Shown here: positions 1 through 64,000 of the stretch, one piece after another
Layout: each line of letters opens with the position of its first letter
Position numbering within the stretch: position 1 is the stretch's first letter
Assembly: GCA_964057225.1 (NCBI GenBank)
Contig: OZ059898.1
Coordinates: 13,826,001-13,890,000 of the forward strand
Reading direction: 5' to 3'
Source of the DNA: Auanema rhodensis
Lineage: Eukaryota; Animalia; Nematoda
DNA length: 64,000 nt
The notes under the pieces: generated by a model
What the model saw: only the letters and a program-made list of their open reading frames with translations
Database searches by the model: none
Told to the model about the DNA's origin: nothing
Translations under genes and position numbers: made by a program

Positions 1-1194
1 AAAGCTCTGAAAACCCGCATGGCCGCTACCGCACTGAGAAATAACGCCGTAGTTAGGCGAGGAGGAGTACGTTTACGAGCCTTTAGCTCTAAAAATGAAT
101 TAACGAGCCAGAGTGGGCCAGGAGCATAATTACATCTAGCCTCCTGTGATAGAAATATATTATATATCTGTCGTATGATAACAAAGACCCACCAGAGCCA
201 AAAGTTTGCCTGATACGAAAATAAGAATTGAGCAATGGTTGACTACGACAAAGATTCCTCGTTCAATAAAATACTCTTTTCAACTTCGTATACCGCAGTC
301 GTAGTAGATTGAAATATATGCTGTCGACATGTTTGGTGAGTATGCTTCTTCAGGTTCGTGCTCGTGTCGCTGTTACCCGCCCAGCTATCAACCGTGTCAA
401 TGCTAGATCTCGCGTTATCGGTCAGCGTCGCACTGTTGTACAGGTTTGAATCAGACATTGAAAATTTAACTGTTTAATGCTTTAGCCCGCTGCCGTTATC
501 CGTCGTGGACGTGGACGTGGATTTGTTCAGCCGCGAACAACTGTTGTATATGAGGATGAATAGTATTGCTTTGTTTGATCACTGATCATTTATCTGTATT
601 AATTTAGCGTTTCTACCGCTCCAGTTCGACGTGCTCCTGTCATTGAGCGTGTTGTTGCTCCAGTTCAAGCTCGCCAGGTATAGTTCTAAAATTGATTTGA
701 TGACTAATTGTTCTATTTGTCACAGAGAGTTGTTGTTAGAAGACAAGCCCCAAGAAGAAACGTTGTTGTTCAACAACCCCGTAGAATTATTATTCAACCA
801 GCACAAAGAACTATTGTCAGACCTGCGGCCCGGAGAATTGTAGTTGCCCAACAACCACGTGTTATGGCTCAGCCACGTGTCGTCCAAAGAGTTCAGCAGA
901 GAACTATTCGTAGAGGCAGACCAGCTGTACAACAATCCCCAAGAGTGGAGTATGTTCAAAATGCTGGTCGTGGAAACTTCAGAAACAGAAGAAATAATAA
1001 TGAACGATTCCAAAAGAATGAACGTTTTCGCAGTGCTATAGGAAGGTCTCGTAATTACCAACAACAGGTATTGGGTTTTGTTTAGAATCGTTACTATATA
1101 TTTTGTTTAGATTGTTGACCGTTTCGAGCCAAGCACTAGCTTTATCTCTGGTCACGTTGTTCGCCGTGGTAGAGGATTCAATAATAACTACTGA
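1..1194 (+). CDS. Arg/Val/Gln-rich low-complexity protein with RG/RGG tracts, probably RNA/chromatin binding; multi-exon, 5' end probably outside the window
   Basis: GT-AG exons join in frame: 1-66 (KALKTRMAATALRNNAVVRRGG), 354-443 (VRARVAVTRPAINRVNARSRVIGQRRTVVQ), ~487-562, ~608-677, 726-1067 (ORF 708-1085) and 1111-1194 ending RRGRGFNNNY-TGA. No family recognised. Confidence 0.75.
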
Positions 1195-1257
1195 TCGCTG
1201 TAAGCATTAATCATGTATATTTTCTCACTTTATTCAATAATGGATCTTAATAAACTA

Positions 1258-3959
1258 TTAAATATTCACTGCGCCTAAACATGACACACTAGATGTTTCT
1301 TCCTTTAATGCTGTGATTAAATGATGGGGGCTTGGCGAATATCCTAGAATTGATTTCAGCAATAGGTTTGGTGGTAAGCCGCCTCCATGGGATTGAACCT
1401 ATAAAATGTTTCTTAAAAAATTCCTTCGTTACTATCCAACTTCTGCCCATCTTAGGCCATTTTTTCTGTTAAATGGATCTTGTCTGAAGATAGAGTTCCA
1501 TATCAGGTTTGCCGATGATCTAGCTACAAGATAGGCGTAATACTTCCCACCGTATTGAATCAGATGGTGAAACCTGTGATTACGAAATTATATGAGTCAC
1601 ATAAATATAATTAACTACCGATGTTGAAATGCTGTGTTTTTATCCCTTTCAATAAAAGGCAGTGCTGTGGCAAAAATATCATGGAACAGTTCAGTTGTGC
1701 TTCTTGATCCTTCTGAAATTTTTCTAGCTTCCGGTCCGTGAAGTTCTAGATCAAACAAAGCGTATAATGCCTACAGACAATCTACAACATTATTCTGGAA
1801 AAGTCAATATTAAACCTGTTGCACGGTTTCAATAGAAGTGAAAGCGAATCTAGAAGAGATCAGAGTAGCAGCATCTTGCAATGAAATTCCAGCACCAGTT
1901 TTATCTCTTAAGATAGTTTGCATTACCTTGAAAGCAAAAAATAGCATTATTCTAGCGAGCGCATAGGCATACATTAACATCGTTGAAGAAGTACTCCATG
2001 AGATTCGAGGGTATTTCAGAAAAATCTTGAGGACAACGGGTGCCTGCTACATGCTGATATTTTGTTCTACCTAACATACTGTGCATAGCATGACCTAATT
2101 CATGAAATAGGTTTTCTGCACTGTATGAAGACAATCCAATCTCGTTCCAATCATTAACGCTTCCATCTGTTAAGGAAAGAGAAAGTACGACAATCGGTGT
2201 TTGCCATAAGTTATTAGGCATCTGAAAACAATTGACAGGACAGTTGACCCATTTGAAAACAGTTGTACCTCTTTAGAACAACGGACAGTGTAATGGCAAT
2301 CACCAACTGCTTTTGTGGGTCGCCTCTCAATATCCATATATATGTGACCGAGTGGAGTATTCGTAGAGGAATCGATGGCTGCCTAGGAGAAAACAACAGG
2401 GTTACAGAAAAGACAAAGTAGCTTACAAATTTAAGAACATTAGGATGCCATAATTCGCCCGATAATGAATTTATGTTCTCCAGTCGAATACCATATAGTC
2501 GTTCGATCAAGTTACCAAAGCCTGCATATACATATATAATTATTTGTAAAAAAGAATTTGTTGAACCATTAAGCACATTTCCCAGTTTCAAAAATTTCCC
2601 GGCAGTATGTATGTGATTCCTACCGAAGGCTCTTTCCTTAACAGAAAAAATAAGAAATTAAAATCAAAAAGTTACTTTATATAGGCGAGATAAAAATCCT
2701 ATATCCCATTCAGCAACTCTGTGATGATCGGGATCACATTGTCCTAAAACATCTAAGAGAACAGTAACTTCTTTTTCGGCAGATGGTCGGCATGCCTAAA
2801 ATCCAGCCATATTGGCTTTAAAAACTTCAATTTTACAACCTCTATGACACCCCATAAAAATTCTTTAGCGTTATCGTATGAACCCATTAAAGTGTTATAT
2901 TGAGCCCTATGTGAGAATGTCTCGAACCCGGTTAATTGAGCTAGCTGATGTCTCTTAGCCACTAGAGTTCGTAATGCTTCTTCCTCAAAAAAACTGATAA
3001 TTTTTTCCACAATCATTACTTTACCTGATTATTATTGTGGTGATAGAACGACGTATAAACAAACTTTCTCGTATCTCGGTCAAAAGTGTCTGCTATTGGA
3101 CTTAACAGCTTATTGGAATTCAATCCGTACTTTCTTTTATCTGAGCTAGAAATATTAAGTTTCAAATGAAATGTATATGGTTCACACCCAGAAATTTCTA
3201 CTTCACGATCACAGCCCCATTGGTATTTAGCGCCAGCATCAAAAATCTCTTCTGATAGTTGTACAAATGTTTCTCTCTAAAACAACAATGTGCTCCTCTT
3301 CAAAATTAAAGAAATTTTAGAACTTCTTTATGTGGAAGATGGACACCAGATTGTTGAAAGTCATCTAAGAAAAGATCTAGAGTTCGTTTATCAACTTCAC
3401 CGAGGCGATCCAATTCCGTTTTGCCTGACATTTTCAATTTATCATACAATGCTGTATATGTATTGAGACTTAAAGTTGGAAGTATACTTCAAAGAGGGAA
3501 ATAAATGAAGGAACCTTTCGACTAATTGACAATAATCTCTAGCAGATTCTTCTGCTGCTTGAGTGAATTTCGGATCACTATGTAATTGTCTTACACATTC
3601 TGTCTTTAAAAGAAAAATAATTTTAGAAAAAATAATTCTGAATACCAAATCTGCTGCTTTACAAATTTCATTGGATAAATCATCTAAAAGCTGAACTGTT
3701 GTTCTATCTTCTGAACTATTCATAATCTTTTCAACTAAGACACCACATTTTTTTCGAACATCTTCATTCAATTTCTTAAAATCAGCAGGAACTTTTAAAT
3801 TGGGATTGCCAAATAAACCCTTAACAAGAGTAATTAACAGCCATGTTATAGTATATGAAATCATACCGTAGCAAGTTTATTTTTGTCACGGAAGCTATTA
3901 CTGAAAAAACTTCGATACCCCAGTAATCGAAGTTTACTTACCACTCGATAAGATTGCAT
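1258..3959 (-). CDS. MIPEP: Mitochondrial intermediate peptidase (peptidase M3A)
   Basis: [41 protein letters not shown] (HExxH, M3 signature) and [15 protein letters not shown]. Basic N-terminal presequence [20 protein letters not shown]. ttacag acceptor just upstream of ATG 3959; stop TAA at 1258. Confidence 0.9.
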
Positions 3960-4239
3960 CCAAATCTGTAACCACAATAATAATAAACATGTTTGACGGT
4001 AAAATTTAAAAACAAAGATCGGTTTTCAGCCACGAAGGAAATTTCAGCTTTGAATATTTTGTATATTTATTTCGATAAAAAACAATATGCAATACTAATA
4101 AATACCCGATAAGTGTATATTAAAGTGGATGTCACAAAACAATATCAAATGCCTACCGATTTTGTATTTTACAGAATTCAAGAAAGTAAAATGAAGTTTG
4201 GATTACCAAACATAGATAGAAGGTTTATTTTTCTTTACA

Positions 4240-5556
4240 TTACAAATTAAATGATACATCAGACATGCAGCCAAAATTAGGCAAGCCTGTTTTCTTTGAA
4301 GTCATGGGAACCGCATTCTTTTCGGAATTAAATAAATTTACTTTTTGAACGAGCTGAAATATTAGTAAAATAGAACAAAATAAAAAATTTCAAATTACTT
4401 GTCCAAGTACACCACACATTTCCGTCATTTTTGACAAAATAACAGCTCCATACACATCACTTTCTTGCTATAATAACTGATTATCATAACAAAGTTATAA
4501 TACAATATTACCGTTTCGAATGCTGGATTGTAATCTTCAGGCTCTAATCTTACAACTAACTGACAAAGTTTATTAGCCTCACGAACAATATTTTCATTGA
4601 ACGGAAGTTCTCCACTATGAACTAAACTTAAATACTGATGTATCATCTGAAGGATCATTCATATACAACGATTAAAAATGGTGATCTAACCTGAACGCGA
4701 GATACTAGCATTGATACTGCAGAATTATTGGATCTGATTTGTTTTGCAGCTTCTGATTCTTTACTTGATAATCCTGATTTAGTTGATAGCCTAAGTTTTT
4801 TTTTGATGTATGGAGAAAGAATATTTTTAAAACCTAGTGATATGATCAATTCCAATTCTTTCGCTTTCCTCGGACACTAAAATCCAGGTTATTGGGTGGA
4901 AAGATTGCTCACTACCTGAGCTTTCCCATAAACTTATGGGTAACTGTTAAAATGTTTATTATGTTTAATTAAACAGGAGAAAAATACTCTGGTAGAGCAA
5001 GTGGCTGCTTGAGGATCCAACTTTAAAAATATTGGAGATTCAACGTTATCTGAGAACTTAGTTTGAATGAGGTAATCATTTTCAGTAACAGTTAAATCTC
5101 CAGTTCCATACCATCCAATCAAGTCCATTTCAGGAAACACTTCTTTAACTATAATAAATAAAAATGTTCGAAATAAGTTAAGAGAATTATAACATTGGGC
5201 ATCTCTTTGATTAAGATATTCTTTGTTCAACATGTGAAAACCATCTTGTTCAAAAGAGCGTAGTTCATAACTGTTGATGATTTCCAGGAATCTACCTTCA
5301 TGCTTTCCCAGAAGTGCACCAAAAACCTAAATTTACAATTCAGTAATTTAAGATCAATCAATTACTCACTGGTTTTCCAAGCTTATCCTCAGATTGAGCC
5401 TTAGTCCTTGTCCAATGGTCACTGATATTGAGAATCACTAATGGATGAAGTTTCGCTTCTTCGCCCTGATTTAGAAAATACTTTACTTACTAACTGGAAA
5501 TGACTTACCCTTGCAGTCTTGTTTGTCTGAACAGTAACTTCATATGAAGAAAACAT
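4240..5556 (-). CDS. csn-6: COP9 signalosome subunit 6 (MPN domain)
   Basis: Exons give LHPLVILNISDHWTRTKAQ, FGALLGKHEGRFLEIINSYEL, EVFPEMDLIGWYGTG, ESPIFLKLDP and NSAVSMLVSRV, the CSN6-type MPN pattern. Confidence 0.88.
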
Positions 5557-5700
5557 TTTATACATAAAAATATAATACTAATTAGATTCTTCTATGAACC
5601 AAAATGAAGCTGCTATTCATTAAATTTTTGTTGAAACGACAGGTTGCGTACTAAACTTGTAAGAAGTCTGAAAATAAATAGATGGTAATCCAAACTTATT

Positions 5701-6808
5701 ATGCTTAAAATTGGAAGTATGGTTAGGGCATTTTCGTCAACATTGAACCCTCTAGGTAAATAAATTTTAATTTTATCTATCTTGTCGTAGTTCGAACTAA
5801 GATACAAGATAATATTATGCTCATATCCATTAATCGACCGGAGAAACATAATGCCGTAAATCATGAAACTGCCTTACAACTAATCAAAGCTTTTGAATAT
5901 TTTAGCGAAAATCCGGATGTGAAAATTGCTGTATTATATGGTGAAGGTATAGATATACGTACCGACTTTTTTTTAATTAGACTTGTGTTTGAGGATCAAA
6001 CTTCTGTTCTGGATATGATTTAAAGTCAGTATCTGAGGGCGATGTAAAAGTTGAATCTGGATTTCTTCCTAAGTACCGGTACATGGTATGAAAAAAAAGA
6101 TATAAAGTAATTGTAACTTTGTTGCCTAGGGTCCTACAGCAATGAAATTGAAAAAACCCGTAATTGCTGCAATTGAAGGATATGCTGTTGCTGGTGGCTT
6201 GGAGTTATCCCTCATGGGTTCATAAAATCTGAAGTATTGAAAAAATAGAGTTTTATAGCGGATATGAGAATTGCCTCTGAAACAGCCTGTTTTGGTGTAT
6301 TCTGTAGGCGAGTAGGGGTTCCTTTGATTGATGGTGGAACCGTGCGTTTACCTCAAATCATCGGTCAAGGAAGGTTTGGGATTGCTTTAAAAAATTCAAT
6401 AAAAAATTCACTTAGAGCTTTGGATATGATCTTAACTGGTCGATCTGTTAGTGCGAATGAAGCTTTAAATTGGGGCTTAGTTAATAGAGTTGTGCCCAAT
6501 GGTGAAGGTTTTATAAGTTTTATTTTATTCCTTCAAGGATAATATTTGATTTAAGCTGTAAAATATGCTGTTAAATTAGCCTCCGAAATAAGTTCTCACC
6601 CCTATGATTGTTTGTTACGCGACAGAGCTTCTGTTTACTATTCACTTGATCACGGCTTTGACTCAGCCATGGAAAACGAGTTAGAAAGTACAGTGGTCTT
6701 AGAGCAAGCTGTGAAAGGTAAACTATCTTGTTTTTCAGTTTTATTTGAATGATTGCAGAAGCTCAAAAATTCATGAATAAGCAGATAAAACCACCTTCTA
6801 AACTATAA
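5701..6808 (+). CDS. ech-3: Enoyl-CoA hydratase/crotonase family protein
   Basis: INRPEKHNAVN, NFCSGYDL, KKPVIAAIEGYAVAGGLEL, FGVFCRRVGVPLIDGGTVRLPQIIG and ALDMILTGR; ends PPSKL-TAA. Confidence 0.85.
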
Positions 6809-6940
6809 AGATAATATTTATTGACTTTATTTATTACAAGTATGATCATTGTGAAATATTATATAGATCTTAAATTGGAAATAAAAAATATGTATAGAAA
6901 ATAATGAATTCTGATACATATGTTTAAAACTTTGTTTGCT

Positions 6941-9255
6941 TTATAAATGAGGGGTATATCCACTAGTACGGGGAAACATATAATAAGACGACCTAAACAG
7001 AATATAATGAGTTTCAAAAGGTATTTATAAAATGATACCTATCTGTATATCCGATTCCTTGTCTGCCAATCATGTAACGAGACGCTCGAGGATTGAAAAC
7101 CTTTTCTCCTCTATGACTGTACATATGACTGGCTAAATGTCTACTTTCGGAATAACTTTTACCGCAATATTCGCAGATGTATGGCTTAGTGCGAACATCG
7201 CTATAAACCTAAATAGCTCATTCAATGTAAATATTTAAAGTACTTTTAATCAGTCTTACTTTCATTGGATGTTTTGGTTCAAAGCCTTTCTCTGCGAATT
7301 CAGGAATAGGTAAGTCTGCTAACGTTACCGGAAGCGTAGAAGTAGAAGGTGCATTGAATATAGGTTGAGCTAGTTGCTATAACAATTTGAAATATTATAA
7401 TAAAAAGTGAGTAGAGCATTATAAAAACCTTTTCCTTATCTGCTTGTATGTCTTCAGGGTGTTTATGATACAACATTTCCGTATATGAATAGAAGCTTCT
7501 ACCACATTCACATTTATATCCACTGACATCTGTAAGTGTTATCTTATGTCTTATTTCTGTAATTTGCTAAACTCACTTCCGTGTTGTGTAGTGTGATACT
7601 CCAACTGACACGAAAACTCGAATGATTCTCCGCATTTGCCACATACATATGGCTGTAACACATATTATATCAACTAGCATGTGCTTACAATTTAGTTTTA
7701 TAGATGTTTTATTGTATTCATTAGTTAAATGAGAAGAGCAAACCTGAACTACGTTGTGTACTCGCTCATGAGCTCGCAATGTATTCATATAGTTAAAAGT
7801 AAGACCACAGAATCTACATTTATAATAGACAAATCCATTTTCATCTTTTTCCACACAAGATTTAGAATCTTCATCAAATGCTTCCCCTTGCTGAAAAAAA
7901 TAATTTCTGTAAATTAATACTAAATCATTGTATTCTTTCGACTTGTTCCTTAATTGCTTGTTTAACCTATGTTATGTGAAAGGGATAAAACGTAAATATA
8001 ATGATAATAAATATAAAATATTTGCTTTCACATCGATGTTGAAACTTCATCATGTGTTCCTAAGTCTTTTGCGTGGGATGCTTGAAGATTCGGAGCTATT
8101 TATTGATCTAATCGAAGGATCACACGGTGAGAAAACTAATAGTTTAGAGCTTTAAGAGTTAAAAATATTTTATATAATTATCTATAAAAGAAAAAATCTA
8201 TTTCATTACTAGCATATGCTTTTCTATTTTGTTAGTAAAGAAGAAATTCATTAAAATAATAATTTTCTTTTTGTTATGCCACAAAAAACATAAAGCAGAA
8301 ACATTTAATTATGATTAATTATATACAATTTGATCGGTGATGAGATGAAATACACAATTCAATAAAAATCAGTTTATCATAATTTTGATTTATAAATTGG
8401 ACAAGTAGTTCGAAGACAGAAGATGATCAACAAGAAGCCGAATGATCTCTACCGATAAACGCTATGGAACACGAAACCTCGACAACTGGCTATAAATGGA
8501 CAGGTAACATGCACAGACACAATCATGCATTTCAACATTATTTTTTATATATTTTTAAAGATATTTCTTTCTAAGTTTATAGTAACATATCCCGATATTT
8601 CAAAAACGTGGCATGGAAACTTTGAACAGTATCTCAGAAGAAAAAATAATCTTTTTTTCCGTGAAATGCTCAGGAAAGTTTTTGACAAAAGAAAGAGGCA
8701 GAAGAAATGAAAAGCTTTAACCGCAAATAAACAAACGAACCAGATTATCCATTGCTTGTGGTTCTTTCACTTTTAATGTTTTCTTAGGAGATTCAACAGA
8801 AACAGGTACATTAAGGTCCAAGCGTGTTGTATCTGACATCTGAATATCATGTTTTTATTTGGAAAGAAGCATAACAATTTTTTACTTCATTTTCATTACC
8901 AACAGCATCATTATCAGCTATGCTACCCTCTGTCTCATATCGCTCAATAGCCTGAAAATCGATGTATGCAAGAAGATTTTTACACTAAGAAAAAGTTGCT
9001 ATGATTCAGTTACTTACAGTTCCATTTTTTGCAGCTTCTTTAGCTAAATTGCAAGCTGCCATTAAGTCCTCGAAATCATCATCTCGAGCTTTTTTAGTCT
9101 AGAATCTCCCTCGTTTTAATCAATAATTGAAGTAAACGTTTAAAACAATACACTACTTCAGCAAAAAGCGCATATGTAAGTCAATAGTTGAGATAAATAA
9201 CAAGTAAATTCTATATATTTTCATCATTAAAACTTACTTCTGAAAAGGAATCCAT
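6941..9255 (-). CDS. C2H2 zinc-finger protein; 5' exon structure uncertain
   Basis: Fingers YKCRFCGLTFNYMNTLRAHERVH, YVCGKCGESFEFSCQLEYHTTQH, YKCECGRSFYSYTEMLYHKH and YICEYCGKSYSESRHLASHMYSH. Stop at 6941. Upstream exons at ~8750-9255 (MDSFSE|TKKARDDDFEDL...) probably belong to it, but the join across 8150-8750 is ambiguous. Confidence 0.75.
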
Positions 9256-9810
9256 TAAATACAGATTATTTGACTAGATTAGTTAGAAAGGAGAAAGAGG
9301 AGAGAAACAAGAATTCGGCTGATCCGTTCTCGTTGTAATGTCTCCTTTCCCAATTGACATTCGGGAGAGGCTGTTCCAAGACCCGCCTCCTAGCTTTTGG
9401 CACTCCGAAATCTCATAGGTTCCCGAAATTGTTCCAGTAATTATGAACTTATTCTACATTTTGCATGAAATAAACGATAATATTTATTATGACCAACTGT
9501 AGAATGATATGTTTTCATAATCATGGTGATACATACATAGTTTAACATAAGTAGTTTAGCACCTGTGGATCTTTGTAATAGTTGTGTTCAACAACAATAT
9601 TTGATCATTGAATATTGAAAATTTATTGAATGGATCGAGGACAGGTACAAGCCATTACAGAAAAAAATGACGGCGAAATGAGGTTGAGTGAAATTAGAAA
9701 AGCATTATGAGATCGTTAACAATATACATTTTTAAATATTTAAATATTAACCAGTAATAAGTATAGTGAATTATGCACAAAACATGTTAATTATCATTAT
9801 AATAAAAAAG

Positions 9811-12800
9811 TTAGTCATCTTCAGAATCGGAAAACCTGACCGTTTTCGGCTTTTTTGTCGGAACTCTAGATTTTGATTTGAGAGCTCTTTTTGGTGTATT
9901 TCGAGCTTTCTATAAAAATAGATTAACATACGTAGCTGTCAGCTGTTCGTGAAAACTATGGCTATGGTTTGAAATATAATATTCAAAAATTAAGGAAGAA
10001 CATAATTAAAACTCACTTTAGTTCTCTCCATGTCTTCCGGCCGCTGTCCTTGTTCATGTATACATCTCAGTTGTTTCTCAAAATCTTCCGCATCATGCTG
10101 AAAAGATTTTTCACATACCCTATTAGTATATGTTTGAAAAATTTACCTTAACATCAATACTCTTAGTGGCTTTAATAATTGGTTGAAGACATGTAAGGAA
10201 ATCATTAAGGATTTGTTTATCTTTTAAAAACATAGCATAATGAGGTAAGCAATCCCTCATCTAAAAAATTCTATTATTGGAATAATAAATGCTTAACAAA
10301 CCTTATACAATGATTTGTCATTTAGAACTACTTTAGAAACACAGAATGAGAAGTAATACGGAAGATGTTTATTCTGGGCTAGTCCTTCATTACTCAAATA
10401 AAAATATTTAACTCGAGAAAAAAGTTTCAAAGGTACTTACGTTTTAGCGTAATCGAAACGTTGACAAAGCTTTTCAATCAAAGTTTCAGGATGCTTATCT
10501 TTGACCATATCCATTAATTGACTAATATAAATGAACATCACGAAAACACAAAAGCTAAACAATACCCCATAATTTCTTTGAACTCATTAAGATTTATTTC
10601 ATGATTATTGCGAGAAAGTCTCGAGATGAAATCGGGCATCATATTGTATACATAACTTCCCTAAAACAAAATAAATCATCACCGTTTAACATCATATATA
10701 TAAGTACCTTTTTATTCAAAGACACGAAGAACTCTCTTGTGAGATCCCGAATAACTGGTGAATCATCCAAATAACACCTAAAGAGATTGTTAATTAATTA
10801 TCATCAGGTTAGCATACCTAGCAACATCGGCAAGACTTCCTCTCATTTTTAACATTTGATTTTTGGTTATATGAGACAATACAAGGATAGCAGTTTCTCG
10901 AACAGCAGTATTTTTATCAGTTGTCCTATAGACAGGTAAAGTAGTTGTGAAATAAGTAATAAGCTCACATTGAGAAAAGATCACCAGCAAACTTCTCTAC
11001 CATATTCGGTGAACGAAAAACTAAATCACCAGCTGCCACCATAAGATTATTACGCAGAGTTGGCCATTCAGAATTGTTAAGACACGAGAAAAATACTTTC
11101 GCACCTTTTTCACTTAGATCACGGCTAAAACTCAAGGTTAACAGGATAGAAATGAAAATGGTTTCGAACCTGGCAAGCATGAACTTCGAGAAAGCCAATG
11201 CAGCCGCATTTCGAACAGCAGGAGGGCTGCTTTCAGCACGCAAGCAATACACTACGTATGGAAGAAGACGAGATAGAAGTCTACCATTTCTCCAAACTCT
11301 GTATTCAAGAATTTTGTCACTTCTCATGCGAACACGCTCTTCATCAGTAGTTCCTGCGATAATAATAAGAAATTTAAATTCAACAGCAAAATGAAGACTT
11401 ACCGGACCCTTCAATTTTATCACATGAAAAATCAAAAAGACCTCTTCGGGAAGCACAACGATGCTCAAAATCTTTTAATGGACGTTCAGGAGGAGCAGCT
11501 GCACTTATATCTCCCTGAATGAAAAAATATAAAATTCACTTTCCAAATAAAAATACCGATCGATATCTATGTATGATAGATGCTAATCTTCGAGCTTCTC
11601 GATAGAATGTAATATCAGTGAAAATCATGCAACGGAAGGCAATCTTAAGAAATTGAAGAAAATAGAAAATTAAACGCCTGAGTATGAGTTTACCTCCCCA
11701 CACATAGAAAGAACTCGTTCTGTTGTTAAAGTAAACATTCTCTTGTAATGATTTCTAAAGCATCTGATGTTAAGAAAAACAAATTGAGCATACTTAAGTT
11801 CTTCGATACGATTCAACTTTATTGGATCGGTTTCTTCAGTAGCAGCATTCTCATAAAACAGAACCCATTCAGACAGTCTCTTATTATACCACATTGCCTG
11901 ATACATTATTTGAATATTAAGTTAAAATTGTATAGATACCTTAGCCATGACCTTTCCTACAATTGCGGAAGTATCTTTGGCCATATTAAAGTATATCCGA
12001 ACACAACTATGCATTACTTTAAACCATTCCGTATTAGCACTAACTCTTAGAAGTTCTAAATGATATAATAAGTACAAATACAAAAGATATTAGACTTGCC
12101 ATAATTCAAGAAAGTTTCTAATGTTGAAAACAAGGAATCGGTGGCTGGTATCCTGAAGGCTTCACTGTCATCGTCAGATCTCTATAATAAACTCAGCTAA
12201 TACAACTGAATGATATATTCACCTCAGATCCTAAATTAGCTATAGCTAAAAGGCATTCAGATCTAACTTCAGAATCCATTTCAGGATCTCGTATAACAGC
12301 TTGAAAGTTTCGTAAGCGTTTTCGCAACTCGTTTTTTCCAGCTCTATAAGATGGAGGAATAATGGTTTTAAAAGAAATCAAACCTAGTCAAGATTGCCAA
12401 TAAGCGCATTGGTACCAGCTTCTTCTTCCCTTGGGCTCTATTAAATTCCTAAATTAGGAAAATAATGATTTCGTTTCGATCAATAAATATTTACATCCCA
12501 AATTTTATCGTAGATGGGAGCAGTTAAGCTACCTTGAGCCAGCAAAGAGAGTACTTCTTCAACACATCCTCGTTCTTCCTAAACAAATTCCGTTATGAAC
12601 CTTAAATAAAATTCGCAAACTTCTTGCATTCCTTCTACTACTCGCAGCAAATTCTCAGCAGTTGAAACCTGTTGAATTTCCTTATTTCTGTAGACACATA
12701 TAGTATATGACAAAAGTATTTACAACAAACTTATTAACACTAATAAACATTCTAGAAGCAGCATCCACTACTTCTTTAGTAATTTCATTGTTTTGTCTCC

Positions 12801-15792
12801 AAACCAAAGAACAAAGAATTCGTACTGCTTTGTCAGCACCACTTAAACACTTTTTTGAAAATATTAACGACATAGTTGATACCTGATCATGAAATTTTTA
12901 CATTCTACTACAAACTTAATGCCCTCCTTCATCTCAGCATTATCTCCGTGAATGACAGCCCTTAAAGCCAAAGGAATAGCCTCTTCAAGCTCCAGTTCGA
13001 CGAGAAGCTTTTCCTATAACTCTAATAATGAAAGGATATGCACTCCAATTTACCTTTAGCGCAGCAATATTTTGATTAATCTTTACAACTTTATTATGAT
13101 AGTCTTCATTTCTTTCTTCGTTTTCAAGAAGGATTGCGTTGTCTTGTTGTTGAGAGGTTACCACTAATCGAACGTAAGCTTCCTTTAACTCACGACATAA
13201 CCAAACGGCTGTTTCATCCACTTCAAATTCTCTTAAATAAATGCGTAACATATAACACTACTGTAGTCTTACTCTGGTATTTGCAGGGAAGATAATTTGC
13301 CAGTAATAATAAGCTGAATTAAAATTTTAGCTGATGCCGCAGGGTTAGTATTAATCTGCAGAAGAGCTGCGCAGTAAAGCCTTCAATACAACAATATGAA
13401 TATGAAAACAAAAGCGAACATACTGTGTCAAATCAACACCATCAGAGAGATCTTCGAAAGCACCCTCATCTTTATTTTTATGAGATTCGAGCCAAATCTT
13501 CAAATTACTTATTATCTCTTCCGACTTTTCTTCAAATCGTCGTTCAGCATTACCAACTTCAGCAAATTCTATACTTCGATTGCTTATCAAGGTAATTTTG
13601 AAGATAAAACAAACCTGGATTTTCTTTTCTTAATTCCTCTCGCTTTTTTAATAAGGCTACTAATTCTCGAATATGCACATCATAAGAAAACTATAAAACA
13701 GTAATTTTAAGAAAAAAAACTTAAGCTTCTCATTATACATCATGTCCGAATGGGTTATGAACAAGAAAAGCTGATAAGAAATGAACAGCAGCTTTTCGAA
13801 CATTGACTGATTTGTCGAGTAAACGTTTTCCTAAGATTAATATACTTTTTAATACAAATCAATATATATTCAAAACATACCTAATCGTTTTAAAATACAT
13901 TCTTTATATAAATCTAAAGGAATACAGTTTCTCTCAGCAATTTTTGAAAAAAGCTGAACTGACTTTTGCCTAACCATGGCATTCTGATCTATGAGATGGT
14001 TCTAAAGAAAAACAGTTATGTAATAAGAAATAAAAGCAATAATGTTTACTAGTAATTTCTCAAACATCCTTTCACGTGCTTTGGCCAACCTGCTATAATT
14101 CTGGCAATTTTCGTCTGATAGAGTACTACTGCTAATCATTTCAGCAAAAGCGGATAATGCAGCTGTTCGTAACTGATGAGGCTAGAAATATAAAAAATAT
14201 CACTATTAATCATGAAGTAACTTACATCTTTTTCTAGATAAGTTGCCAAGCTTGTTAAATGCTTGACCAAAACATTAGCTGCCTTCTCGGCAACTGCCTG
14301 TAAGAAAGATGAAACGGGTCGAATTTGCTGTACATTATCTTGATGTTCAAACTGAGCAACAACATTAAGCATATGCGAGATTAATACATCCATGTCATCT
14401 AAAATTTTGATTATACTTTCATATACAGAACCAATAAACTTACTATTTAGTGAAGCTCCAATTATAGGATCAATGAAAGGATATTGATGAGCATTGGCAG
14501 AATCTTTCAGGTACTCTAATTGACAACTTTTTTCTATTAATGCAGCAGCCATTCCTACAAGTAGGTAATTACAAAATGCATTATGAAACAAGTATACTGT
14601 GATAACAATCAGAACGTATACAAATAGCACGGCACAACTTGAATACATGAATTAGCCATGGCTTCGAGCTAACAAAAATGTTACTAGGATGTTCTAACAA
14701 CTTAAGAACAATATCAGTTAATACCCTAAAAATAGAATAAATCAAGTTTAAATCATTGCAATTAATTAACAAATAAGTTTGTAAACAAAGAATTTACCTC
14801 GTTAGAGATGGGTCGATTTTTCCGGTTCTCCACAAATAATGCAATGCACCTAATCTTTTTTTTCCTTCTCGGTCAAATACGGAAATATCTAGATAGTCTA
14901 TACAAGCGTCAATAACCTTTAAAATAATGAAGCAATTATTGACAAAAACACGAAGTATTACCTCGGGACGAAGCTTAACGTAACGTGTCATTTCAGCATC
15001 TAATTCGACACGAGCTCTACCTTTTTTAATTTGAGCTTTACTTCTACAATAAAACTTGAATATATAAAAAAACTGGTGTGATATGCCTTTTAATATATTC
15101 ATTTTCCAGAAGATGAATCAACCGACCAAATAAATAAATAATCATTAATACTCCATTCCTAACTTGGAGTACTTTATTTGAAGCCTGGGATTAGTAAAAT
15201 GTTCAGTGCACAGGGCAGAGTTGACTTACCTTTCTTTCTGAAGTACAATCAGATTCTAAGTAATTCTTTATGGCGTACACAACGCTAGGATATAACACTT
15301 TGTTACCTGAAAAAATAAAAGTTAATACGAGGTTTCAAAATGTTGCATAACATTGTAACAAATGCTGGAGAGCTGTTAATCGGATTTTCCAATTATCTTG
15401 AGAGTCGATATCAAATATAGAACAGCTCCGTGATAAAGAAAAAAAAGCTGGGAAATATTCTAAAAGTAATATCCATCGGTCGGTATCAACACTATCCGAA
15501 TATTTCGAGTTGAACTCTATAAACAAAATTGAGTAAAATTCGAGTAAGCGTTAAACCATTAAGTTGAACAGTGCAGACATCTTCTGGTAAAACGCTTTGA
15601 ACATAATAGGTTTCTGTATTTTCCATTAATAAATCATCATCTCGCTCAGGAATCTCGAAACTAAAGAAACGTGATTCAACTTCAAAGAGTTCATTAAACG
15701 TACACAAAATTGAAATCACCATTGTCAAAATTGTTTTCCTCTTCTTCATTGTCAGCTGGGTTATCTACGATGGTATCAACATCACTGCTCAT
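9811..15792 (-). CDS. dpy-28: Condensin I HEAT subunit CAP-D2 (Cnd1 domain)
   Basis: LDKSVNVRKAAVHFLSAFLVHNPFG, LRNNLMVAAGDLVFRSPNMVE, VRETAILVLSHITKNQMLKMRGSLADVA and YNMMPDFISRLS. The MxKxxG pattern is CAP-D2-like rather than CAP-D3-like. ATG 15792, stop 9811. Confidence 0.82.
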
Positions 15793-15898
15793 TCTTAACA
15801 TAATGAAACAAGTACAGTGTGGTTTCAAAACAAAAAAGGTGTATAATAGAAATGGAAATAACCAGCACAGTACAGAAAAACCCAGTATGGTATTCTAA

Positions 15899-17195
15899 TT
15901 ACTTTATTAAAAGAGAATCAACTTTAAAACGTGCAGTACCTAGAGACGATGTTAATCGTTTAATTTTTCCTGAAGCTTTATATGCTACAGGTAAAACAGG
16001 AGTATTATGAAATATTAAAAGTTCCTTAGCTGATCCTTCCTGTAATAAATATGATAAAAAGTAAAAAGATCGAAAAATCACCTGTATTAAAAGAATACCA
16101 CCAGCAAACATATGTTCTGGCGAAATAGCTGTTAAATCCTCTGACTCAAGAAAATTTCGTTTGAACCAGTCGTGAATTACTTCTACTGGTGTTTCATCTT
16201 CTGTTCTTCAAATGCCAAACTGATACACATAGAAAAATATAAATACCTTCTTAAAACAGCTTTAGTTAAGGATCTACTGAAATCAGAGCGAACTAACGCT
16301 TCACCACATCCACTCACAGACATTGAATATATACAATCGTTCACATTATCACACCAAACCGCGGAACCATATGTAGTTGAGTGCCCTAATCTCCCTAGAG
16401 TGACAAACAAAAATCAGATCGAATAGATAAGATTTACCAGGATGCTTCAAAAGAATACCTCCACTGGATGAGCAAGCATTTGCAACTCCATTCTAAAAAC
16501 TAAATATGATCGTATTGTTAAATTCTTGTATTGTACTTCGATAGAAACAGCACCAACAGTGTCAAGGCGTAAGTTAGATAAGGAGTTCGATAATTTTTGA
16601 GAAGATTCATTAAAATTAGTTAAAGCATGCGAACTAATTAACAATGATTCATCAATTAACGAAATACCTTAAAAGAAAGATACATAAATAAAAAAACTGA
16701 TAGTACCTGATTTTACCGCAAATTCTTCAGCACCATTGCCAACGAGTACCTGAGGCTTGACTAATCCCGGTACACCTTGATCTATAGCTAAAAGTTTGGA
16801 TACTTCTGAAGGGAAGCGTAAACGTGATACTGAGCCGACAGCTCCAAATCTATAAATACTAGAAGTGTACTGATGTTTTTAAAAACAAAATTCACTTCTT
16901 ACTGGTACTACTCATAAAACACGACTCACATTCTACCTTGCCAGCCCGTGTAAGGTTAGAACCCTTTCCACAATTAAAATATGGGTGAGCTTCCAAATTC
17001 TGAATAGACAAGTAAAAGATAAAAAATATTTATGCTACCATAACAGCTTCAACAACATCATTTCCTTCAATCTTCAAAGCATCAGCACACCATTGAGCAC
17101 AATTTTTTGGATTATTAAAACAAACACCTAAGAGAAACAATATAAATATATATGCATATTCACACCAATTTAGAACCTCCATGAAGTGCAATCAT
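15899..17195 (-). CDS. tasp-1: Taspase-1 / threonine aspartase (type 2 asparaginase, Ntn hydrolase)
   Basis: N-terminus MIALHGG; FNCGKGSNLTRAGKVECE; autocleavage site RLD|TVGAV; GRLGHSTTYGS; SVSGCGEALV. Confidence 0.85.
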
Positions 17196-17573
17196 TGTTT
17201 CTGAAGTTTTTTCTGCATAAATTCTTCAAAGACTATTGAACTGAAGCGATGTTTACAAACAATATCAGTGTTATGGAGAAGAACAGGTATGTCGTGCTTG
17301 AATTTCTTTAAAAAAAAAAACTATTAAAACACTGTTTGTTTATATTCGTACCTCAAAAATTTCTTTATCTGCTTCTCTGATGTCCAGTACCTCAACTGTA
17401 GCACGTGTGTTTTTCTTTTCAAAATAATTTGAAAGATGTTTTTTAAAATGTACGCATAAGGAGCAATCCGTACTTGTATACAATGTGAATTTGTTTATGG
17501 ATTCTTCGTAAAAAGAACTTGATTCAAATCTAGAAATCAAGAAAAGCTTCTGCAAACCACTTAGAAGCCTCAT
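17192..17573 (-). CDS. Glutaredoxin-like protein (DUF836 / C5orf63-YDR286C type), two exons
   Basis: FTLYTSTDCSLC (CxxC). An intron at ~17306-17351 joins to KFKHDIPVLLH...CKHRF, typical of this family. Mitochondrial-like N-terminus; stop TGA 17192-17194. Confidence 0.8.
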
Positions 17574-17754
17574 GTAAATATTAATAGTTTTTAAATTTGA
17601 AATGTTCTCAAAAAGTACCGCTCCAGGACCAATTTTGTAATATTTTCAAATTTATCCGTTAAATCGAAAATATGAGTTCTTTTTTGAATTTCGTATATAT
17701 TGTTTTGAATTCTTCGTATAATTATATTTAATTATTCAGTTTTTACTTATCCGA

Positions 17755-20700
17755 ATGAAGATGCCAGATACCGATAAACTTGATTTGAGTGATATTTCTG
17801 CTGAGACAAAAGAAATTGCTGAGAACGTCTGCAAAGCTATAATTGTATGTGTTTTTCCTTGCTTGTATTTGTATTGCTTGAATTTCAGCATGATGAGGAT
17901 TTGCCTTATGAAGAAGATATTTTAAAAAATCCTTGTTCCTTAAGAAGTTGGCAACGATATATCGATCATAAGAAAAAAACTAAATCTCATTGGAAGCAAA
18001 CCTGCCAGGTTTGTATTCATTTTGAACTATAACATTTAATAATTAGTGTTACTCTAGGTCTATGAACGTGCTCTTAAAGTATTCGAGCGTAGTTATAAGC
18101 TTTGGTATCAATACTTGAGATATCGTAGACGAATTATTAGTCATAAGTGCCCTACCGATGTTTCTTGGCAACATTTATGTGATGCTTACGAGCGTTGCTT
18201 AATTCATTTACATAAGGTTAATCCATTTTTGAAGGATAATTTTATTTTTTTCTATAGATGCCAAGAATATGGATGGACTATTGTGAAATCATGACAAAGC
18301 GTCGTATTATTACGGAAACTAGACGAGTTTTTGATCGTGCGCTAAGGTAAGGAACTAATGTTGATAATTTTTCATAGTCTATACAGAGCCTTGCCTGTTA
18401 CCCAACATATGAGAATTTGGCCTCTTTATATCGAATTTCTAACTAGTCATTCCATTCCTGAAACTACAATTCGTATTTACAGAAGGTTTGTACGCACTAA
18501 ATCGCACAAATAATGATTGATAACTTTAGATATCTAAAATTAAATCCCCGAGCTAGAGAGGAATATGTAACTTATTTAAAGTCAATTGATCAGCTTGACG
18601 AAGCAGCCAAACAACTAGCTATATTAGTTAATGAAGATAAGCCTATTAGTGAGCAAGGAAAGACTGCTCATCAGGTATATAATTAAAAAAAAAACAAAAA
18701 AAAACTTTCGTTTTATAGCTTTGGTCAGAACTGTGCGAACTTATTTCAAAAAATCCTACCAAGGTTCATTCTCTTCAAGTTGATGCTATTATGCGTCAAG
18801 GAATCAGTAAATACTCTGACCAGGTCAGTTACATTATAATATGTTTCCTGTTTTCACGTTTTTGAATTTCAATTTAATGTGAAACAAGCGTCTCTTCATT
18901 GTAATTTTAACACCTGTTCGCTTCGGTTGTGCTAATATGAGTATTATATATTTAAAATAAAATTTATTTTCTAGGTAGGAGTTCTATGGTGTTCATTAGC
19001 TGAATACTATATTAGAGGTGGACAATTCGAAAAGGTAGTTCACTGGTTTAATCATCGATGTTTCAATATTATATTCAGGCTCGTGATGTTTACGAAGAAG
19101 CTATGGCTACAGTTAAGACTGTTCGTGATTTTACTCAAATTTTTGATGCCTATGCTAAATTTGAAGAAAGAGAAACAGCTGCGAGGTATTTCGAATTTTT
19201 TTACAGAATTTTGTACTTCCTTATTAGAATGGACGATGTTGAAGAAGGAGACGATGAAGCTGAGCTTGAATTGGAATGGATGTTTGCCAGGTATGTTGTT
19301 TTTTTAGTATATAAATGTAATTTTGAAAATTAGATTTGAACATTTAATGGGGAGACGTCAGTTACTACTTAATAGTGTGCTATTACGACAAAATCCTCAT
19401 AACTGTCACGAATGGCTGAATAGAGTTAAGCTTTATGAAGGACATCCAGAAAAAGTAATATAAATTTACTTATGCTAAAGCATACTTTACTGTTTTCTTT
19501 CAGCAAATAGATACTTTCCTGGAATCCGTTAAGACGATTAATCCTAAGCTTCAAGTTGGTAAACTTAACCTTGTCTGGATTGAGTTTGCTAAATTTTATG
19601 AACAAGGTGGACAGCTGGACGATGTAATTTGTATATTCTAATATTTACCTCATATCTGTTACTGTTAGGCTCGTAGCATCTTCGAAAAAGCTCTACAAAC
19701 TCCCTTCCTCAAAGTTGATGAGTTAGCCATCGTATGGACAGAGTATGCAGAATTAGAGCTTCGTAACAAGTAAAAAATATTTTAAATACTGTTGTATATT
19801 ATTTTTTCAAGACATGCTGATAAGGCTATATTGATTATGAAGAGAGCTTGTGCTGCACCCCCTCGTCGTGCTAACTACTTTGATGAATCTGAAACTGTTC
19901 AAAACCGGGTTTACAAAAGTTTACGAGTTTGGTCAATGTATGCAGATTTGGAAGAAAGTTTTGGAACGGCATGTTGATGGGTTGTTTTCATTTATTAAAC
20001 GTGTGTTGTTCAGGTGGACGGGACCAAAGCTGTTTACGAAAGAATTATTGATCTTCGAATTGCTACTCCGCAAATTATTATTAACTATGCTATGTTCCTT
20101 GAAGAACATGAATACTTCGAACATGCTTTCAAGGTTAGATTCAAACTGTCTTATATCTCATATCATTCTCGATATATTATAGGCATATGAACGTGGTATT
20201 GCATTATTCAAATGGCCTAATGTTTATGATATTTGGAATTTATACTTAATCAAGTTCATTAAGCGCTATGTAAGAATACAGATGACTATCATTTTGTTTC
20301 TATTTTTTTTCAGGATGGAAAGAAGTTAGAGCGTGCTCGGGATCTTTTTGAACAATGTTTGGAGTCTTGTCCTGCAAAATTCGCCAAAAGTATTTTTTGT
20401 TGTTGAAATAATTGATCAAAACTTAATTTTAAAGATATATTCTTATTGTATGCCAAGTTAGAGGAGAAACACGGATTATCTCGACATGCCATGTCTATAT
20501 ATAATAGAGCTACTAATGCAGTTGAAAAGGAAGAAATGTATGGCATGTTCAATATTTACATCAAAAAGGCGGCAGAAATGTATGGACTACCTCATACTAG
20601 ACCCATTTACGAACATGCTATTAGCATGCTACCTGAAAGTAGATCTCGGTATGATTGTTTGGAAAATTTTCTTTGATTTCTGAGTCGTTTTAGTGATATG

Positions 20701-21346
20701 AGTATGAGATATGCTCAAATGGAACGTGCTTTGGGTGAAATAGATCGTGCTCGTGCCATTTATTCACATTGCTCTGAAATTTGTGATCCAAGAGTAAGAA
20801 TTGTTTTTTTTGGAATGCACTGATGTAATTTTAGGTGCATGGACAATTCTGGGAAACATGGAAAGAATTTGAGGTCAAACACGGAAATGAGGATACTGTA
20901 CGAGATATGCTCCGTATAAAGCGATCTGTACAAGCTACCTATAATACCAATGCTAACTATATGTCCGCCCAAATGATTGCTGCCGGAACTGTACAAGTTG
21001 CCGGGGAAGGAAAGTCTTCCTTGGACTCTATGGCAATGCTTGAAGCTCAGGCAATACAGGTGCAGTTGATTGAGCTTTTCTATTTTACTGTAATACTTTT
21101 TAGGTTGCTGAACAACAACAAAGTGGTGGAAACATCGCATTCATCCGAGGAGCCAGTAAGACAACTCAACAAGATACAACCGAAAATCCGGATGAAATTG
21201 ATATTGATGATGATGCTGATGATGAAGAAGAGGATGAAAAAGGTTTGATATTATAGATTTATTTTGGTTTATTAAACAGTGATTTAGACGTTGATACTCA
21301 ATCGGTACCTTCTGCAGTTTTTGGAGGATTAGCTCCTAAATCTTGA
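17755..21346 (+). CDS. syf-1: Pre-mRNA splicing factor SYF1/XAB2 (HAT repeats)
   Basis: [68 protein letters not shown] and [26 protein letters not shown]; ends [16 protein letters not shown]. Confidence 0.93.
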
Positions 21347-21649
21347 TTCAAAGGATGCTAGATTACTAACATTTGATGAAGTTGGCAGCACTCTATTCTA
21401 AAATTGTTTGTTGTTTTAATTGTATTCCAATCTCTTTCGAAGTATACAAAAATCGGGGAATTTGTTGATGTTATCCGATTTTGTACATTATAAATGTTTA
21501 AATTAAATGTTTGTCCACTACAACAATGCTACATATTAGTATTAAAATCTACACTCAATCAATTCAACGAACAAGATTTCCAATTTTTATTCAAATTTAG
21601 CATGCTTTTTTGAATATTTAGCAAAGTACAAATCACCGTCATATTTAGT

Positions 21650-24600
21650 ATAGAATTATTGAGTTCAAATGATTGTATGCTCTTTGGTGTACTTGGAAAG
21701 TCGTTCTGTTACCGAAAAAAACTATTACAGTTCGATCTCGTGGCGGGCGATGAAGATTTAGCCAATCCTTTACTGGAAGAACTTGATGAAAATAATGTGA
21801 CGTAGCCTATATTTTTATGAAAACATAAGAGGTTTTTATTTTTTTATTTTCTCTCATTTCATTCATGAAGACGTAAGTTATTGGTGAAAAAAGTTGCATT
21901 GACCTTTGAGTAGTAATTGTGAAGTTCTAACATAATTTTTTAAATTTGAAGATAAAACAATAACCTTTTTTTGATGTTCTAAAACGAAAAGCTACATATT
22001 GAGTGAAATTTTTTTCTGCAGCTTAAACTCTTAGTTTTTTGAACTATTCCGGTTTTACTGTCAAAACAAGCAGAAGAAGATCCTGTGGTTTACTTCTATC
22101 CATTAATGTTGAAATTTGTGGTTCTCCGTAGTTAATAAAATTCTGAGCATTCCAGGTCAAAGAATGTTACCCCACTGGTTGTTACAAATAGATTACCAGA
22201 ATCTGAATCTGTCGTTCGACTTATTTGTTTTGTCCCTTGCCTTGTCATCTTGTTTCTGCGGTTATGTAGCGTTTTTCCGCCAACCAAGAATATTGCGTCC
22301 TCAGTTTCTCATTCCTCTTCTCTCTCCTTCTTCATCTCCTTCTGTTTCGCGTTGTTCTTCTGCTTCTTTCTGTTCTTCATTTAATTGTCGAAAAGAGGAC
22401 GGGCGGATGCTTTCGCTTCTGGGTCTCCCGAGGAATGACAAGATTCTCTAGGATCAATGGTCCGTCGCCTATTTGTCCTCTTTTGTCACCCTCAAATGCC
22501 AATTGACAACGTACACACTTGTTGTGGGAGGAGCTGACCTTAGACCTTCATCCAGATTTTCCTACAAACTTTTTTCAATAGACTCAAGCTTTTTGTCTGG
22601 ATATGTTGCAGCTGGTCAAGCTTCCTTGTTCATTCCTGGCTGCTTTTCGTTAGTAGTGTACGGTAGCTTTTGACTTCGAAGCATAATGAAGTTGTTTTTG
22701 CTTTAATATGTTTCTAGGTTACAACTCAACCATTGCCATTTTCTCAGTGAAAACAATGAGAGAAAACTCTTTTTTTTCGAAAGTCGGAGAGAAAATTGAA
22801 AACATAATTAGAACATAACTTGAAAACTTGCCGTAGCGACGTAGCAAAGATCATGACCTTCCACTTCTAGCCAGCAAGGTCTGCTATTAAACTATTATTT
22901 CAAAGTTAAAACTTGAACGTTCCACTATTCACGAGTTTAGAAATACCAAGTTTACATTGATTTCCGTTTTTTTCAGTAATTTAGTAGAATAATGGGAATG
23001 GTGCACGCTGATGTTGCGTGCTATAGTTGTAGTTGAACTACTATCCTATATGTTTGTTGAGTCCAAATCAATTACTGATGAATATCACTCAAATAGTTAT
23101 AACAAATAATATTTAAGACATATATTTAGATTTGTATTCATCATTAACTCACAAACTATTTTAATGCTCAGGTGACATATTGTCTATATTATTCAGACTT
23201 ACAGCCGGATCTTGTAAAGTTCTTATACGGATTATAATACAGAATTTTTTTGTTATTTTTTGATAAACAAGCTTGGGCAAGTCAAAAGCTGTTCCATTGA
23301 CTTCAAAAGCAACTTTTTGATTCGAAAAATATTAAGAAAAGCTGCCAGAACAAGTGACTTATTAGTCATGAAAACTGGGCTCACGAGATGGACGGATGCT
23401 ATTTGACTGTCTATTTCCTCAAGCGTTGTCTTAGCTTTAAGCTCTTTAAGCCCAACCTAACTGTCTCACATTTATTTTAATCCGTTTCTGATATGTTCTT
23501 TCATTTTGTGGTTGAAAGATATGAAATATTTGAAAATGATTACGTATTTCTCATTTGAAACGTTCTCAATTTCTAATCTTTCCTATCTCAATATTTCCAT
23601 TTTAGTTATCCTACTTGGTTATTTACTAAAAAGACAATCGATCATTGAGCCAGGATATTGAAGTCGTTTCTTATGTCCTATGAAGGGCGGCAAATATCCA
23701 CTAATCATAAAGCTTTTCCAATCTTAGTTGACATATGATCGCTCCTTTTTCATCTTTCTGAAAGTTGCTTATACATCAAATTTCCTTTCTGGAAATTCAT
23801 GGTCAACTTTATCAATCTTGTCTATTGAAAACATACCTTCACTATAAGCTATTCTTTTTAAATCCATATAGTACAGACTGTCAAGTTGCTTATCTTCTTC
23901 AGTCAAATTAAAACAATCTTAATGATCATATTACGCTGAAACAATCTTCCATAGTATAATAGCCTTTGATATTCCTGGTTTTCTTGTTCCTCTATATTTC
24001 TTTAACTTTCGGGTCATTCGAAATTTCAGCAGACTTGACATCAAATCCCTCTAGGCTAAAATTGACATGATGTTATACATCCAGAGAGGTCTTTATTCAG
24101 AAGATGTTATAATTATTTCCATTCATTAATCGTTTATTTCTGTTAGTTATAATAAATCATATTATTTACTTTGAATAAGAGTAATGAGATGAAAAACATA
24201 TTTTTTCTATTAATAAACTGCTAGGTCACATTTATTACTCTTCCGTTTGCGGAGGTGCACGTCTCGTGTATTTCTTGGAATTCCTGTTTTTAGCTATTTT
24301 GCATTTATTTTCATTCATACTTAACATTATAAATAGCAATTCAACTTCTCATTTACATTTGTTTCTTTTATTTTCTCATTAAACATCTAAAATTTAACTA
24401 AATATATGCCATTTGTTTCAGCAATAACTGCCCGCTCAGATGTGCGCATGTGATTCGAAGAAGGAATGATAAGCTAGCTTGATTGCTGTGTTGAAGCTGG
24501 CTACAGACTGAGCTCTACTGCATTTCTCCTGCTCACTCCATCATCTTTCTTAGTTGAGCTTATCGCCTTCGTCGGTAGGGTCCATTGACGTCGTCTTTGG

Positions 24601-25200
24601 CGTGCTTTGAACCGTCGCCGCCTCCGTCGTCGATACAGTCGCCAGCTTCATCTCATCCGATCATCGTTATTGTCGTTGTTGTGTCTGGATTTTTATTAGT
24701 TCACGCAGTTCTCAGCCTGAGAGCTTTCAAATACTGGTAAGCAATTATCAAAAGAATTATATAAAAGATATCCTAATATAGTCCCAGCTGGGTCACGGAT
24801 CCGTATAAAATAATTCAATTACACTATTCGATATTCCGTTTCAGCGGTCCAAGATAGCATCTTGGTTTCCATCTTGAAAGTATAATTACTTAGGATCCAT
24901 TTACTTTCAATATACTACTCTTGTCCTTAGGTAATTTATGGCTCATAAAATTAGATTACCTTATCTGCTCGCCTAATGCATATCTCAGTCACAGCCAAAT
25001 TTTCGCAAACTTCTAATCACCTTCAGAACCTATTATCCTTCCGATATACATTACATAAAGGAAATTCTTTTTTCCATCAGCTTTGCAATTCATTTCTCCT
25101 ACTTATTTCTTTCTTTATTGCGTTTTTTAAGATGTTTTAAACATTCTCAGTTGTATTTTATAGTTTCCTCTAGTACTTATAAGCTTGAAGAAATTCATCT
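21650..25200 (-). mobile_element. Highly degraded TE mosaic, probably including a non-LTR RT remnant at ~23640-24100
   Basis: Intronless, ORF-broken sequence. The minus strand has faint RT-like pieces (RPL..ITSC; YMDLKR..AY resembling YxDFxKAFD). Boundaries approximate. Confidence 0.3.
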
Positions 25201-27420
25201 CAACCATATTTACCTATTATATCCCTTTATATATTATTTTTTCAGTATATTTTAGAAAAGAAAAAAGGGATCATAGACTTCAATAATTCTACTATTTGTT
25301 CGCATATTAAAGTAGATACTACATAAAGAGTTGTAAGTATGTAAACTATGCATCTTGGTATGCATTTGCATGTAAGAAAATAATTTCTTTTATTCTCTTC
25401 AAATATACGGAAGTTTAAAGTAGGTAGGAGATGAGATTGTCTCACTTCTTCTCCCTCTTTTTTCCGTCTCTGTTTCTCTTTCTCTAAATGTATATTCTCT
25501 TTGATACATACATATACCTGCTTTCCTCAATAACATTTTGAGCTCAATTGAAGAATTTGTAAAGAAGCTAAGAACATATGATTTCTTTAGGTCAACGTTT
25601 GTGCTTATTCACAAAAATTTCATAAAATTTTATATTCATTTTATCATTTTAAATTATACAAAATGATGAATGTTAATGTATATTTTGTTGACAACAACAA
25701 CTAATAATTTATTTTCTATTTATAAATATTTTGAGATTGTGTTACCAAAAAAGAAATAATTTAATATCTATAACTTGAAAATATTTAAATTTATCTTAAA
25801 GAAAATTTATTATTTTTAAGTTACATGCAATTACTCTTAAATTCTCATAATTACATGAGAAATTATGATGAATATCTATATACCTTTACTATACAAGAAA
25901 ATATATAGAAAAAAAAAGATAAAAATGTTATGAATATTCGTTTTCTTAAACATTTTCTTCTTCGATGAGAAAAAAATTAATATGAATTAGTGTGCAAAGT
26001 GTGTTCCTGGTGATGTTCAGCTACTCAGAGAAGTAGAGTTAGAAAGTGAAAAAGAGATTAATATATACGCTTATATGTACATAGAGAGAGAGAGAGAGTG
26101 GCTGAAAAAAAAGAAAAAAGAGGTGGAGAATATTAACCTAATCAGGAATATTTATTCTGCCAATCTCATCCAGTTTATTTGAATGACGATACTTCATCCT
26201 TTACTTCCCACAATACTATAAAATATTTATTTTCTCTTAAAGTCTTATTGTTGTCCTTTATTCATTTTTAACCAAATAATAACATCTAGGAACTGCTTAA
26301 GGCGTAGAAAAGCTTAAAATGTTGAAGATAAATCCATTGACGATGTACATATAATTCGTATATGTACATTCTGTTCACATTAAATCTCTCGTCACATTTT
26401 TAAAAATATCAAAAGTGTTTTCAAATATAATTATGTGTTTTGTGAACTTCTTTCTAAAAAAAAAAGAAAAGAAAACGAAACAAAAAAAGTGTTTAGTTAT
26501 TTTCCTGACCTCAGAACATGTTGTTCATGAAATAACCTCTCATTTCTATTTTTTTTTCATTTTTTTTTCAAATTAAATATAGTGTTCGAGTACAAAAAAT
26601 GTTTCGTTACTAAAATTCGATTAGACTTATTCTCTTTGTATGGAATAAACTAAATTTCAGATCACGTTCCGCCCCACATCAGAAGTCATTTTAAAATATA
26701 TTGAGCCTTGAATACTTGGTCTACTTATCTTTCGAGTTAATCAACTGTATTTTCCCATAAGGCTGCTACAAACATCCTCGTCAATTGCCGCTCAAGTGGT
26801 TCGTAGGTTTCAAAAAAATGTTTTATTCCAAACTTCTTTTTTATCAAACAGTATATTGAAACTACTGATTAATCTTCTATAGTATGTAGAAATTTCTTTT
26901 GCTTCAAGCCTACCTGACAATACTCCAAATTTTTTAATTGTTTTTGAACAAATCATTACTAAATATATGTTCTTTAGATAGAAAAACAAGCTATTATTTT
27001 TATATTAAAATCATTGATTAGTTTGCTTTATTTTAGTAACAAAGATGTCTTTTCTTGATATAAAGTAAGAGAAATGATTTAACTCAAAATAGAAAATAGC
27101 TTATTGTTATCAATAGGCTAGCGAAGCTTTAGTTTGATTTTCTCTTGAGTATATTATATATAAATAGACCTTATTATTATTTTCTAATTTATATATATAC
27201 ATATTTCTCTGTGAATCAGGATTTCCTTCTATTCTCTACGGTCTCTGATATACAATGTGTTACACAAATGTAAATGAAATTTCTTAGGATTATATAACAT
27301 CTTGCCCTTCATAAAGTAACTTTTCACATTATTATACATCATATAACATCTTTATAACCGATTAACAACACTCACTCATGTTATTTAAGTTTTCATTTAC
27401 GTTCTTCTTCCAGATGTCTA

Positions 27421-30400
27421 ATGGGTTCCACGGGTGCTTCGGCCACATTCCAGGCGTACGGTCAACTGATCCGTACGCCATCCATTCACCCTCTTATACG
27501 GACTCCGTCCATGCATCCACATCTGTCTGAAAAAAGGAGTCGCCAAGAGAGTCAAGAAGAGAGCGGTGAGTCAGGTTCATTTTAAAGATTATTAAAAAAA
27601 CTATAAATATAGTATTTAAATCATATAGTTATTTTTTGACATAGTGTTATTCGGCTTGCCGTACGATATGCATGTGGTACACGATAACGCATCTATTTTT
27701 TAAATATTCAAAAACTTAATTATTTCAGAAAAGATTTCTGACTAAATAATTATTCTTATTGATATATTTCATAATATCTATCTATCTATATATCAATCTA
27801 TTTATATATAAATATACATATATTGGTATGAATACAAAATATTGACCACTTCTAAACATTTTTTCGACATTTTAATATGAATATATACGACAAAATTCAA
27901 AAAAAATATTTTGTTTATATTTATGTTGGGCGGAGCTTAAGACAACTTGTTGTCTCCCATTCTTGCTGCTCACATCAATAGCCTGAAGACCGAAAAAGGC
28001 AAAGTGCGTAAATCTTTGGACCCTTGAGACCTAACAACAATAGGGGGACACTAATGTGACTAGGAAAGACGAGCGCCTATCGTATTGAGCATTTTCTATG
28101 ATAAAAAGATCGTAAGAATGAAGAGAATTCAGAGAAAAAAAAAGAAAAAAAGAAAGGGAATAGCATGAGAAGAGATGGAGAAAACTGAATTGAGGAGGAT
28201 AGATTGCATGAGAAGCTGAAGCTTTAATATTGCATTGTTTTAAGTATATGAAAGTGGACATATTAAGACAATTATATGATTAGTTAATGATTCCAGCATA
28301 GTTGTAAGAAGATGCATAACTAACCATATGTTATAGTATTTCCTTTGAAAGGGGATTACTCCAACATTCTATTTGAAACACGATTTGACGAATCTAAATG
28401 TTGTTAATAAGAAACAGAACAACATATATCTTACATATATAGTATATCAAATTCAAATCTCATCATATTAAAATATTTTTATTTCTATCCCAAACAAAAC
28501 TTTTTGCAATTATTGTTAATTTTCATCTGATGACATAGATGGATACTGATTTCCTTTGTTGATGATAAATATTTTCCAAATATTGAAATTCAAATTTGAA
28601 AATATTTTAAAAATAGAATATTTTGAATTTTTTTAATCAGTGCTAGTTGGTGTTTATGATATTTTTGATAATAATGAAGTTGATGATTATAACTATAAAA
28701 TATAAATATTATTTTATAATATACAATTAATATTTTATAAATTAAACCAAAATTACATGAAAATGAAAAGAATTTCAATGATTTTTATCATAAAAAAAGA
28801 CTAATAATAGTTTTTATTATAAATGATATTCTGTCGTTATAATTATATTCTATTGAAAAATTTTTATTAGACAGCGTCATTTATAAATTGATGAAAACTC
28901 AGAGTTTTAACTAAAAAAACTCTCTCTCTTTCTCTCTATTTCTCTATCTTTTTTTTTCATAATTGTATCTTTCGTGATCCTAAAAAAGACATTGTCATCT
29001 TGAAGTTAGTATTCAACTTTCTTTGAAATTGAATTGCTTAATTGGACATTCATACTATGAATGTCAGAACATATTCTGTAAGTATTATATTTATGTTCAT
29101 GAACTTAGAAAATAAAAAATATTTTGAATACATTGACACGTATTTTCTATAAATTGCAATGTGAACGTGAACATGAGTTGTTATGCGTTTTAATGACTTT
29201 AATAATTTTTAAATAATCATATCATATCGTGATGTATGATAGTCTCAAAATATTATTTTTTGTTTCTAAATACGATATTAGTTAGCTATGTATGTATGTA
29301 TTTTTTTATGTTTATGATTATATAATTTAAAATTTATAACCATACATCTATAGATATTTTTCTATATTCAAATATCAAAATATATTTTTTCCTTCAATAT
29401 ATTATATATCATTTTGTCTAAAAAATACCAAAAACTATATATATCTTCTCTATAAACTATTTTAGAATTAATTTCTCAATAATTCGTCATGATTCATTTG
29501 AGTCTGTGGATAGATGTAGCCCCGCCTATGCGGGTGCCACTTGACAGATCCACATTCTCATATTCATCACACATAACCCAACTTAAGCAAAATTTAAAAT
29601 ATTATGATTCACTAAGTAGGGTTTCAATTTTTTTTCACAATTCAATTCTATGTTTTTCTCTTATTTTCCTTTAAGTTAACGAGCTTTTATTGCCGTTTTT
29701 CTTGTTATAATTGCAACATCACTTGTGCTAATCCCTCCATTGATAATGCATCTTCAGCCTCTTCCGTATTACTTTTTTTAAGTTCCTAAGAAGACCTCAG
29801 CTTTTATTTTTTTTCAAAGTGCAAATCAGAATTCAAGAAACGAAGAGTATAATTCTTACTTATGATGATAGTTGCCCTACTAACACTCGTTGGCACTATT
29901 GCTCCCCAGTGGCTGGACATCCGGACATCTGAAATTAGGCCAGGACATCTCCGGAAATCTGGCTCCTAGACCCAGACTCTCCCTAGAAAAAAATTGTAGA
30001 TAAACTAACTATTAGAATATGTATTGTTATTTTCTCAACTTTCGCACAAAGTTTTTACAACAAATCTCCGAAATCAAATTAATGAGCTGGAACAAAAGAG
30101 CCCAAAATTTGATTGTCGGTGCATAAATTTAGTATTGTTTTGGTTTTTTTCGATAATCTATGCCTCAGCAACAATAGATAGCTAGTGCTGATAGTAAGCT
30201 TATTTATTGGGTTAGTAAAGGAGACAAATCGTGCCATAATAAAAATTTGAACATCGGGCTTGTCACAAGCCTATCTTACACTTCAATTTGAGGTTCAGCT
30301 TTTTTAACTTTAAATAAGAACATATCGAAAGCCAGATTGTCTCCCACGCGGCCGCATATTTTATCATTTATGTCACAAATTTCTGTTTTTCTTGAGTTTC

Positions 30401-33400
30401 ATGTTGTGCTCAGCTTTTCGCTGCTTCTTGGTTCATTCCATTTCTCATATTTCGTGTTCTGTTCATACATTTTTTCTTGAAAAAAAGAATAAAACAACAA
30501 TCAACAAAGTGAGCTGCGTTTTAGAAATTAATATTTTTGTATTCCTCCTCCCAGAACTGGAAAAGTTTTCAAACGGAAGGAAGTTGAATGTGCTATTGCA
30601 CATAACGGAGACAAGCTTACAATTTTCAAGTTTTGGGGTACAGTATTGCATATTTAAAAATATTTTTCCTCTCTTGTGACCAATTTTCAAGCAATCCAAT
30701 CGGTAGGCATGCTTATCCTCTCACTCATCTTGGTTCCACCCCGTTCATAACCATTTCATATTCATCTTTTTACATATTCTCTTCTCTTGCTTGCCTTAGT
30801 TTCTGAAATAGGTAATTGTTTCTTCAATTTGTGAGAGTTATTCCTCAGGACTCGACGCTCAGAATTCAATTGATGTCCATTTGACTAGAAAGCTTTTCAC
30901 ACTTGTCTTAGAAGATAGATAATTCTTCTCGACCTTTCCTTCATTCTTTTCTTTTCTTTACTTCATGGTCCACTTACAATCACATGGATTATGGATTTAG
31001 TAGTTAAAATCATAAAGGTCCTAATACTAATTTATCGAAATGATTGTGAAGCCTTAAATGTATAGCTCTACCACTGAAGAACGCAATTCGTAAGACTCGT
31101 GTTTTTCCTTTTTCCTAATGGCTTTTTAAATTGTTCTTCTTTTTGTCTCTCACTGCTATTTTTCCATTTTTTTTGTATAATCCCTGTATTTTTACTATTA
31201 CTTTGCATTTCTTTCTAATCTTTGCCAAAAACGAAGTCATTTTTTTCTGTTTCTAATGACTTTTATTCGATATTTTTTCAAATTTATAAATTTAACTTAT
31301 TGTTAAATCTTTCAACAATTCGAAAAAAATCTTGCTAACTACCAGTTGTATATTTAATATGTTAGAATAGCATCGTATATTCTTCTGTTACCAACATAAA
31401 CTGATCGATCATTTGTACATACAAATCGAAATGAAAAAGGCCATTAAAGAGTTGGTGGCATAAATAATTGAGAAAGAAACCAACAACAGACTTTAGAAAG
31501 CCTTTTTGTTAAAGCTTCATCTTCATTCAATATTTTTCTTCTGCAATTTTTTTCTTCTTTCTTAAAATGCTTTTTACAGTCTAAACAATGCTTTACCTTC
31601 TGCAATTCATAATAAATCTTTGAAGTTTGCAAATTAGTTAGGATAATGCTGTTACAAGCTTTAAAATCTATTTCGAGCATTCTTGCAGTTTATTTAGCTA
31701 TATATTCGATTTTTATAATTGTAGTTTTCATTATTAAAAAGAGAAAAGTTTGCTGAAATGTTGCAAGACGGAGAAGCTAACTCCAAATTCTAAACATACT
31801 TCTCAGTTTCGTTATTGAATCCTTCTCTCCTGCTCCTTGTTTATTTTTGTACCATCTTTATGCTGCATATATGCTCTATCTTTTTACTATTTTAATTTCT
31901 TTTAATATTTGAAATATTTCATGAATAAATTACATAAAATCCTCTTAGCTCTCATTAGTTCTTAGCATGTATATATACTCGTATTCGTGTTCAATTATTT
32001 TACTATTGTATCTTCATTTTCATCAATTATGCCGTGAAGACATATATCCTTCAATTGTTTTTCTTCAATATTCAGTATGCTTCTGAATACGTATGTTTGC
32101 TGAGTGGGCCAAGCAGACAAGACAGACATTGCCGGTTGTTCCAGCACCAGCAAATGTCGCTCTTCTGCCTTTATTCGCTAATTACCAACAAAAAAACAGT
32201 GAGTTGAATCAATATAAAGCACAGATTTTTGAAATTATAATATTATTAAACAAAGAAAATGATGAATTAGAATGATGATGCACAGCATAAGCTTACAACT
32301 GTAGTTGTTTAAAATATTTAAAAACATTGAAATTCGACAATGTAAAATCAATTGCAAATTAATTTATAAAGAGAGTTAGTAACACAAATATTTTCTGATG
32401 CTTCTTCATCTCTTATATAAACTAAAATTTATGAATAATTGGTTGGAAAATGTGGTAACGCTAGAGTTTCTGTCTATCCTCCTTTTTTGACATTTCTTAT
32501 TCACTAACAAAGCATATATATATTATATGTATGTATAGCTGCATACTTTTTTGGTGTAGAACAGAAAAAAAAACGAAAAAGAAATAATGGGATGAGAGCT
32601 TGTATGGAATTATCTTCAAGCTTGCATGCATAAAATCTTTATGCCATATCTTTGCTACTAAAATTAAAACATTCGTTTCTTGTCACTTTTTCTCTTTTTT
32701 TTTGCTACACAAAATATATATTTTAGATATCTAGGAACACGCATCTTTGCAATATTGTTTTCTATCTGTGTTGTAAACACAAACATTTTACGACGAGAAC
32801 GATATAGAGAAACAGAGATGAATTTCATATTTTTTTGACAAAATGCTTAAAAATGCTGTACACACATATACAAGTTCATGCACCTTTTCTCTATTCTATC
32901 TATTCTCTCTATTCTATTTTTTTCATCTTTAATATAGTTTTTAGTTTTTCATTAGATCTACTATTCATACATTTTTTTCATTTTATTCAAAATATTATAT
33001 TATATTAACTATAAGTATTTTGAAAATTGAGTTTCTTTAAGTGTAAAATTTTGAAACCTAATCATTGCTGCTCTTCTTTCTCTCAACATTTATAATGTGT
33101 TCCCGATTTCTGTTATAATGAGGTGTGAAGCGAGAAAGATCATCATCCCCAATCTCAATTGTTCTTCACATCTATCTTCTTTTTCGAAAATGTGCAATAC
33201 AAAGAGTTCGAACTGATGAAGAAGGATGATCAGTGGAAGCATTAATCAACTAATTATTAGGCAATTGAACTCTCATTGTTTCACAAAATTTATGGTAAAC
33301 ATAAATATACATAAGTAAAAGATTTTATCTTTTATTTAATCAATTGTTTTTGTATTTATCATAACTATCAACTATGATTTTATCTTTTTGTTCTTTAATT

Positions 33401-36400
33401 AATTAGTAACATTAATCGTAGAATTGTTATACAACAAAACATGTCACTTGATTGTGTAAAATTTACAAAACAAAGTTTTGAAATAAAACCAATAAAACTT
33501 GGAAGTTTTATATATTATCTGTTAAAACTAATGATTAGTTGCTGATCGAAAATAAGTTGTAAGAAGTTATAACTTGAAGATTCTTTATAGATATTTTCAA
33601 TTTTATCACTTGAAACTGATAGAAGCTCAGATATATAATTTTAAATAATACAATAAGCTAATGATTCTGCTAATTTGATTCGATGTTTGATCAAAAGAGT
33701 GAGAAATCGAATAAAGGAGAAGCTTCATCTTTGAAATTTCTGATAAATTACTGATCGTTATGCTAAATTAGTTAGGACATTTTATTGATATGATAGAACT
33801 ATTAGCTCAATCATTTTCATCATCACATATCTCTTCCTCCTACTCCTCTCTCTTCTTCGACTGGCTACTGCTGAGAAAATTCTGGGAGGTGGCTTTATCT
33901 CGGGAGTAACACACACCTGGTCGCCCCGTCGTTTGCCGGCACCCTTGTGTCTGTTCTTCTTAAGCACTGAATATTCTTCGAAACGTTTCCTTGTTTAACA
34001 AGAAATTCTATAAACCTCATTATTCTAGTACTATTATATATATATATATATATTCCATATAATAGTGAACTAATTTCTATTTCAAGTACTGCTACCAACT
34101 ATACTCCTGAGTAGCTACTTCATATAACTTTAGGTTTGACTCTGACAGGCTCACAGCCTGCCCCGTAAAGCTCAAACAAAGTTTTCTCATATTATATTCT
34201 AGCTCTATCTGCATCAGATTCAAACTGACGAGGAAAGGCTAAGCCGGATCTCATCTGTTAACGATGGGATCAACGGCGGCGGCCTATTCTTTTCGTCGTT
34301 TGACGCTACATAACCTATACGGCCAACAAGGTCCTGGCGGTAGACGGAAAAGTTCCAGTGTAGCTACAAGTACTTATCCTGATGTTTATCGGCCATCTAT
34401 TAGCTCTCAGACAGATTTCCCGGTATTCCCTTTAAGTTATTATTATCGTCGACCACCCAGCCGACCTCCCAGTCGGCCACCAAGTCGTCCTCCATCCTTA
34501 CATTCCTCTCGTTTATCACGAAAGAACACCGCTATATCTGACATAGGTAAGATTTTATTTTATAATAATCATGTTCTTTCTTCACCTCACACAAACTTAT
34601 ATTTTGAGGTTTCGTATTTTGAAATAACTTTTTATTTTCTCCACACATTTTTCATTTCCTCATTCCAAAGTTTTTATATTGAACCCATAAGATTATAATT
34701 AAAAAATCAATAATATTTACACATTCTTGAGTTCTTTTCATATTTTCTATATCGTGGTTTCAACTGATGACCAAGCAATAGCCAAGCAGCTGTATGATGT
34801 TGGAACGCTACGTTCTTCCGACTTCAATTGTTTGTTATGGGACTGAAGTCAAAATCTCAGAAATGAATTTATTTTGCTTTTAAAACGTTTTTGTTAGAAA
34901 AATCGATCATTATTTTTCTTTTATTTCAGTCACAAATTATAGCAGCTAAGTATTCATAGTGCCAGGTTCATAATATCCGTTTTTGCAATTTCACAACACA
35001 TTTTAGTGCCTGAAATCGAAATATTTGGATAGTTTGATACAATAACATACACTCAATCATCTCATCATATCAATCTTTCTTTTTCTCTCATAATTTTTTA
35101 AAATGACATCTAAAATTATGAATAAAGTGAAGAGACGTCAAGGCGTGAAGAGCAACAGTTGGTTAATGCTGTCACTTCTTTTGATTGAAAGATCATCAAA
35201 AGAAGGAAACGATCTGATTACCCTTTCTACTACTATATATATCCTTTTTAAAATATTCAAATTTTTTATATTTTTAACGAGATAGCTTTTGATTTTTTAT
35301 TTGAAAAATAAATTTGAGTAGTTTTTTATTCAAATATTCTACAGATTATACTTCAATTTCTTTTGAGCGACGATCACAAAGAAAAAGTGACATGTGAAAA
35401 AGACATTCAACATTTTGTAATCAAATCCCCCTCTAGTCCCCCCCTAGTCTTCCCCCCCTCCTATACCAAACCATTTTTAATATGCAAACATGGCGAACGG
35501 TTGTTTTTTTTTGTTTTCCCTTTTTGTTTGTTTTTGCAATAATAGTTCACTCAAAAGTTTTTGAAATTTAAATAAGTTTTCTCGAATAATACATCTTATT
35601 TTTATTTATTTAAATATTCAATTTTGAGGTTAGGTCACTTAAGAAACTCAAATATATGTATATCTTAAAGAAAAAATCTAGAATATTATCCTAATTTTAA
35701 ACAAAAGAAAGCTAGTAAGGAATTGGAAAATGGAGAGTTGGAAATGCATCTTCATATGGCTTCTTGCACATGAGTGGAAAATTCATCAAAAAGGTTTTTA
35801 AAGAGAGTGTGAGACAGGGATAATGGTGGGAAGATCATATTTCCCTGAACGACGTCCGTCCTTCTTCTCCTGATTCATATCCTCTACAATCAGGCTGTGA
35901 AGGTCTGAATTTGAAAAAGATGCTGTCGACTCCTATTTCGTGCCATCCTTGAAGTCTTCGATCGATCAGCTACAGATTTTTTTCATCTGTACTAGCTGCT
36001 GTATAATAACATATACTAGTCAAATTTCACTTAATTATTCTGGTCTCAGCTAGCTTACCATCATTGTTATCATTACATTGAGCTAATATGGGCACATTAG
36101 GTGTAGGCAACTTTTTCCAAGCTGTACAAAAGCCTACACTTCGCTTACCATTTAGTGATTTAGCATTTTTATCTTCACTTCCTGATGAGTACTTACCAAA
36201 AGAAGTTCGAGGTTAGCTTGTATTCATAAGGATACTGTAATACTATGTATATTTTACGCAAAATATCTATATAGTTTAAATACTATAATAAATGACAATA
36301 ATTAATGTTGTATAGATCATGAACTAATAGTTTAGTTTTTACAGATAATATTGGGCGTGTAAAATGGGATGAATATCGACGAGATGGTGGAGGAGGAATA

Positions 36401-38446
36401 GCCGATGATACTATTGAAGAACCAAATGTTCCTCATGTTCCATTTTGGAAAAAGATAGTCAAAGTAAGCAATAAGTGAAAATGTGTTATTTTTAAAACAA
36501 ATATTCATTATAGTGGCTGAAAATCCTTCTTCCTCATGTTGGATTAAATGTACTGTTATTAACATATATAACTATTGGAGCATTAATATTTATGTGGTTA
36601 GAAGCTGATCATGAATTACAATCTCGACATGTATGAAGCTTATTATCATTTTCAAATATTATATTCTTTATTTCCAGAAAAAACTTTCAACTGTTCATGA
36701 TATGTATAATAAGATTATTAATGAATCAGCAGTTATTTGCTCTGAATCAAAAAAATATAATAAAAGCGAAGTTTGCATATAATTTATTTCAAAAGTAGTA
36801 AAATTCTATTTAAGATCGGTAAAAGACTTATACCATTATTGAATCTTTTATCAAATGCTCATGAATATGATGACAAATTTACGGAAAAGTTACAAATGTG
36901 GAAAGATGATCCGAAACAGCTGAAAACTAAGTAAAAATATTTAAAAAAATTTTAACTTAATTACTAAAATTGATTTTAGATGGTCGTTCGCAGCTTCTGT
37001 CCTTTATGCTCTCACAGTTGTCACTTCAACGGGTATGCTTCTGACTATTCTGTTTATGTTTTATCTAACCATACTCACCGCTATCTTTATAAAACTTCAA
37101 CGTAAACCTAATGAATATAACTTATTTCAGGTTATGATCACGTGACACCAACCACAGACCCTGGTCGAATATTCACTGTTTTCTTTGGTCTCATTGGAAT
37201 ACCTTTAATGTTCATAACAGCTGCTGATATAGGAAAATTCCTGTCTGAAATCGTTATAAGGTTTTCCGAACCTCTTTTCTGAGAAAAATCATATTTATTC
37301 AATTCAGGTCATATGCTAAACTATTACAATTATGGAATTTCATAGCATCTTTTGTGGAAAATATTCGAACTCAATTATTCGACGGCGATGTGGATTCCAT
37401 AGACTCTTTGTCAGTTTTATCTCTTTATCTTATCTCACTTTTTAATTCTTTTGGCCTAAATAGTTAGTGTGATTATTTTCAGAGAATTAAAAAAGCGTCG
37501 AAAACCACGTGAAGATTCAGAAGATGAAAATTCGGAAGATGATGATGAAGATCGACTACAATTACCAATAGCATCATATTTTGCATTAATTGTTGGATAT
37601 TGTTGTATTGGTAGTCTTCTTTTTAATTCTTTTGAAAAAGGACCTATATGGTATTAATCATTTATAATTCTTTAGCAAATTTTCTATTTTCAGGTCTTTC
37701 ATTCATGGAATATTTTTCTCATTCAATACTATTACTACGATTTCTCTCGGAAATATATTAGTGTTGGATCATGCTTACTTAGCTGTAAGATCTTATCAAT
37801 TTTCGATGCTTTTCATATATCTCTGAAAGCTCAATTTAACTCGCTACTTTCAGCTTATCGTTTTCTATGTGATTATTGGTTTGGCTGTGATTACTGCTTC
37901 ATTGGACTTATGCTCATCTACACTTAAGGTTAGTTTTAGAGAATATATTTTGAATATTTGATGCATATATTTTCTTATATATTATAATCTTATATTTTGT
38001 TCAGAGAACATTTACGAAATTGCACTATTTCGGCCGAAAAATTCGTGGAGCTCGGCGTGGTTTTGCCAATATGAGTGATGATATACGAGAAGCAATGAGA
38101 ATCATTGCTGCTCTCAAAAAGACAAGGTCAGATATAATTGAAATTTACAAAAACTTGACAGCATATTATCGGATTTACAGACCTAGTAAAGATCGAATTA
38201 CTTTGGAAGATTTGAAGCGATTCTTAGAAGTTCAAGAACATCTGCTTCGGCAGCCATACGTTCCATGTAATGTACATCTCATGCGATGGATCGAAGACAA
38301 TGTAATCATATTGAAAATTAAAAAAATGAATTATTTCTTTATAGTATGCTCAATACCTAGATGATATTTCGATTGGAAAAGGACCTATGAGCCCAGCTCC
38401 GCTATCTCACAAAGTATCAACAAGCGATCCTATGCTCTTCTTTTAA
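27421..38446 (+). CDS. Two-pore domain (TWK/K2P) potassium channel family protein with alternative first exons
   Basis: Core exons 36345-38446: TM1 LKILLPHVGLNVLLLTYITIGALIF; P1 WSFAASVLYALTVVTSTGYDHVTP; TM2 GRIFTVFFGLIGIPLMFITAADIGKFLSE; TM3; P2 FFSFNTITTISLGN; TM4 YVIIGLAV; KLHYFGRKI. Candidate first exons 27421-27565, 29489-29615, 32093-32198, 34264-34546 and 36088-36211. Confidence 0.88.
29880..31760 (-). mobile_element. Degraded Helitron-like (Rep region) remnant
   Basis: Frameshifted minus-strand pieces resemble Helitron Rep motifs (H..GP, GKVEKNY ~ GKCSKxYP, NTVPQN ~ VVPYN, AAW...GFDM). GC-rich ggacatc repeats at ~29915-29960. Confidence 0.3.
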
Positions 38447-39718
38447 TATTTTTTGTCACTGTTCTAGGCTTGTTTATATGTTAGAAATTTATTTTCTTTC
38501 CTACTAGTTAGGATAATATCTCTTGCATAGAAGCTAGTTTCATTCAAAATTACAAGAATGACGCAAAAACCATTTCCGGGCCAACTAATATATAATGCTA
38601 ACGACGTTCTGCAACACTATAATCATCATCATTGTCATCATTCAGCATTATCATATTTTAACAAACAATTTCCGAAACAATAAATCCCCAATTTCTGTTT
38701 CTCAATCCTACTATTAGATATTTAGGTTTTTTGCAGAAGTTTCTCTCTCCTTTTCACTCGTTTCGAATCATGATCTCCAGAAATCTTTCACGTGTCTTTA
38801 CGTGTGCTTATATTCATGACCATTTAATCTGATCCGGTGGAAATCAATAGCCAACACATCATCAGAACATTGTTTTTCTTTTATTTTTCTTCCATTACCA
38901 CACAGTTTTGACAATTTAAAAAATTAAAATAAGTAATATCTTGTTTTTTCCAAAACAAAATAATACTATCTTTAGTTACGATTAGAACAGAAAAAAAGAT
39001 TAATTTTCTTAATTAATTCTGTCTTCCATATGCCAATATCTTTCGAATGTTCTTCAAAATCTTTCCATGTATTGTTCTAGGGAAGAAACACGTTTCAGCT
39101 CAATATGTGATATTTTCAGCTCTCAGAATTCAACTTTTCACAATTTAAATTTTATTTTATTTTATGAAAATCAAAGAAATTTTTTTTTTCAAACAGTGAA
39201 ACGTTAAGAACTTGAAATGGTTGTTCATTTTTGAGTAAATTCATACATTTTTTTTGGTTTTCTTCTCTCTTCATATTTGAAAAATAGCAGATCCTTTCCA
39301 TTCTCAACTGAGCATCAAAACCTTTACTTATAATTATAAATGAATGATCCAGAGGTCTTTAGTTCCCAAACAAATGTGAAATGATAACTATTTTTCTTGA
39401 AATATCATCTTTTAATGTACAATAGTTTTTCTGTGTTTAGGAAAATTATAAAGAATATATATTTATATATATTTATTTATTTAATTTTTAATTTTTATTC
39501 AAAATACATGTATACTAGCGATTCTTACAGTATATCTCTTTCTTGAAATTTCAAATAGCTAAGATAAAAATGTAACGGAAACTCTTAAATATGAATATGA
39601 AGAGATATAGAACCTTCAGGTCCAGCTGACACATATTAGAAAATATTAAATTTCATTATTAATTTTATTAGTATTATTATAGTTATTAATGCAATTCTAA
39701 GCAGAACGCTCTAGATTC

Positions 39719-40847
39719 TTAAACAAGATATTTGTTTTTGTAACAAGATGCTACAAGAATATCAATTTCTTCACAAGTAGCTCCTGGAAGATACATTTTA
39801 GCAAAAGTACAGTTTCTCTTGACCCAAGATTTCACATCCTTAACACCATACATATCAGCATAGTGTTTTACCTGAAGTGTAAGAAGTTTATATCAGAAGA
39901 AGATCGATTGAATATTTTAAAATAATTTTCAAATTTCATCATTTACTCATGAATAGCGACGAACTAGACTTCGTAGTTTATATGAATGCAGACAAACCTG
40001 TTGACAGTGCTTTGGTGAAAGTACAAGTGGTCTTCCATTATGATCTTTCTGAACATTTTCAGAATTGTCAGTTGAAGAGGATGGTACAGTAGCAGATCCC
40101 GAAGCCTTAGCTGGCAATTTTTGAATTTTCACCTAGATTATCAAATATTTTGCGGAGAACAAGTTAGAGTTTTTTACCTTGTGGGCTAATGGAACTTCAA
40201 TTGTTTCTCCTGATGCAGAAGGAAATTGGGAAACTGATGGAGCAGCAGCAGCTCTAACGCTACCGATTGGTCTTAGTTCTTCATCTCCTCGAGGCCAAGT
40301 TGGAGTAGCCTGAAAGATTTTCAGCATGTATTTGATATAATCTCATAATTCTGGTTTTCATATCAAGAAAGTCAAATATAAAAGATGTGAGAGATAGAGA
40401 TTGATTGACCCTTTGACCACAACAATGTAAGAAATGAAAGTGGAGGAAATGAATTTGAAGGTTATTAATGGTGAAAATTGAGATGACGTTCAATTCAAAC
40501 CTGATTATCATCTTAATCCTTATAAATTTATTTGAAATAGAAAAGATTATCAATTTAAGATTTTTGTGAGATATAAGTGATAATATAAAGATAAATGTTT
40601 CTAATAGGACATTAATCACTTTGATGAGATAGATGGAACGCTCATGAGTTGCATATCATAAAGAAATAGAAGACACAGAAAAATAAGGTTAGAAACATAC
40701 CATTCTTGCGGATTTTTTGACAATTTGAATATCTTCATCATCACCAATTTCAATACATTTATATTTTTTAGTTTTCAAGGGGTTTCTTGATGGCTTATAA
40801 CAGGAGACAACAGCCAAACTGACCAGCAACAGGGTTAGGATATGCAT
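39719..40847 (-). CDS. Secreted protein with a C-terminal cysteine-cradle (aECM CCD-like) domain
   Basis: Signal peptide MHILTLLLVSLAVVSC; Pro/Ser/Ala linker; C-terminal CQQVKHYADMYGVKDVKSWVKRNCTFAKMYLPGATCEEIDILVASC; four exons join in frame. Confidence 0.75.
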
Positions 40848-41750
40848 TTTTCTGAAATAAAATAAATTGAAAATATTATAAAAAAGTGTAAAGATAATTT
40901 AAAGCTTGTTCAGACGCATGTAGCATGAGTATAAGGAAAAATAATTTTGCAAATCTTAAGTAAGGTATACGGGAAGAAATTTAGAACAATTTTTTTGTAT
41001 GAATTGTATCTAAAAGATAAATGTCTAGATAAATAAAGAAAAAAAAATCTTTTTCTGGACATGAGGCAAAAACTCCAAAAATTTGATTAAATAGAAGAAA
41101 CTAAAATTCTCTAAAAAGAAGATGAACAAAGAAATGAAAAATAGACTTTTCAATGGAGAGCTGATTAGAAAAGTGATTGGAGGGGGAAAAGCGAAAATAA
41201 GAAAGGTGGAATTGACCCCGTTATCCATTCCTACCGTTTATGAAAATCATTTAGGATAGAAAGGGAACGAGAATTTATTTCGTCCAGCCCCTTTGGGTTT
41301 GCGCTGTTTCATACCGCTTGAAGACATTTTCTCTTTCAACACATTCATCTCTTCAGTTTCTCGTTGTAACTGACTTCTGCTGGATGAATAAACCGGGAAT
41401 GAACAAAGCTTATTCTTGATGAAAAGCCAGATTTGGTCTGTTTACCGGATAACATGAGATTGATTGAACAGCTATTATATTATAATCACTATCTAATTAA
41501 TTCATAAATCCAGTCATCTATATAGCTAGGCAGATAGCATGAAAAAACTAAAACTTTGAAAAGTTGAAATGATGAGAAACTAAGAATATAAAACTTCGAA
41601 GAAATCAACGAGAATAAAATAAAATTCTCTGGAATAATTCCATAAACATCCCCACGTTATAACTTATTATTAGAGAAAATGGCTTTCTTTTGTTATTTTG
41701 AAATAATAAAATATTATTTCCTATACATCAAATTTTTCCCAATAAATTTT

Positions 41751-41791
41751 ATAATAATAATAATAATAGTAATAATAATAATAATAATAAT
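41751..41791. repeat. (AAT)n microsatellite
   Basis: Direct reading. Confidence 0.9.
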
Positions 41792-42025
41792 GAAGAGTAA
41801 GTAGTAGCTGATCACCTTTTAAACAACATAATGATCAATAAATTTATTTACAATTTATAATAAATATACATATATTCTATTATTTTGATTTCCCGCATAA
41901 TAATAAGCATTATCTTATTATTAAAATTCCAATTATATTAATTGTTGATATAAATGAATATAATATATGAATAGATATAAAGAATGAAATTAATTACAAT
42001 CAGAAATCATGTCATTCTCTTCGTT

Positions 42026-45000
42026 TTAATTGGGTTTTTCACAGAAACCACACGTTTTTGCACAATTGTATTCAACAAGCATCTTGTCAGGAAGATTACA
42101 ATAGTTTAGTCGTTTTAAGTCTGCACATCTATAATCAAAGAAAAATTACTTCCTTATCATCTTAAAATTTAAAATAATTACCTGCTGTAAGTGTCAGAAC
42201 AATTAGGAATTGGTTTTCCACATAATCCGCAAGATTCAGCACAATTGAACTTAATTAATGCTGGTGAATAAAATTTCGAAGTACAGAAATTGCTGATTAT
42301 GCTAAGAGATTTGCAATGTACTCTGTAAGAAATATCTTTTTATAGAAAAAAAACTAAAATTTCAAATACTTACGCATCAACAAAGTCTTTGCAGGCTGAA
42401 GTACCAAGACCATTGATAGGGGCACCCTTAGTCGTTATTGTTGGAATGGTTGGACGAGTTGGTGAAAAAGTTGTTCCAGTAATAGGTGGTAGAGTTGGAA
42501 GAGTTCTTGTTGTTTGAACTGTAGAAAAAGGAGTCACTGTGGTTTTTTCTACCGTAGGTGCTGTTCTTGTAGTTATTGTTGGTGTTGTTCTTGTGGTTGC
42601 TGTTGTTGATGGGGTTCGGCCAGTAGGAGGTGTTGCACGAGTACTTGTAGTTGTAGCAGTGAGAGAAACTAAAATTATGAAAAACTGTATTATACAACTG
42701 AAATAAGTTATTAACAGAACCATATCGGTAACCAATCGTAAAGCTAGAAGAATCAAATCTATTATATCCAATAATAGGAGTTGGATTAACTGCACTTGAA
42801 AATACTCGCTTTGTGAATTCAGTGCAACAATATCTATAAAATGTATAAATTATGATGTTAAAGGTATTAAGAAAGCTTCAAACCTTGGATTAACAATTTG
42901 TTGATCAGATTTTACTTTCAATTCGACTCCATTGAAAGCACAACCGAAGTTACATTGTGAGTTTTGCATATCTAATAATTGAAGTTCAACTCTTCCATTT
43001 GTAGGAGCCTATTTATAACAAATTATATGTATATCTTAACTTTTGTATTTTTTTTACTTCAATCCAATATGTTCTAGATGTAAAAATATCTCTAATATTT
43101 CCATCTGATTGTCCCATTGTAATTGTGAAGTTTTGCCAAAATTGAGTAGCCGGTAGAGTAGTTCCACCATCATTTGTCTGAAAAAATATATCTCATAAAT
43201 ATTACTTATTATTTATTATTATTTTCTAACTCTGGTGTTACAGAAATCTCCTCCATATCCGAGAGGACAATTACATCTTCTGCAATCAGCTGGATTCTGT
43301 TCTCCTCCATTATGGCATGTGATTTTTGAAGAGCATCTCGCTTAATATATTTGTATAAAAGTAATTTAAAATAGATTTTATAAATTTAAATTGTTATTTT
43401 GATTGAATACAATTATATATTATAAATTGGTAGAGCTTCTTTCAAAAATACAATACAATTTTATTTTGTAATCGCTGATGAGCTGATCAAAAATAATTTA
43501 AAAATAATTTAATATATATTATTTGATTTCAAAATAAGATAATTTATAAATTATTTAATGACTATTTGTGATATTTATATAATATATTTCATTATAATTT
43601 CAATTATATTACTTATTAATATTTATGTAATGTTTGATATCTAAAATTAGTTTCACATTTTATACATACCTGCGCATTGATAATGTCTATTAAGCAAAGC
43701 AATATCATAGAATGATATTAGACGATTACCCATGGTATAAGCATATTCTACATTATGTGGTATGATTGAAGCTGATGTAAAATCAGTTGAAAATCTATAA
43801 TACCAACATGTACATGTTATTTTTAGAAAAATTGCTTACGCATTTGCAGCATAATGCATAAAGCTGCCATACTCGTATGGTGTATAGTTAATAACTTGAT
43901 CTGAAGATAATTTGGCAAAGTTGTAACGAGTATTTACCTAAAACATAAATCATTAAAATTATTTTCTTAATTATAATTATAAACACAATCGGATTATTGT
44001 AAAATGAAATTGTTAATTAACTACACGTGTTTACAATATAATAATGCAATATGCATCTTATCATAATTTATCACAAAAATCAACGGTTATCTACAGATAT
44101 TTGATTAAATGTTTTTGTTTTTCTCTTATTTTTTCTAGTGAATATATGCAAATACATTTATTCACTTTTTTTTATTCCGTTTGATTTTCATAATTTATAA
44201 AATTCTCACAAATTGTTGATTTTTTGATTGTCATTTTTTAAATTAATGTTTTTGTTTTTGATTAAAAAATTTTTTTTCTAAAAAACTTTAACGTAATTTG
44301 GATTTCTGGTGATGAATTTTCAAAAAATTAAACTTTTTTGAAACTTACTGGAACAGTTGTCAAATCTAATGCTACATATTCATCTCGATCATTTCTTGAT
44401 TGCATATGCCAAACTCCTAGAGCATGAGTGAACTCATGGGCTACTGTTCCAATCTATAAATGACATATTTAAAAAATACAAAGCTATTACTCTGTTTTCA
44501 TTTTCATTTGAATTCTACTTCGTTTTTTTTACATACAGATAAAGATATTAGTCAATCCAATCAACTATTTATATATCATGTTCTTTTTAATTCAATATTC
44601 TTCCTTTTTCTCTATTTTGGCTTTATTTCTCTCTCTTTCTCCCACGCTCTCTCTCTTTCTCTCTCTCTCTCTTTCTCTCTCTCACTCTCTCTCTCTCTCT
44701 CTCTTTCTCTCTTTCTCCCTTTATCGACGTTTCAATTTCTAAGATAACTGAAATTAATATATTTTGAATCTACTTTATGAATTACTATAATCTTATTATA
44801 CTTTCTTCCTATTATGTTATTTACGATTCTAATTGATTAAGCTTATACAACATACCACTTCACAACCGTCACCAATTGAGAGCGTTTGAATACCACCTAT
44901 CATACCGACACTAGAATAGCATCCACCTCCGTTCACGACCTAAATAACTTTATTTTTATTTCAAATAACGTATGTGCTTACATGAATTCTATTGAAGGCA

Positions 45001-45871
45001 ATATTGCTTTCGATGAATCGAATACATGTTCTTTCACTAATATAAGACAATGCTTGCCTGATAGATGCTCTTTTACGTGTATCTGAATATATTTATTTTT
45101 AATATTTATAAAAAAAAATTAAATGAAGATATTCAATTATATTCATCTCTTCAATATTTATTTTAACTCTCAACTAAAACTATTAATTTTTGCCTTTTTT
45201 GGTCTGGAAAATTTTGAATTTTTTATATAATTTGTTTTTCATCTAAAAGATACTAACTTATTCCAAAATCTATAGAATAATAAACTATTCCATTAGTCCA
45301 TCTTGAATATATTGATGTAACTTGACGACGGCTTCGAGATGGCAGATTTGCCACGTTTTGTTCATAATCTAACAACTGATTTCTAAAATAATTATGAATT
45401 CTGAAGTAATATGCTATTGCTACTCTGTCAGGTGAATATCTCCTTCCCACAAGAACGGTGTAAGTCCGGCTTTATCATTAATTTGGAAAAGTTCGTTCGT
45501 TTGTAAATCGCTTTGTTCTGTTTTGGTTAGCATCTAAATTTAGATATCAGAATAACAGCAGCTTTTATAAAATTCTTGATGATATAGCTCACTTTTTTTA
45601 ACTGTTCGGTATCATCAGAAGCTTGTGCTTGAAGACCTTTCAACCACTTCGAAGTAATCTGTTTGTATCGTTGAGCTTGTACGTCCAAGTCGACATTCCA
45701 AATCTATAAAAATGCAGATGAAAAATCATATATTTGCTTTTGATTGGAAAGTATTGAAAAGCTTACATGTTCTAGCTGTTTTTTTAAATTTTCTTCAACA
45801 ATGGGAGTATTGCTACTTGTAACTACTTGATGCACAAGTAGGAGAAGACCACAGAACTGAGGTCCTAACAT
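42026..45871 (-). CDS. Astacin (NAS family) zinc metalloprotease: signal, prodomain, astacin, EGF, CUB, Thr-rich linker, two ShKT domains
   Basis: HEFTHALGVWHMQSRNDRD (HExxHxxGxxH); Met-turn YGSFMHY; furin site RSRR; CHNGGEQNPADCRRCNCPLGYGG; Thr-rich exon 42370-42670; C-terminal CAESCGLC and CAKTCGFC ShKT motifs. Confidence 0.9.
44627..44720. repeat. (TC)n microsatellite in an astacin intron
   Basis: Direct reading. Confidence 0.9.
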
Positions 45872-46914
45872 TTCACAATTACTAGTGGGAATTTACGATA
45901 TACGTAAAAGAAGTGGAATCAGAATAAAAGCTAAAACAGAATCAGCTAATGAATTTTCGGTACTATATAAGGAGCCAGTCATCGTCCGCAAAAGGATTAT
46001 CCTACATTAAATCGGTCAATACATTCAGTGCATTACCTAGTCATTCTAAACCATCTGTTCTTTATAGACATAAACTGGATAAATTGCAAGACTAAGTAAA
46101 ACTTTTCGATCCAAATAGTTTTTTTATCTTATAAAACATTTTATAACAAATAAAAAAATGTAATTTTATACTCTCAGCAATATAGTAAATAAGACTCAAA
46201 ATAACAGACAATAAGGTAAATGATCAAAGAAACTAATAAAAACGTTTAATTTCGATTCAAAAAAAACTTTTTAGATGACTTTTTTGATGTATATTCTCTC
46301 CTCTTCTACGATGTTTTTATATTGTTTACTTTTGTTTGTCCGATGAATCTTGCATAAATATATTATTTATGATATGTTGTTGGCCGAGATTTTTTATATT
46401 TATTATTATACATCTTTTTCGAGTACTTTTAATTGTTTAAACTGTATAAGTATTTTTGTTCTTATATATAATATATATTTATAGAATCAAATACTGAATA
46501 TTAAAAAAAAAACAAAAAAATAAAAAGAAATTTGGGGAATTGAAGAGAGAGGAGAGAGCAAGAGAAATTAAATTGTATGGTAAAATCTTTGTAATATGTA
46601 TGTAATAATCTATGCAATTCTTCACGGTACTGATTCTAGTGTTAAATCTTACTACACAAGTTTAATTACTTTCACTATTTTTGCTCCAATTGTGTAACAT
46701 GACTTTTAAAGTTAAGTTAATTTCTTTAGTAATTTGAAGGGATATTACCAGGAAAGATTGTGAACACGAAAAGAACAGATGAGCGAGGAGGATAGATTGT
46801 TCTAATTTTTTGAAATTGTATTACTTTCTTTTAGTTGTTTAATTGGTCATTGATCGTTTTGTGTCATGTTTAGTAGTTATCAATCAATTGCTTTCTGTTT
46901 TTTTATAGAAAAAA

Positions 46915-48446
46915 ATGATCTCACAGGAATGTTTAATTGCAGCAGCTGGTACACAGTTGCATGCACATCGGTATGTCTTAATATTTAAGTTTGTAACCGC
47001 TGTTATAGGATCAATTACTCCAATTATATTTCTGAGATTAAAGGTATATTCATATATATTGTAGAATCAAGAAAAATTTTTTTTTGAATAATACATTTTA
47101 TTGCAAAAATTAAACAAAAATGTATTCATATATGCAACAAGGAAAAATAAAACATGTTTCAGGGTTTAAATTGGCTTGTCCATAAACATACAAAAATATA
47201 TTTCGCAGTTCATATGTTTTGGTCGGTTGAGTTATCAATAACTTATGCATTTATTTATGCTTATGATCTTTACAGGTAAGCTTATAATCAAGTTTTTAAG
47301 CGAAAATTGTAGAACTTTGCTTCAGAATCTCTCTTACTCGAACTGATCCTTGTGATTACTTAGTTAATAAAAAAATGGCGATGAATACACGAATTTTTCC
47401 CGTTCTTGGTATTATTGGAGAATTAACTTCTATGTTTATTATGTGTATTGAAAAAGTACTATCAACTATTGTTCCGGTCGCGTATGAACGTGTAAAAAAG
47501 CCGCATGTTGCAATAATAATATCGGCCGTATCTGTAACTACAGTTTTTTAGAATAAAATTCGAAATATAATTTTAAGATAATCTTCACAATAGCTTTTGT
47601 TTATATAGCTTTGTTTTATAATGTTGATTGGGATGTTCCTTTTTTAACAACTTTTACATTGAAAACTCCTGAAAACTCGACAGGATTTCAAGTGAGTTGT
47701 TGAAACGCTTAGCATAGTACAGCTAGACGAACAAAACTATCGTATCAACACAAAATACCTTTGCTTTTCATGTGTATATGCTAGATCTGTTCCAACTGTA
47801 AATATATAATCATACAACTCCGCCAATATTACAGACATTAGTAATCACCGAAATGGTTCTGGAAATGATAGCACTAGTTACATTCTTTTTTTCTTTACTA
47901 CGAAACAACTACCAATATAAAAAATTTTCGAATAATCATTCAATTGTTTTAGCTAACAAATACCAGGTAATATATAAGATTAACTGATGTACTGTAACAC
48001 CACTTTAAGATAACCGAAAATCGAAAGGTTCTGAAAAACCTACTCCCTTTATGTATAATACACGGAGTGTTATTGATCATCAGTTCATTTGGTTTAAGCA
48101 TATATCCATTGGTAAGAATTATTTATCAATTCAGAAAACAAAATTTATTTCTTGAGATATTCACAACTTTTGATCCTGTGACACATGCTTTTTACTTAGA
48201 ATGTATTGGCCAAGTAAGTTAAGTATTGAGAACCGTTTTTTTAGAATGTCCACCACATCAGCTTCAAAATAACAACTGAATATTTAGATTCACTTGTACT
48301 CAGTTCTAGGACCCCTTGTTTTAACATATGGAGTACTTAGAAAGCAGAAAAATGTGATTAACCAAGTTCAAGAGCAGGAAGTATATTTTGCATCGCTTAA
48401 GAATCATTTCGAAAACTTTCCAATAGTGAACAAAACAGTGAGATAA
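46915..48446 (+). CDS. Nematode chemoreceptor GPCR, sra/srab class; possibly a pseudogene (TM1 not found)
   Basis: LVHKHTKI, YDLYR...DPCDYL, CIEKVLSTIVPVAYE, LANKYQ|ITEN and QEVYFASL are srab-type motifs. Confidence 0.7.
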
Positions 48447-48616
48447 TCTAACAATATAATGTTATTCATTAAATAAATATTGGAACATGTACTAGAGTCG
48501 AATCTTGCTATAAAGAATATGCCTTTTTAAATGAATTTTTCTATCTAGATCTAATTTCAATCAGTACGAGATCATTGCGTCTATCACTTTAACTGTAAAG
48601 TATATTCCTTCTACAA

Positions 48617-48698
48617 GCAGTCATGTCCGAGTGGTTAAGGAGATTGACTAGAAATCAATTGGGCTCTGCCCGCGTAGGTTCGAATCCTGCTGACTGCG
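48617..48698 (+). tRNA. tRNA-Ser(AGA) copy 1
   Basis: GCAGTCATGTCCGAGTGGTTAAGGAGATTGACTAGAAATCAATTGGGCTCTGCCCGCGTAGGTTCGAATCCTGCTGACTGCG: anticodon arm ATTGA-CTAGAAA-TCAAT, long variable arm, A/B boxes, T-run terminator. Confidence 0.97.
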
Positions 48699-48795
48699 AA
48701 TATTTTGCACTAGAATACACTTTTTTGATCTAATTCCAATCAGTACGAGATCATTGCGTCTATCACTTTAGCTGTAAAGTATATTCCTTCTACAA

Positions 48796-48877
48796 GCAGT
48801 CATGTCCGAGTGGTTAAGGAGATTGACTAGAAATCAATTGGGCTCTGCCCGCGTAGGTTCGAATCCTGCTGACTGCG
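48796..48877 (+). tRNA. tRNA-Ser(AGA) copy 2
   Basis: Identical to copy 1. Confidence 0.97.
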
Positions 48878-48974
48878 AATATTTTGCACTAGAATACACT
48901 TTTTTGATCTAATTCCAATCAGTACGAGATCATTGCGTCTATCACTTTAGCTGTAAAGTATATTCCTTTTACAA

Positions 48975-49056
48975 GCAGTCATGTCCGAGTGGTTAAGGAG
49001 ATTGACTAGAAATCAATTGGGCTCTGCCCGCGTAGGTTCGAATCCTGCTGACTGCG
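48975..49056 (+). tRNA. tRNA-Ser(AGA) copy 3
   Basis: Identical to copy 1. Confidence 0.97.
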
Positions 49057-49153
49057 AATATTTTGCACTAGAATACACTTTTTTGATCTAATTCCAATCA
49101 GTACGAGATCATTGCGTCTATCACTTTAGCTGTAAAGTATATTCCTTCTACAA

Positions 49154-49235
49154 GCAGTCATGTCCGAGTGGTTAAGGAGATTGACTAGAAATCAATTGGG
49201 CTCTGCCCGCGTAGGTTCGAATCCTGCTGACTGCG
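49154..49235 (+). tRNA. tRNA-Ser(AGA) copy 4
   Basis: Identical to copy 1. Confidence 0.97.
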
Positions 49236-49332
49236 AATATTTTGCACTAGAATACACTTTTTTGATCTAATTCCAATAAGTACGAGATCATTGCGTCTAT
49301 CACTTTAGCTGTAAAGTATATTCCTTCTACAA

Positions 49333-49414
49333 GCAGTCATGTCCGAGTGGTTAAGGAGATTGACTAGAAATCAATTGGGCTCTGCCCGCGTAGGTTCGAA
49401 TCCTGCTGACTGCG
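49333..49414 (+). tRNA. tRNA-Ser(AGA) copy 5
   Basis: Identical to copy 1. Confidence 0.97.
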
Positions 49415-49511
49415 AATATTTTGCACTAGAATACACTTTTTTGATCTAATTTCAATCAGTACGAGATCATTGCGTCTATCACTTTAGCTGTAAAGTATAT
49501 TCCTTCTACAA

Positions 49512-49593
49512 GCAGTCATGTCCGAGTGGTTAAGGAGATTGACTAGAAATCAATTGGGCTCTGCCCGCGTAGGTTCGAATCCTGCTGACTGCG
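49512..49593 (+). tRNA. tRNA-Ser(AGA) copy 6
   Basis: Identical to copy 1. Confidence 0.97.
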
Positions 49594-49700
49594 AATATTT
49601 TGCACTAGAATACACTTTTTTGATCCCTTTCGATCTAATTCCAATCAGTACGAGATCATTGCGTCTATCACTTTAGCTGTAAAGTATATTCCTTCTACAA

Positions 49701-49782
49701 GCAGTCATGTCCGAGTGGTTAAGGAGATTGACTAGAAATCAATTGGGCTCTGCCCGCGTAGGTTCGAATCCTGCTGACTGCG
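49701..49782 (+). tRNA. tRNA-Ser(AGA) copy 7
   Basis: Identical to copy 1. Confidence 0.97.
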
Positions 49783-49889
49783 AATATTTTGCACTAGAAT
49801 ACACTTTTTTGATCCCTTTTGATCTAATTCCAATAAGTACGAGATCATTGCGTCTATCACTTTAGCTGTAAAGTATATTCCTTTTACAA

Positions 49890-49971
49890 GCAGTCATGTC
49901 CGAGTGGTTAAGGAGATTGACTAGAAATCAATTGGGCTCTGCCCGCGTAGGTTCGAATCCTGCTGACTGCG
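49890..49971 (+). tRNA. tRNA-Ser(AGA) copy 8
   Basis: Identical to copy 1. Confidence 0.97.
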
Positions 49972-50068
49972 AATATTTTGCACTAGAATACACTTTTTTG
50001 ATCTAATTCCAATCAGTACGAGATCATTGCGTCTATCACTTTAGCTGTAAAGTATATTCCTTCTACAA

Positions 50069-50150
50069 GCAGTCTTGTCCGAGTGGTTAAGGAGATTGAC
50101 TAGAAATCAATTGGGCTCTGCCCGCGTAGGTTCGAATCCTGCTGACTGCG
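50069..50150 (+). tRNA. tRNA-Ser(AGA) copy 9 (acceptor-stem variant)
   Basis: A>T at 50075. Confidence 0.9.
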
Positions 50151-50257
50151 AATATTTTGCACTAGAATACACTTTTTTGATCCCTTTCGATCTAATTCCA
50201 GTCAGTACGAGATCATTGCGTCTATCACTTTAGCCTTAAAGTATATTCCTTCTACAA

Positions 50258-50339
50258 GCAGTCATGTCCGAGTGGTTAAGGAGATTGACTAGAAATCAAT
50301 TGGGCTCTGCCCGCGTAGGTTCGAATCCTGCTGACTGCG
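50258..50339 (+). tRNA. tRNA-Ser(AGA) copy 10
   Basis: Identical to copy 1. Confidence 0.97.
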
Positions 50340-50446
50340 AATATTTTGCACTAGAATACACTTTTTTGATCCCTTTTGATCTAATTCCAATAAGTACGAG
50401 ATCATTGCGTCTATCACTCTAGCTGTAAAGTATATTCCTTCTACAA

Positions 50447-50528
50447 GCAGTCATGTCCGAGTGGTTAAGGAGATTGACTAGAAATCAATTGGGCTCTGCC
50501 CGCGTAGGTTCGAATCCTGCTGACTGCG
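50447..50528 (+). tRNA. tRNA-Ser(AGA) copy 11
   Basis: Identical to copy 1. Confidence 0.97.
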
Positions 50529-50625
50529 AATATTTTGCACTAGAATACACGTTTTTGATCTAATTCCAATAAGTACGAGATCATTGCGTCTATCACTTTA
50601 GCTGTAAAGTATATTCCTTCTACAA

Positions 50626-50707
50626 GCAGTCATGTCCGAGTGGTTAAGGAGATTGACTAGAAATCAATTGGGCTCTGCCCGCGTAGGTTCGAATCCTGCT
50701 TACTGCG
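50626..50707 (+). tRNA. tRNA-Ser(AGA) copy 12 (acceptor-stem variant)
   Basis: G>T at 50701. Confidence 0.9.
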
Positions 50708-50814
50708 AATATTTTGCACTAGAATACACTTTTTTGATCCCTTTTGATCTAATTCCAATAAGTACGAGCTCATTGCGTCTATCACTTTAGCTGTAAAGTA
50801 TATTCCTTCTACAA

Positions 50815-50896
50815 GCAGTCATGTCCGAGTGGTTAAGGAGATTGACTAGAAATCAATTGGGCTCTGCCCGCGTATGTTCGAATCCTGCTGACTGCG
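50815..50896 (+). tRNA. tRNA-Ser(AGA) copy 13 (T-stem variant)
   Basis: G>T at 50875. Confidence 0.88.
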
Positions 50897-51003
50897 AATA
50901 TTTTGCACTAGAATACACTTTTTTGATCCCTTTTGATCTAATTCCAAAAAGTACGAGATCATTGCGTCTATCACTTTAACTGTAAAGTATATTCCTTCTA
51001 CAA

Positions 51004-51085
51004 GCAGTCATGTCCGAGTGGTTGAGGAAATTTTTTAGAAATCAATTGGGCTCTGCCGGCGTAGGTTCGAATCCGGCTGATTGCG
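51004..51085 (+). pseudogene. Degenerate tRNA-Ser copy 14
   Basis: Many substitutions break the anticodon, variable and acceptor stems (gaaattttttagaaatcaatt). Confidence 0.85.
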
Positions 51086-51120
51086 AATATTTTGCATGAG
51101 AAAGCAATTTTTTGATCCCT

Positions 51121-54100
51121 CGTTACATATTGTTTCTTCCCGTCTTTTCATGGTCGGAAGATATATGTACTTCTACCTTGTTCCTTAGGTAGGCAGACCC
51201 GAACGCCCCGATTTCCTTATTAAGACAAATATTTAAAGAGAAAAGGATTCATTATCAGATAACAAGAAAATACAATATAAGAATTACATTAAGAAAGAAT
51301 ACAAAAAGATATAATAGAGTATTAAATAGAAAATATATATAGATGATATAGAGATGAGACTCACATGGCTATAAGACAACCTATCTGGGTCAGGCCAGAA
51401 GCAAGAGTGCCATGTGTGTCCCATGTTGTAGACGGGGCTTGTTCAGGCTCCCGCTATTTGAATAGCGCGCACATGTTTACCATGTGCTTGCAGATGTGAC
51501 ATCCCTCCACCTTAAAAAGTTGAACGTCCTCGTTCAAAAACAAAAATTAATTAATTCACTTTTTAAGATAGTTGGATGTTGGAAAAAAAATCATGGTGTA
51601 GTGGATAAAAAAATGTATACAATACGATTTGAAAGTTTAGCTATTGTCTCTTAAAGTTTGTTGAATTCGAAATGTAGTATCGAGTAGATTCTATTCCATT
51701 CACTTGAGTAGTGAAATGCTTGCAAACGAAGCTTTGCTTCTAAACCATTTGACTGTGATATAGTAGTTCATTTTCTTAAGCTGTACAGGTACGGTGTTAC
51801 TCTGAGAATAGGTCGAGCCCGTTCTGTACAAAAAAATGAAAACTCGTTTGACCCGTATGACTAATGTCCATAAGGTGAATACAAGTAATGATTAAGCATA
51901 ACAAATAGCAAGATTCACAAGAGAATGTTGAAAAAATCTACTCAATGAGAGTTGGAGTAATAAAACAAAACCTTGTAAAATAATAGCAGACTTTTCGGAG
52001 AAAATCAATCAGCAACAAAGAAGTGTTACAATCAGAAATGGCACAAAATAAAAAAAAATTCAACAGTTTGATTTTGTTAAAAAAAACTACCTTCAAGAAA
52101 TTGTGATAACCGGAATAGATTTTGTCCGTTGGTAAGGTTTGACGAAGTCCTTGTGTACTCTTGTGCTTTTTTCTTCATCTGTTTGAACCACGAAGAAAGA
52201 TCTTTGAATTGCTGTAACTAAATAAGGCCCTTCGAATGAAGGTGTCAGTTTGTTTCGTGTAGAATTCACTTTTATCATAACTAAGTCATTAACCTGAATT
52301 TCTTTATTTTGTGTTTTATTTCGTGTATTGTACCGTTGTTCATTCTTCTTTGTGCATGTTTCAATTCTATTTTTTACTATATTAGATGTGCTTTCATTTT
52401 GTATTAGCGATATATTGACAAAATCTTCTGTAGGATTGGCTGGTTCTTCAGTTTGAAGATTATTTCCAGGCAATTGATGGTCAATAGGAAGTCTTGCATC
52501 CCGACCAAATAATACAACATATGGACTAATAAATGTTGATGAGTTTGGTAACGTATTGATCGCGAACATAACTTTGCTATAATAACAACATCAGTTATTT
52601 TGTCGTTTCGAGGCAAAATAATAGATGATTTTGAATAATATTTCGCCTGTTTTGCATGTAATATGCCTTCTCGTTTTTCATACTGGTCTGATATATTAGC
52701 CGGACAGTTATCATTATTAATTTGAGAAAGTGCTTCGCGAATCCAGGGAACTCCAGCTTGAACTTTCCGTATTTCTTCACAATTTAGTTGGTCAATAGAA
52801 GAAATAGTTGTAATATGAGCAATGAAAGCATCAACAGGTTTTACTTTGTCCTTTGGTTTAGTAGGACGACTGTCATTTGCTTCGTTTCCTATATACCTTC
52901 GTTTCCTATATATTTAAAGTTTTAAATGCGTCTGCATGTTCCGATTTCCACTCAAAAGGAGTATCCTTATGTGTTAACTTATACAATGGCTCAGCTATTC
53001 CGGCATAATTTTGATTAAACTGTCGAAAATAGTTAGTCATACCTAGAAAGGATCTGACAGCCGTAACTGTGCCTGGATTTGGAAATTCGGAAACAGCCTG
53101 TATCTTAGCAGGATCTGGTTTAACACCATTTCTACCTATTACAAAACCGAAAAACTTTACTTCAGTGGCTGCAAAGCAACATTTAGATAACTTAATTTTT
53201 AACCCTAGTTCAGTAACCTTTTTCAGCACTTCTTGTATGTCTCTCAAATGTTCTTCAGCTGAGTTCGAGATTATTAACAAATCATCTAGATATACGAACA
53301 GTTTGCATCTAACAAGAGATTGCAAGTATTGTACTGCGGATTGAAAAGTGTGTGGCGCTCCACACAATCCCATAGGCATTCGGCAATACTGATATGTACC
53401 TGATGGAGTGGTAAAAGCAGTTAGGTATTTATCTGAGCGTTTCAACGGTATTTGGAAGAAACCAGAAATGAGATCAAAATTCGAAAAGAACTGAGCTCCA
53501 GCCGCTAAATCTATGATATCAGGAATGTGTGGGATGCTGTATGTTTGTTTCTTAGTAATACTATTCAATGCTGTAAAGTCAGTAACAAACCGGAAAGAAT
53601 TATCTTTCTTTTTCACAAGAACAACCGGTTCAATATCGGATCTTATATAAATGGCATGTTCAACTGGTCCGCAAAAGAGACCAATATTATGATCAAGGTT
53701 GAAAAATGCCGTTTGGTTTTCCTTAATGATTGTGATCAAATTTTTCTTCATTTTATGAGACAGAGTGCAGGAATTGAAGTTCAAATCATCCAAAAGATGC
53801 TGAAGAAAGGTTGGTAACTTATCTTACCAATCAGCTTCAGGTGGAACATAATCGTTCATAATTTCTTTAGATGCTATAAGTCCTGAACCAATGTGGTCAT
53901 TTTTATTAATTTTAATCGGCTTTGAAGAACTGTTTGATACTACCATAGTACTAGGAAAAGGTCCTATGGCGGCATCTGGAATTGAGATAGGACCTGTGCT
54001 ATATTTTAAAAGAGCATATTGATTAAAACCGTAGCTCCAGAATCCCATAATGCTTACAGTCCTCTACCTTCAATGTCAATATGAACAAACGGTAACATGT

Positions 54101-54756
54101 GTCTATCTTTCTTTGTTGTTGTTTGACATACAAAAGGTATGGCTGAAGGAATGTAAGTTATGATGGTGGGAAAATAGCTCCGCATCAATTCATCACTAAC
54201 TGTTTCATGAATCTCATCTCCCTCAAGTGGTGGAGCTGTTGGGCTCAACATGATATGGTTTATTTTTAACATAGAAGTAGGGGAGAGATAACATTTTATA
54301 GTGAAATATAATGCTATCATTAGACATAATATCAGAGTTATACAACCGATGGTAATGAGTGTTCATTGACACAATTGTTAGTTTAGGATTGACAAAAGAT
54401 CACATAACTAACTGGGCAAAGTCTAAAAATTTCAAAAATCCCAATCTTTTGATTTTACAATGTATGGGTATAGAGGAAATTAAACTGGCTACTAGACAGA
54501 TGATTAATAACATGAAATTGTAAGATCTTATCACTCAAGTAGCTCGTCATATAGAAGTTCCTCGGTTAAAAAGATCTTTGATGAAATCTACAACATTCAT
54601 AGAAGATTTCTTTCGAGGAATGGCTCACGCAGTAGTATATCAAGCCACATTTCTTGATGGTACACAAACAGTTCCATCAATGGAACAGTTGGTAAGAGCC
54701 TTATATCCATCTATATTACCACGTAGTGGAAATATGAATCGATCTGAAATTTTTTT
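51121..54756 (-). mobile_element. Ty3/gypsy LTR retrotransposon, 5'-truncated and internally deleted
   Basis: 3' LTR 51121-51501 (minus strand begins TGTCACA) preceded by PPT AAGGTGGAGGGA (51502-51513). Integrase C-terminus with GPY motif (52093-52569). RT 52906-53793. RNase H and integrase core are missing; no 5' LTR seen. Confidence 0.85.
52906..53793 (-). CDS. Ty3/gypsy reverse transcriptase (partial pol)
   Basis: VVLVKKKDNSFRFVTDFTALN, DLISGFFQI, TAFTTPSGTYQYCRMPMGLCGAPHTFQ, YLDD and VRSFLGMTNYFR. Confidence 0.93.
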   Translation of the reverse strand: MDDLNFNSCTLSHKMKKNLITIIKENQTAFFNLDHNIGLFCGPVEHAIYIRSDIEPVVLVKKKDNSFRFVTDFTALNSITKKQTYSIPHIPDIIDLAAGAQFFSNFDLISGFFQIPLKRSDKYLTAFTTPSGTYQYCRMPMGLCGAPHTFQSAVQYLQSLVRCKLFVYLDDLLIISNSAEEHLRDIQEVLKKVTELGLKIKLSKCCFAATEVKFFGFVIGRNGVKPDPAKIQAVSEFPNPGTVTAVRSFLGMTNYFRQFNQNYAGIAEPLYKLTHKDTPFEWKSEHADAFKTLNI

Positions 54757-54844
54757 CAATTTTTTGATCCCTTTTGATCTAATTCCAATAAGTACGAGAC
54801 CATTGCGTCTATCACGTTAACTGTAAAGTATATTCCTTCTACAA

Positions 54845-54926
54845 GCAGTCATGTCCGAGTGGTTAAGGAGATTGACTAGAAATCAATTGGGCTCTGCCCG
54901 CGTAGGTTCGAATCGGGTTGACTGCG
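54845..54926 (+). tRNA. tRNA-Ser(AGA) copy 15, an orphan array unit with an altered T-stem and no T-run terminator
   Basis: Full upstream spacer (54757-54844) plus tRNA; the 3' end reads gaatcgggttgactgcg. Confidence 0.75.
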
Positions 54927-54929
54927 AAT

Positions 54930-57119
54930 GACAACTGGAAGACGCGGTCAATTACGGCGGTTACAAAGCCGAGTACTGTGATAAACACTCAATAGTATTA
55001 CAATCGTTTTAAGGTAGTCCGAGTAAAACGAAACAAGTGAGCTGATTAAGTGAGTGGGTACAAAAAAGCTCGGTATGGTAAACTCGACGTTCAGGAGACT
55101 GAATGTACTGTTTGTAATCTGATGAGTGGACTGTTCAAAACCTATGTATTCGTTCACGTAATACAAGTTGCCTTTGAGATGTAATGTGGCGGAAGTACAC
55201 GGATGAGTACACGTTATAGAGGGTGTTGAAAAATTGCTCTGTATGCGAATAGAGTTGTTGTAACCCTGAGAATTGCATGTAAGCAGAAATTCTTCATCGT
55301 CGCACGAAATTCGAATGTGGGATGATATACTGATGCAAGTAATGATTGTTGTTGCTCTAGTAACACAGTCAAAACATCCAACTAGGTCTTTGGATTTTAG
55401 TTCGCAAATAGTAGGACTATTGTCGTATTCATAAGTGACATCAGAGATATTTGTCCACATTTTAATGTCAACAGCGCTTATGGGATGAGCAAAAATGAGA
55501 TTGTTTTTTGAGATCATGGTCAGAGATGGAAGAGATAATGGCAGGGTGTAGTTATTAGTATAGAACTCGTTAGGATTGTTGTCTTGACAATAGCAAGTTT
55601 CGACTGTTTCGGCTGGTCTGAACATGTTTCTGTTGCAGTACATTCGGAGAATGGGTCAGCGGTTTTAACTTTTCCGCACGAGTATGAAAATGTAGCAGAG
55701 TGAGGTAAAACTTCAATTCTCGAGTTGGAAGTAATGAATCGTCTATGGAGGATTTCATTATCAGAATATGTTATTCCCCCAAGAGTAATATGGTACCCCT
55801 TAATGATTTTTGTAGAGTGTGGTAAAAAGGGGACGTGCGAGATCGTTTCAGTTTTGTTCTCAATAGCTGTATGGATGCTAATCTGGAGAAAAACCCTAGG
55901 TGTCCATCGTGAGCAGTAGAAAACTTCGTGGGTGATATTGTCATTGGGAACATGAAAGTTGCGGTAGAAGAGACAACCAGAAGTTGGTAACGCACAACCG
56001 CATGATAGAAATCCACAGCTTTCTGAACAACAGCTGGTACCTGGATATTGGTTGGCTTATGAGAGTTCTGAGATCGATGTATTGGGTCGAACGTTCGCAC
56101 AAAACGATCCTACACAAGAACCCATATGGGGACTCCGTTTTGCGGATTCAGTTTTTACAATGGTGTGACGTGTAAAAAATAAGGATACTTTCGTGCACAG
56201 TATACGTGTGTACATAAATTTGATGCGCAGATGTGAGTTCGTGAGCGGATTGGCGTATGATCGGTTTGAATGTGAAGTTGTAAAATATACCTCATTATCG
56301 TAAGTATGGAGGGTGGTGGAGCTGCTGATTTGGTTGACTTTGTGTGGAACCGATTTCATCAGAATTTGTACTTTGTGTTCTGTGTTGTCGTGTTCTATCT
56401 GGTGTGATGTTCAAATGTTTTTGTATTCCAGAAAAGAAACTCATCTCTAAGTTTTTTCTGGAGTATTTCATTCTGTTCATGTCATTTTGCAATGTTGTTG
56501 AGTCATGTACTGTAGAGTCAAATGAACTCTGATAGTCATCGAGCTCATCTCGGCGAAGTTGGATAAGTTGAGTATATTCCTCAACTTCGCCTGTGTTCAC
56601 CATGAGATCTCTCTCATCGCAATAGTCCAAAATGCCCTTGATCAGTTTTGCAACTGTGGGCGGATGTTCTTCGCCAATGTCTTTGGTGACAAGTTGGTCG
56701 ATTTCATGAGCTTTCATGGTCTTATGGGCTTGAGGGTGTTTGGCCAACATCCTTTTATAGCTACCTTGGTATAATTCCAACCAAGTTGCTGGGTAGTCCA
56801 CATGGGTGCGTTCCTCGAGCATCACTCGATGTTCGTCTAACTGATCTCGTAGTGATCGGAAGACGTCCCCAACCGGGATGGCTTTATAATATATACGCAT
56901 CAAGCTAGGCTTGTGCGTATGTATGAACTCTTGACATCTGTCGATGTCATCAACCGGGGGGAAGATGAATGCTTGATGGTACGGGAGGATGTCCTCCTTC
57001 ACCGTGTTGAACAACTTCAACGCGTGAGTTATATTTCTTTTTAAACAACTTAACTGTCTTGCTAAGGCAGTCAGGTTACGAGTTTCCTTTTCCGATGGAG
57101 AAGAGGGACTCATAATCAT
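54930..57119 (-). mobile_element. Fragment of an env-bearing LTR retroelement (BEL/Pao-type) with a frameshifted phlebovirus Gc-like glycoprotein and an upstream 274-aa ORF
   Basis: HMGSCVGSFC, CSESCGFLSCGCALPTSGCLFYR (~55960-56035), CYCQD and LVGCFDC match the Phlebovirus G2 cysteine pattern known in nematode Cer/Atlas-type elements. Hydrophobic C-terminus. Confidence 0.8.
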
Positions 57120-57490
57120 TTTGTTTGAAGAGAAATATTATTGTTCAAGTTAATTTTGTGTAGCTCTAGCTAATTTGTTGATTGATTATTAAAATCAACT
57201 GAATTAAAGTCCGAATATAATAGCTGTCGATAGAAGGAATAACAATATAAATATGAGAAAAAAATGTGAAGATAAGAAAAGATGTGCAAGTAATATGGAT
57301 AAGCAAATAATTCACTATGAGAAGGTACAATGAATATTTAGTTGAATATTTGTTAACAGTTTTTTCTTTGGAGAGTTATACTGTTAGTGTTTTCGTGTAG
57401 TTGTTACTGTTTCGCTAAATTACGTGTGTGGAGTCTTTTGTGAAAAAGTGTATGTGTTATCTTTTGAACATATATATATATATACATATA

Positions 57491-58190
57491 CAGTCCTGTG
57501 CGATGAAGGTTGCACACCCACTAGAATCCCTTATACCTTCTCAGACAAACTACAAAAATTCAGAAAAAATATATTTTGGATGTTAAAAAACGATAATGAA
57601 TTCAGAAAAAATCTTTAAAGTTTTAAAAATCATGTTTAAAAGTATTTTCTGAAGTCTCCGAAATTTTCATAAACTGCTTGAAGTCTTTTTTCATGAATTT
57701 CAGAAATTTCATCAAGATTTCAGAAATAATTTTTTGATAGAATGTTAGGAGTACCCTAAACATCAATTTTTCTTTTAAACGGGAGAATTTGGTTGTACGT
57801 CAACCAAGTTCTCTTCATAGATATTCAGTAAGATTCAGATGATGAAGCTTACTTGTTTGAAGCTATGCCATAGGAAAAACTTGGTTATTGATCGAGCTCT
57901 GTGTTTAGAATCATTTTAAAATATTTCTAATGAATTAACTTCTTCCTAATCTCAAATTTTGTTATATTAAGATGAATTATTCAAATTAGTCAAAAAACAC
58001 TATTTTTCTTTATAAATTTAGAAAATAATATTGAAATCAGTTTTTATTATATTAACATTTATTTTTACTGACTATATACTATATAAACTCGCAAAATTTT
58101 TGAAATTAAAAAAAAAATTTTTTTTGTAGTTTGAAGGGGAAATCTGGGGCCTCTAACATAGGGGTGTGCAACCTTCATCGCACAGGACTG
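57491..58190. mobile_element. Non-autonomous Tc1/mariner-type element (MITE), 700 bp
   Basis: Perfect 29-bp TIRs CAGTCCTGTGCGATGAAGGTTGCACACCC (57491-57519; reverse complement at 58162-58190), flanked by TA inside a TA-rich tract; no ORF. Confidence 0.9.
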
Positions 58191-58989
58191 TATATATATG
58201 TATATTTTTTTTTGTTAGTTAAATTAGTATGTTTTTAAATTTTTAACAATTGAGATTGTTCAGGCAAAGATAATTAAATAAGTATCTTTCTCTGGTTAAA
58301 AAAAGAAAAGGTGGATGATTCACTAGATGAGAGAACAATTCAAGTTAAGAGATTACTGTAGGAAATAGAGAGAAAAAATTGAGTTTTTCAAAATCGATCA
58401 AAAAATGTGAGCAAACTAGCTTTGATGAATTCAGTAAGGTTTTCTGAGTAATTTGATACTAAATATGCTGTTGCTTTATTTTTTTTATTTCAAAAAATAT
58501 AATATCAATATTAATTGGTTGAAATATGATATGGATATCCAAAAAGTATTCAAAATAGTATTGTTTGATTGATCAGAAAGTATGTGTATGAAAAGGATGA
58601 GTAATTTGAAACAAAAGATTTATTTCTGAACAGATGAACAAAGGAAATTGTATAAGATAACAGATGTGGATGAAATATAAACTGTCAAATGTGAAATAAT
58701 GAAATTAAAATAAAACAAATTGAATTTATAAAATAACTTACCAACTTAATGTAAATGTATAAAGGATACCAGAGAGTATCAATTCAAATTCAATAAGCGG
58801 TTAAAGTGTTAATGCGAACAAATGAAAACTAACTTGATTCTCTTTGAGGATCCTTGCTGTTGATCGTCCTTGTCTGGTGAATAGGTTAGCAGATGGCGTC
58901 GGGTGTTGTGGCTGGCTGTGGCGACGGAATGAATGACCTGTCTGGCAGCTATTCCGTGTGGGATGTTAAGGGGATGGGCTTGTCTGCAA

Positions 58990-60590
58990 AATGTTTGTGT
59001 GAGATTATTGAATAAGATAATGAAATAGATTTTAAAAAAAATGAGTGGGCTAGCTTCTCATAACTTTCGAAAATGTTTGTGGATCCGTTTTTATTTGATG
59101 ATGACCTAGATAATGTAAAGAAGATGTTTGCGCGGTGCTAATGGCGTTGCATTGGATCAATGACCAGATGGTAACAATCTTTGTCTATATGTCGCCTATC
59201 TTGTCAACAGATTGCCAGAATCGACTTTTTGACACCATTAATGTGTAAATTTTTATTGAACTGTTACTAAATTCATATTTTATGAATTAACATTTGTAGT
59301 ATGTGAAATCGTTGCGATTTTGTGATTTCTCATTATCTCATCTGCGTAGGATGAGATATCATGATGGTTTGTTATTGTTCACAGAAATGTTTCATCTGTG
59401 TAGGTTTTTAACAATATATTTAATGTATTTTGTCCTATAGGACGTGGGTGATGATCTTATATAAGATAAAATATATAAATTTTATGAATTACATGATTTG
59501 GACTCTGACCTTTCTCATTGACCCGTTGGTCGTTACATATGACTCATATTGTTGGAGACAATTGATTTACAAACAATGGATGAACAAAGAAATTCAAAAA
59601 CTATAAGACAAGCCGTAAATAGTAAAAACTCGGAACTCTTTCGCATTTTAATATAAACAACACCAACCGAGAGTGCAAGGGTACCAAACAAACATCAACA
59701 AGTAGGTCAACAGACGTTACTTGTTGATAGGCTCCTTCCACACATGTTCACAAATAATCGTTGATCTCTAGGATACTGACTCCTTTACAGATGAGGAAAC
59801 AGACAGCATTACTCATATAGCAAGGAGGCAACAGGTCTTTTGGTCTAACATGCCTTTTAGTCATCTATTCAATTGATTCACAATTGGTAAAATAACTTTT
59901 GCACTCGAAGTCTATCAAAATTGTTTACAATGAATATTGAAAGTCACCTAAAATATAAAAGATATAAAAAGGTCTCAAAATCAAATAATAAATGAATAAA
60001 TAGCCCTTTTTGACGGTAGCTCTGCTAATTCGTAATTCATATCATTGTTTCTCACTGTCCTCAGTCAGTAGAAATAGGATCGCCATAAAATATGTTTGCT
60101 GGTACTTTGTCGGCATTTTTCTCGTACTCTCGCATATTCTTCTTAGAAAAATATTGTGAAACATAATAAGGGGTGATCAATCCCAGCTGAGTCACTGCCG
60201 GCAAGTTAAAGGAAGTAGCCATTGGGTAATCCAATAGAGTTTATATAGCGAACAACTCACTATGTTTCTTTCTGTAATCATGTGGTACAAAAATATGGTA
60301 ACCAAAATTTTAAATGATGTTTAATTATCACTGGTATCTAGACAATATTTAACAACCAATTATGTCGTACTAACATACGATTCCTTAAAAGTATTTAGAT
60401 CATTGAACTTATACTGTAAAGGACATCCAACGAGTCACTATTAACGAGCAGACTGGCTTGAAGAAAAAAAAAGAAGATATAAAGTAGCGCAATAGAAAGG
60501 TCATAGAGTAGAGAGTGATGCCGATGCACCATTTTGAAGATAAAGGGCTCTTCAAATAGCCTCCCAGGTTCACACTTTCTATTCTATGCC
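58990..60590 (-). mobile_element. Degraded Helitron Rep/helicase remnant
   Basis: Broken minus-strand motifs in Helitron order: GRLF...FKMVHRHHS, YFMAILFLL, QRLFVNM, ADEIM (Walker B-like), GD..RQ.LLP (PIF1 motif III-like). Confidence 0.45.
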
Positions 60591-60920
60591 CTGTTAACAT
60601 AAAAAACTATTATAAGAAGAAAGATTCATTCATATGCCATTCAAATATACATAATACAGAATATAAGGACTAGAAGATATATACTAAGACTAGATAAAGT
60701 ACATAGAAAATGTAATAAGACTACATATACATCACTAATGAGACTAGAGATAGTCTTATTAAAGGACAAGGATAAAACGGTGGTTCACACTAGATGAGTC
60801 ATACGATAAGGACAGCAATGAGGAGAAAAAAGCGACCGTCCGCGACGGTGGTATAAAACAGAGCGCCAGTGAATCTCATCTGCCAACGTGATGAGATTGC
60901 ATCGATTGAATGATGAATAA

Positions 60921-63103
60921 TCAGTGGAAGCACCTTTTTCAGTGGAAGCACCTTTTCTCAAACATAACAACAACACAATATCAGATTCTGTTGATAAAGC
61001 TAACTTACTATCAGAAATGTTTTCTGAACCTTTTTCCACGCCATGCAATAGTCAAAGTTTTCCATGTCCTACAAACAAGTCTGCTGTTACCAGTCCACAA
61101 AAGCATGTCTACATCGAGGAACTTACAGTCTATAAGTTTCTCAGAAACCTTCCTAATCGTGTATGTACGTCACCTGATGGAATCCCCTATTTATTTCTTA
61201 ATAGGTGTGCTCCTTCTCTTGTTCGTCCTATTACATACTTTTTCAATGCCTTTGTGTCGTTTGGTGTTTGTCCTAACGGGTGGAAAACAGCATGGGTTAA
61301 ACCCGTCTATAAATCTGGTAACGTCAGTGATCCTAAAAATTACAGGCCTATCTCTTTAACTGCTTCTATTTCTAAAGTTTTTGAACGCATTATAAGAAAA
61401 GAATTAATAGATTATTTACTTCGTAAAAATCTAATTTGTTCTTCTCAGCATGGTTTTCTTCCTGGTTGTAGCACGTCTACCGCACTTCTGAGTGCTCACT
61501 CTCAATGGAGATGCCTTAAGGAACGCCGCAACACAATTTATACTGCTTTTATTGATTTCTCAAAAGCATTTGATAAAATAAATCATGATATTTTGCTACA
61601 TAAATTACACTCTTTTGGTTTACATAGCTCGCTCATTAAATTTTTCAAACAATTTCTTGCTGGTAGATCATTCTCTGTTGTACAGGGCGATGTTTTATCT
61701 AAACCCCGGGAAATACATTGCGGTGTTCCTCAAGGGACTGTTTTGGGCCCTCTTTTCTTTCTTTTGTATGTTAATGATTTACTGGAAAAATTTACAGGCG
61801 ACACTCAAGCTATTGCTTATGCTGACGATATTAAACTATTTTCGGCAAATGCTCCCAGCCTGCAATGTTCACTTGATTTTCTTTCAGCTTGGTGTAAAAG
61901 CAATGATATGCTCATAAATGTTAAAAAGTCCAAAATCATGGTTATAGGGAAAGTTGAAAGCGCTGTGAGCTTTCAAATCAATGACTGTTTACTTGAATCC
62001 GTCAATAACTTTAAAGATTTGGGAGTTATTATAGACAAAAACCTTTCTTTTGGTTCTCACTTTCAATCAATTACCTCTACCGCTACCAAACGTTGTAAGC
62101 TCATTCTGAGATGCTTCAACAGTTCTTGCCCCAAATTACTCTTCCGTTTGTTTTGTTGCTATGTTAGACCTATATTGGAGTATGCATCTGAGGTTTGGTC
62201 TCCATACCTCAAAAAAGACATTCAATTTATAGAGAGTGTTCAAAAAAGGTTTGTTAACGCTATTTTTAAGCGTGCCAATCTTGAGATTCACGGCTACATG
62301 AATAAGCTCGAGTTCCTCAAGGCAGATGAGCTGATAAACAGACGTGTTATCGCTGATTTTTGCCAATATTTCAGAATAGCAAAGGGTAACTCAATCCTTA
62401 GTAAAACTTTGTTCAGACTAAAAGAGCATCAATATTCATTTCGTCAGCATGATTATCTTTTGGTAGCACCACAGTACTTCTCAAAAGCTGCATTATCAAG
62501 TTTTGAATATCGCTGGATCCAAGATTGGAATGAACTTCATCCCATTTTTGTTAATATTGAGAAAACGTATAATTTTCGTAGCTATCTGAAAAACTGTAAA
62601 TTTCGCAATTGTAAAAATTAATATGTATTGTTGCTATTGTTAACTACATATATATTTCACTATTTTTTTGTTTTTTCGTTTCTGTGAGCTTACTCTACCT
62701 GTTTTCTTGTCTACTTTGTTTACCTGACTCAGTATTTCTCGCGCATCCGACCTATAGACATGAGTCATACGGTCAGAGCGTGGTTATCACTCATTGACAG
62801 AACGGGCTTGACCTTTGTTTTCTTGGTATCACCGCACCTCGTCAACGGTAGAAGTGATAAGCTTTGAATTGTTTCTTATTTCAAAGCTGAGATCATTAAA
62901 AGTCTTCTCACAACAATCGTCAAGAACATACGGTGTTTCAAGTTTCACAAATCGAACATTACGTTAGTGTTCTCTCTTTTTCTTATCTTTTTTCTCAACT
63001 ACCGAAAGGTTAATCTTTTTTTTCACACAACAATATACATTTTTCACTCATTTATTGTAACCTGTGGTATTGTTGAACTGAAATAAATAAATAAATAAAT
63101 AAT
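60921..63103 (+). mobile_element. 5'-truncated CR1/L2-like non-LTR retrotransposon with an (AAAT)n tail
   Basis: Uninterrupted RT ORF, ~480-nt 3' UTR and a gaaataaataaataaataaataat tail at 63080-63103. No endonuclease domain present. Confidence 0.9.
60924..62621 (+). CDS. Non-LTR (CR1-type) reverse transcriptase, partial ORF2
   Basis: SPDGI, NYRPISLT, QHGF, IDFSKAFD, GVPQGTVLGP, YADD, KDLGV and YVRPILEYASEVWSP. Confidence 0.95.
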   Translation: MEAPFSVEAPFLKHNNNTISDSVDKANLLSEMFSEPFSTPCNSQSFPCPTNKSAVTSPQKHVYIEELTVYKFLRNLPNRVCTSPDGIPYLFLNRCAPSLVRPITYFFNAFVSFGVCPNGWKTAWVKPVYKSGNVSDPKNYRPISLTASISKVFERIIRKELIDYLLRKNLICSSQHGFLPGCSTSTALLSAHSQWRCLKERRNTIYTAFIDFSKAFDKINHDILLHKLHSFGLHSSLIKFFKQFLAGRSFSVVQGDVLSKPREIHCGVPQGTVLGPLFFLLYVNDLLEKFTGDTQAIAYADDIKLFSANAPSLQCSLDFLSAWCKSNDMLINVKKSKIMVIGKVESAVSFQINDCLLESVNNFKDLGVIIDKNLSFGSHFQSITSTATKRCKLILRCFNSSCPKLLFRLFCCYVRPILEYASEVWSPYLKKDIQFIESVQKRFVNAIFKRANLEIHGYMNKLEFLKADELINRRVIADFCQYFRIAKGNSILSKTLFRLKEHQYSFRQHDYLLVAPQYFSKAALSSFEYRWIQDWNELHPIFVNIEKTYNFRSYLKNCKFRNCKN

Positions 63104-63116
63104 CGCGTTCGCGATA

Positions 63117-63181
63117 GTTAAGGAGATTGACTAGAAATCAATTGGGCTCTGCCCGCGTAGGTTCGAATCCCGCTGACTGCG
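63117..63181 (+). pseudogene. 5'-truncated tRNA-Ser copy 16
   Basis: Starts in the D-loop (gttaaggagattgactaga...) right after the LINE tail. Confidence 0.85.
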
Positions 63182-63288
63182 AATATTTTGCACTAGAATA
63201 CACTTTTTTTATCCCTTTTGATCTAATTCCAATCAGTACGAGATCATTGCGTCTATCACTTTAACTGTAAAGTATATTCCTTCGATAA

Positions 63289-63370
63289 GCAGTCATGTCC
63301 GAGTGGTTAAGGAGATTGACTAGAAATCAATTGGGCTCTGCCCGCGTAGGTTCGAATCCTGCTGACTGCG
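63289..63370 (+). tRNA. tRNA-Ser(AGA) copy 17
   Basis: Identical tRNA body with a full array spacer. Confidence 0.95.
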
Positions 63371-63477
63371 AATATTTTGGACTAGAAAACAATTTTTCGA
63401 TCCCTTTTGATCTAATTTTCATAAGTACGAGATCATTCCGTCTATCACTTTAGCTGTAAAGTATATTCCTTCTACAA

Positions 63478-63534
63478 GCAGTCATGTCCGAGTGGTTGAG
63501 GAGATTGACTAGAAATCAATCTGGCTCTGCCCGC
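63478..63534 (+). pseudogene. 3'-truncated tRNA-Ser copy 18
   Basis: Breaks after the variable arm (ctctgcccgc) into unrelated sequence. Confidence 0.85.
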
Positions 63535-63725
63535 CGTTAAATTCGGACTCCCCATGTATATGCGTGGACGAAGGATTACACGTCTATAAATTTTTGCAAA
63601 GATGAGCTGGGAATGTGTCCGCTATTGTTGATTATAACAACTATTTGAGGGAAGTTCGCGCGTTCATATTATTAAAAAACCCCATTAAAATAGGTGGACC
63701 TGGTAAAACAGCAGAGAAATAAAAA
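63535..63725 (+). mobile_element. Merlin/IS1016 (ISXO2-like) transposase fragment
   Basis: Translates IVDYNNYLREV...NPIKIGGPGKTAEI, matching the Merlin VDWxxxxREV...IGGPGxxVEIDE pattern; truncated before the catalytic D. Confidence 0.6.
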
Positions 63726-64000
63726 AAACCTATTTGATACCATTTTTGAAGATATTTTATTTTTTATGCGAGAGAGAGAGAATGAAGCTGATTTATAGGT
63801 TAAAAATTTTCATTAAAGTTACTTCTCCCCCCTGGGGGAATACCCCCCAGACCCCCGGAGTCTGGAAGTTGTGCGTGAGGGTGGTTTAGAGTCTATAGGG
63901 TGATTTAGAGTCTATTCTGTCCCCAGGTTGTAAAACTGCGCGCGTTTCGGCAGAAGGGGCGGAGCCTAGCGAGGGGGGGATAACAGAGAAGAGCCTAGGG

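What the first reader, a model, noticed from the sequence alone, without database searches (positions are those of the whole stretch)
17185..17215. Prokaryote-style ATGA stop-start overlap between the glutaredoxin-like gene and taspase-1
Seen (minus strand): ...AAA CTT CAG AAA CAA TGA ends the DUF836 ORF, and the same ATGA (17195-17192) starts ATG ATT GCA CTT CAT GGA G (MIALHGG), the conserved asparaginase/taspase N-terminus. The nearest acceptor (acttcag) lies inside the upstream coding exon, 5 nt before the ATG, and there is no room for a 3' UTR. Inference: three mechanisms are possible. (1) Mutually exclusive processing, where trans-splicing inside the upstream CDS destroys that mRNA (an extreme SL1-type operon). 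(2) A bicistronic mRNA with termination-reinitiation. (3) A -1 frameshift giving a fusion protein.
Basis: partly seen in the sequence, partly recalled or inferred. Interest (0 to 1): 0.8.

Follow-up and report, generated by a model that had tools for sequence, protein, structure and literature searches.

The report
Two-protein worm mRNA with overlapping stop-start
In this roundworm a small glutaredoxin-like protein and the protease taspase are carried on one mature spliced mRNA, with the first gene's stop codon overlapping the second's start (ATGA); this layout is kept across distant roundworms and gives a testable case of one animal mRNA making two proteins.

Summary
On the minus strand the two-exon DUF836/glutaredoxin-like ORF ends at TGA 17194-17192. 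That TGA sits inside an ATGA whose ATG (17195-17193) opens a 9-exon, 317-codon taspase ORF.

Spliced RNA contigs from four runs of one study cross the ATGA. They have all 11 introns removed and no base differences. The same assemblies break at the normal ~92-nt operon spacer after taspase. So the dicistronic RNA is mature, and an assembly indel or fusion ORF is ruled out.

The pairing is old:
- ATGA overlap in two other transcriptomes, one clade V-like and one clade IV-like.
- TAATGA in Auanema melissensis and GTGA in Diploscapter pachys.
- Spacers of 12 and 26 nt in Plectus-like contigs, and ~136 nt in one metagenome contig.
- No DUF836 next to taspase in Ancylostoma, Trichinella or Trichuris.

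How taspase is translated is not settled. I favour translation from the dicistronic mRNA, by leaky scanning and/or restart at the overlap. A frameshift fusion is rejected.

Unchecked notes of this scan report other dicistronic pairs elsewhere in this genome.

The parts
17606..17608 (-). 5' end of the longest RNA contig (17608), two bases upstream of a tttttgag|AAC acceptor-like site. Possible SL1 trans-splice site of the dicistronic mRNA.
   Evidence: X2 record 6 starts at 17608. Sequence read. The SL link is inferred; no loose SL letters were seen here.
17352..17573 (-). DUF836/glutaredoxin-like exon 1. ATG at 17573 with weak context (T at -3); 74 codons; CSLC (CxxC) motif.
   Evidence: Pfam Glrx-like, E = 3.9e-4; joint 17305/17352.
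17306..17351 (-). DUF836 intron, 46 nt, GT..AG.
   Evidence: joint seen in all four runs..
17177..17305 (-). Shared exon. It holds the last 37 DUF836 codons plus TGA (17305-17192) and the first 19 nt of the taspase ORF (17195-17177).
   Evidence: piece 17175-17305 is continuous in the contigs, with 0 other letters and 0 gaps..
17192..17195 (-). ATGA stop-start overlap: taspase ATG 17195-17193 and DUF836 TGA 17194-17192.
15899..17195 (-). Taspase (threonine aspartase 1-like) coding region. Nine exons: 17195-17177, 17127-17039, 16999-16896, 16849-16707, 16667-16537, 16492-16438, 16394-16247, 16205-16082, 16039-15899. 954 nt in all; LDTVGAV nucleophile site; TAA stop at 15901-15899.
   Evidence: (Asparaginase_2, E = 1e-5 for one exon)..
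15903..15908 (-). AATAAA poly(A) signal overlapping the last taspase codons. RNA contigs end 8-14 nt further on, at 15889-15895.
15797..15888 (-). About 92-nt stretch covered by no RNA contig in X2-X4. This is a classical operon spacer between taspase and the next gene, a Cnd1-type condensin subunit (ATG 15792, preceded by ttaag|A).
   Evidence: depth fractions of bins 15743-15869 and 15870-15996.. Cnd1 identity from the A. melissensis model.

Best explanation
Shown: DUF836 and taspase are transcribed and spliced into one mature, polyadenylated dicistronic mRNA. It starts near 17606 and ends near 15889. It is the only visible mRNA for DUF836, which has no 3' UTR or poly(A) signal of its own. 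This gene pair is an old feature of chromadorean nematodes.

Inferred: DUF836 is translated from the 5'-proximal AUG. Taspase is translated from the same mRNA by ribosomes that reach the AUGA. These are either 40S subunits that skipped the weak DUF836 AUG and the two weak internal AUGs (leaky scanning), or ribosomes that terminate at the overlapping UGA and restart on the spot. The two routes may combine. The last upstream AUG (17218) opens only 8 codons and ends on the same UGA, which is the ideal geometry for short-ORF reinitiation.
For: RNA:
- One spliced contig per run covers both ORFs (X2 1331 nt, X3 1295 nt, X4 1289 nt, X1 867 nt).
- It has 0 mismatches or indels across 17175-17305.
- The same assemblies leave the ~92-nt taspase-Cnd1 spacer uncovered, so ordinary operon junctions are resolved in them.

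Other species, both ORFs on one transcript contig:
- L003, ATGA.
- L007, ATGA.
- L005, Plectus-like, 26-nt spacer.

Genomes and metagenome contigs:
- A. melissensis, AAA TAA TGA.
- D. pachys, GCG TGA with GTG at the start position and an ATG 6 codons upstream.
- L008, 12-nt spacer.
- L012, ~136-nt ATG-free spacer.

Signals in the window:
- The DUF836 AUG has T at -3.
- The internal AUGs have C and T at -3.
- The taspase AUG has A at -3, and a purine sits there in all 8 sequences.

ATG density is 0.9 per 100 nt in the DUF836 ORF against 2.2 in the taspase ORF of the window, with a similar trend in relatives. The internal AUG at 17457 opens a 4-codon ORF and the one at 17218 an 8-codon ORF ending on the ATGA (read). 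RNA around the junction is not more structured than shuffles. The proposed internal acceptor is poor.
Against: - No ribosome or protein data exist, and the raw reads of the runs were not available (contigs only). A minor SL-spliced taspase mRNA would therefore be invisible.
- Reinitiation after a 111-codon ORF normally needs a special element, and the viral TURBS motif UGGGA is absent.
- Leaky scanning does not fit the Plectus-like mRNA. There the first AUG is strong and three of the four internal AUGs have a purine at -3.
- The spacer is not constrained in every lineage (12, 26 and ~136 nt), so strict stop-start coupling is not universal.
- Nematodes have a ready alternative in SL trans-splicing.
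- The contig evidence in the window comes from a single study.
Confidence: 0.5

Rival explanations
1. Alternative processing of one precursor. The unprocessed dicistronic RNA serves only as the DUF836 mRNA. A share of precursors is SL trans-spliced at an AG inside the last DUF836 codons (17201, or the stronger site at 17224), giving a monocistronic taspase mRNA and destroying the DUF836 message. This would be an extreme zero-spacer operon.
For: The organism trans-splices SL1: the loose letters CAAGTTTG join to ttcAG at 17738-17739 of the SYF1 gene. An AG lies 1-14 nt before the taspase ATG in all eight sequences. ctttgaag|AA, 28 nt upstream, scores 8.1 on the local acceptor PWM, within the range of real acceptors. 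In Ancylostoma, where taspase stands alone, strong acceptor-like ttaacag/tatag sequences directly precede the ATG. Tip clipping during contig assembly would hide a short SL branch.
Against: No loose SL end or contig break appears at 17195-17225 in four runs. Relatives lack a pyrimidine-rich acceptor near the ATG (tatcggaag in L002, cctcgag in L001). Dicistronic contigs are the assembled form in four independent transcriptomes, whereas a true operon junction in the same window is resolved. Splicing at 17224 would leave an upstream AUG in the leader.
Confidence: 0.35
2. A programmed -1 ribosomal frameshift, stop-codon readthrough or alternative splicing makes a DUF836-taspase fusion protein.
For: Taspase lies in the -1 frame of DUF836 in the window, L002, L003, L007, L001 and L005. 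That frame is open for 11 codons before the ATG, and G AAA AAA C lies within it. A D. pachys gene model (PAV57207.1) is annotated as a fusion.
Against: The frame relation is 0, with two intervening stops, in L008 and +1 in L012. There is no conserved slippery heptamer. There is no stable downstream structure: z-scores run from -0.7 to +1.9. No alternative joint appears in the RNA. No AG within the open 33 nt would keep the frame from the phase-0 donor. The D. pachys fusion model skips the conserved DIPVL motif by reading exon 2 in the wrong frame, which is an annotation artefact. A. melissensis has TAA and then TGA in frame.
Confidence: 0.03
3. An internal promoter within the DUF836 gene gives an independent, unspliced-leader taspase mRNA. 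The dicistronic RNA would then be translated only for DUF836.
For: Hybrid operons with internal promoters are known in C. elegans (my own knowledge). The contigs cannot exclude a nested transcript.
Against: Only a 46-nt intron and coding exons are available as promoter space. The taspase ATG has no leader outside the DUF836 CDS. No contig start was seen there.
Confidence: 0.05

Closest known systems
C. elegans / C. briggsae SL1-type operons (Williams et al. 1999, as described in PMC9258526)
   Same: Two same-strand nematode genes with no intercistronic spacer, co-transcribed.
   Different: In SL1-type operons the upstream gene has its own complete 3' UTR and poly(A) site directly beside the SL1 acceptor, and the two mRNAs are separate. 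Here the upstream ORF ends inside the downstream start codon, no upstream poly(A) signal exists, and the mature RNA carries both ORFs.
Termination-reinitiation at overlapping stop-start codons: influenza B M1/BM2 UAAUG (PMC3035654), murine norovirus VP2 (PMC2793014), review PMC10275272; chloroplast atpB-atpE AUGA (PMC3241655)
   Same: AUGA/UAAUG geometry. A long upstream ORF ends on the start of the next, on one mRNA.
   Different: The viral cases need a TURBS element (UGGGA motif) upstream, and none is present here. This is a cellular nuclear gene pair of an animal, and dependence on termination is untested. Some lineages have spacers of 12 to ~136 nt.
Leaky-scanning bicistronic loci of green algae (PMC7896298, PMC11892635) and directly translated Drosophila dicistronic mRNAs such as stoned and Adh-Adhr (PMC2776167)
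   Same: A conserved mature dicistronic nuclear mRNA. The first AUG is weak, the second strong, and ORF1 is poor in AUGs.
   Different: ORF1 here is 111 codons and keeps two internal AUGs. The organism has SL trans-splicing, which normally resolves polycistrons. The Plectus-like version has a strong first AUG.
Other dicistronic pairs noted by this scan in the same genome (unchecked AI notes; for example LYRM4-MAT1, TMEM242-PIG-L, COX14-SMIM4, a Gly-rich ORF with ATGA overlap)
   Same: A small upstream protein gene is joined within a few bases to a larger gene on one spliced RNA. The layout is kept among nematodes.
   Different: The genes differ. I did not test those claims, so they are leads and not support.

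Membership tests
Taspase / threonine aspartase 1 (Pfam Asparaginase_2, Ntn hydrolase) | Asparaginase_2 domain | tested here: met
   The exon at 16895-17011 hits PF01112 with E = 1e-5 (25.3 bits; the cut-off of 27 is for a whole protein). All nine exons align collinearly to P0002 and to the A. melissensis protein.
Taspase / threonine aspartase 1 (Pfam Asparaginase_2, Ntn hydrolase) | Autoprocessing site with nucleophile Thr (LD|TVGAV) and SSGG / GRxG motifs | tested here: met
   The exon translations give ..NLRLDTVGAVSIE..CSSSGGILLKHP and RLGHSTTYGSAVW.
Taspase / threonine aspartase 1 (Pfam Asparaginase_2, Ntn hydrolase) | Closer to taspase than to isoaspartyl peptidase / L-asparaginase / glycosylasparaginase | tested here: met
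Tested by proxy. The nearest complete relative, P0002, matches human Threonine aspartase 1 (2a8i) at E = 4.5e-34, against 3e-13 or worse for the others. Nematode relatives are named Threonine aspartase 1.
DUF836 / glutaredoxin-like (PF05768) | Glrx-like domain with a CxxC motif, about 100-aa protein | tested here: met
   Exon 1 alone scores E = 3.9e-4 and 21.1 bits against a cut-off of 26. CSLC is present. Both exons align to the Plectus-like P0026, which carries PF05768.
SL1-type operon | Upstream gene has its own AAUAAA and poly(A) site directly next to the downstream trans-splice site | tested here: not met
   No AATAAA lies before 17195. RNA contigs run on from DUF836 to the taspase poly(A) site.
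SL1-type operon | Downstream gene receives SL1 at the junction | not testable with these tools
   Only Logan contigs were available, and no SL loose end was listed at 17195-17225. Absence from contigs is not evidence of absence.
TURBS-dependent termination-reinitiation | Stop and start overlap or lie within a few nt of each other | tested here: met
   ATGA in the window, L003 and L007; TAATG in L002.
TURBS-dependent termination-reinitiation | UGGGA motif 1 within about 40-90 nt upstream | tested here: not met
   No TGGGA occurs in the 80-120 nt upstream in any of seven sequences.
Leaky-scanning dicistronic mRNA | Weak ORF1 start, AUG-poor ORF1, strong ORF2 start | tested here: inconclusive
   Window: T at -3 for ORF1, two internal AUGs (C and T at -3), A at -3 for ORF2, and ATG density 0.9 against 2.2 per 100 nt. 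The Plectus-like L005 has a strong first AUG and four internal AUGs.
-1 programmed ribosomal frameshift fusion | Conserved frame relation, slippery heptamer and downstream structure | tested here: not met
   The frames are -1, 0 and +1 among lineages. Folding z-scores are not negative.

The most novel reading that the evidence does not exclude
Chromadorean nematodes keep a class of mature dicistronic mRNAs that escape SL trans-splicing. On these, the second protein is made by prokaryote-like translational coupling: restart at an AUGA/UAAUG overlap after a full-length 100-codon ORF, without any viral-type TURBS element. DUF836-taspase would be a member conserved from Plectida to Rhabditida.
Probability: 0.25. 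Interest if true: 0.8.

Novelty: new variant of a known kind. Interest (0 to 1): 0.6.

Why it matters
Nematodes are the textbook case of animals that cut polycistronic RNA into single-gene mRNAs by trans-splicing. Here a gene pair stays on one mature mRNA, with the stop of one ORF inside the start of the next. It has been kept since before the split of Plectida and Rhabditida.

This gives a natural, genetically tractable test of how an animal ribosome reaches a second ORF after a 111-codon first ORF: by leaky scanning, by coupled restart, or through hidden trans-splicing.

There is also a practical consequence for annotation. The small DUF836 gene is missing from the A. melissensis models. It is mis-fused to taspase in D. 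pachys, and taspase is mis-fused to condensin in A. melissensis. I found no paper linking DUF836 and taspase.

Tried and rejected
- Word-index protein search with DUF836 exon 1 found nothing. The gene is mostly unannotated in nematodes.
- Assembly indel or true fusion ORF: rejected. RNA contigs match the genome exactly across the junction.
- Alternative-splice fusion: rejected. No such joint exists, and no frame-keeping AG lies within the open 33 nt.
- Frameshift or readthrough: rejected.
- TURBS motif: absent.
- Stable RNA structure at the junction: absent.
- No DUF836 was found within 3-5 kb upstream of taspase in A. caninum, Trichinella or Trichuris.
- Literature searches for a DUF836/taspase dicistron or for unresolved nematode dicistronic mRNAs returned nothing specific.
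- Left out under the operators' rule: the joined (spliced) DUF836 and taspase proteins of the window were not sent to any search, fold or structure tool, and exons were searched by reference only. One local script concatenated the two exon DNAs, solely to shuffle base composition for an ATG count.

Full report
**Observation.** On the minus strand the sequence reads ...AAA CTT CAG AAA CAA TGA TTG CAC..., with A-T-G-A at 17195-17192.
- The upstream ORF starts at ATG 17573 and runs to GAG 17352.
- It is interrupted by a 46-nt GT..AG intron (17351-17306).
- It resumes at 17305 and ends at TGA 17194-17192, giving 74 + 37 codons.
- Exon 1 hits Pfam Glrx-like/DUF836 (E = 3.9e-4) and carries a CSLC motif.
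- The ATG at 17195 opens MIALHG-G.

In the taspase frame a TGA at 17228 closes the frame 11 codons upstream, and there is no earlier ATG.

**RNA evidence.** Laid on 14600-18400, they give 12 joints on the minus strand, all GT..AG in gene orientation. No base differences or indels were listed.

One contig per run covers both ORFs:

| Run | Contig length (nt) | Span |
|---|---|---|
| X2 | 1331 | 17608 to 15889 |
| X3 | 1295 | 17578 to 15895 |
| X4 | 1289 | 17599 to 15922 |
| X1 | 867 | from 17557 |

The piece 17175-17305 is a single exon that contains the ATGA. With these introns the taspase ORF is intact: nine exons and 954 nt, ending at TAA 15901-15899. An AATAAA at 15908-15903 precedes the contig ends at 15889-15895.

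The same assemblies contain an internal control. The next gene downstream is a Cnd1-type condensin subunit and sits on a different contig. From the bin depths, about 15797-15888 is covered by no contig in X2-X4. An ordinary ~92-nt operon spacer is therefore resolved in these data, while the DUF836-taspase junction is not.

The divergent SYF1/XAB2 gene carries the loose letters CAAGTTTG in front of 17738. This is the 3' end of nematode SL1, so the organism is an SL1-trans-splicing nematode. No loose SL end was listed near 17195-17225. Contigs drop rare variants, however, so this is not proof of absence.

**Identity of the genes.** A full HMMER scan with the 48-aa exon at 16249-16392 gave 19 hits.
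- The nematode proteins among them start with MIAVHGG.
- They come from Ancylostoma, Angiostrongylus, Diploscapter, Panagrellus and Meloidogyne.
- The nearest complete relative, P0002, matches human Threonine aspartase 1 at E = 4.5e-34. Isoaspartyl peptidases and asparaginases score 3e-13 or worse.
- The window's exons encode the LDTVGAV nucleophile site.
- Both window genes align exon by exon to relatives.

**Conservation.**

| Locus | Source | Type | Junction |
|---|---|---|---|
| window | this genome | genome + RNA contigs | ATGA overlap |
| L002 | Auanema melissensis | genome | ..CGA AAA TAA TGA TAG..: TAATG, i.e. the last sense codon turned to TAA in front of the retained ATGA |
| L001 | Diploscapter pachys | genome | ..CGG GCG TGA..: GTG in place of the ATG, in-frame ATG six codons upstream, about 22-nt overlap |
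| L003 | SRR14039636 | transcript contig | ..ELQKKK* with gaaATGAtc, then MIAVHGG |
| L007 | SRR1175676 | transcript contig | ..IQREQQ* with caATGAta, then MISLHAGAG |
| L005 | SRR13325286 | transcript contig | complete 106-aa Glrx-like ORF, TAA, 26-nt spacer, taspase |
| L008 | JGI contig | contig | 12-nt spacer; the two ORFs are in the same frame with a further stop between them |
| L012 | JGI contig | intronless contig | ~136-nt ATG-free, repeat-like spacer; frame +1 |

- A. melissensis shows the same synteny as the window: SYF1 divergent, then unannotated DUF836, then taspase, then Cnd1.
- The annotated D. pachys protein PAV57207.1 joins DUF836 exon 1 to taspase by reading exon 2 in the wrong frame.
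- The L005 taspase is 74% identical to that of Plectus sambesii.
- No DUF836 lies within 3-5 kb upstream of taspase in Ancylostoma caninum, Trichinella or Trichuris.
- A taspase tree places L003 with Auanema (85/83). It places L007 as sister to Panagrellus + Meloidogyne (94/93) and L005 with Plectus (100/100). The window protein was left out of this tree.

The pairing on one RNA therefore predates the split of Plectida and Rhabditida. The ATGA overlap is shared by clade IV-like and clade V lineages.

**Mechanism tests.**
- *Fusion by frameshift or readthrough.* This is rejected. The frame relation is -1, 0 or +1 in different lineages. A. melissensis has two stops in a row. No conserved slippery site exists. 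The junction RNA is no more stable than shuffles, with z = +0.96, -0.73, -0.04, -0.20, +1.64 and +1.89.
- *Viral-type reinitiation.* The UGGGA motif is absent from all seven upstream regions.
- *Internal trans-splicing.* I built a position weight matrix from the 15 RNA-supported acceptors in this stretch. On it, acttcag|AA scores -1.4 and ranks 45th of 65 exonic AGs. The verified SL1 site of SYF1 scores 2.5, and ctttgaag|AA, 28 nt before the ATG, scores 8.1. The matrix is small, so this only shows that the named acceptor is not special.
- *Leaky scanning.* The DUF836 AUG has T at -3 in the window, A. melissensis and D. pachys. In the window the two internal AUGs have C and T at -3, and they open ORFs of 4 and 8 codons; the second of these ends on the same TGA. 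The taspase AUG has A at -3, and a purine sits there in all eight sequences. ATG density is 0.9 per 100 nt in the DUF836 ORF against 2.2 in taspase.
- *Limit of leaky scanning.* The Plectus-like mRNA has a strong first AUG and four internal AUGs. Leaky scanning therefore cannot be the general answer.

**Conclusion.**
- Shown: a mature, conserved dicistronic mRNA with a genuine stop-start overlap.
- Inferred: DUF836 is expressed from this mRNA, since it has no 3' end of its own.
- Unresolved: how taspase is translated. I put about 0.5 on translation from the dicistronic mRNA (leaky scanning and/or restart at the overlap). I put 0.35 on a minor SL-trans-spliced monocistronic taspase mRNA, and the rest on an internal promoter or a fusion protein.

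**Comparison with known systems.**
- It resembles C. elegans SL1-type operons in having no spacer (PMC9258526), but it fails their defining feature of an upstream poly(A) site beside the acceptor.
- It has the geometry of influenza B and norovirus termination-reinitiation and of chloroplast atpB-atpE (PMC3035654, PMC2793014, PMC3241655), but lacks their upstream element.
- It shares the weak-then-strong start pattern of green-algal bicistronic loci (PMC11892635).
- Searches found no paper on a DUF836-taspase dicistron.
- Unchecked notes of this scan list other dicistronic pairs in the same genome. They shaped my attention to start-codon contexts but are not evidence.

**Limits.**
- The window RNA evidence is from contigs of one study.
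- The organisms behind L003, L007, L008 and L012 are known only by tree placement or similarity.
- L008 and L012 may be DNA rather than RNA.

Noticed in passing
window 17738-17757 (+): The SYF1/XAB2 splicing-factor gene (ATG 17755, divergent from DUF836) has a contig with the loose letters CAAGTTTG joined at ttcAG 17738-17739. These letters are the 3' end of canonical nematode SL1, which gives direct evidence of SL1 trans-splicing in this organism.
   Followed up: partly
window 15790-15900 (-): Taspase and the downstream Cnd1-type condensin gene are separated by about 92 nt that no RNA contig covers. The condensin contig ends at about 15796, next to ttaag|A ATG. This looks like a classical operon junction with a 1-nt leader, so the locus would be a three-gene operon whose first two genes stay on one mRNA.
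   Followed up: partly
L002:3618-4001 and L002:4001-11327 (Auanema melissensis, GCA_943334845.2): Annotation errors. The DUF836 gene is not annotated at all, and taspase is merged with the Cnd1 condensin gene into one 1669-aa protein (P0001).
   Followed up: yes
L001:4001-7377 (Diploscapter pachys PAV57207.1): The annotated 426-aa protein joins DUF836 exon 1 to taspase through a wrong-frame reading of DUF836 exon 2. At the conserved start position D. pachys has GTG rather than ATG, so its taspase start is either the ATG six codons upstream or a non-AUG codon.
   Followed up: partly
L012:133-268: The ~136-nt spacer between DUF836 and taspase in this metagenome contig is purine-rich and looks like degenerate short tandem repeats (GGAACTGGAGTAA-like units). 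It contains no ATG.
   Followed up: no
L009, L010: The taspase genes of Trichinella and Trichuris are intronless (one ORF of 1062 and 1047 nt), in contrast to the nine exons here.
   Followed up: no
HMMER and word-search hit lists: No Caenorhabditis protein appeared among the taspase hits, although the sister-group Diploscapter did. Caenorhabditis may lack taspase, or its copy may be too diverged to be found with these queries.
   Followed up: no

Follow-up and report, generated by a model that had tools for sequence, protein, structure and literature searches.

Introduction

Mobile elements that live in multicopy RNA genes are known from several lineages. R2/R1 elements reside in rDNA and NeSL-1 in spliced-leader arrays. 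Such site-specific elements (Dada, R2, NeSL, Utopia) use one nucleotide site and a dedicated endonuclease or transposase; most site-specific LINE lineages employ a restriction-like endonuclease. To our knowledge, no tRNA-targeted LTR retroelement has been described in animals. Nested transposon islands ('graveyards') are known in tolerant genome regions.

Retrotransposons targeting tRNA genes are represented by yeast Ty3 and by DGLT-A, Skipper-2, TRE5, and TRE3 of Dictyostelium (PMC5006619, PMC5911963). Ty3 and DGLT-A insert 1–4 bp from the site where Pol III initiates, which places them about 15 bp ahead of the mature tRNA 5' end, and Skipper-2/TRE3-type insertions lie about 7–133 bp downstream of tRNA genes (PMC5006619). 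In zebrafish, Dada DNA transposons occur inside tRNA/snRNA genes and the Dewa LINE in the tRNA-Leu spacer; one-ended junctions were also described for Dada, and arrays of redundant RNA genes were called a 'relatively harmless' home (PMC3706591). Phlebovirus-like Gn-Gc envelope proteins are found in Atlas virus and related nematode Belpaoviridae (PMC9094657; bioRxiv 10.64898/2026.03.22.711591).

We analyzed a 64,000-nt stretch of the Auanema rhodensis genome (the window), in which a tRNA-Ser(AGA) array is interrupted by transposon sequences. As with Ty3 and the Dictyostelium elements, the retroelements adjoin Pol III genes, and, as with Dada and Dewa, mobile elements sit in a tandem array of redundant RNA genes. 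The locus also resembles nested transposon islands in holding unrelated truncated or nested elements of different ages without a common target site. Unlike in those islands, the substrate is a live tRNA gene array rather than heterochromatin or an earlier transposon. The preliminary description of a tRNA array split by several transposon classes was partly confirmed: four element classes were verified, namely Ty3/gypsy, a Bel/Pao envelope, a LINE, and a MITE.

Results

ARAGORN called 15 tRNA-Ser(AGA) genes. A blastn search with one unit as the query recovered all 18 copies claimed previously, arranged as 14 contiguous units, one isolated unit, and three more.

48548–51120, plus strand: array core, copies 1–14, units of 179 or 189 nt (ARAGORN, blastn, Rfam)
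54757–54929, plus strand: isolated unit 15, tRNA at 54845–54926 (ARAGORN)
63117–63534, plus strand: distal array remnant, copies 16–18 (ARAGORN, blastn)

Copies 1–13 are intact, with a mutual identity of about 98–100%. Copy 14 (51004–51085) is a pseudogene carrying a T6 run in the anticodon stem; its identity is 90% by one measure and 92.6% versus core copies 1–13, and its Rfam score is 30.7 bits. Copy 15 has a weakened T-stem, has lost its terminator, and scores 38.2 bits as against 57.8 for the intact copies. The distal remnant consists of one full and intact unit, copy 17 (63289–63370), between two partial ones: copy 16 (63117–63181, tRNA positions 18–82) lacks the A box, and copy 18 (63478–63534, tRNA positions 1–57) lacks the B box. 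Copies 14, 16, and 18 are counted as dead. All three distal copies are of the 189-nt unit type, and substitutions private to the distal units were seen. The units flanking the inserts are 3–7% diverged, compared with about 2% inside the core.

The array has five abrupt edges (51120/51121, 54756/54757, 54929/54930, 63116/63117, and 63534/63535), all of them sharp and at or near the positions first reported. Past each of the five, similarity to the expected array continuation did not exceed the level of shuffled sequence. The junctions fall at four unrelated unit positions: 35 nt past the tRNA, 3 nt past the tRNA, tRNA 17/18, and tRNA 57/58. The last two, which differ from each other and involve different adjoining sequences, show no common nucleotide site. 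Two of the five junction ends lie inside tRNA sequence, which makes up 43–46% of a unit. With a period of 179/189 nt, any point is at most about 55 nt from the nearest tRNA gene, and a tRNA gene on a given side is at most about 107 nt away. Only the first insert leaves the array continuous across its target.

51105–51120, no strand: left copy of a 16-nt duplication, CAATTTTTTGATCCCT, in the array spacer 20–35 nt past tRNA copy 14
51121–54756, minus strand: insert A, 5'-truncated Ty3/gypsy-type retroelement of 3636 bp without a 5' LTR (RVT_1, relatives)
51121–51501, minus strand: putative 3' LTR of insert A, 381 bp (sequence read directly; one copy)
51514–54756, minus strand: broken pol remnant of insert A (Pfam, relatives)
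54757–54772: right copy of the 16-nt duplication, the first 16 nt of unit 15

The reverse transcriptase (RT) domain of insert A was found at 53137–53616 on the minus strand (RVT_1, E = 9e-35). Its closest relatives, 66–73% identical, are Auanema sp. JU1783 proteins with RT_RNaseH_2. The relatives carry both RT_RNaseH_2 and RT_RNaseH, and the similarity runs beyond the RT (outer bounds 52207–53949). The pol remnant contains at least one in-frame stop, and Pfam recognized no protease, RNase H, or integrase domain in it. Judged by protein similarity, insert A has the RT-then-RNase H order of Ty3/gypsy elements (Metaviridae), the RNase H part being assigned via the relatives. The putative LTR starts with TG directly after a purine-rich tract (51502–51513), and its two ends match at 6 of 8 positions as a terminal inverted repeat. 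These three features suggest that 51121–51501, a single-copy segment, is an LTR; self-blast showed no second copy anywhere in the window. Of the earlier claim that a gypsy LTR abuts copy 14, the junction at 51120/51121 and the gypsy-type RT stand, whereas the LTR is deduced from one copy.

Insert A is surrounded by a perfect 16-nt direct repeat of array sequence, a feature absent from the preliminary description. Aligned with a reference unit, the left flank reaches 50931 and the right flank starts at 50916, giving an in-register overlap of 16 nt. The insert is separated by 35 nt from the end of copy 14 and by 88 nt from the start of copy 15. Integrase-made target duplications measure 4–6 bp and flank two LTRs; a 16-nt duplication is thus no integrase product. 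Insert A may have entered by a non-canonical route, in which one LTR end was joined and the other end repaired, or it may have been trimmed later.

54930–57137, minus strand: insert B, envelope-only Bel/Pao-type retrovirus-like remnant (Phlebovirus_G2, relatives)
54948–57119, minus strand: broken envelope gene of insert B (Gc fusion domain similarity, outer bounds 54972–56395)

Phlebovirus_G2 was matched in two reading frames on the minus strand of insert B (E = 7e-33 and 4e-14), and the envelope gene is interrupted by one or more frameshifts and one or more in-frame stops. Its closest relatives are 36–38% identical. Bel/Pao gag, protease, integrase, or DUF5641 was located upstream of Phlebovirus_G2 in 10 of the 12 relatives scanned. 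The envelope is accordingly assigned, by similarity, to a probable Bel/Pao type, the link to Bel/Pao domains being seen in the relatives only. A gypsy identity was rejected for this fragment, its relatives being of the Bel/Pao type. The match to Phlebovirus_G2 is shared with Atlas virus and related Belpaoviridae; unlike in these, only a broken envelope gene is left. No pol or LTR belonging to insert B was found within the window, and both of its ends are therefore unnatural, neither being an element terminus. The fragment does begin 3 nt after copy 15 (54929/54930), as proposed, and in an insert with neither LTR nor pol this junction points to deletion or rearrangement rather than integration.

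60924–63102, plus strand: 5'-truncated LINE of the apurinic-endonuclease type (RVT_1, relatives, tail)
63103–63116, no strand: 14-nt filler between the LINE tail and copy 16, most of a perfect 14-nt palindrome, ATCGCGTTCGCGAT, at 63102–63115

The LINE has an open RT frame of 565 codons (60924–62621; RT domain 61332–62030; RVT_1, E = 4e-39). Downstream of it come a 3' UTR and, at 63081–63102, an (AAAT)n tail. The endonuclease part is missing, the copy beginning at about residue 300–340 of its relatives, which carry Exo_endo_phos_2, that is, the apurinic type. The LINE-type RT and the simple-repeat tail place this copy among the LINEs, its N-terminal endonuclease being absent only through truncation. 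No target duplication was found at the LINE, and the filler showed no similarity to the expected 5' part of the tRNA. The LINE tail had been described as abutting copy 16; the array edge is indeed at 63116/63117 (tRNA 17/18), but the 14-nt filler intervenes. tRNA genes were absent from the flanks of five loci around distant LINE relatives, which is weak evidence (36–37% identity where BLASTP coverage was high; for a C. brenneri protein, 33% across 68% of the query).

57138–57475, no strand: stretch between insert B and the MITE, no element class assigned
57476–58205, no strand: noncoding MITE of 730 bp with 44-nt terminal inverted repeats
58206–60923, no strand: AT-rich sequence, formerly "Helitron", without a recognizable coding remnant or Helitron end
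63535–64000, no strand: former "Merlin fragment", extending to the window end, no element class assigned

The inverted ends of the MITE (57476–57519 and 58162–58205) are 95% complementary, and the core ends, CAGTCCTG..., begin at 57491 and 58190. MITEs are small, noncoding, multicopy elements with terminal inverted repeats; the assignment, made here on one copy, is supported by the inverted ends, the small size, and the lack of coding sequence, and the TA-rich flanks make the target duplication ambiguous. Located between the envelope remnant and the LINE, the MITE is surrounded by non-array sequence, and it is therefore a nested insertion, not an insertion into the array.

Helitrons are recognizable by a 5' TC, by a 3' hairpin with CTRR after it, or by remnants of a Rep/helicase. 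No coding match was obtained in 58206–60900, and a crude scan of 57100–63120, which a degenerate copy could escape, gave no GC-rich hairpin followed by CTRR-T. The nested pair suggested before is reduced to the MITE. The marks of Merlin/IS1595 are an IS1595-type DDE transposase, inverted ends, and an 8–9 bp duplication. Copy 18 is cut at 63534/63535 (tRNA 57/58), as stated for a Merlin fragment, but comparison of the open pieces in 63537–63722 with Pfam and NCBIfam gave no hit even at E ≤ 10, and no transposase match supports the name. A short G-G-P-G-K stretch may recall Merlin/IS1595-type transposases.

A crude survey of the other 48.5 kb of the window, made without a repeat library, yielded neither coding similarity to these transposon families nor a convincing repeat structure. 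At least one conserved host gene lies there, represented by a Syf1 exon.

Discussion

The clustering is probably the result of passive accumulation and decay of unrelated insertions in a redundant, functional tRNA-Ser(AGA) array. The starting state would have been a homogenized tandem array of Pol III-transcribed genes. A few unrelated elements would have inserted independently in its distal part, at least three of them within the array sequence itself. The inserted elements would then have decayed, been partly deleted, and been hit by further elements. Losing a few units would be cheap, with thirteen copies remaining upstream, and interrupted units would drop out of the unequal exchange by which the core is kept homogeneous. 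The insertions would persist because the array is redundant, and tolerance, not aiming, would lie behind the clustering. All coding remnants are broken or truncated and the flanking units are more diverged than the core, which indicates that the events are old. That none was detected in the neighboring 48.5 kb is consistent with insertions being retained only at places where they are nearly harmless. The 'safe haven' proposed earlier agrees with these data, if it means that insertions are tolerated in a redundant array. Several observations run counter to passive accumulation: the cluster is a strong one, with three or more independent hits within about 3.3 kb of array and none detected over the adjoining 48.5 kb; the LTR terminus of insert A falls in the downstream range of Skipper-2; and both LTR-type fragments are antisense to the tRNAs.

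Aimed integration would explain the clustering too. Here, at least one family, most likely the Ty3/gypsy-like element or the LINE, would aim at Pol III genes through an integrase or endonuclease anchored to the Pol III transcription machinery, as is the case for Ty3, DGLT-A, Skipper-2, and TRE; the array would be a true landing pad, and later decay would have blurred the original junctions. In insert A, the LTR-like terminus is located 35 nt downstream of copy 14, immediately after the T-run and within the range of Skipper-2 (PMC5006619), but every spacer position here would qualify. Nor does insert A keep the fixed short upstream distance of Ty3 and DGLT-A, lying at +35 relative to copy 14 and 88 nt upstream of copy 15, or their 4–6 bp duplication and two LTRs, having 16 nt and one LTR-like end. 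Whereas the Ty3 and Dictyostelium families show a fixed offset over many copies, most of them associated with Pol III genes in the Ty3/DGLT-A type, and normal short duplications, this locus offers one copy each at differing offsets. The natural 3' end of the LINE stands next to a tRNA fragment, and zebrafish harbors transposons that are specific for such arrays (Dada and Dewa; PMC3706591). However, Dada and Dewa cut one defined sequence, and the present locus shows no recurrent site; neither a Dada-like nor a restriction-like endonuclease was detected, nor a transposase match past 63535. The LINE relatives have the apurinic-type endonuclease, unlike most site-specific lineages, and the distant ones do not adjoin tRNA genes. 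No two junctions share a position, the duplication at insert A is not of integrase origin, and the envelope junction is no element terminus. In a 179/189-nt repeat, moreover, every site is automatically near a tRNA gene, and nearness therefore carries no information on targeting. Aiming by any of these families is thus unlikely. The anatomy, including the absence of a LINE target duplication and the position of the MITE outside the array, lends no support to the tRNA-targeted transposon system suggested at first, and it is quite improbable that a Ty3/gypsy-like element evolved Pol III-directed integration in this rhabditid nematode and lands preferentially in the tRNA-Ser array.

The locus was also suggested to be a transposon trap, in which Pol III or read-through transcripts of tRNA units feed small-RNA silencing with antisense RNA. 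piRNA clusters, which densely produce small RNAs antisense to the trapped elements, likewise gather fragments of several transposon families, as are gathered here. Copy 15 has no terminator of its own, and a transcript from it would meet the next T4 run after about 81 nt of antisense envelope-remnant sequence. However, copy 15, with its weakened T-stem (38.2 bits), is the one unit that can read into an element, for about 80 nt, and copies 14, 16, and 18 are dead, lacking an intact promoter or holding the internal T6 run. With so little structural basis, a trap of this kind is highly improbable.

About as improbable is that some junctions are assembly artefacts, i.e., collapsed or chimeric repeats joined via near-identical tRNA units: arrays of units 93–100% identical are hard to assemble and two array blocks begin or end inside units, but the private substitutions of the distal units, their uniform 189-nt type, and the perfect register of the duplication around insert A speak for a single genuine array of some age rather than for a chimera.

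If one family did aim, animals would join yeasts and amoebae as hosts of tRNA targeting; the present data do not show such aiming. The 5'-truncated LTR-element fragment with its 16-nt duplication points to an insertion route other than integrase, and the envelope-only remnant of an Atlas-like nematode element may be of specialist interest. If the accumulation was passive, the locus would be a clear example of the redundancy of an RNA-gene array sheltering insertions, and it would show insertions cutting units off from homogenization, the neighbors being 3–7% diverged and partly dead.

Organization of the tRNA-Ser(AGA) Array

A blastn search with one unit returned 18 copies of tRNA-Ser(AGA) in the window, the number of array units given in the preliminary description. 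Rfam recognized 16 genes, and ARAGORN called 15, which are all on the plus strand. The array and the elements lying within it are listed below.

Features of the tRNA-Ser(AGA) array and its inserts
48548–51120, plus strand: contiguous array core of 14 units, in 179- and 189-nt forms
51004–51085, plus strand: tRNA copy 14, adjoining the LTR-like end of insert A; missed by ARAGORN
51121–54756, minus strand: insert A, a Ty3/gypsy-type fragment, 5′-truncated
54845–54926, plus strand: tRNA copy 15, with a weakened T-stem (38.2 bits versus 57.8, Rfam)
54930–57137, minus strand: insert B, with a Bel/Pao-type envelope gene
54948–57119, minus strand: envelope gene of insert B, disrupted by one or more frameshifts and one or more in-frame stops
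57476–58205, no strand assigned: MITE of 730 bp with 44-nt inverted ends, in non-array sequence
60924–63102, plus strand: LINE with an open 565-codon frame containing an RT domain, ending in (AAAT)n
Copy 16, plus strand: tRNA positions 18–82 only
Copy 17, plus strand: intact
Copy 18, plus strand: tRNA positions 1–57 only

The two unit forms differ by a 10-nt stretch (GATCCCTTTT) in the spacer and often alternate toward the distal end, resulting in a 368-nt higher-order period. Every unit beyond copy 12 (units 13–18) is of the 189-nt form; the distal units share this type and are therefore members of one original array. Copies 1–13 are ~98% identical when spacer and tRNA are compared, and each carries a T4 run 5–8 nt past the tRNA. 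Copies 1–10 are identical, and copies 11–13 reach 99%, when the comparison is restricted to the 3′ half of the tRNA and 32 nt of spacer. Copy 14 has diverged furthest of all units (90% identical; 92.6% to the array core), and its eight substitutions include an anticodon-stem T6 run. This run would stop Pol III, and copy 14 is probably dead.

On its left side (48547/48548), the array borders unique sequence. Residual array similarity past each of the five array/insert junctions (51120/51121, 54756/54757, 54929/54930, 63116/63117, and 63534/63535) did not exceed that of shuffled controls, which rules out a degenerate continuation of the array. A 25-nt array-spacer word had no match in metagenome contigs. 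A (TC)n microsatellite of ~90 nt (44628–44717) was seen 4 kb upstream of the array.

The array sequence received at least three independent events: insert A, the block at 54930–63116 (insert B, the MITE, the LINE, and intervening non-array sequence), and whatever begins at 63535. These events fall in ~3.3 kb of array, as compared with none detected in the adjacent 48.5 kb. The clustering is not random, and it could be produced either by aiming or by survival.

Insert A and the 16-nt Duplication

The RT domain of insert A is uninterrupted (RVT_1, E = 9e-35). Its closest matches were Auanema sp. JU1783 proteins (66–73% identity), and the relatives of insert A have a Ty3/gypsy architecture (RVT_1, RT_RNaseH_2, and RT_RNaseH). 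The similarity to these relatives has its outer bounds at 52207–53949. The pol remnant contains at least one in-frame stop, and Pfam recognized no protease, RNase H, or integrase in it. The 381-bp 3′ end is LTR-like: it follows a purine-rich tract, starts with TG, and carries a 6-of-8 terminal inverted repeat whose end is precisely 51121. Since no second LTR of insert A was found anywhere in the window, we infer the identity of this putative LTR from its ends.

The array is continuous across insert A with a 16-nt overlap, as perfect direct copies of CAATTTTTTGATCCCT stand at 51105–51120 and 54757–54772. We read this repeat as a true target duplication. An integrase would leave a duplication much shorter than 16 nt, which suggests one-ended integration or break capture. 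Insert A may have entered through the joining of a single LTR end, followed by repair of the broken end, or a cDNA fragment may have been captured at a break. In a minority view, the repeat arose by chance when a later deletion happened to end in register. By position, such an outcome is estimated at ~8%, and the value falls below this because the 16-mer is private to one unit: among the five distal spacers, it was found only at its two positions flanking insert A.

Insert B and a Possible Read-Through of Copy 15

Matches to the Gc fusion domain of phleboviruses were obtained for two pieces of insert B that lie in different frames (E = 7e-33 and 4e-14). Among 1.8 billion representative proteins searched, 339 were relatives, sharing as much as 38% identity across the greater part of the piece. 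In 10 of the 12 relatives scanned, Bel/Pao domains (DUF1759, DUF1758, Peptidase_A17, Integrase_H2C2, or DUF5641) lie upstream of the Gc domain. Judged from these domains, insert B is a putative envelope gene of an Atlas/Cer-like element (PMC9094657), and not that of a gypsy element or of a free RNA virus.

Six of the eight best relatives have Bel/Pao domains, which ruled out insert B as a non-retroviral insertion derived from a phlebovirus-like RNA virus. Inserts A and B cannot be one element split by a tRNA unit: env would then precede pol, and the two inserts come from different superfamilies. The 88 nt of genomic spacer preceding the tRNA of unit 15 also led us to reject this unit as a copied tRNA primer or an extended primer-binding site.

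Elsewhere in the window, there was no further match to the insert B relatives; pol is missing upstream, as is an LTR downstream. Hence, the junction at 3 nt beyond copy 15 is no element terminus, and it is uninformative on the integration site. The position first described for the envelope fragment was correct.

Insert B has deprived copy 15 of its T-run terminator, and the next T4 run is at 55007–55010. Any copy 15 transcript would have an 81–84-nt trailer, in antisense to the envelope remnant at its 3′ end. A small-RNA trap, as proposed earlier, has little structural basis: copy 15 is the sole unit able to read into an element, over just ~81 nt.

LINE and Remaining Sequence

The named relatives of the LINE come from Caenorhabditis and, with the Auanema matches of insert A, make a rhabditid host likely. 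The relatives have an N-terminal apurinic-type endonuclease. The window copy begins at about residue 300–340 of these relatives, and is therefore 5′-truncated. At the truncated end of the reading frame, there is an exact 18-nt tandem duplication (60921–60956). No target duplication is visible around the LINE, and an exact look-up of its reading frame in public assemblies gave no record. The (AAAT)n tail is followed by 14 nt, holding most of a perfect 14-nt palindrome (ATCGCGTTCGCGAT, 63102–63115), and then by tRNA position 18 of copy 16. The palindrome may be filler or a piece of the LINE 3′ end. The tail had been reported to abut copy 16, but these 14 nucleotides intervene.

No tRNA genes were found around five loci of distant LINE relatives, which speaks weakly against aiming. 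A Caenorhabditis brenneri locus of a LINE relative (L003) is another transposon-rich spot, with a gypsy-type pol gene and a chromo-domain gene at 232–2598 and 11539–14341. From ~6.5 kb upstream of its LINE gene to 10 kb downstream, this locus contains no tRNA gene.

Two further element calls were not upheld by the scans, in which all open pieces of at least 45 codons at 58206–60923 and past 63535 were compared with Pfam. For the supposed Helitron, the 3′-end scan detected no hairpin followed by CTRR-T, and 58206–60923 had no Pfam match; this stretch and 57138–57475 are unassigned. For the supposed Merlin fragment past copy 18, Pfam gave no match beyond 63535, NCBIfam was also blank on this piece, and no recognizable features were seen in 63535–64000. 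The stretch at 63820–64000 is G+C-rich with C and G runs, unlike its AT-rich surroundings, and continues off the window; it includes a 19-nt tandem repeat (63878–63915).

The rest of the window showed no match to the transposon families found at the array. It contains at least one conserved host gene, represented by a Syf1 exon (C-terminal HAT repeats; 20835–21248, plus strand). This is the only tool-supported one of four exon-like open pieces, the others being on the minus strand. We take 3442–3864 to resemble an M3 peptidase and 10965–11468 a condensin subunit; 14136–14648 had no Pfam match.

Aiming versus Survival

The junction anatomy favors survival over aiming. The unit positions of the junctions all differ, and two of the five junction ends fall inside tRNA sequence, which makes up 43–46% of a unit. 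One junction is no element terminus, and the duplication of one insertion is not integrase-made. At least the MITE is nested in sequence other than the array, and all inserts are old and broken. With a period of 179/189 nt, closeness to a tRNA is automatic. Known targeted families insert at fixed offsets (PMC5006619), and elements known to be array-specific have a single defined site (PMC3706591), whereas neither a fixed offset nor such a site is found here. The array had been described as a landing pad for several transposon classes. The underlying observation is real and mostly accurate, but a landing pad beyond passive shelter in a redundant array is unsupported. Loci of this kind are known, and this one adds a new example.
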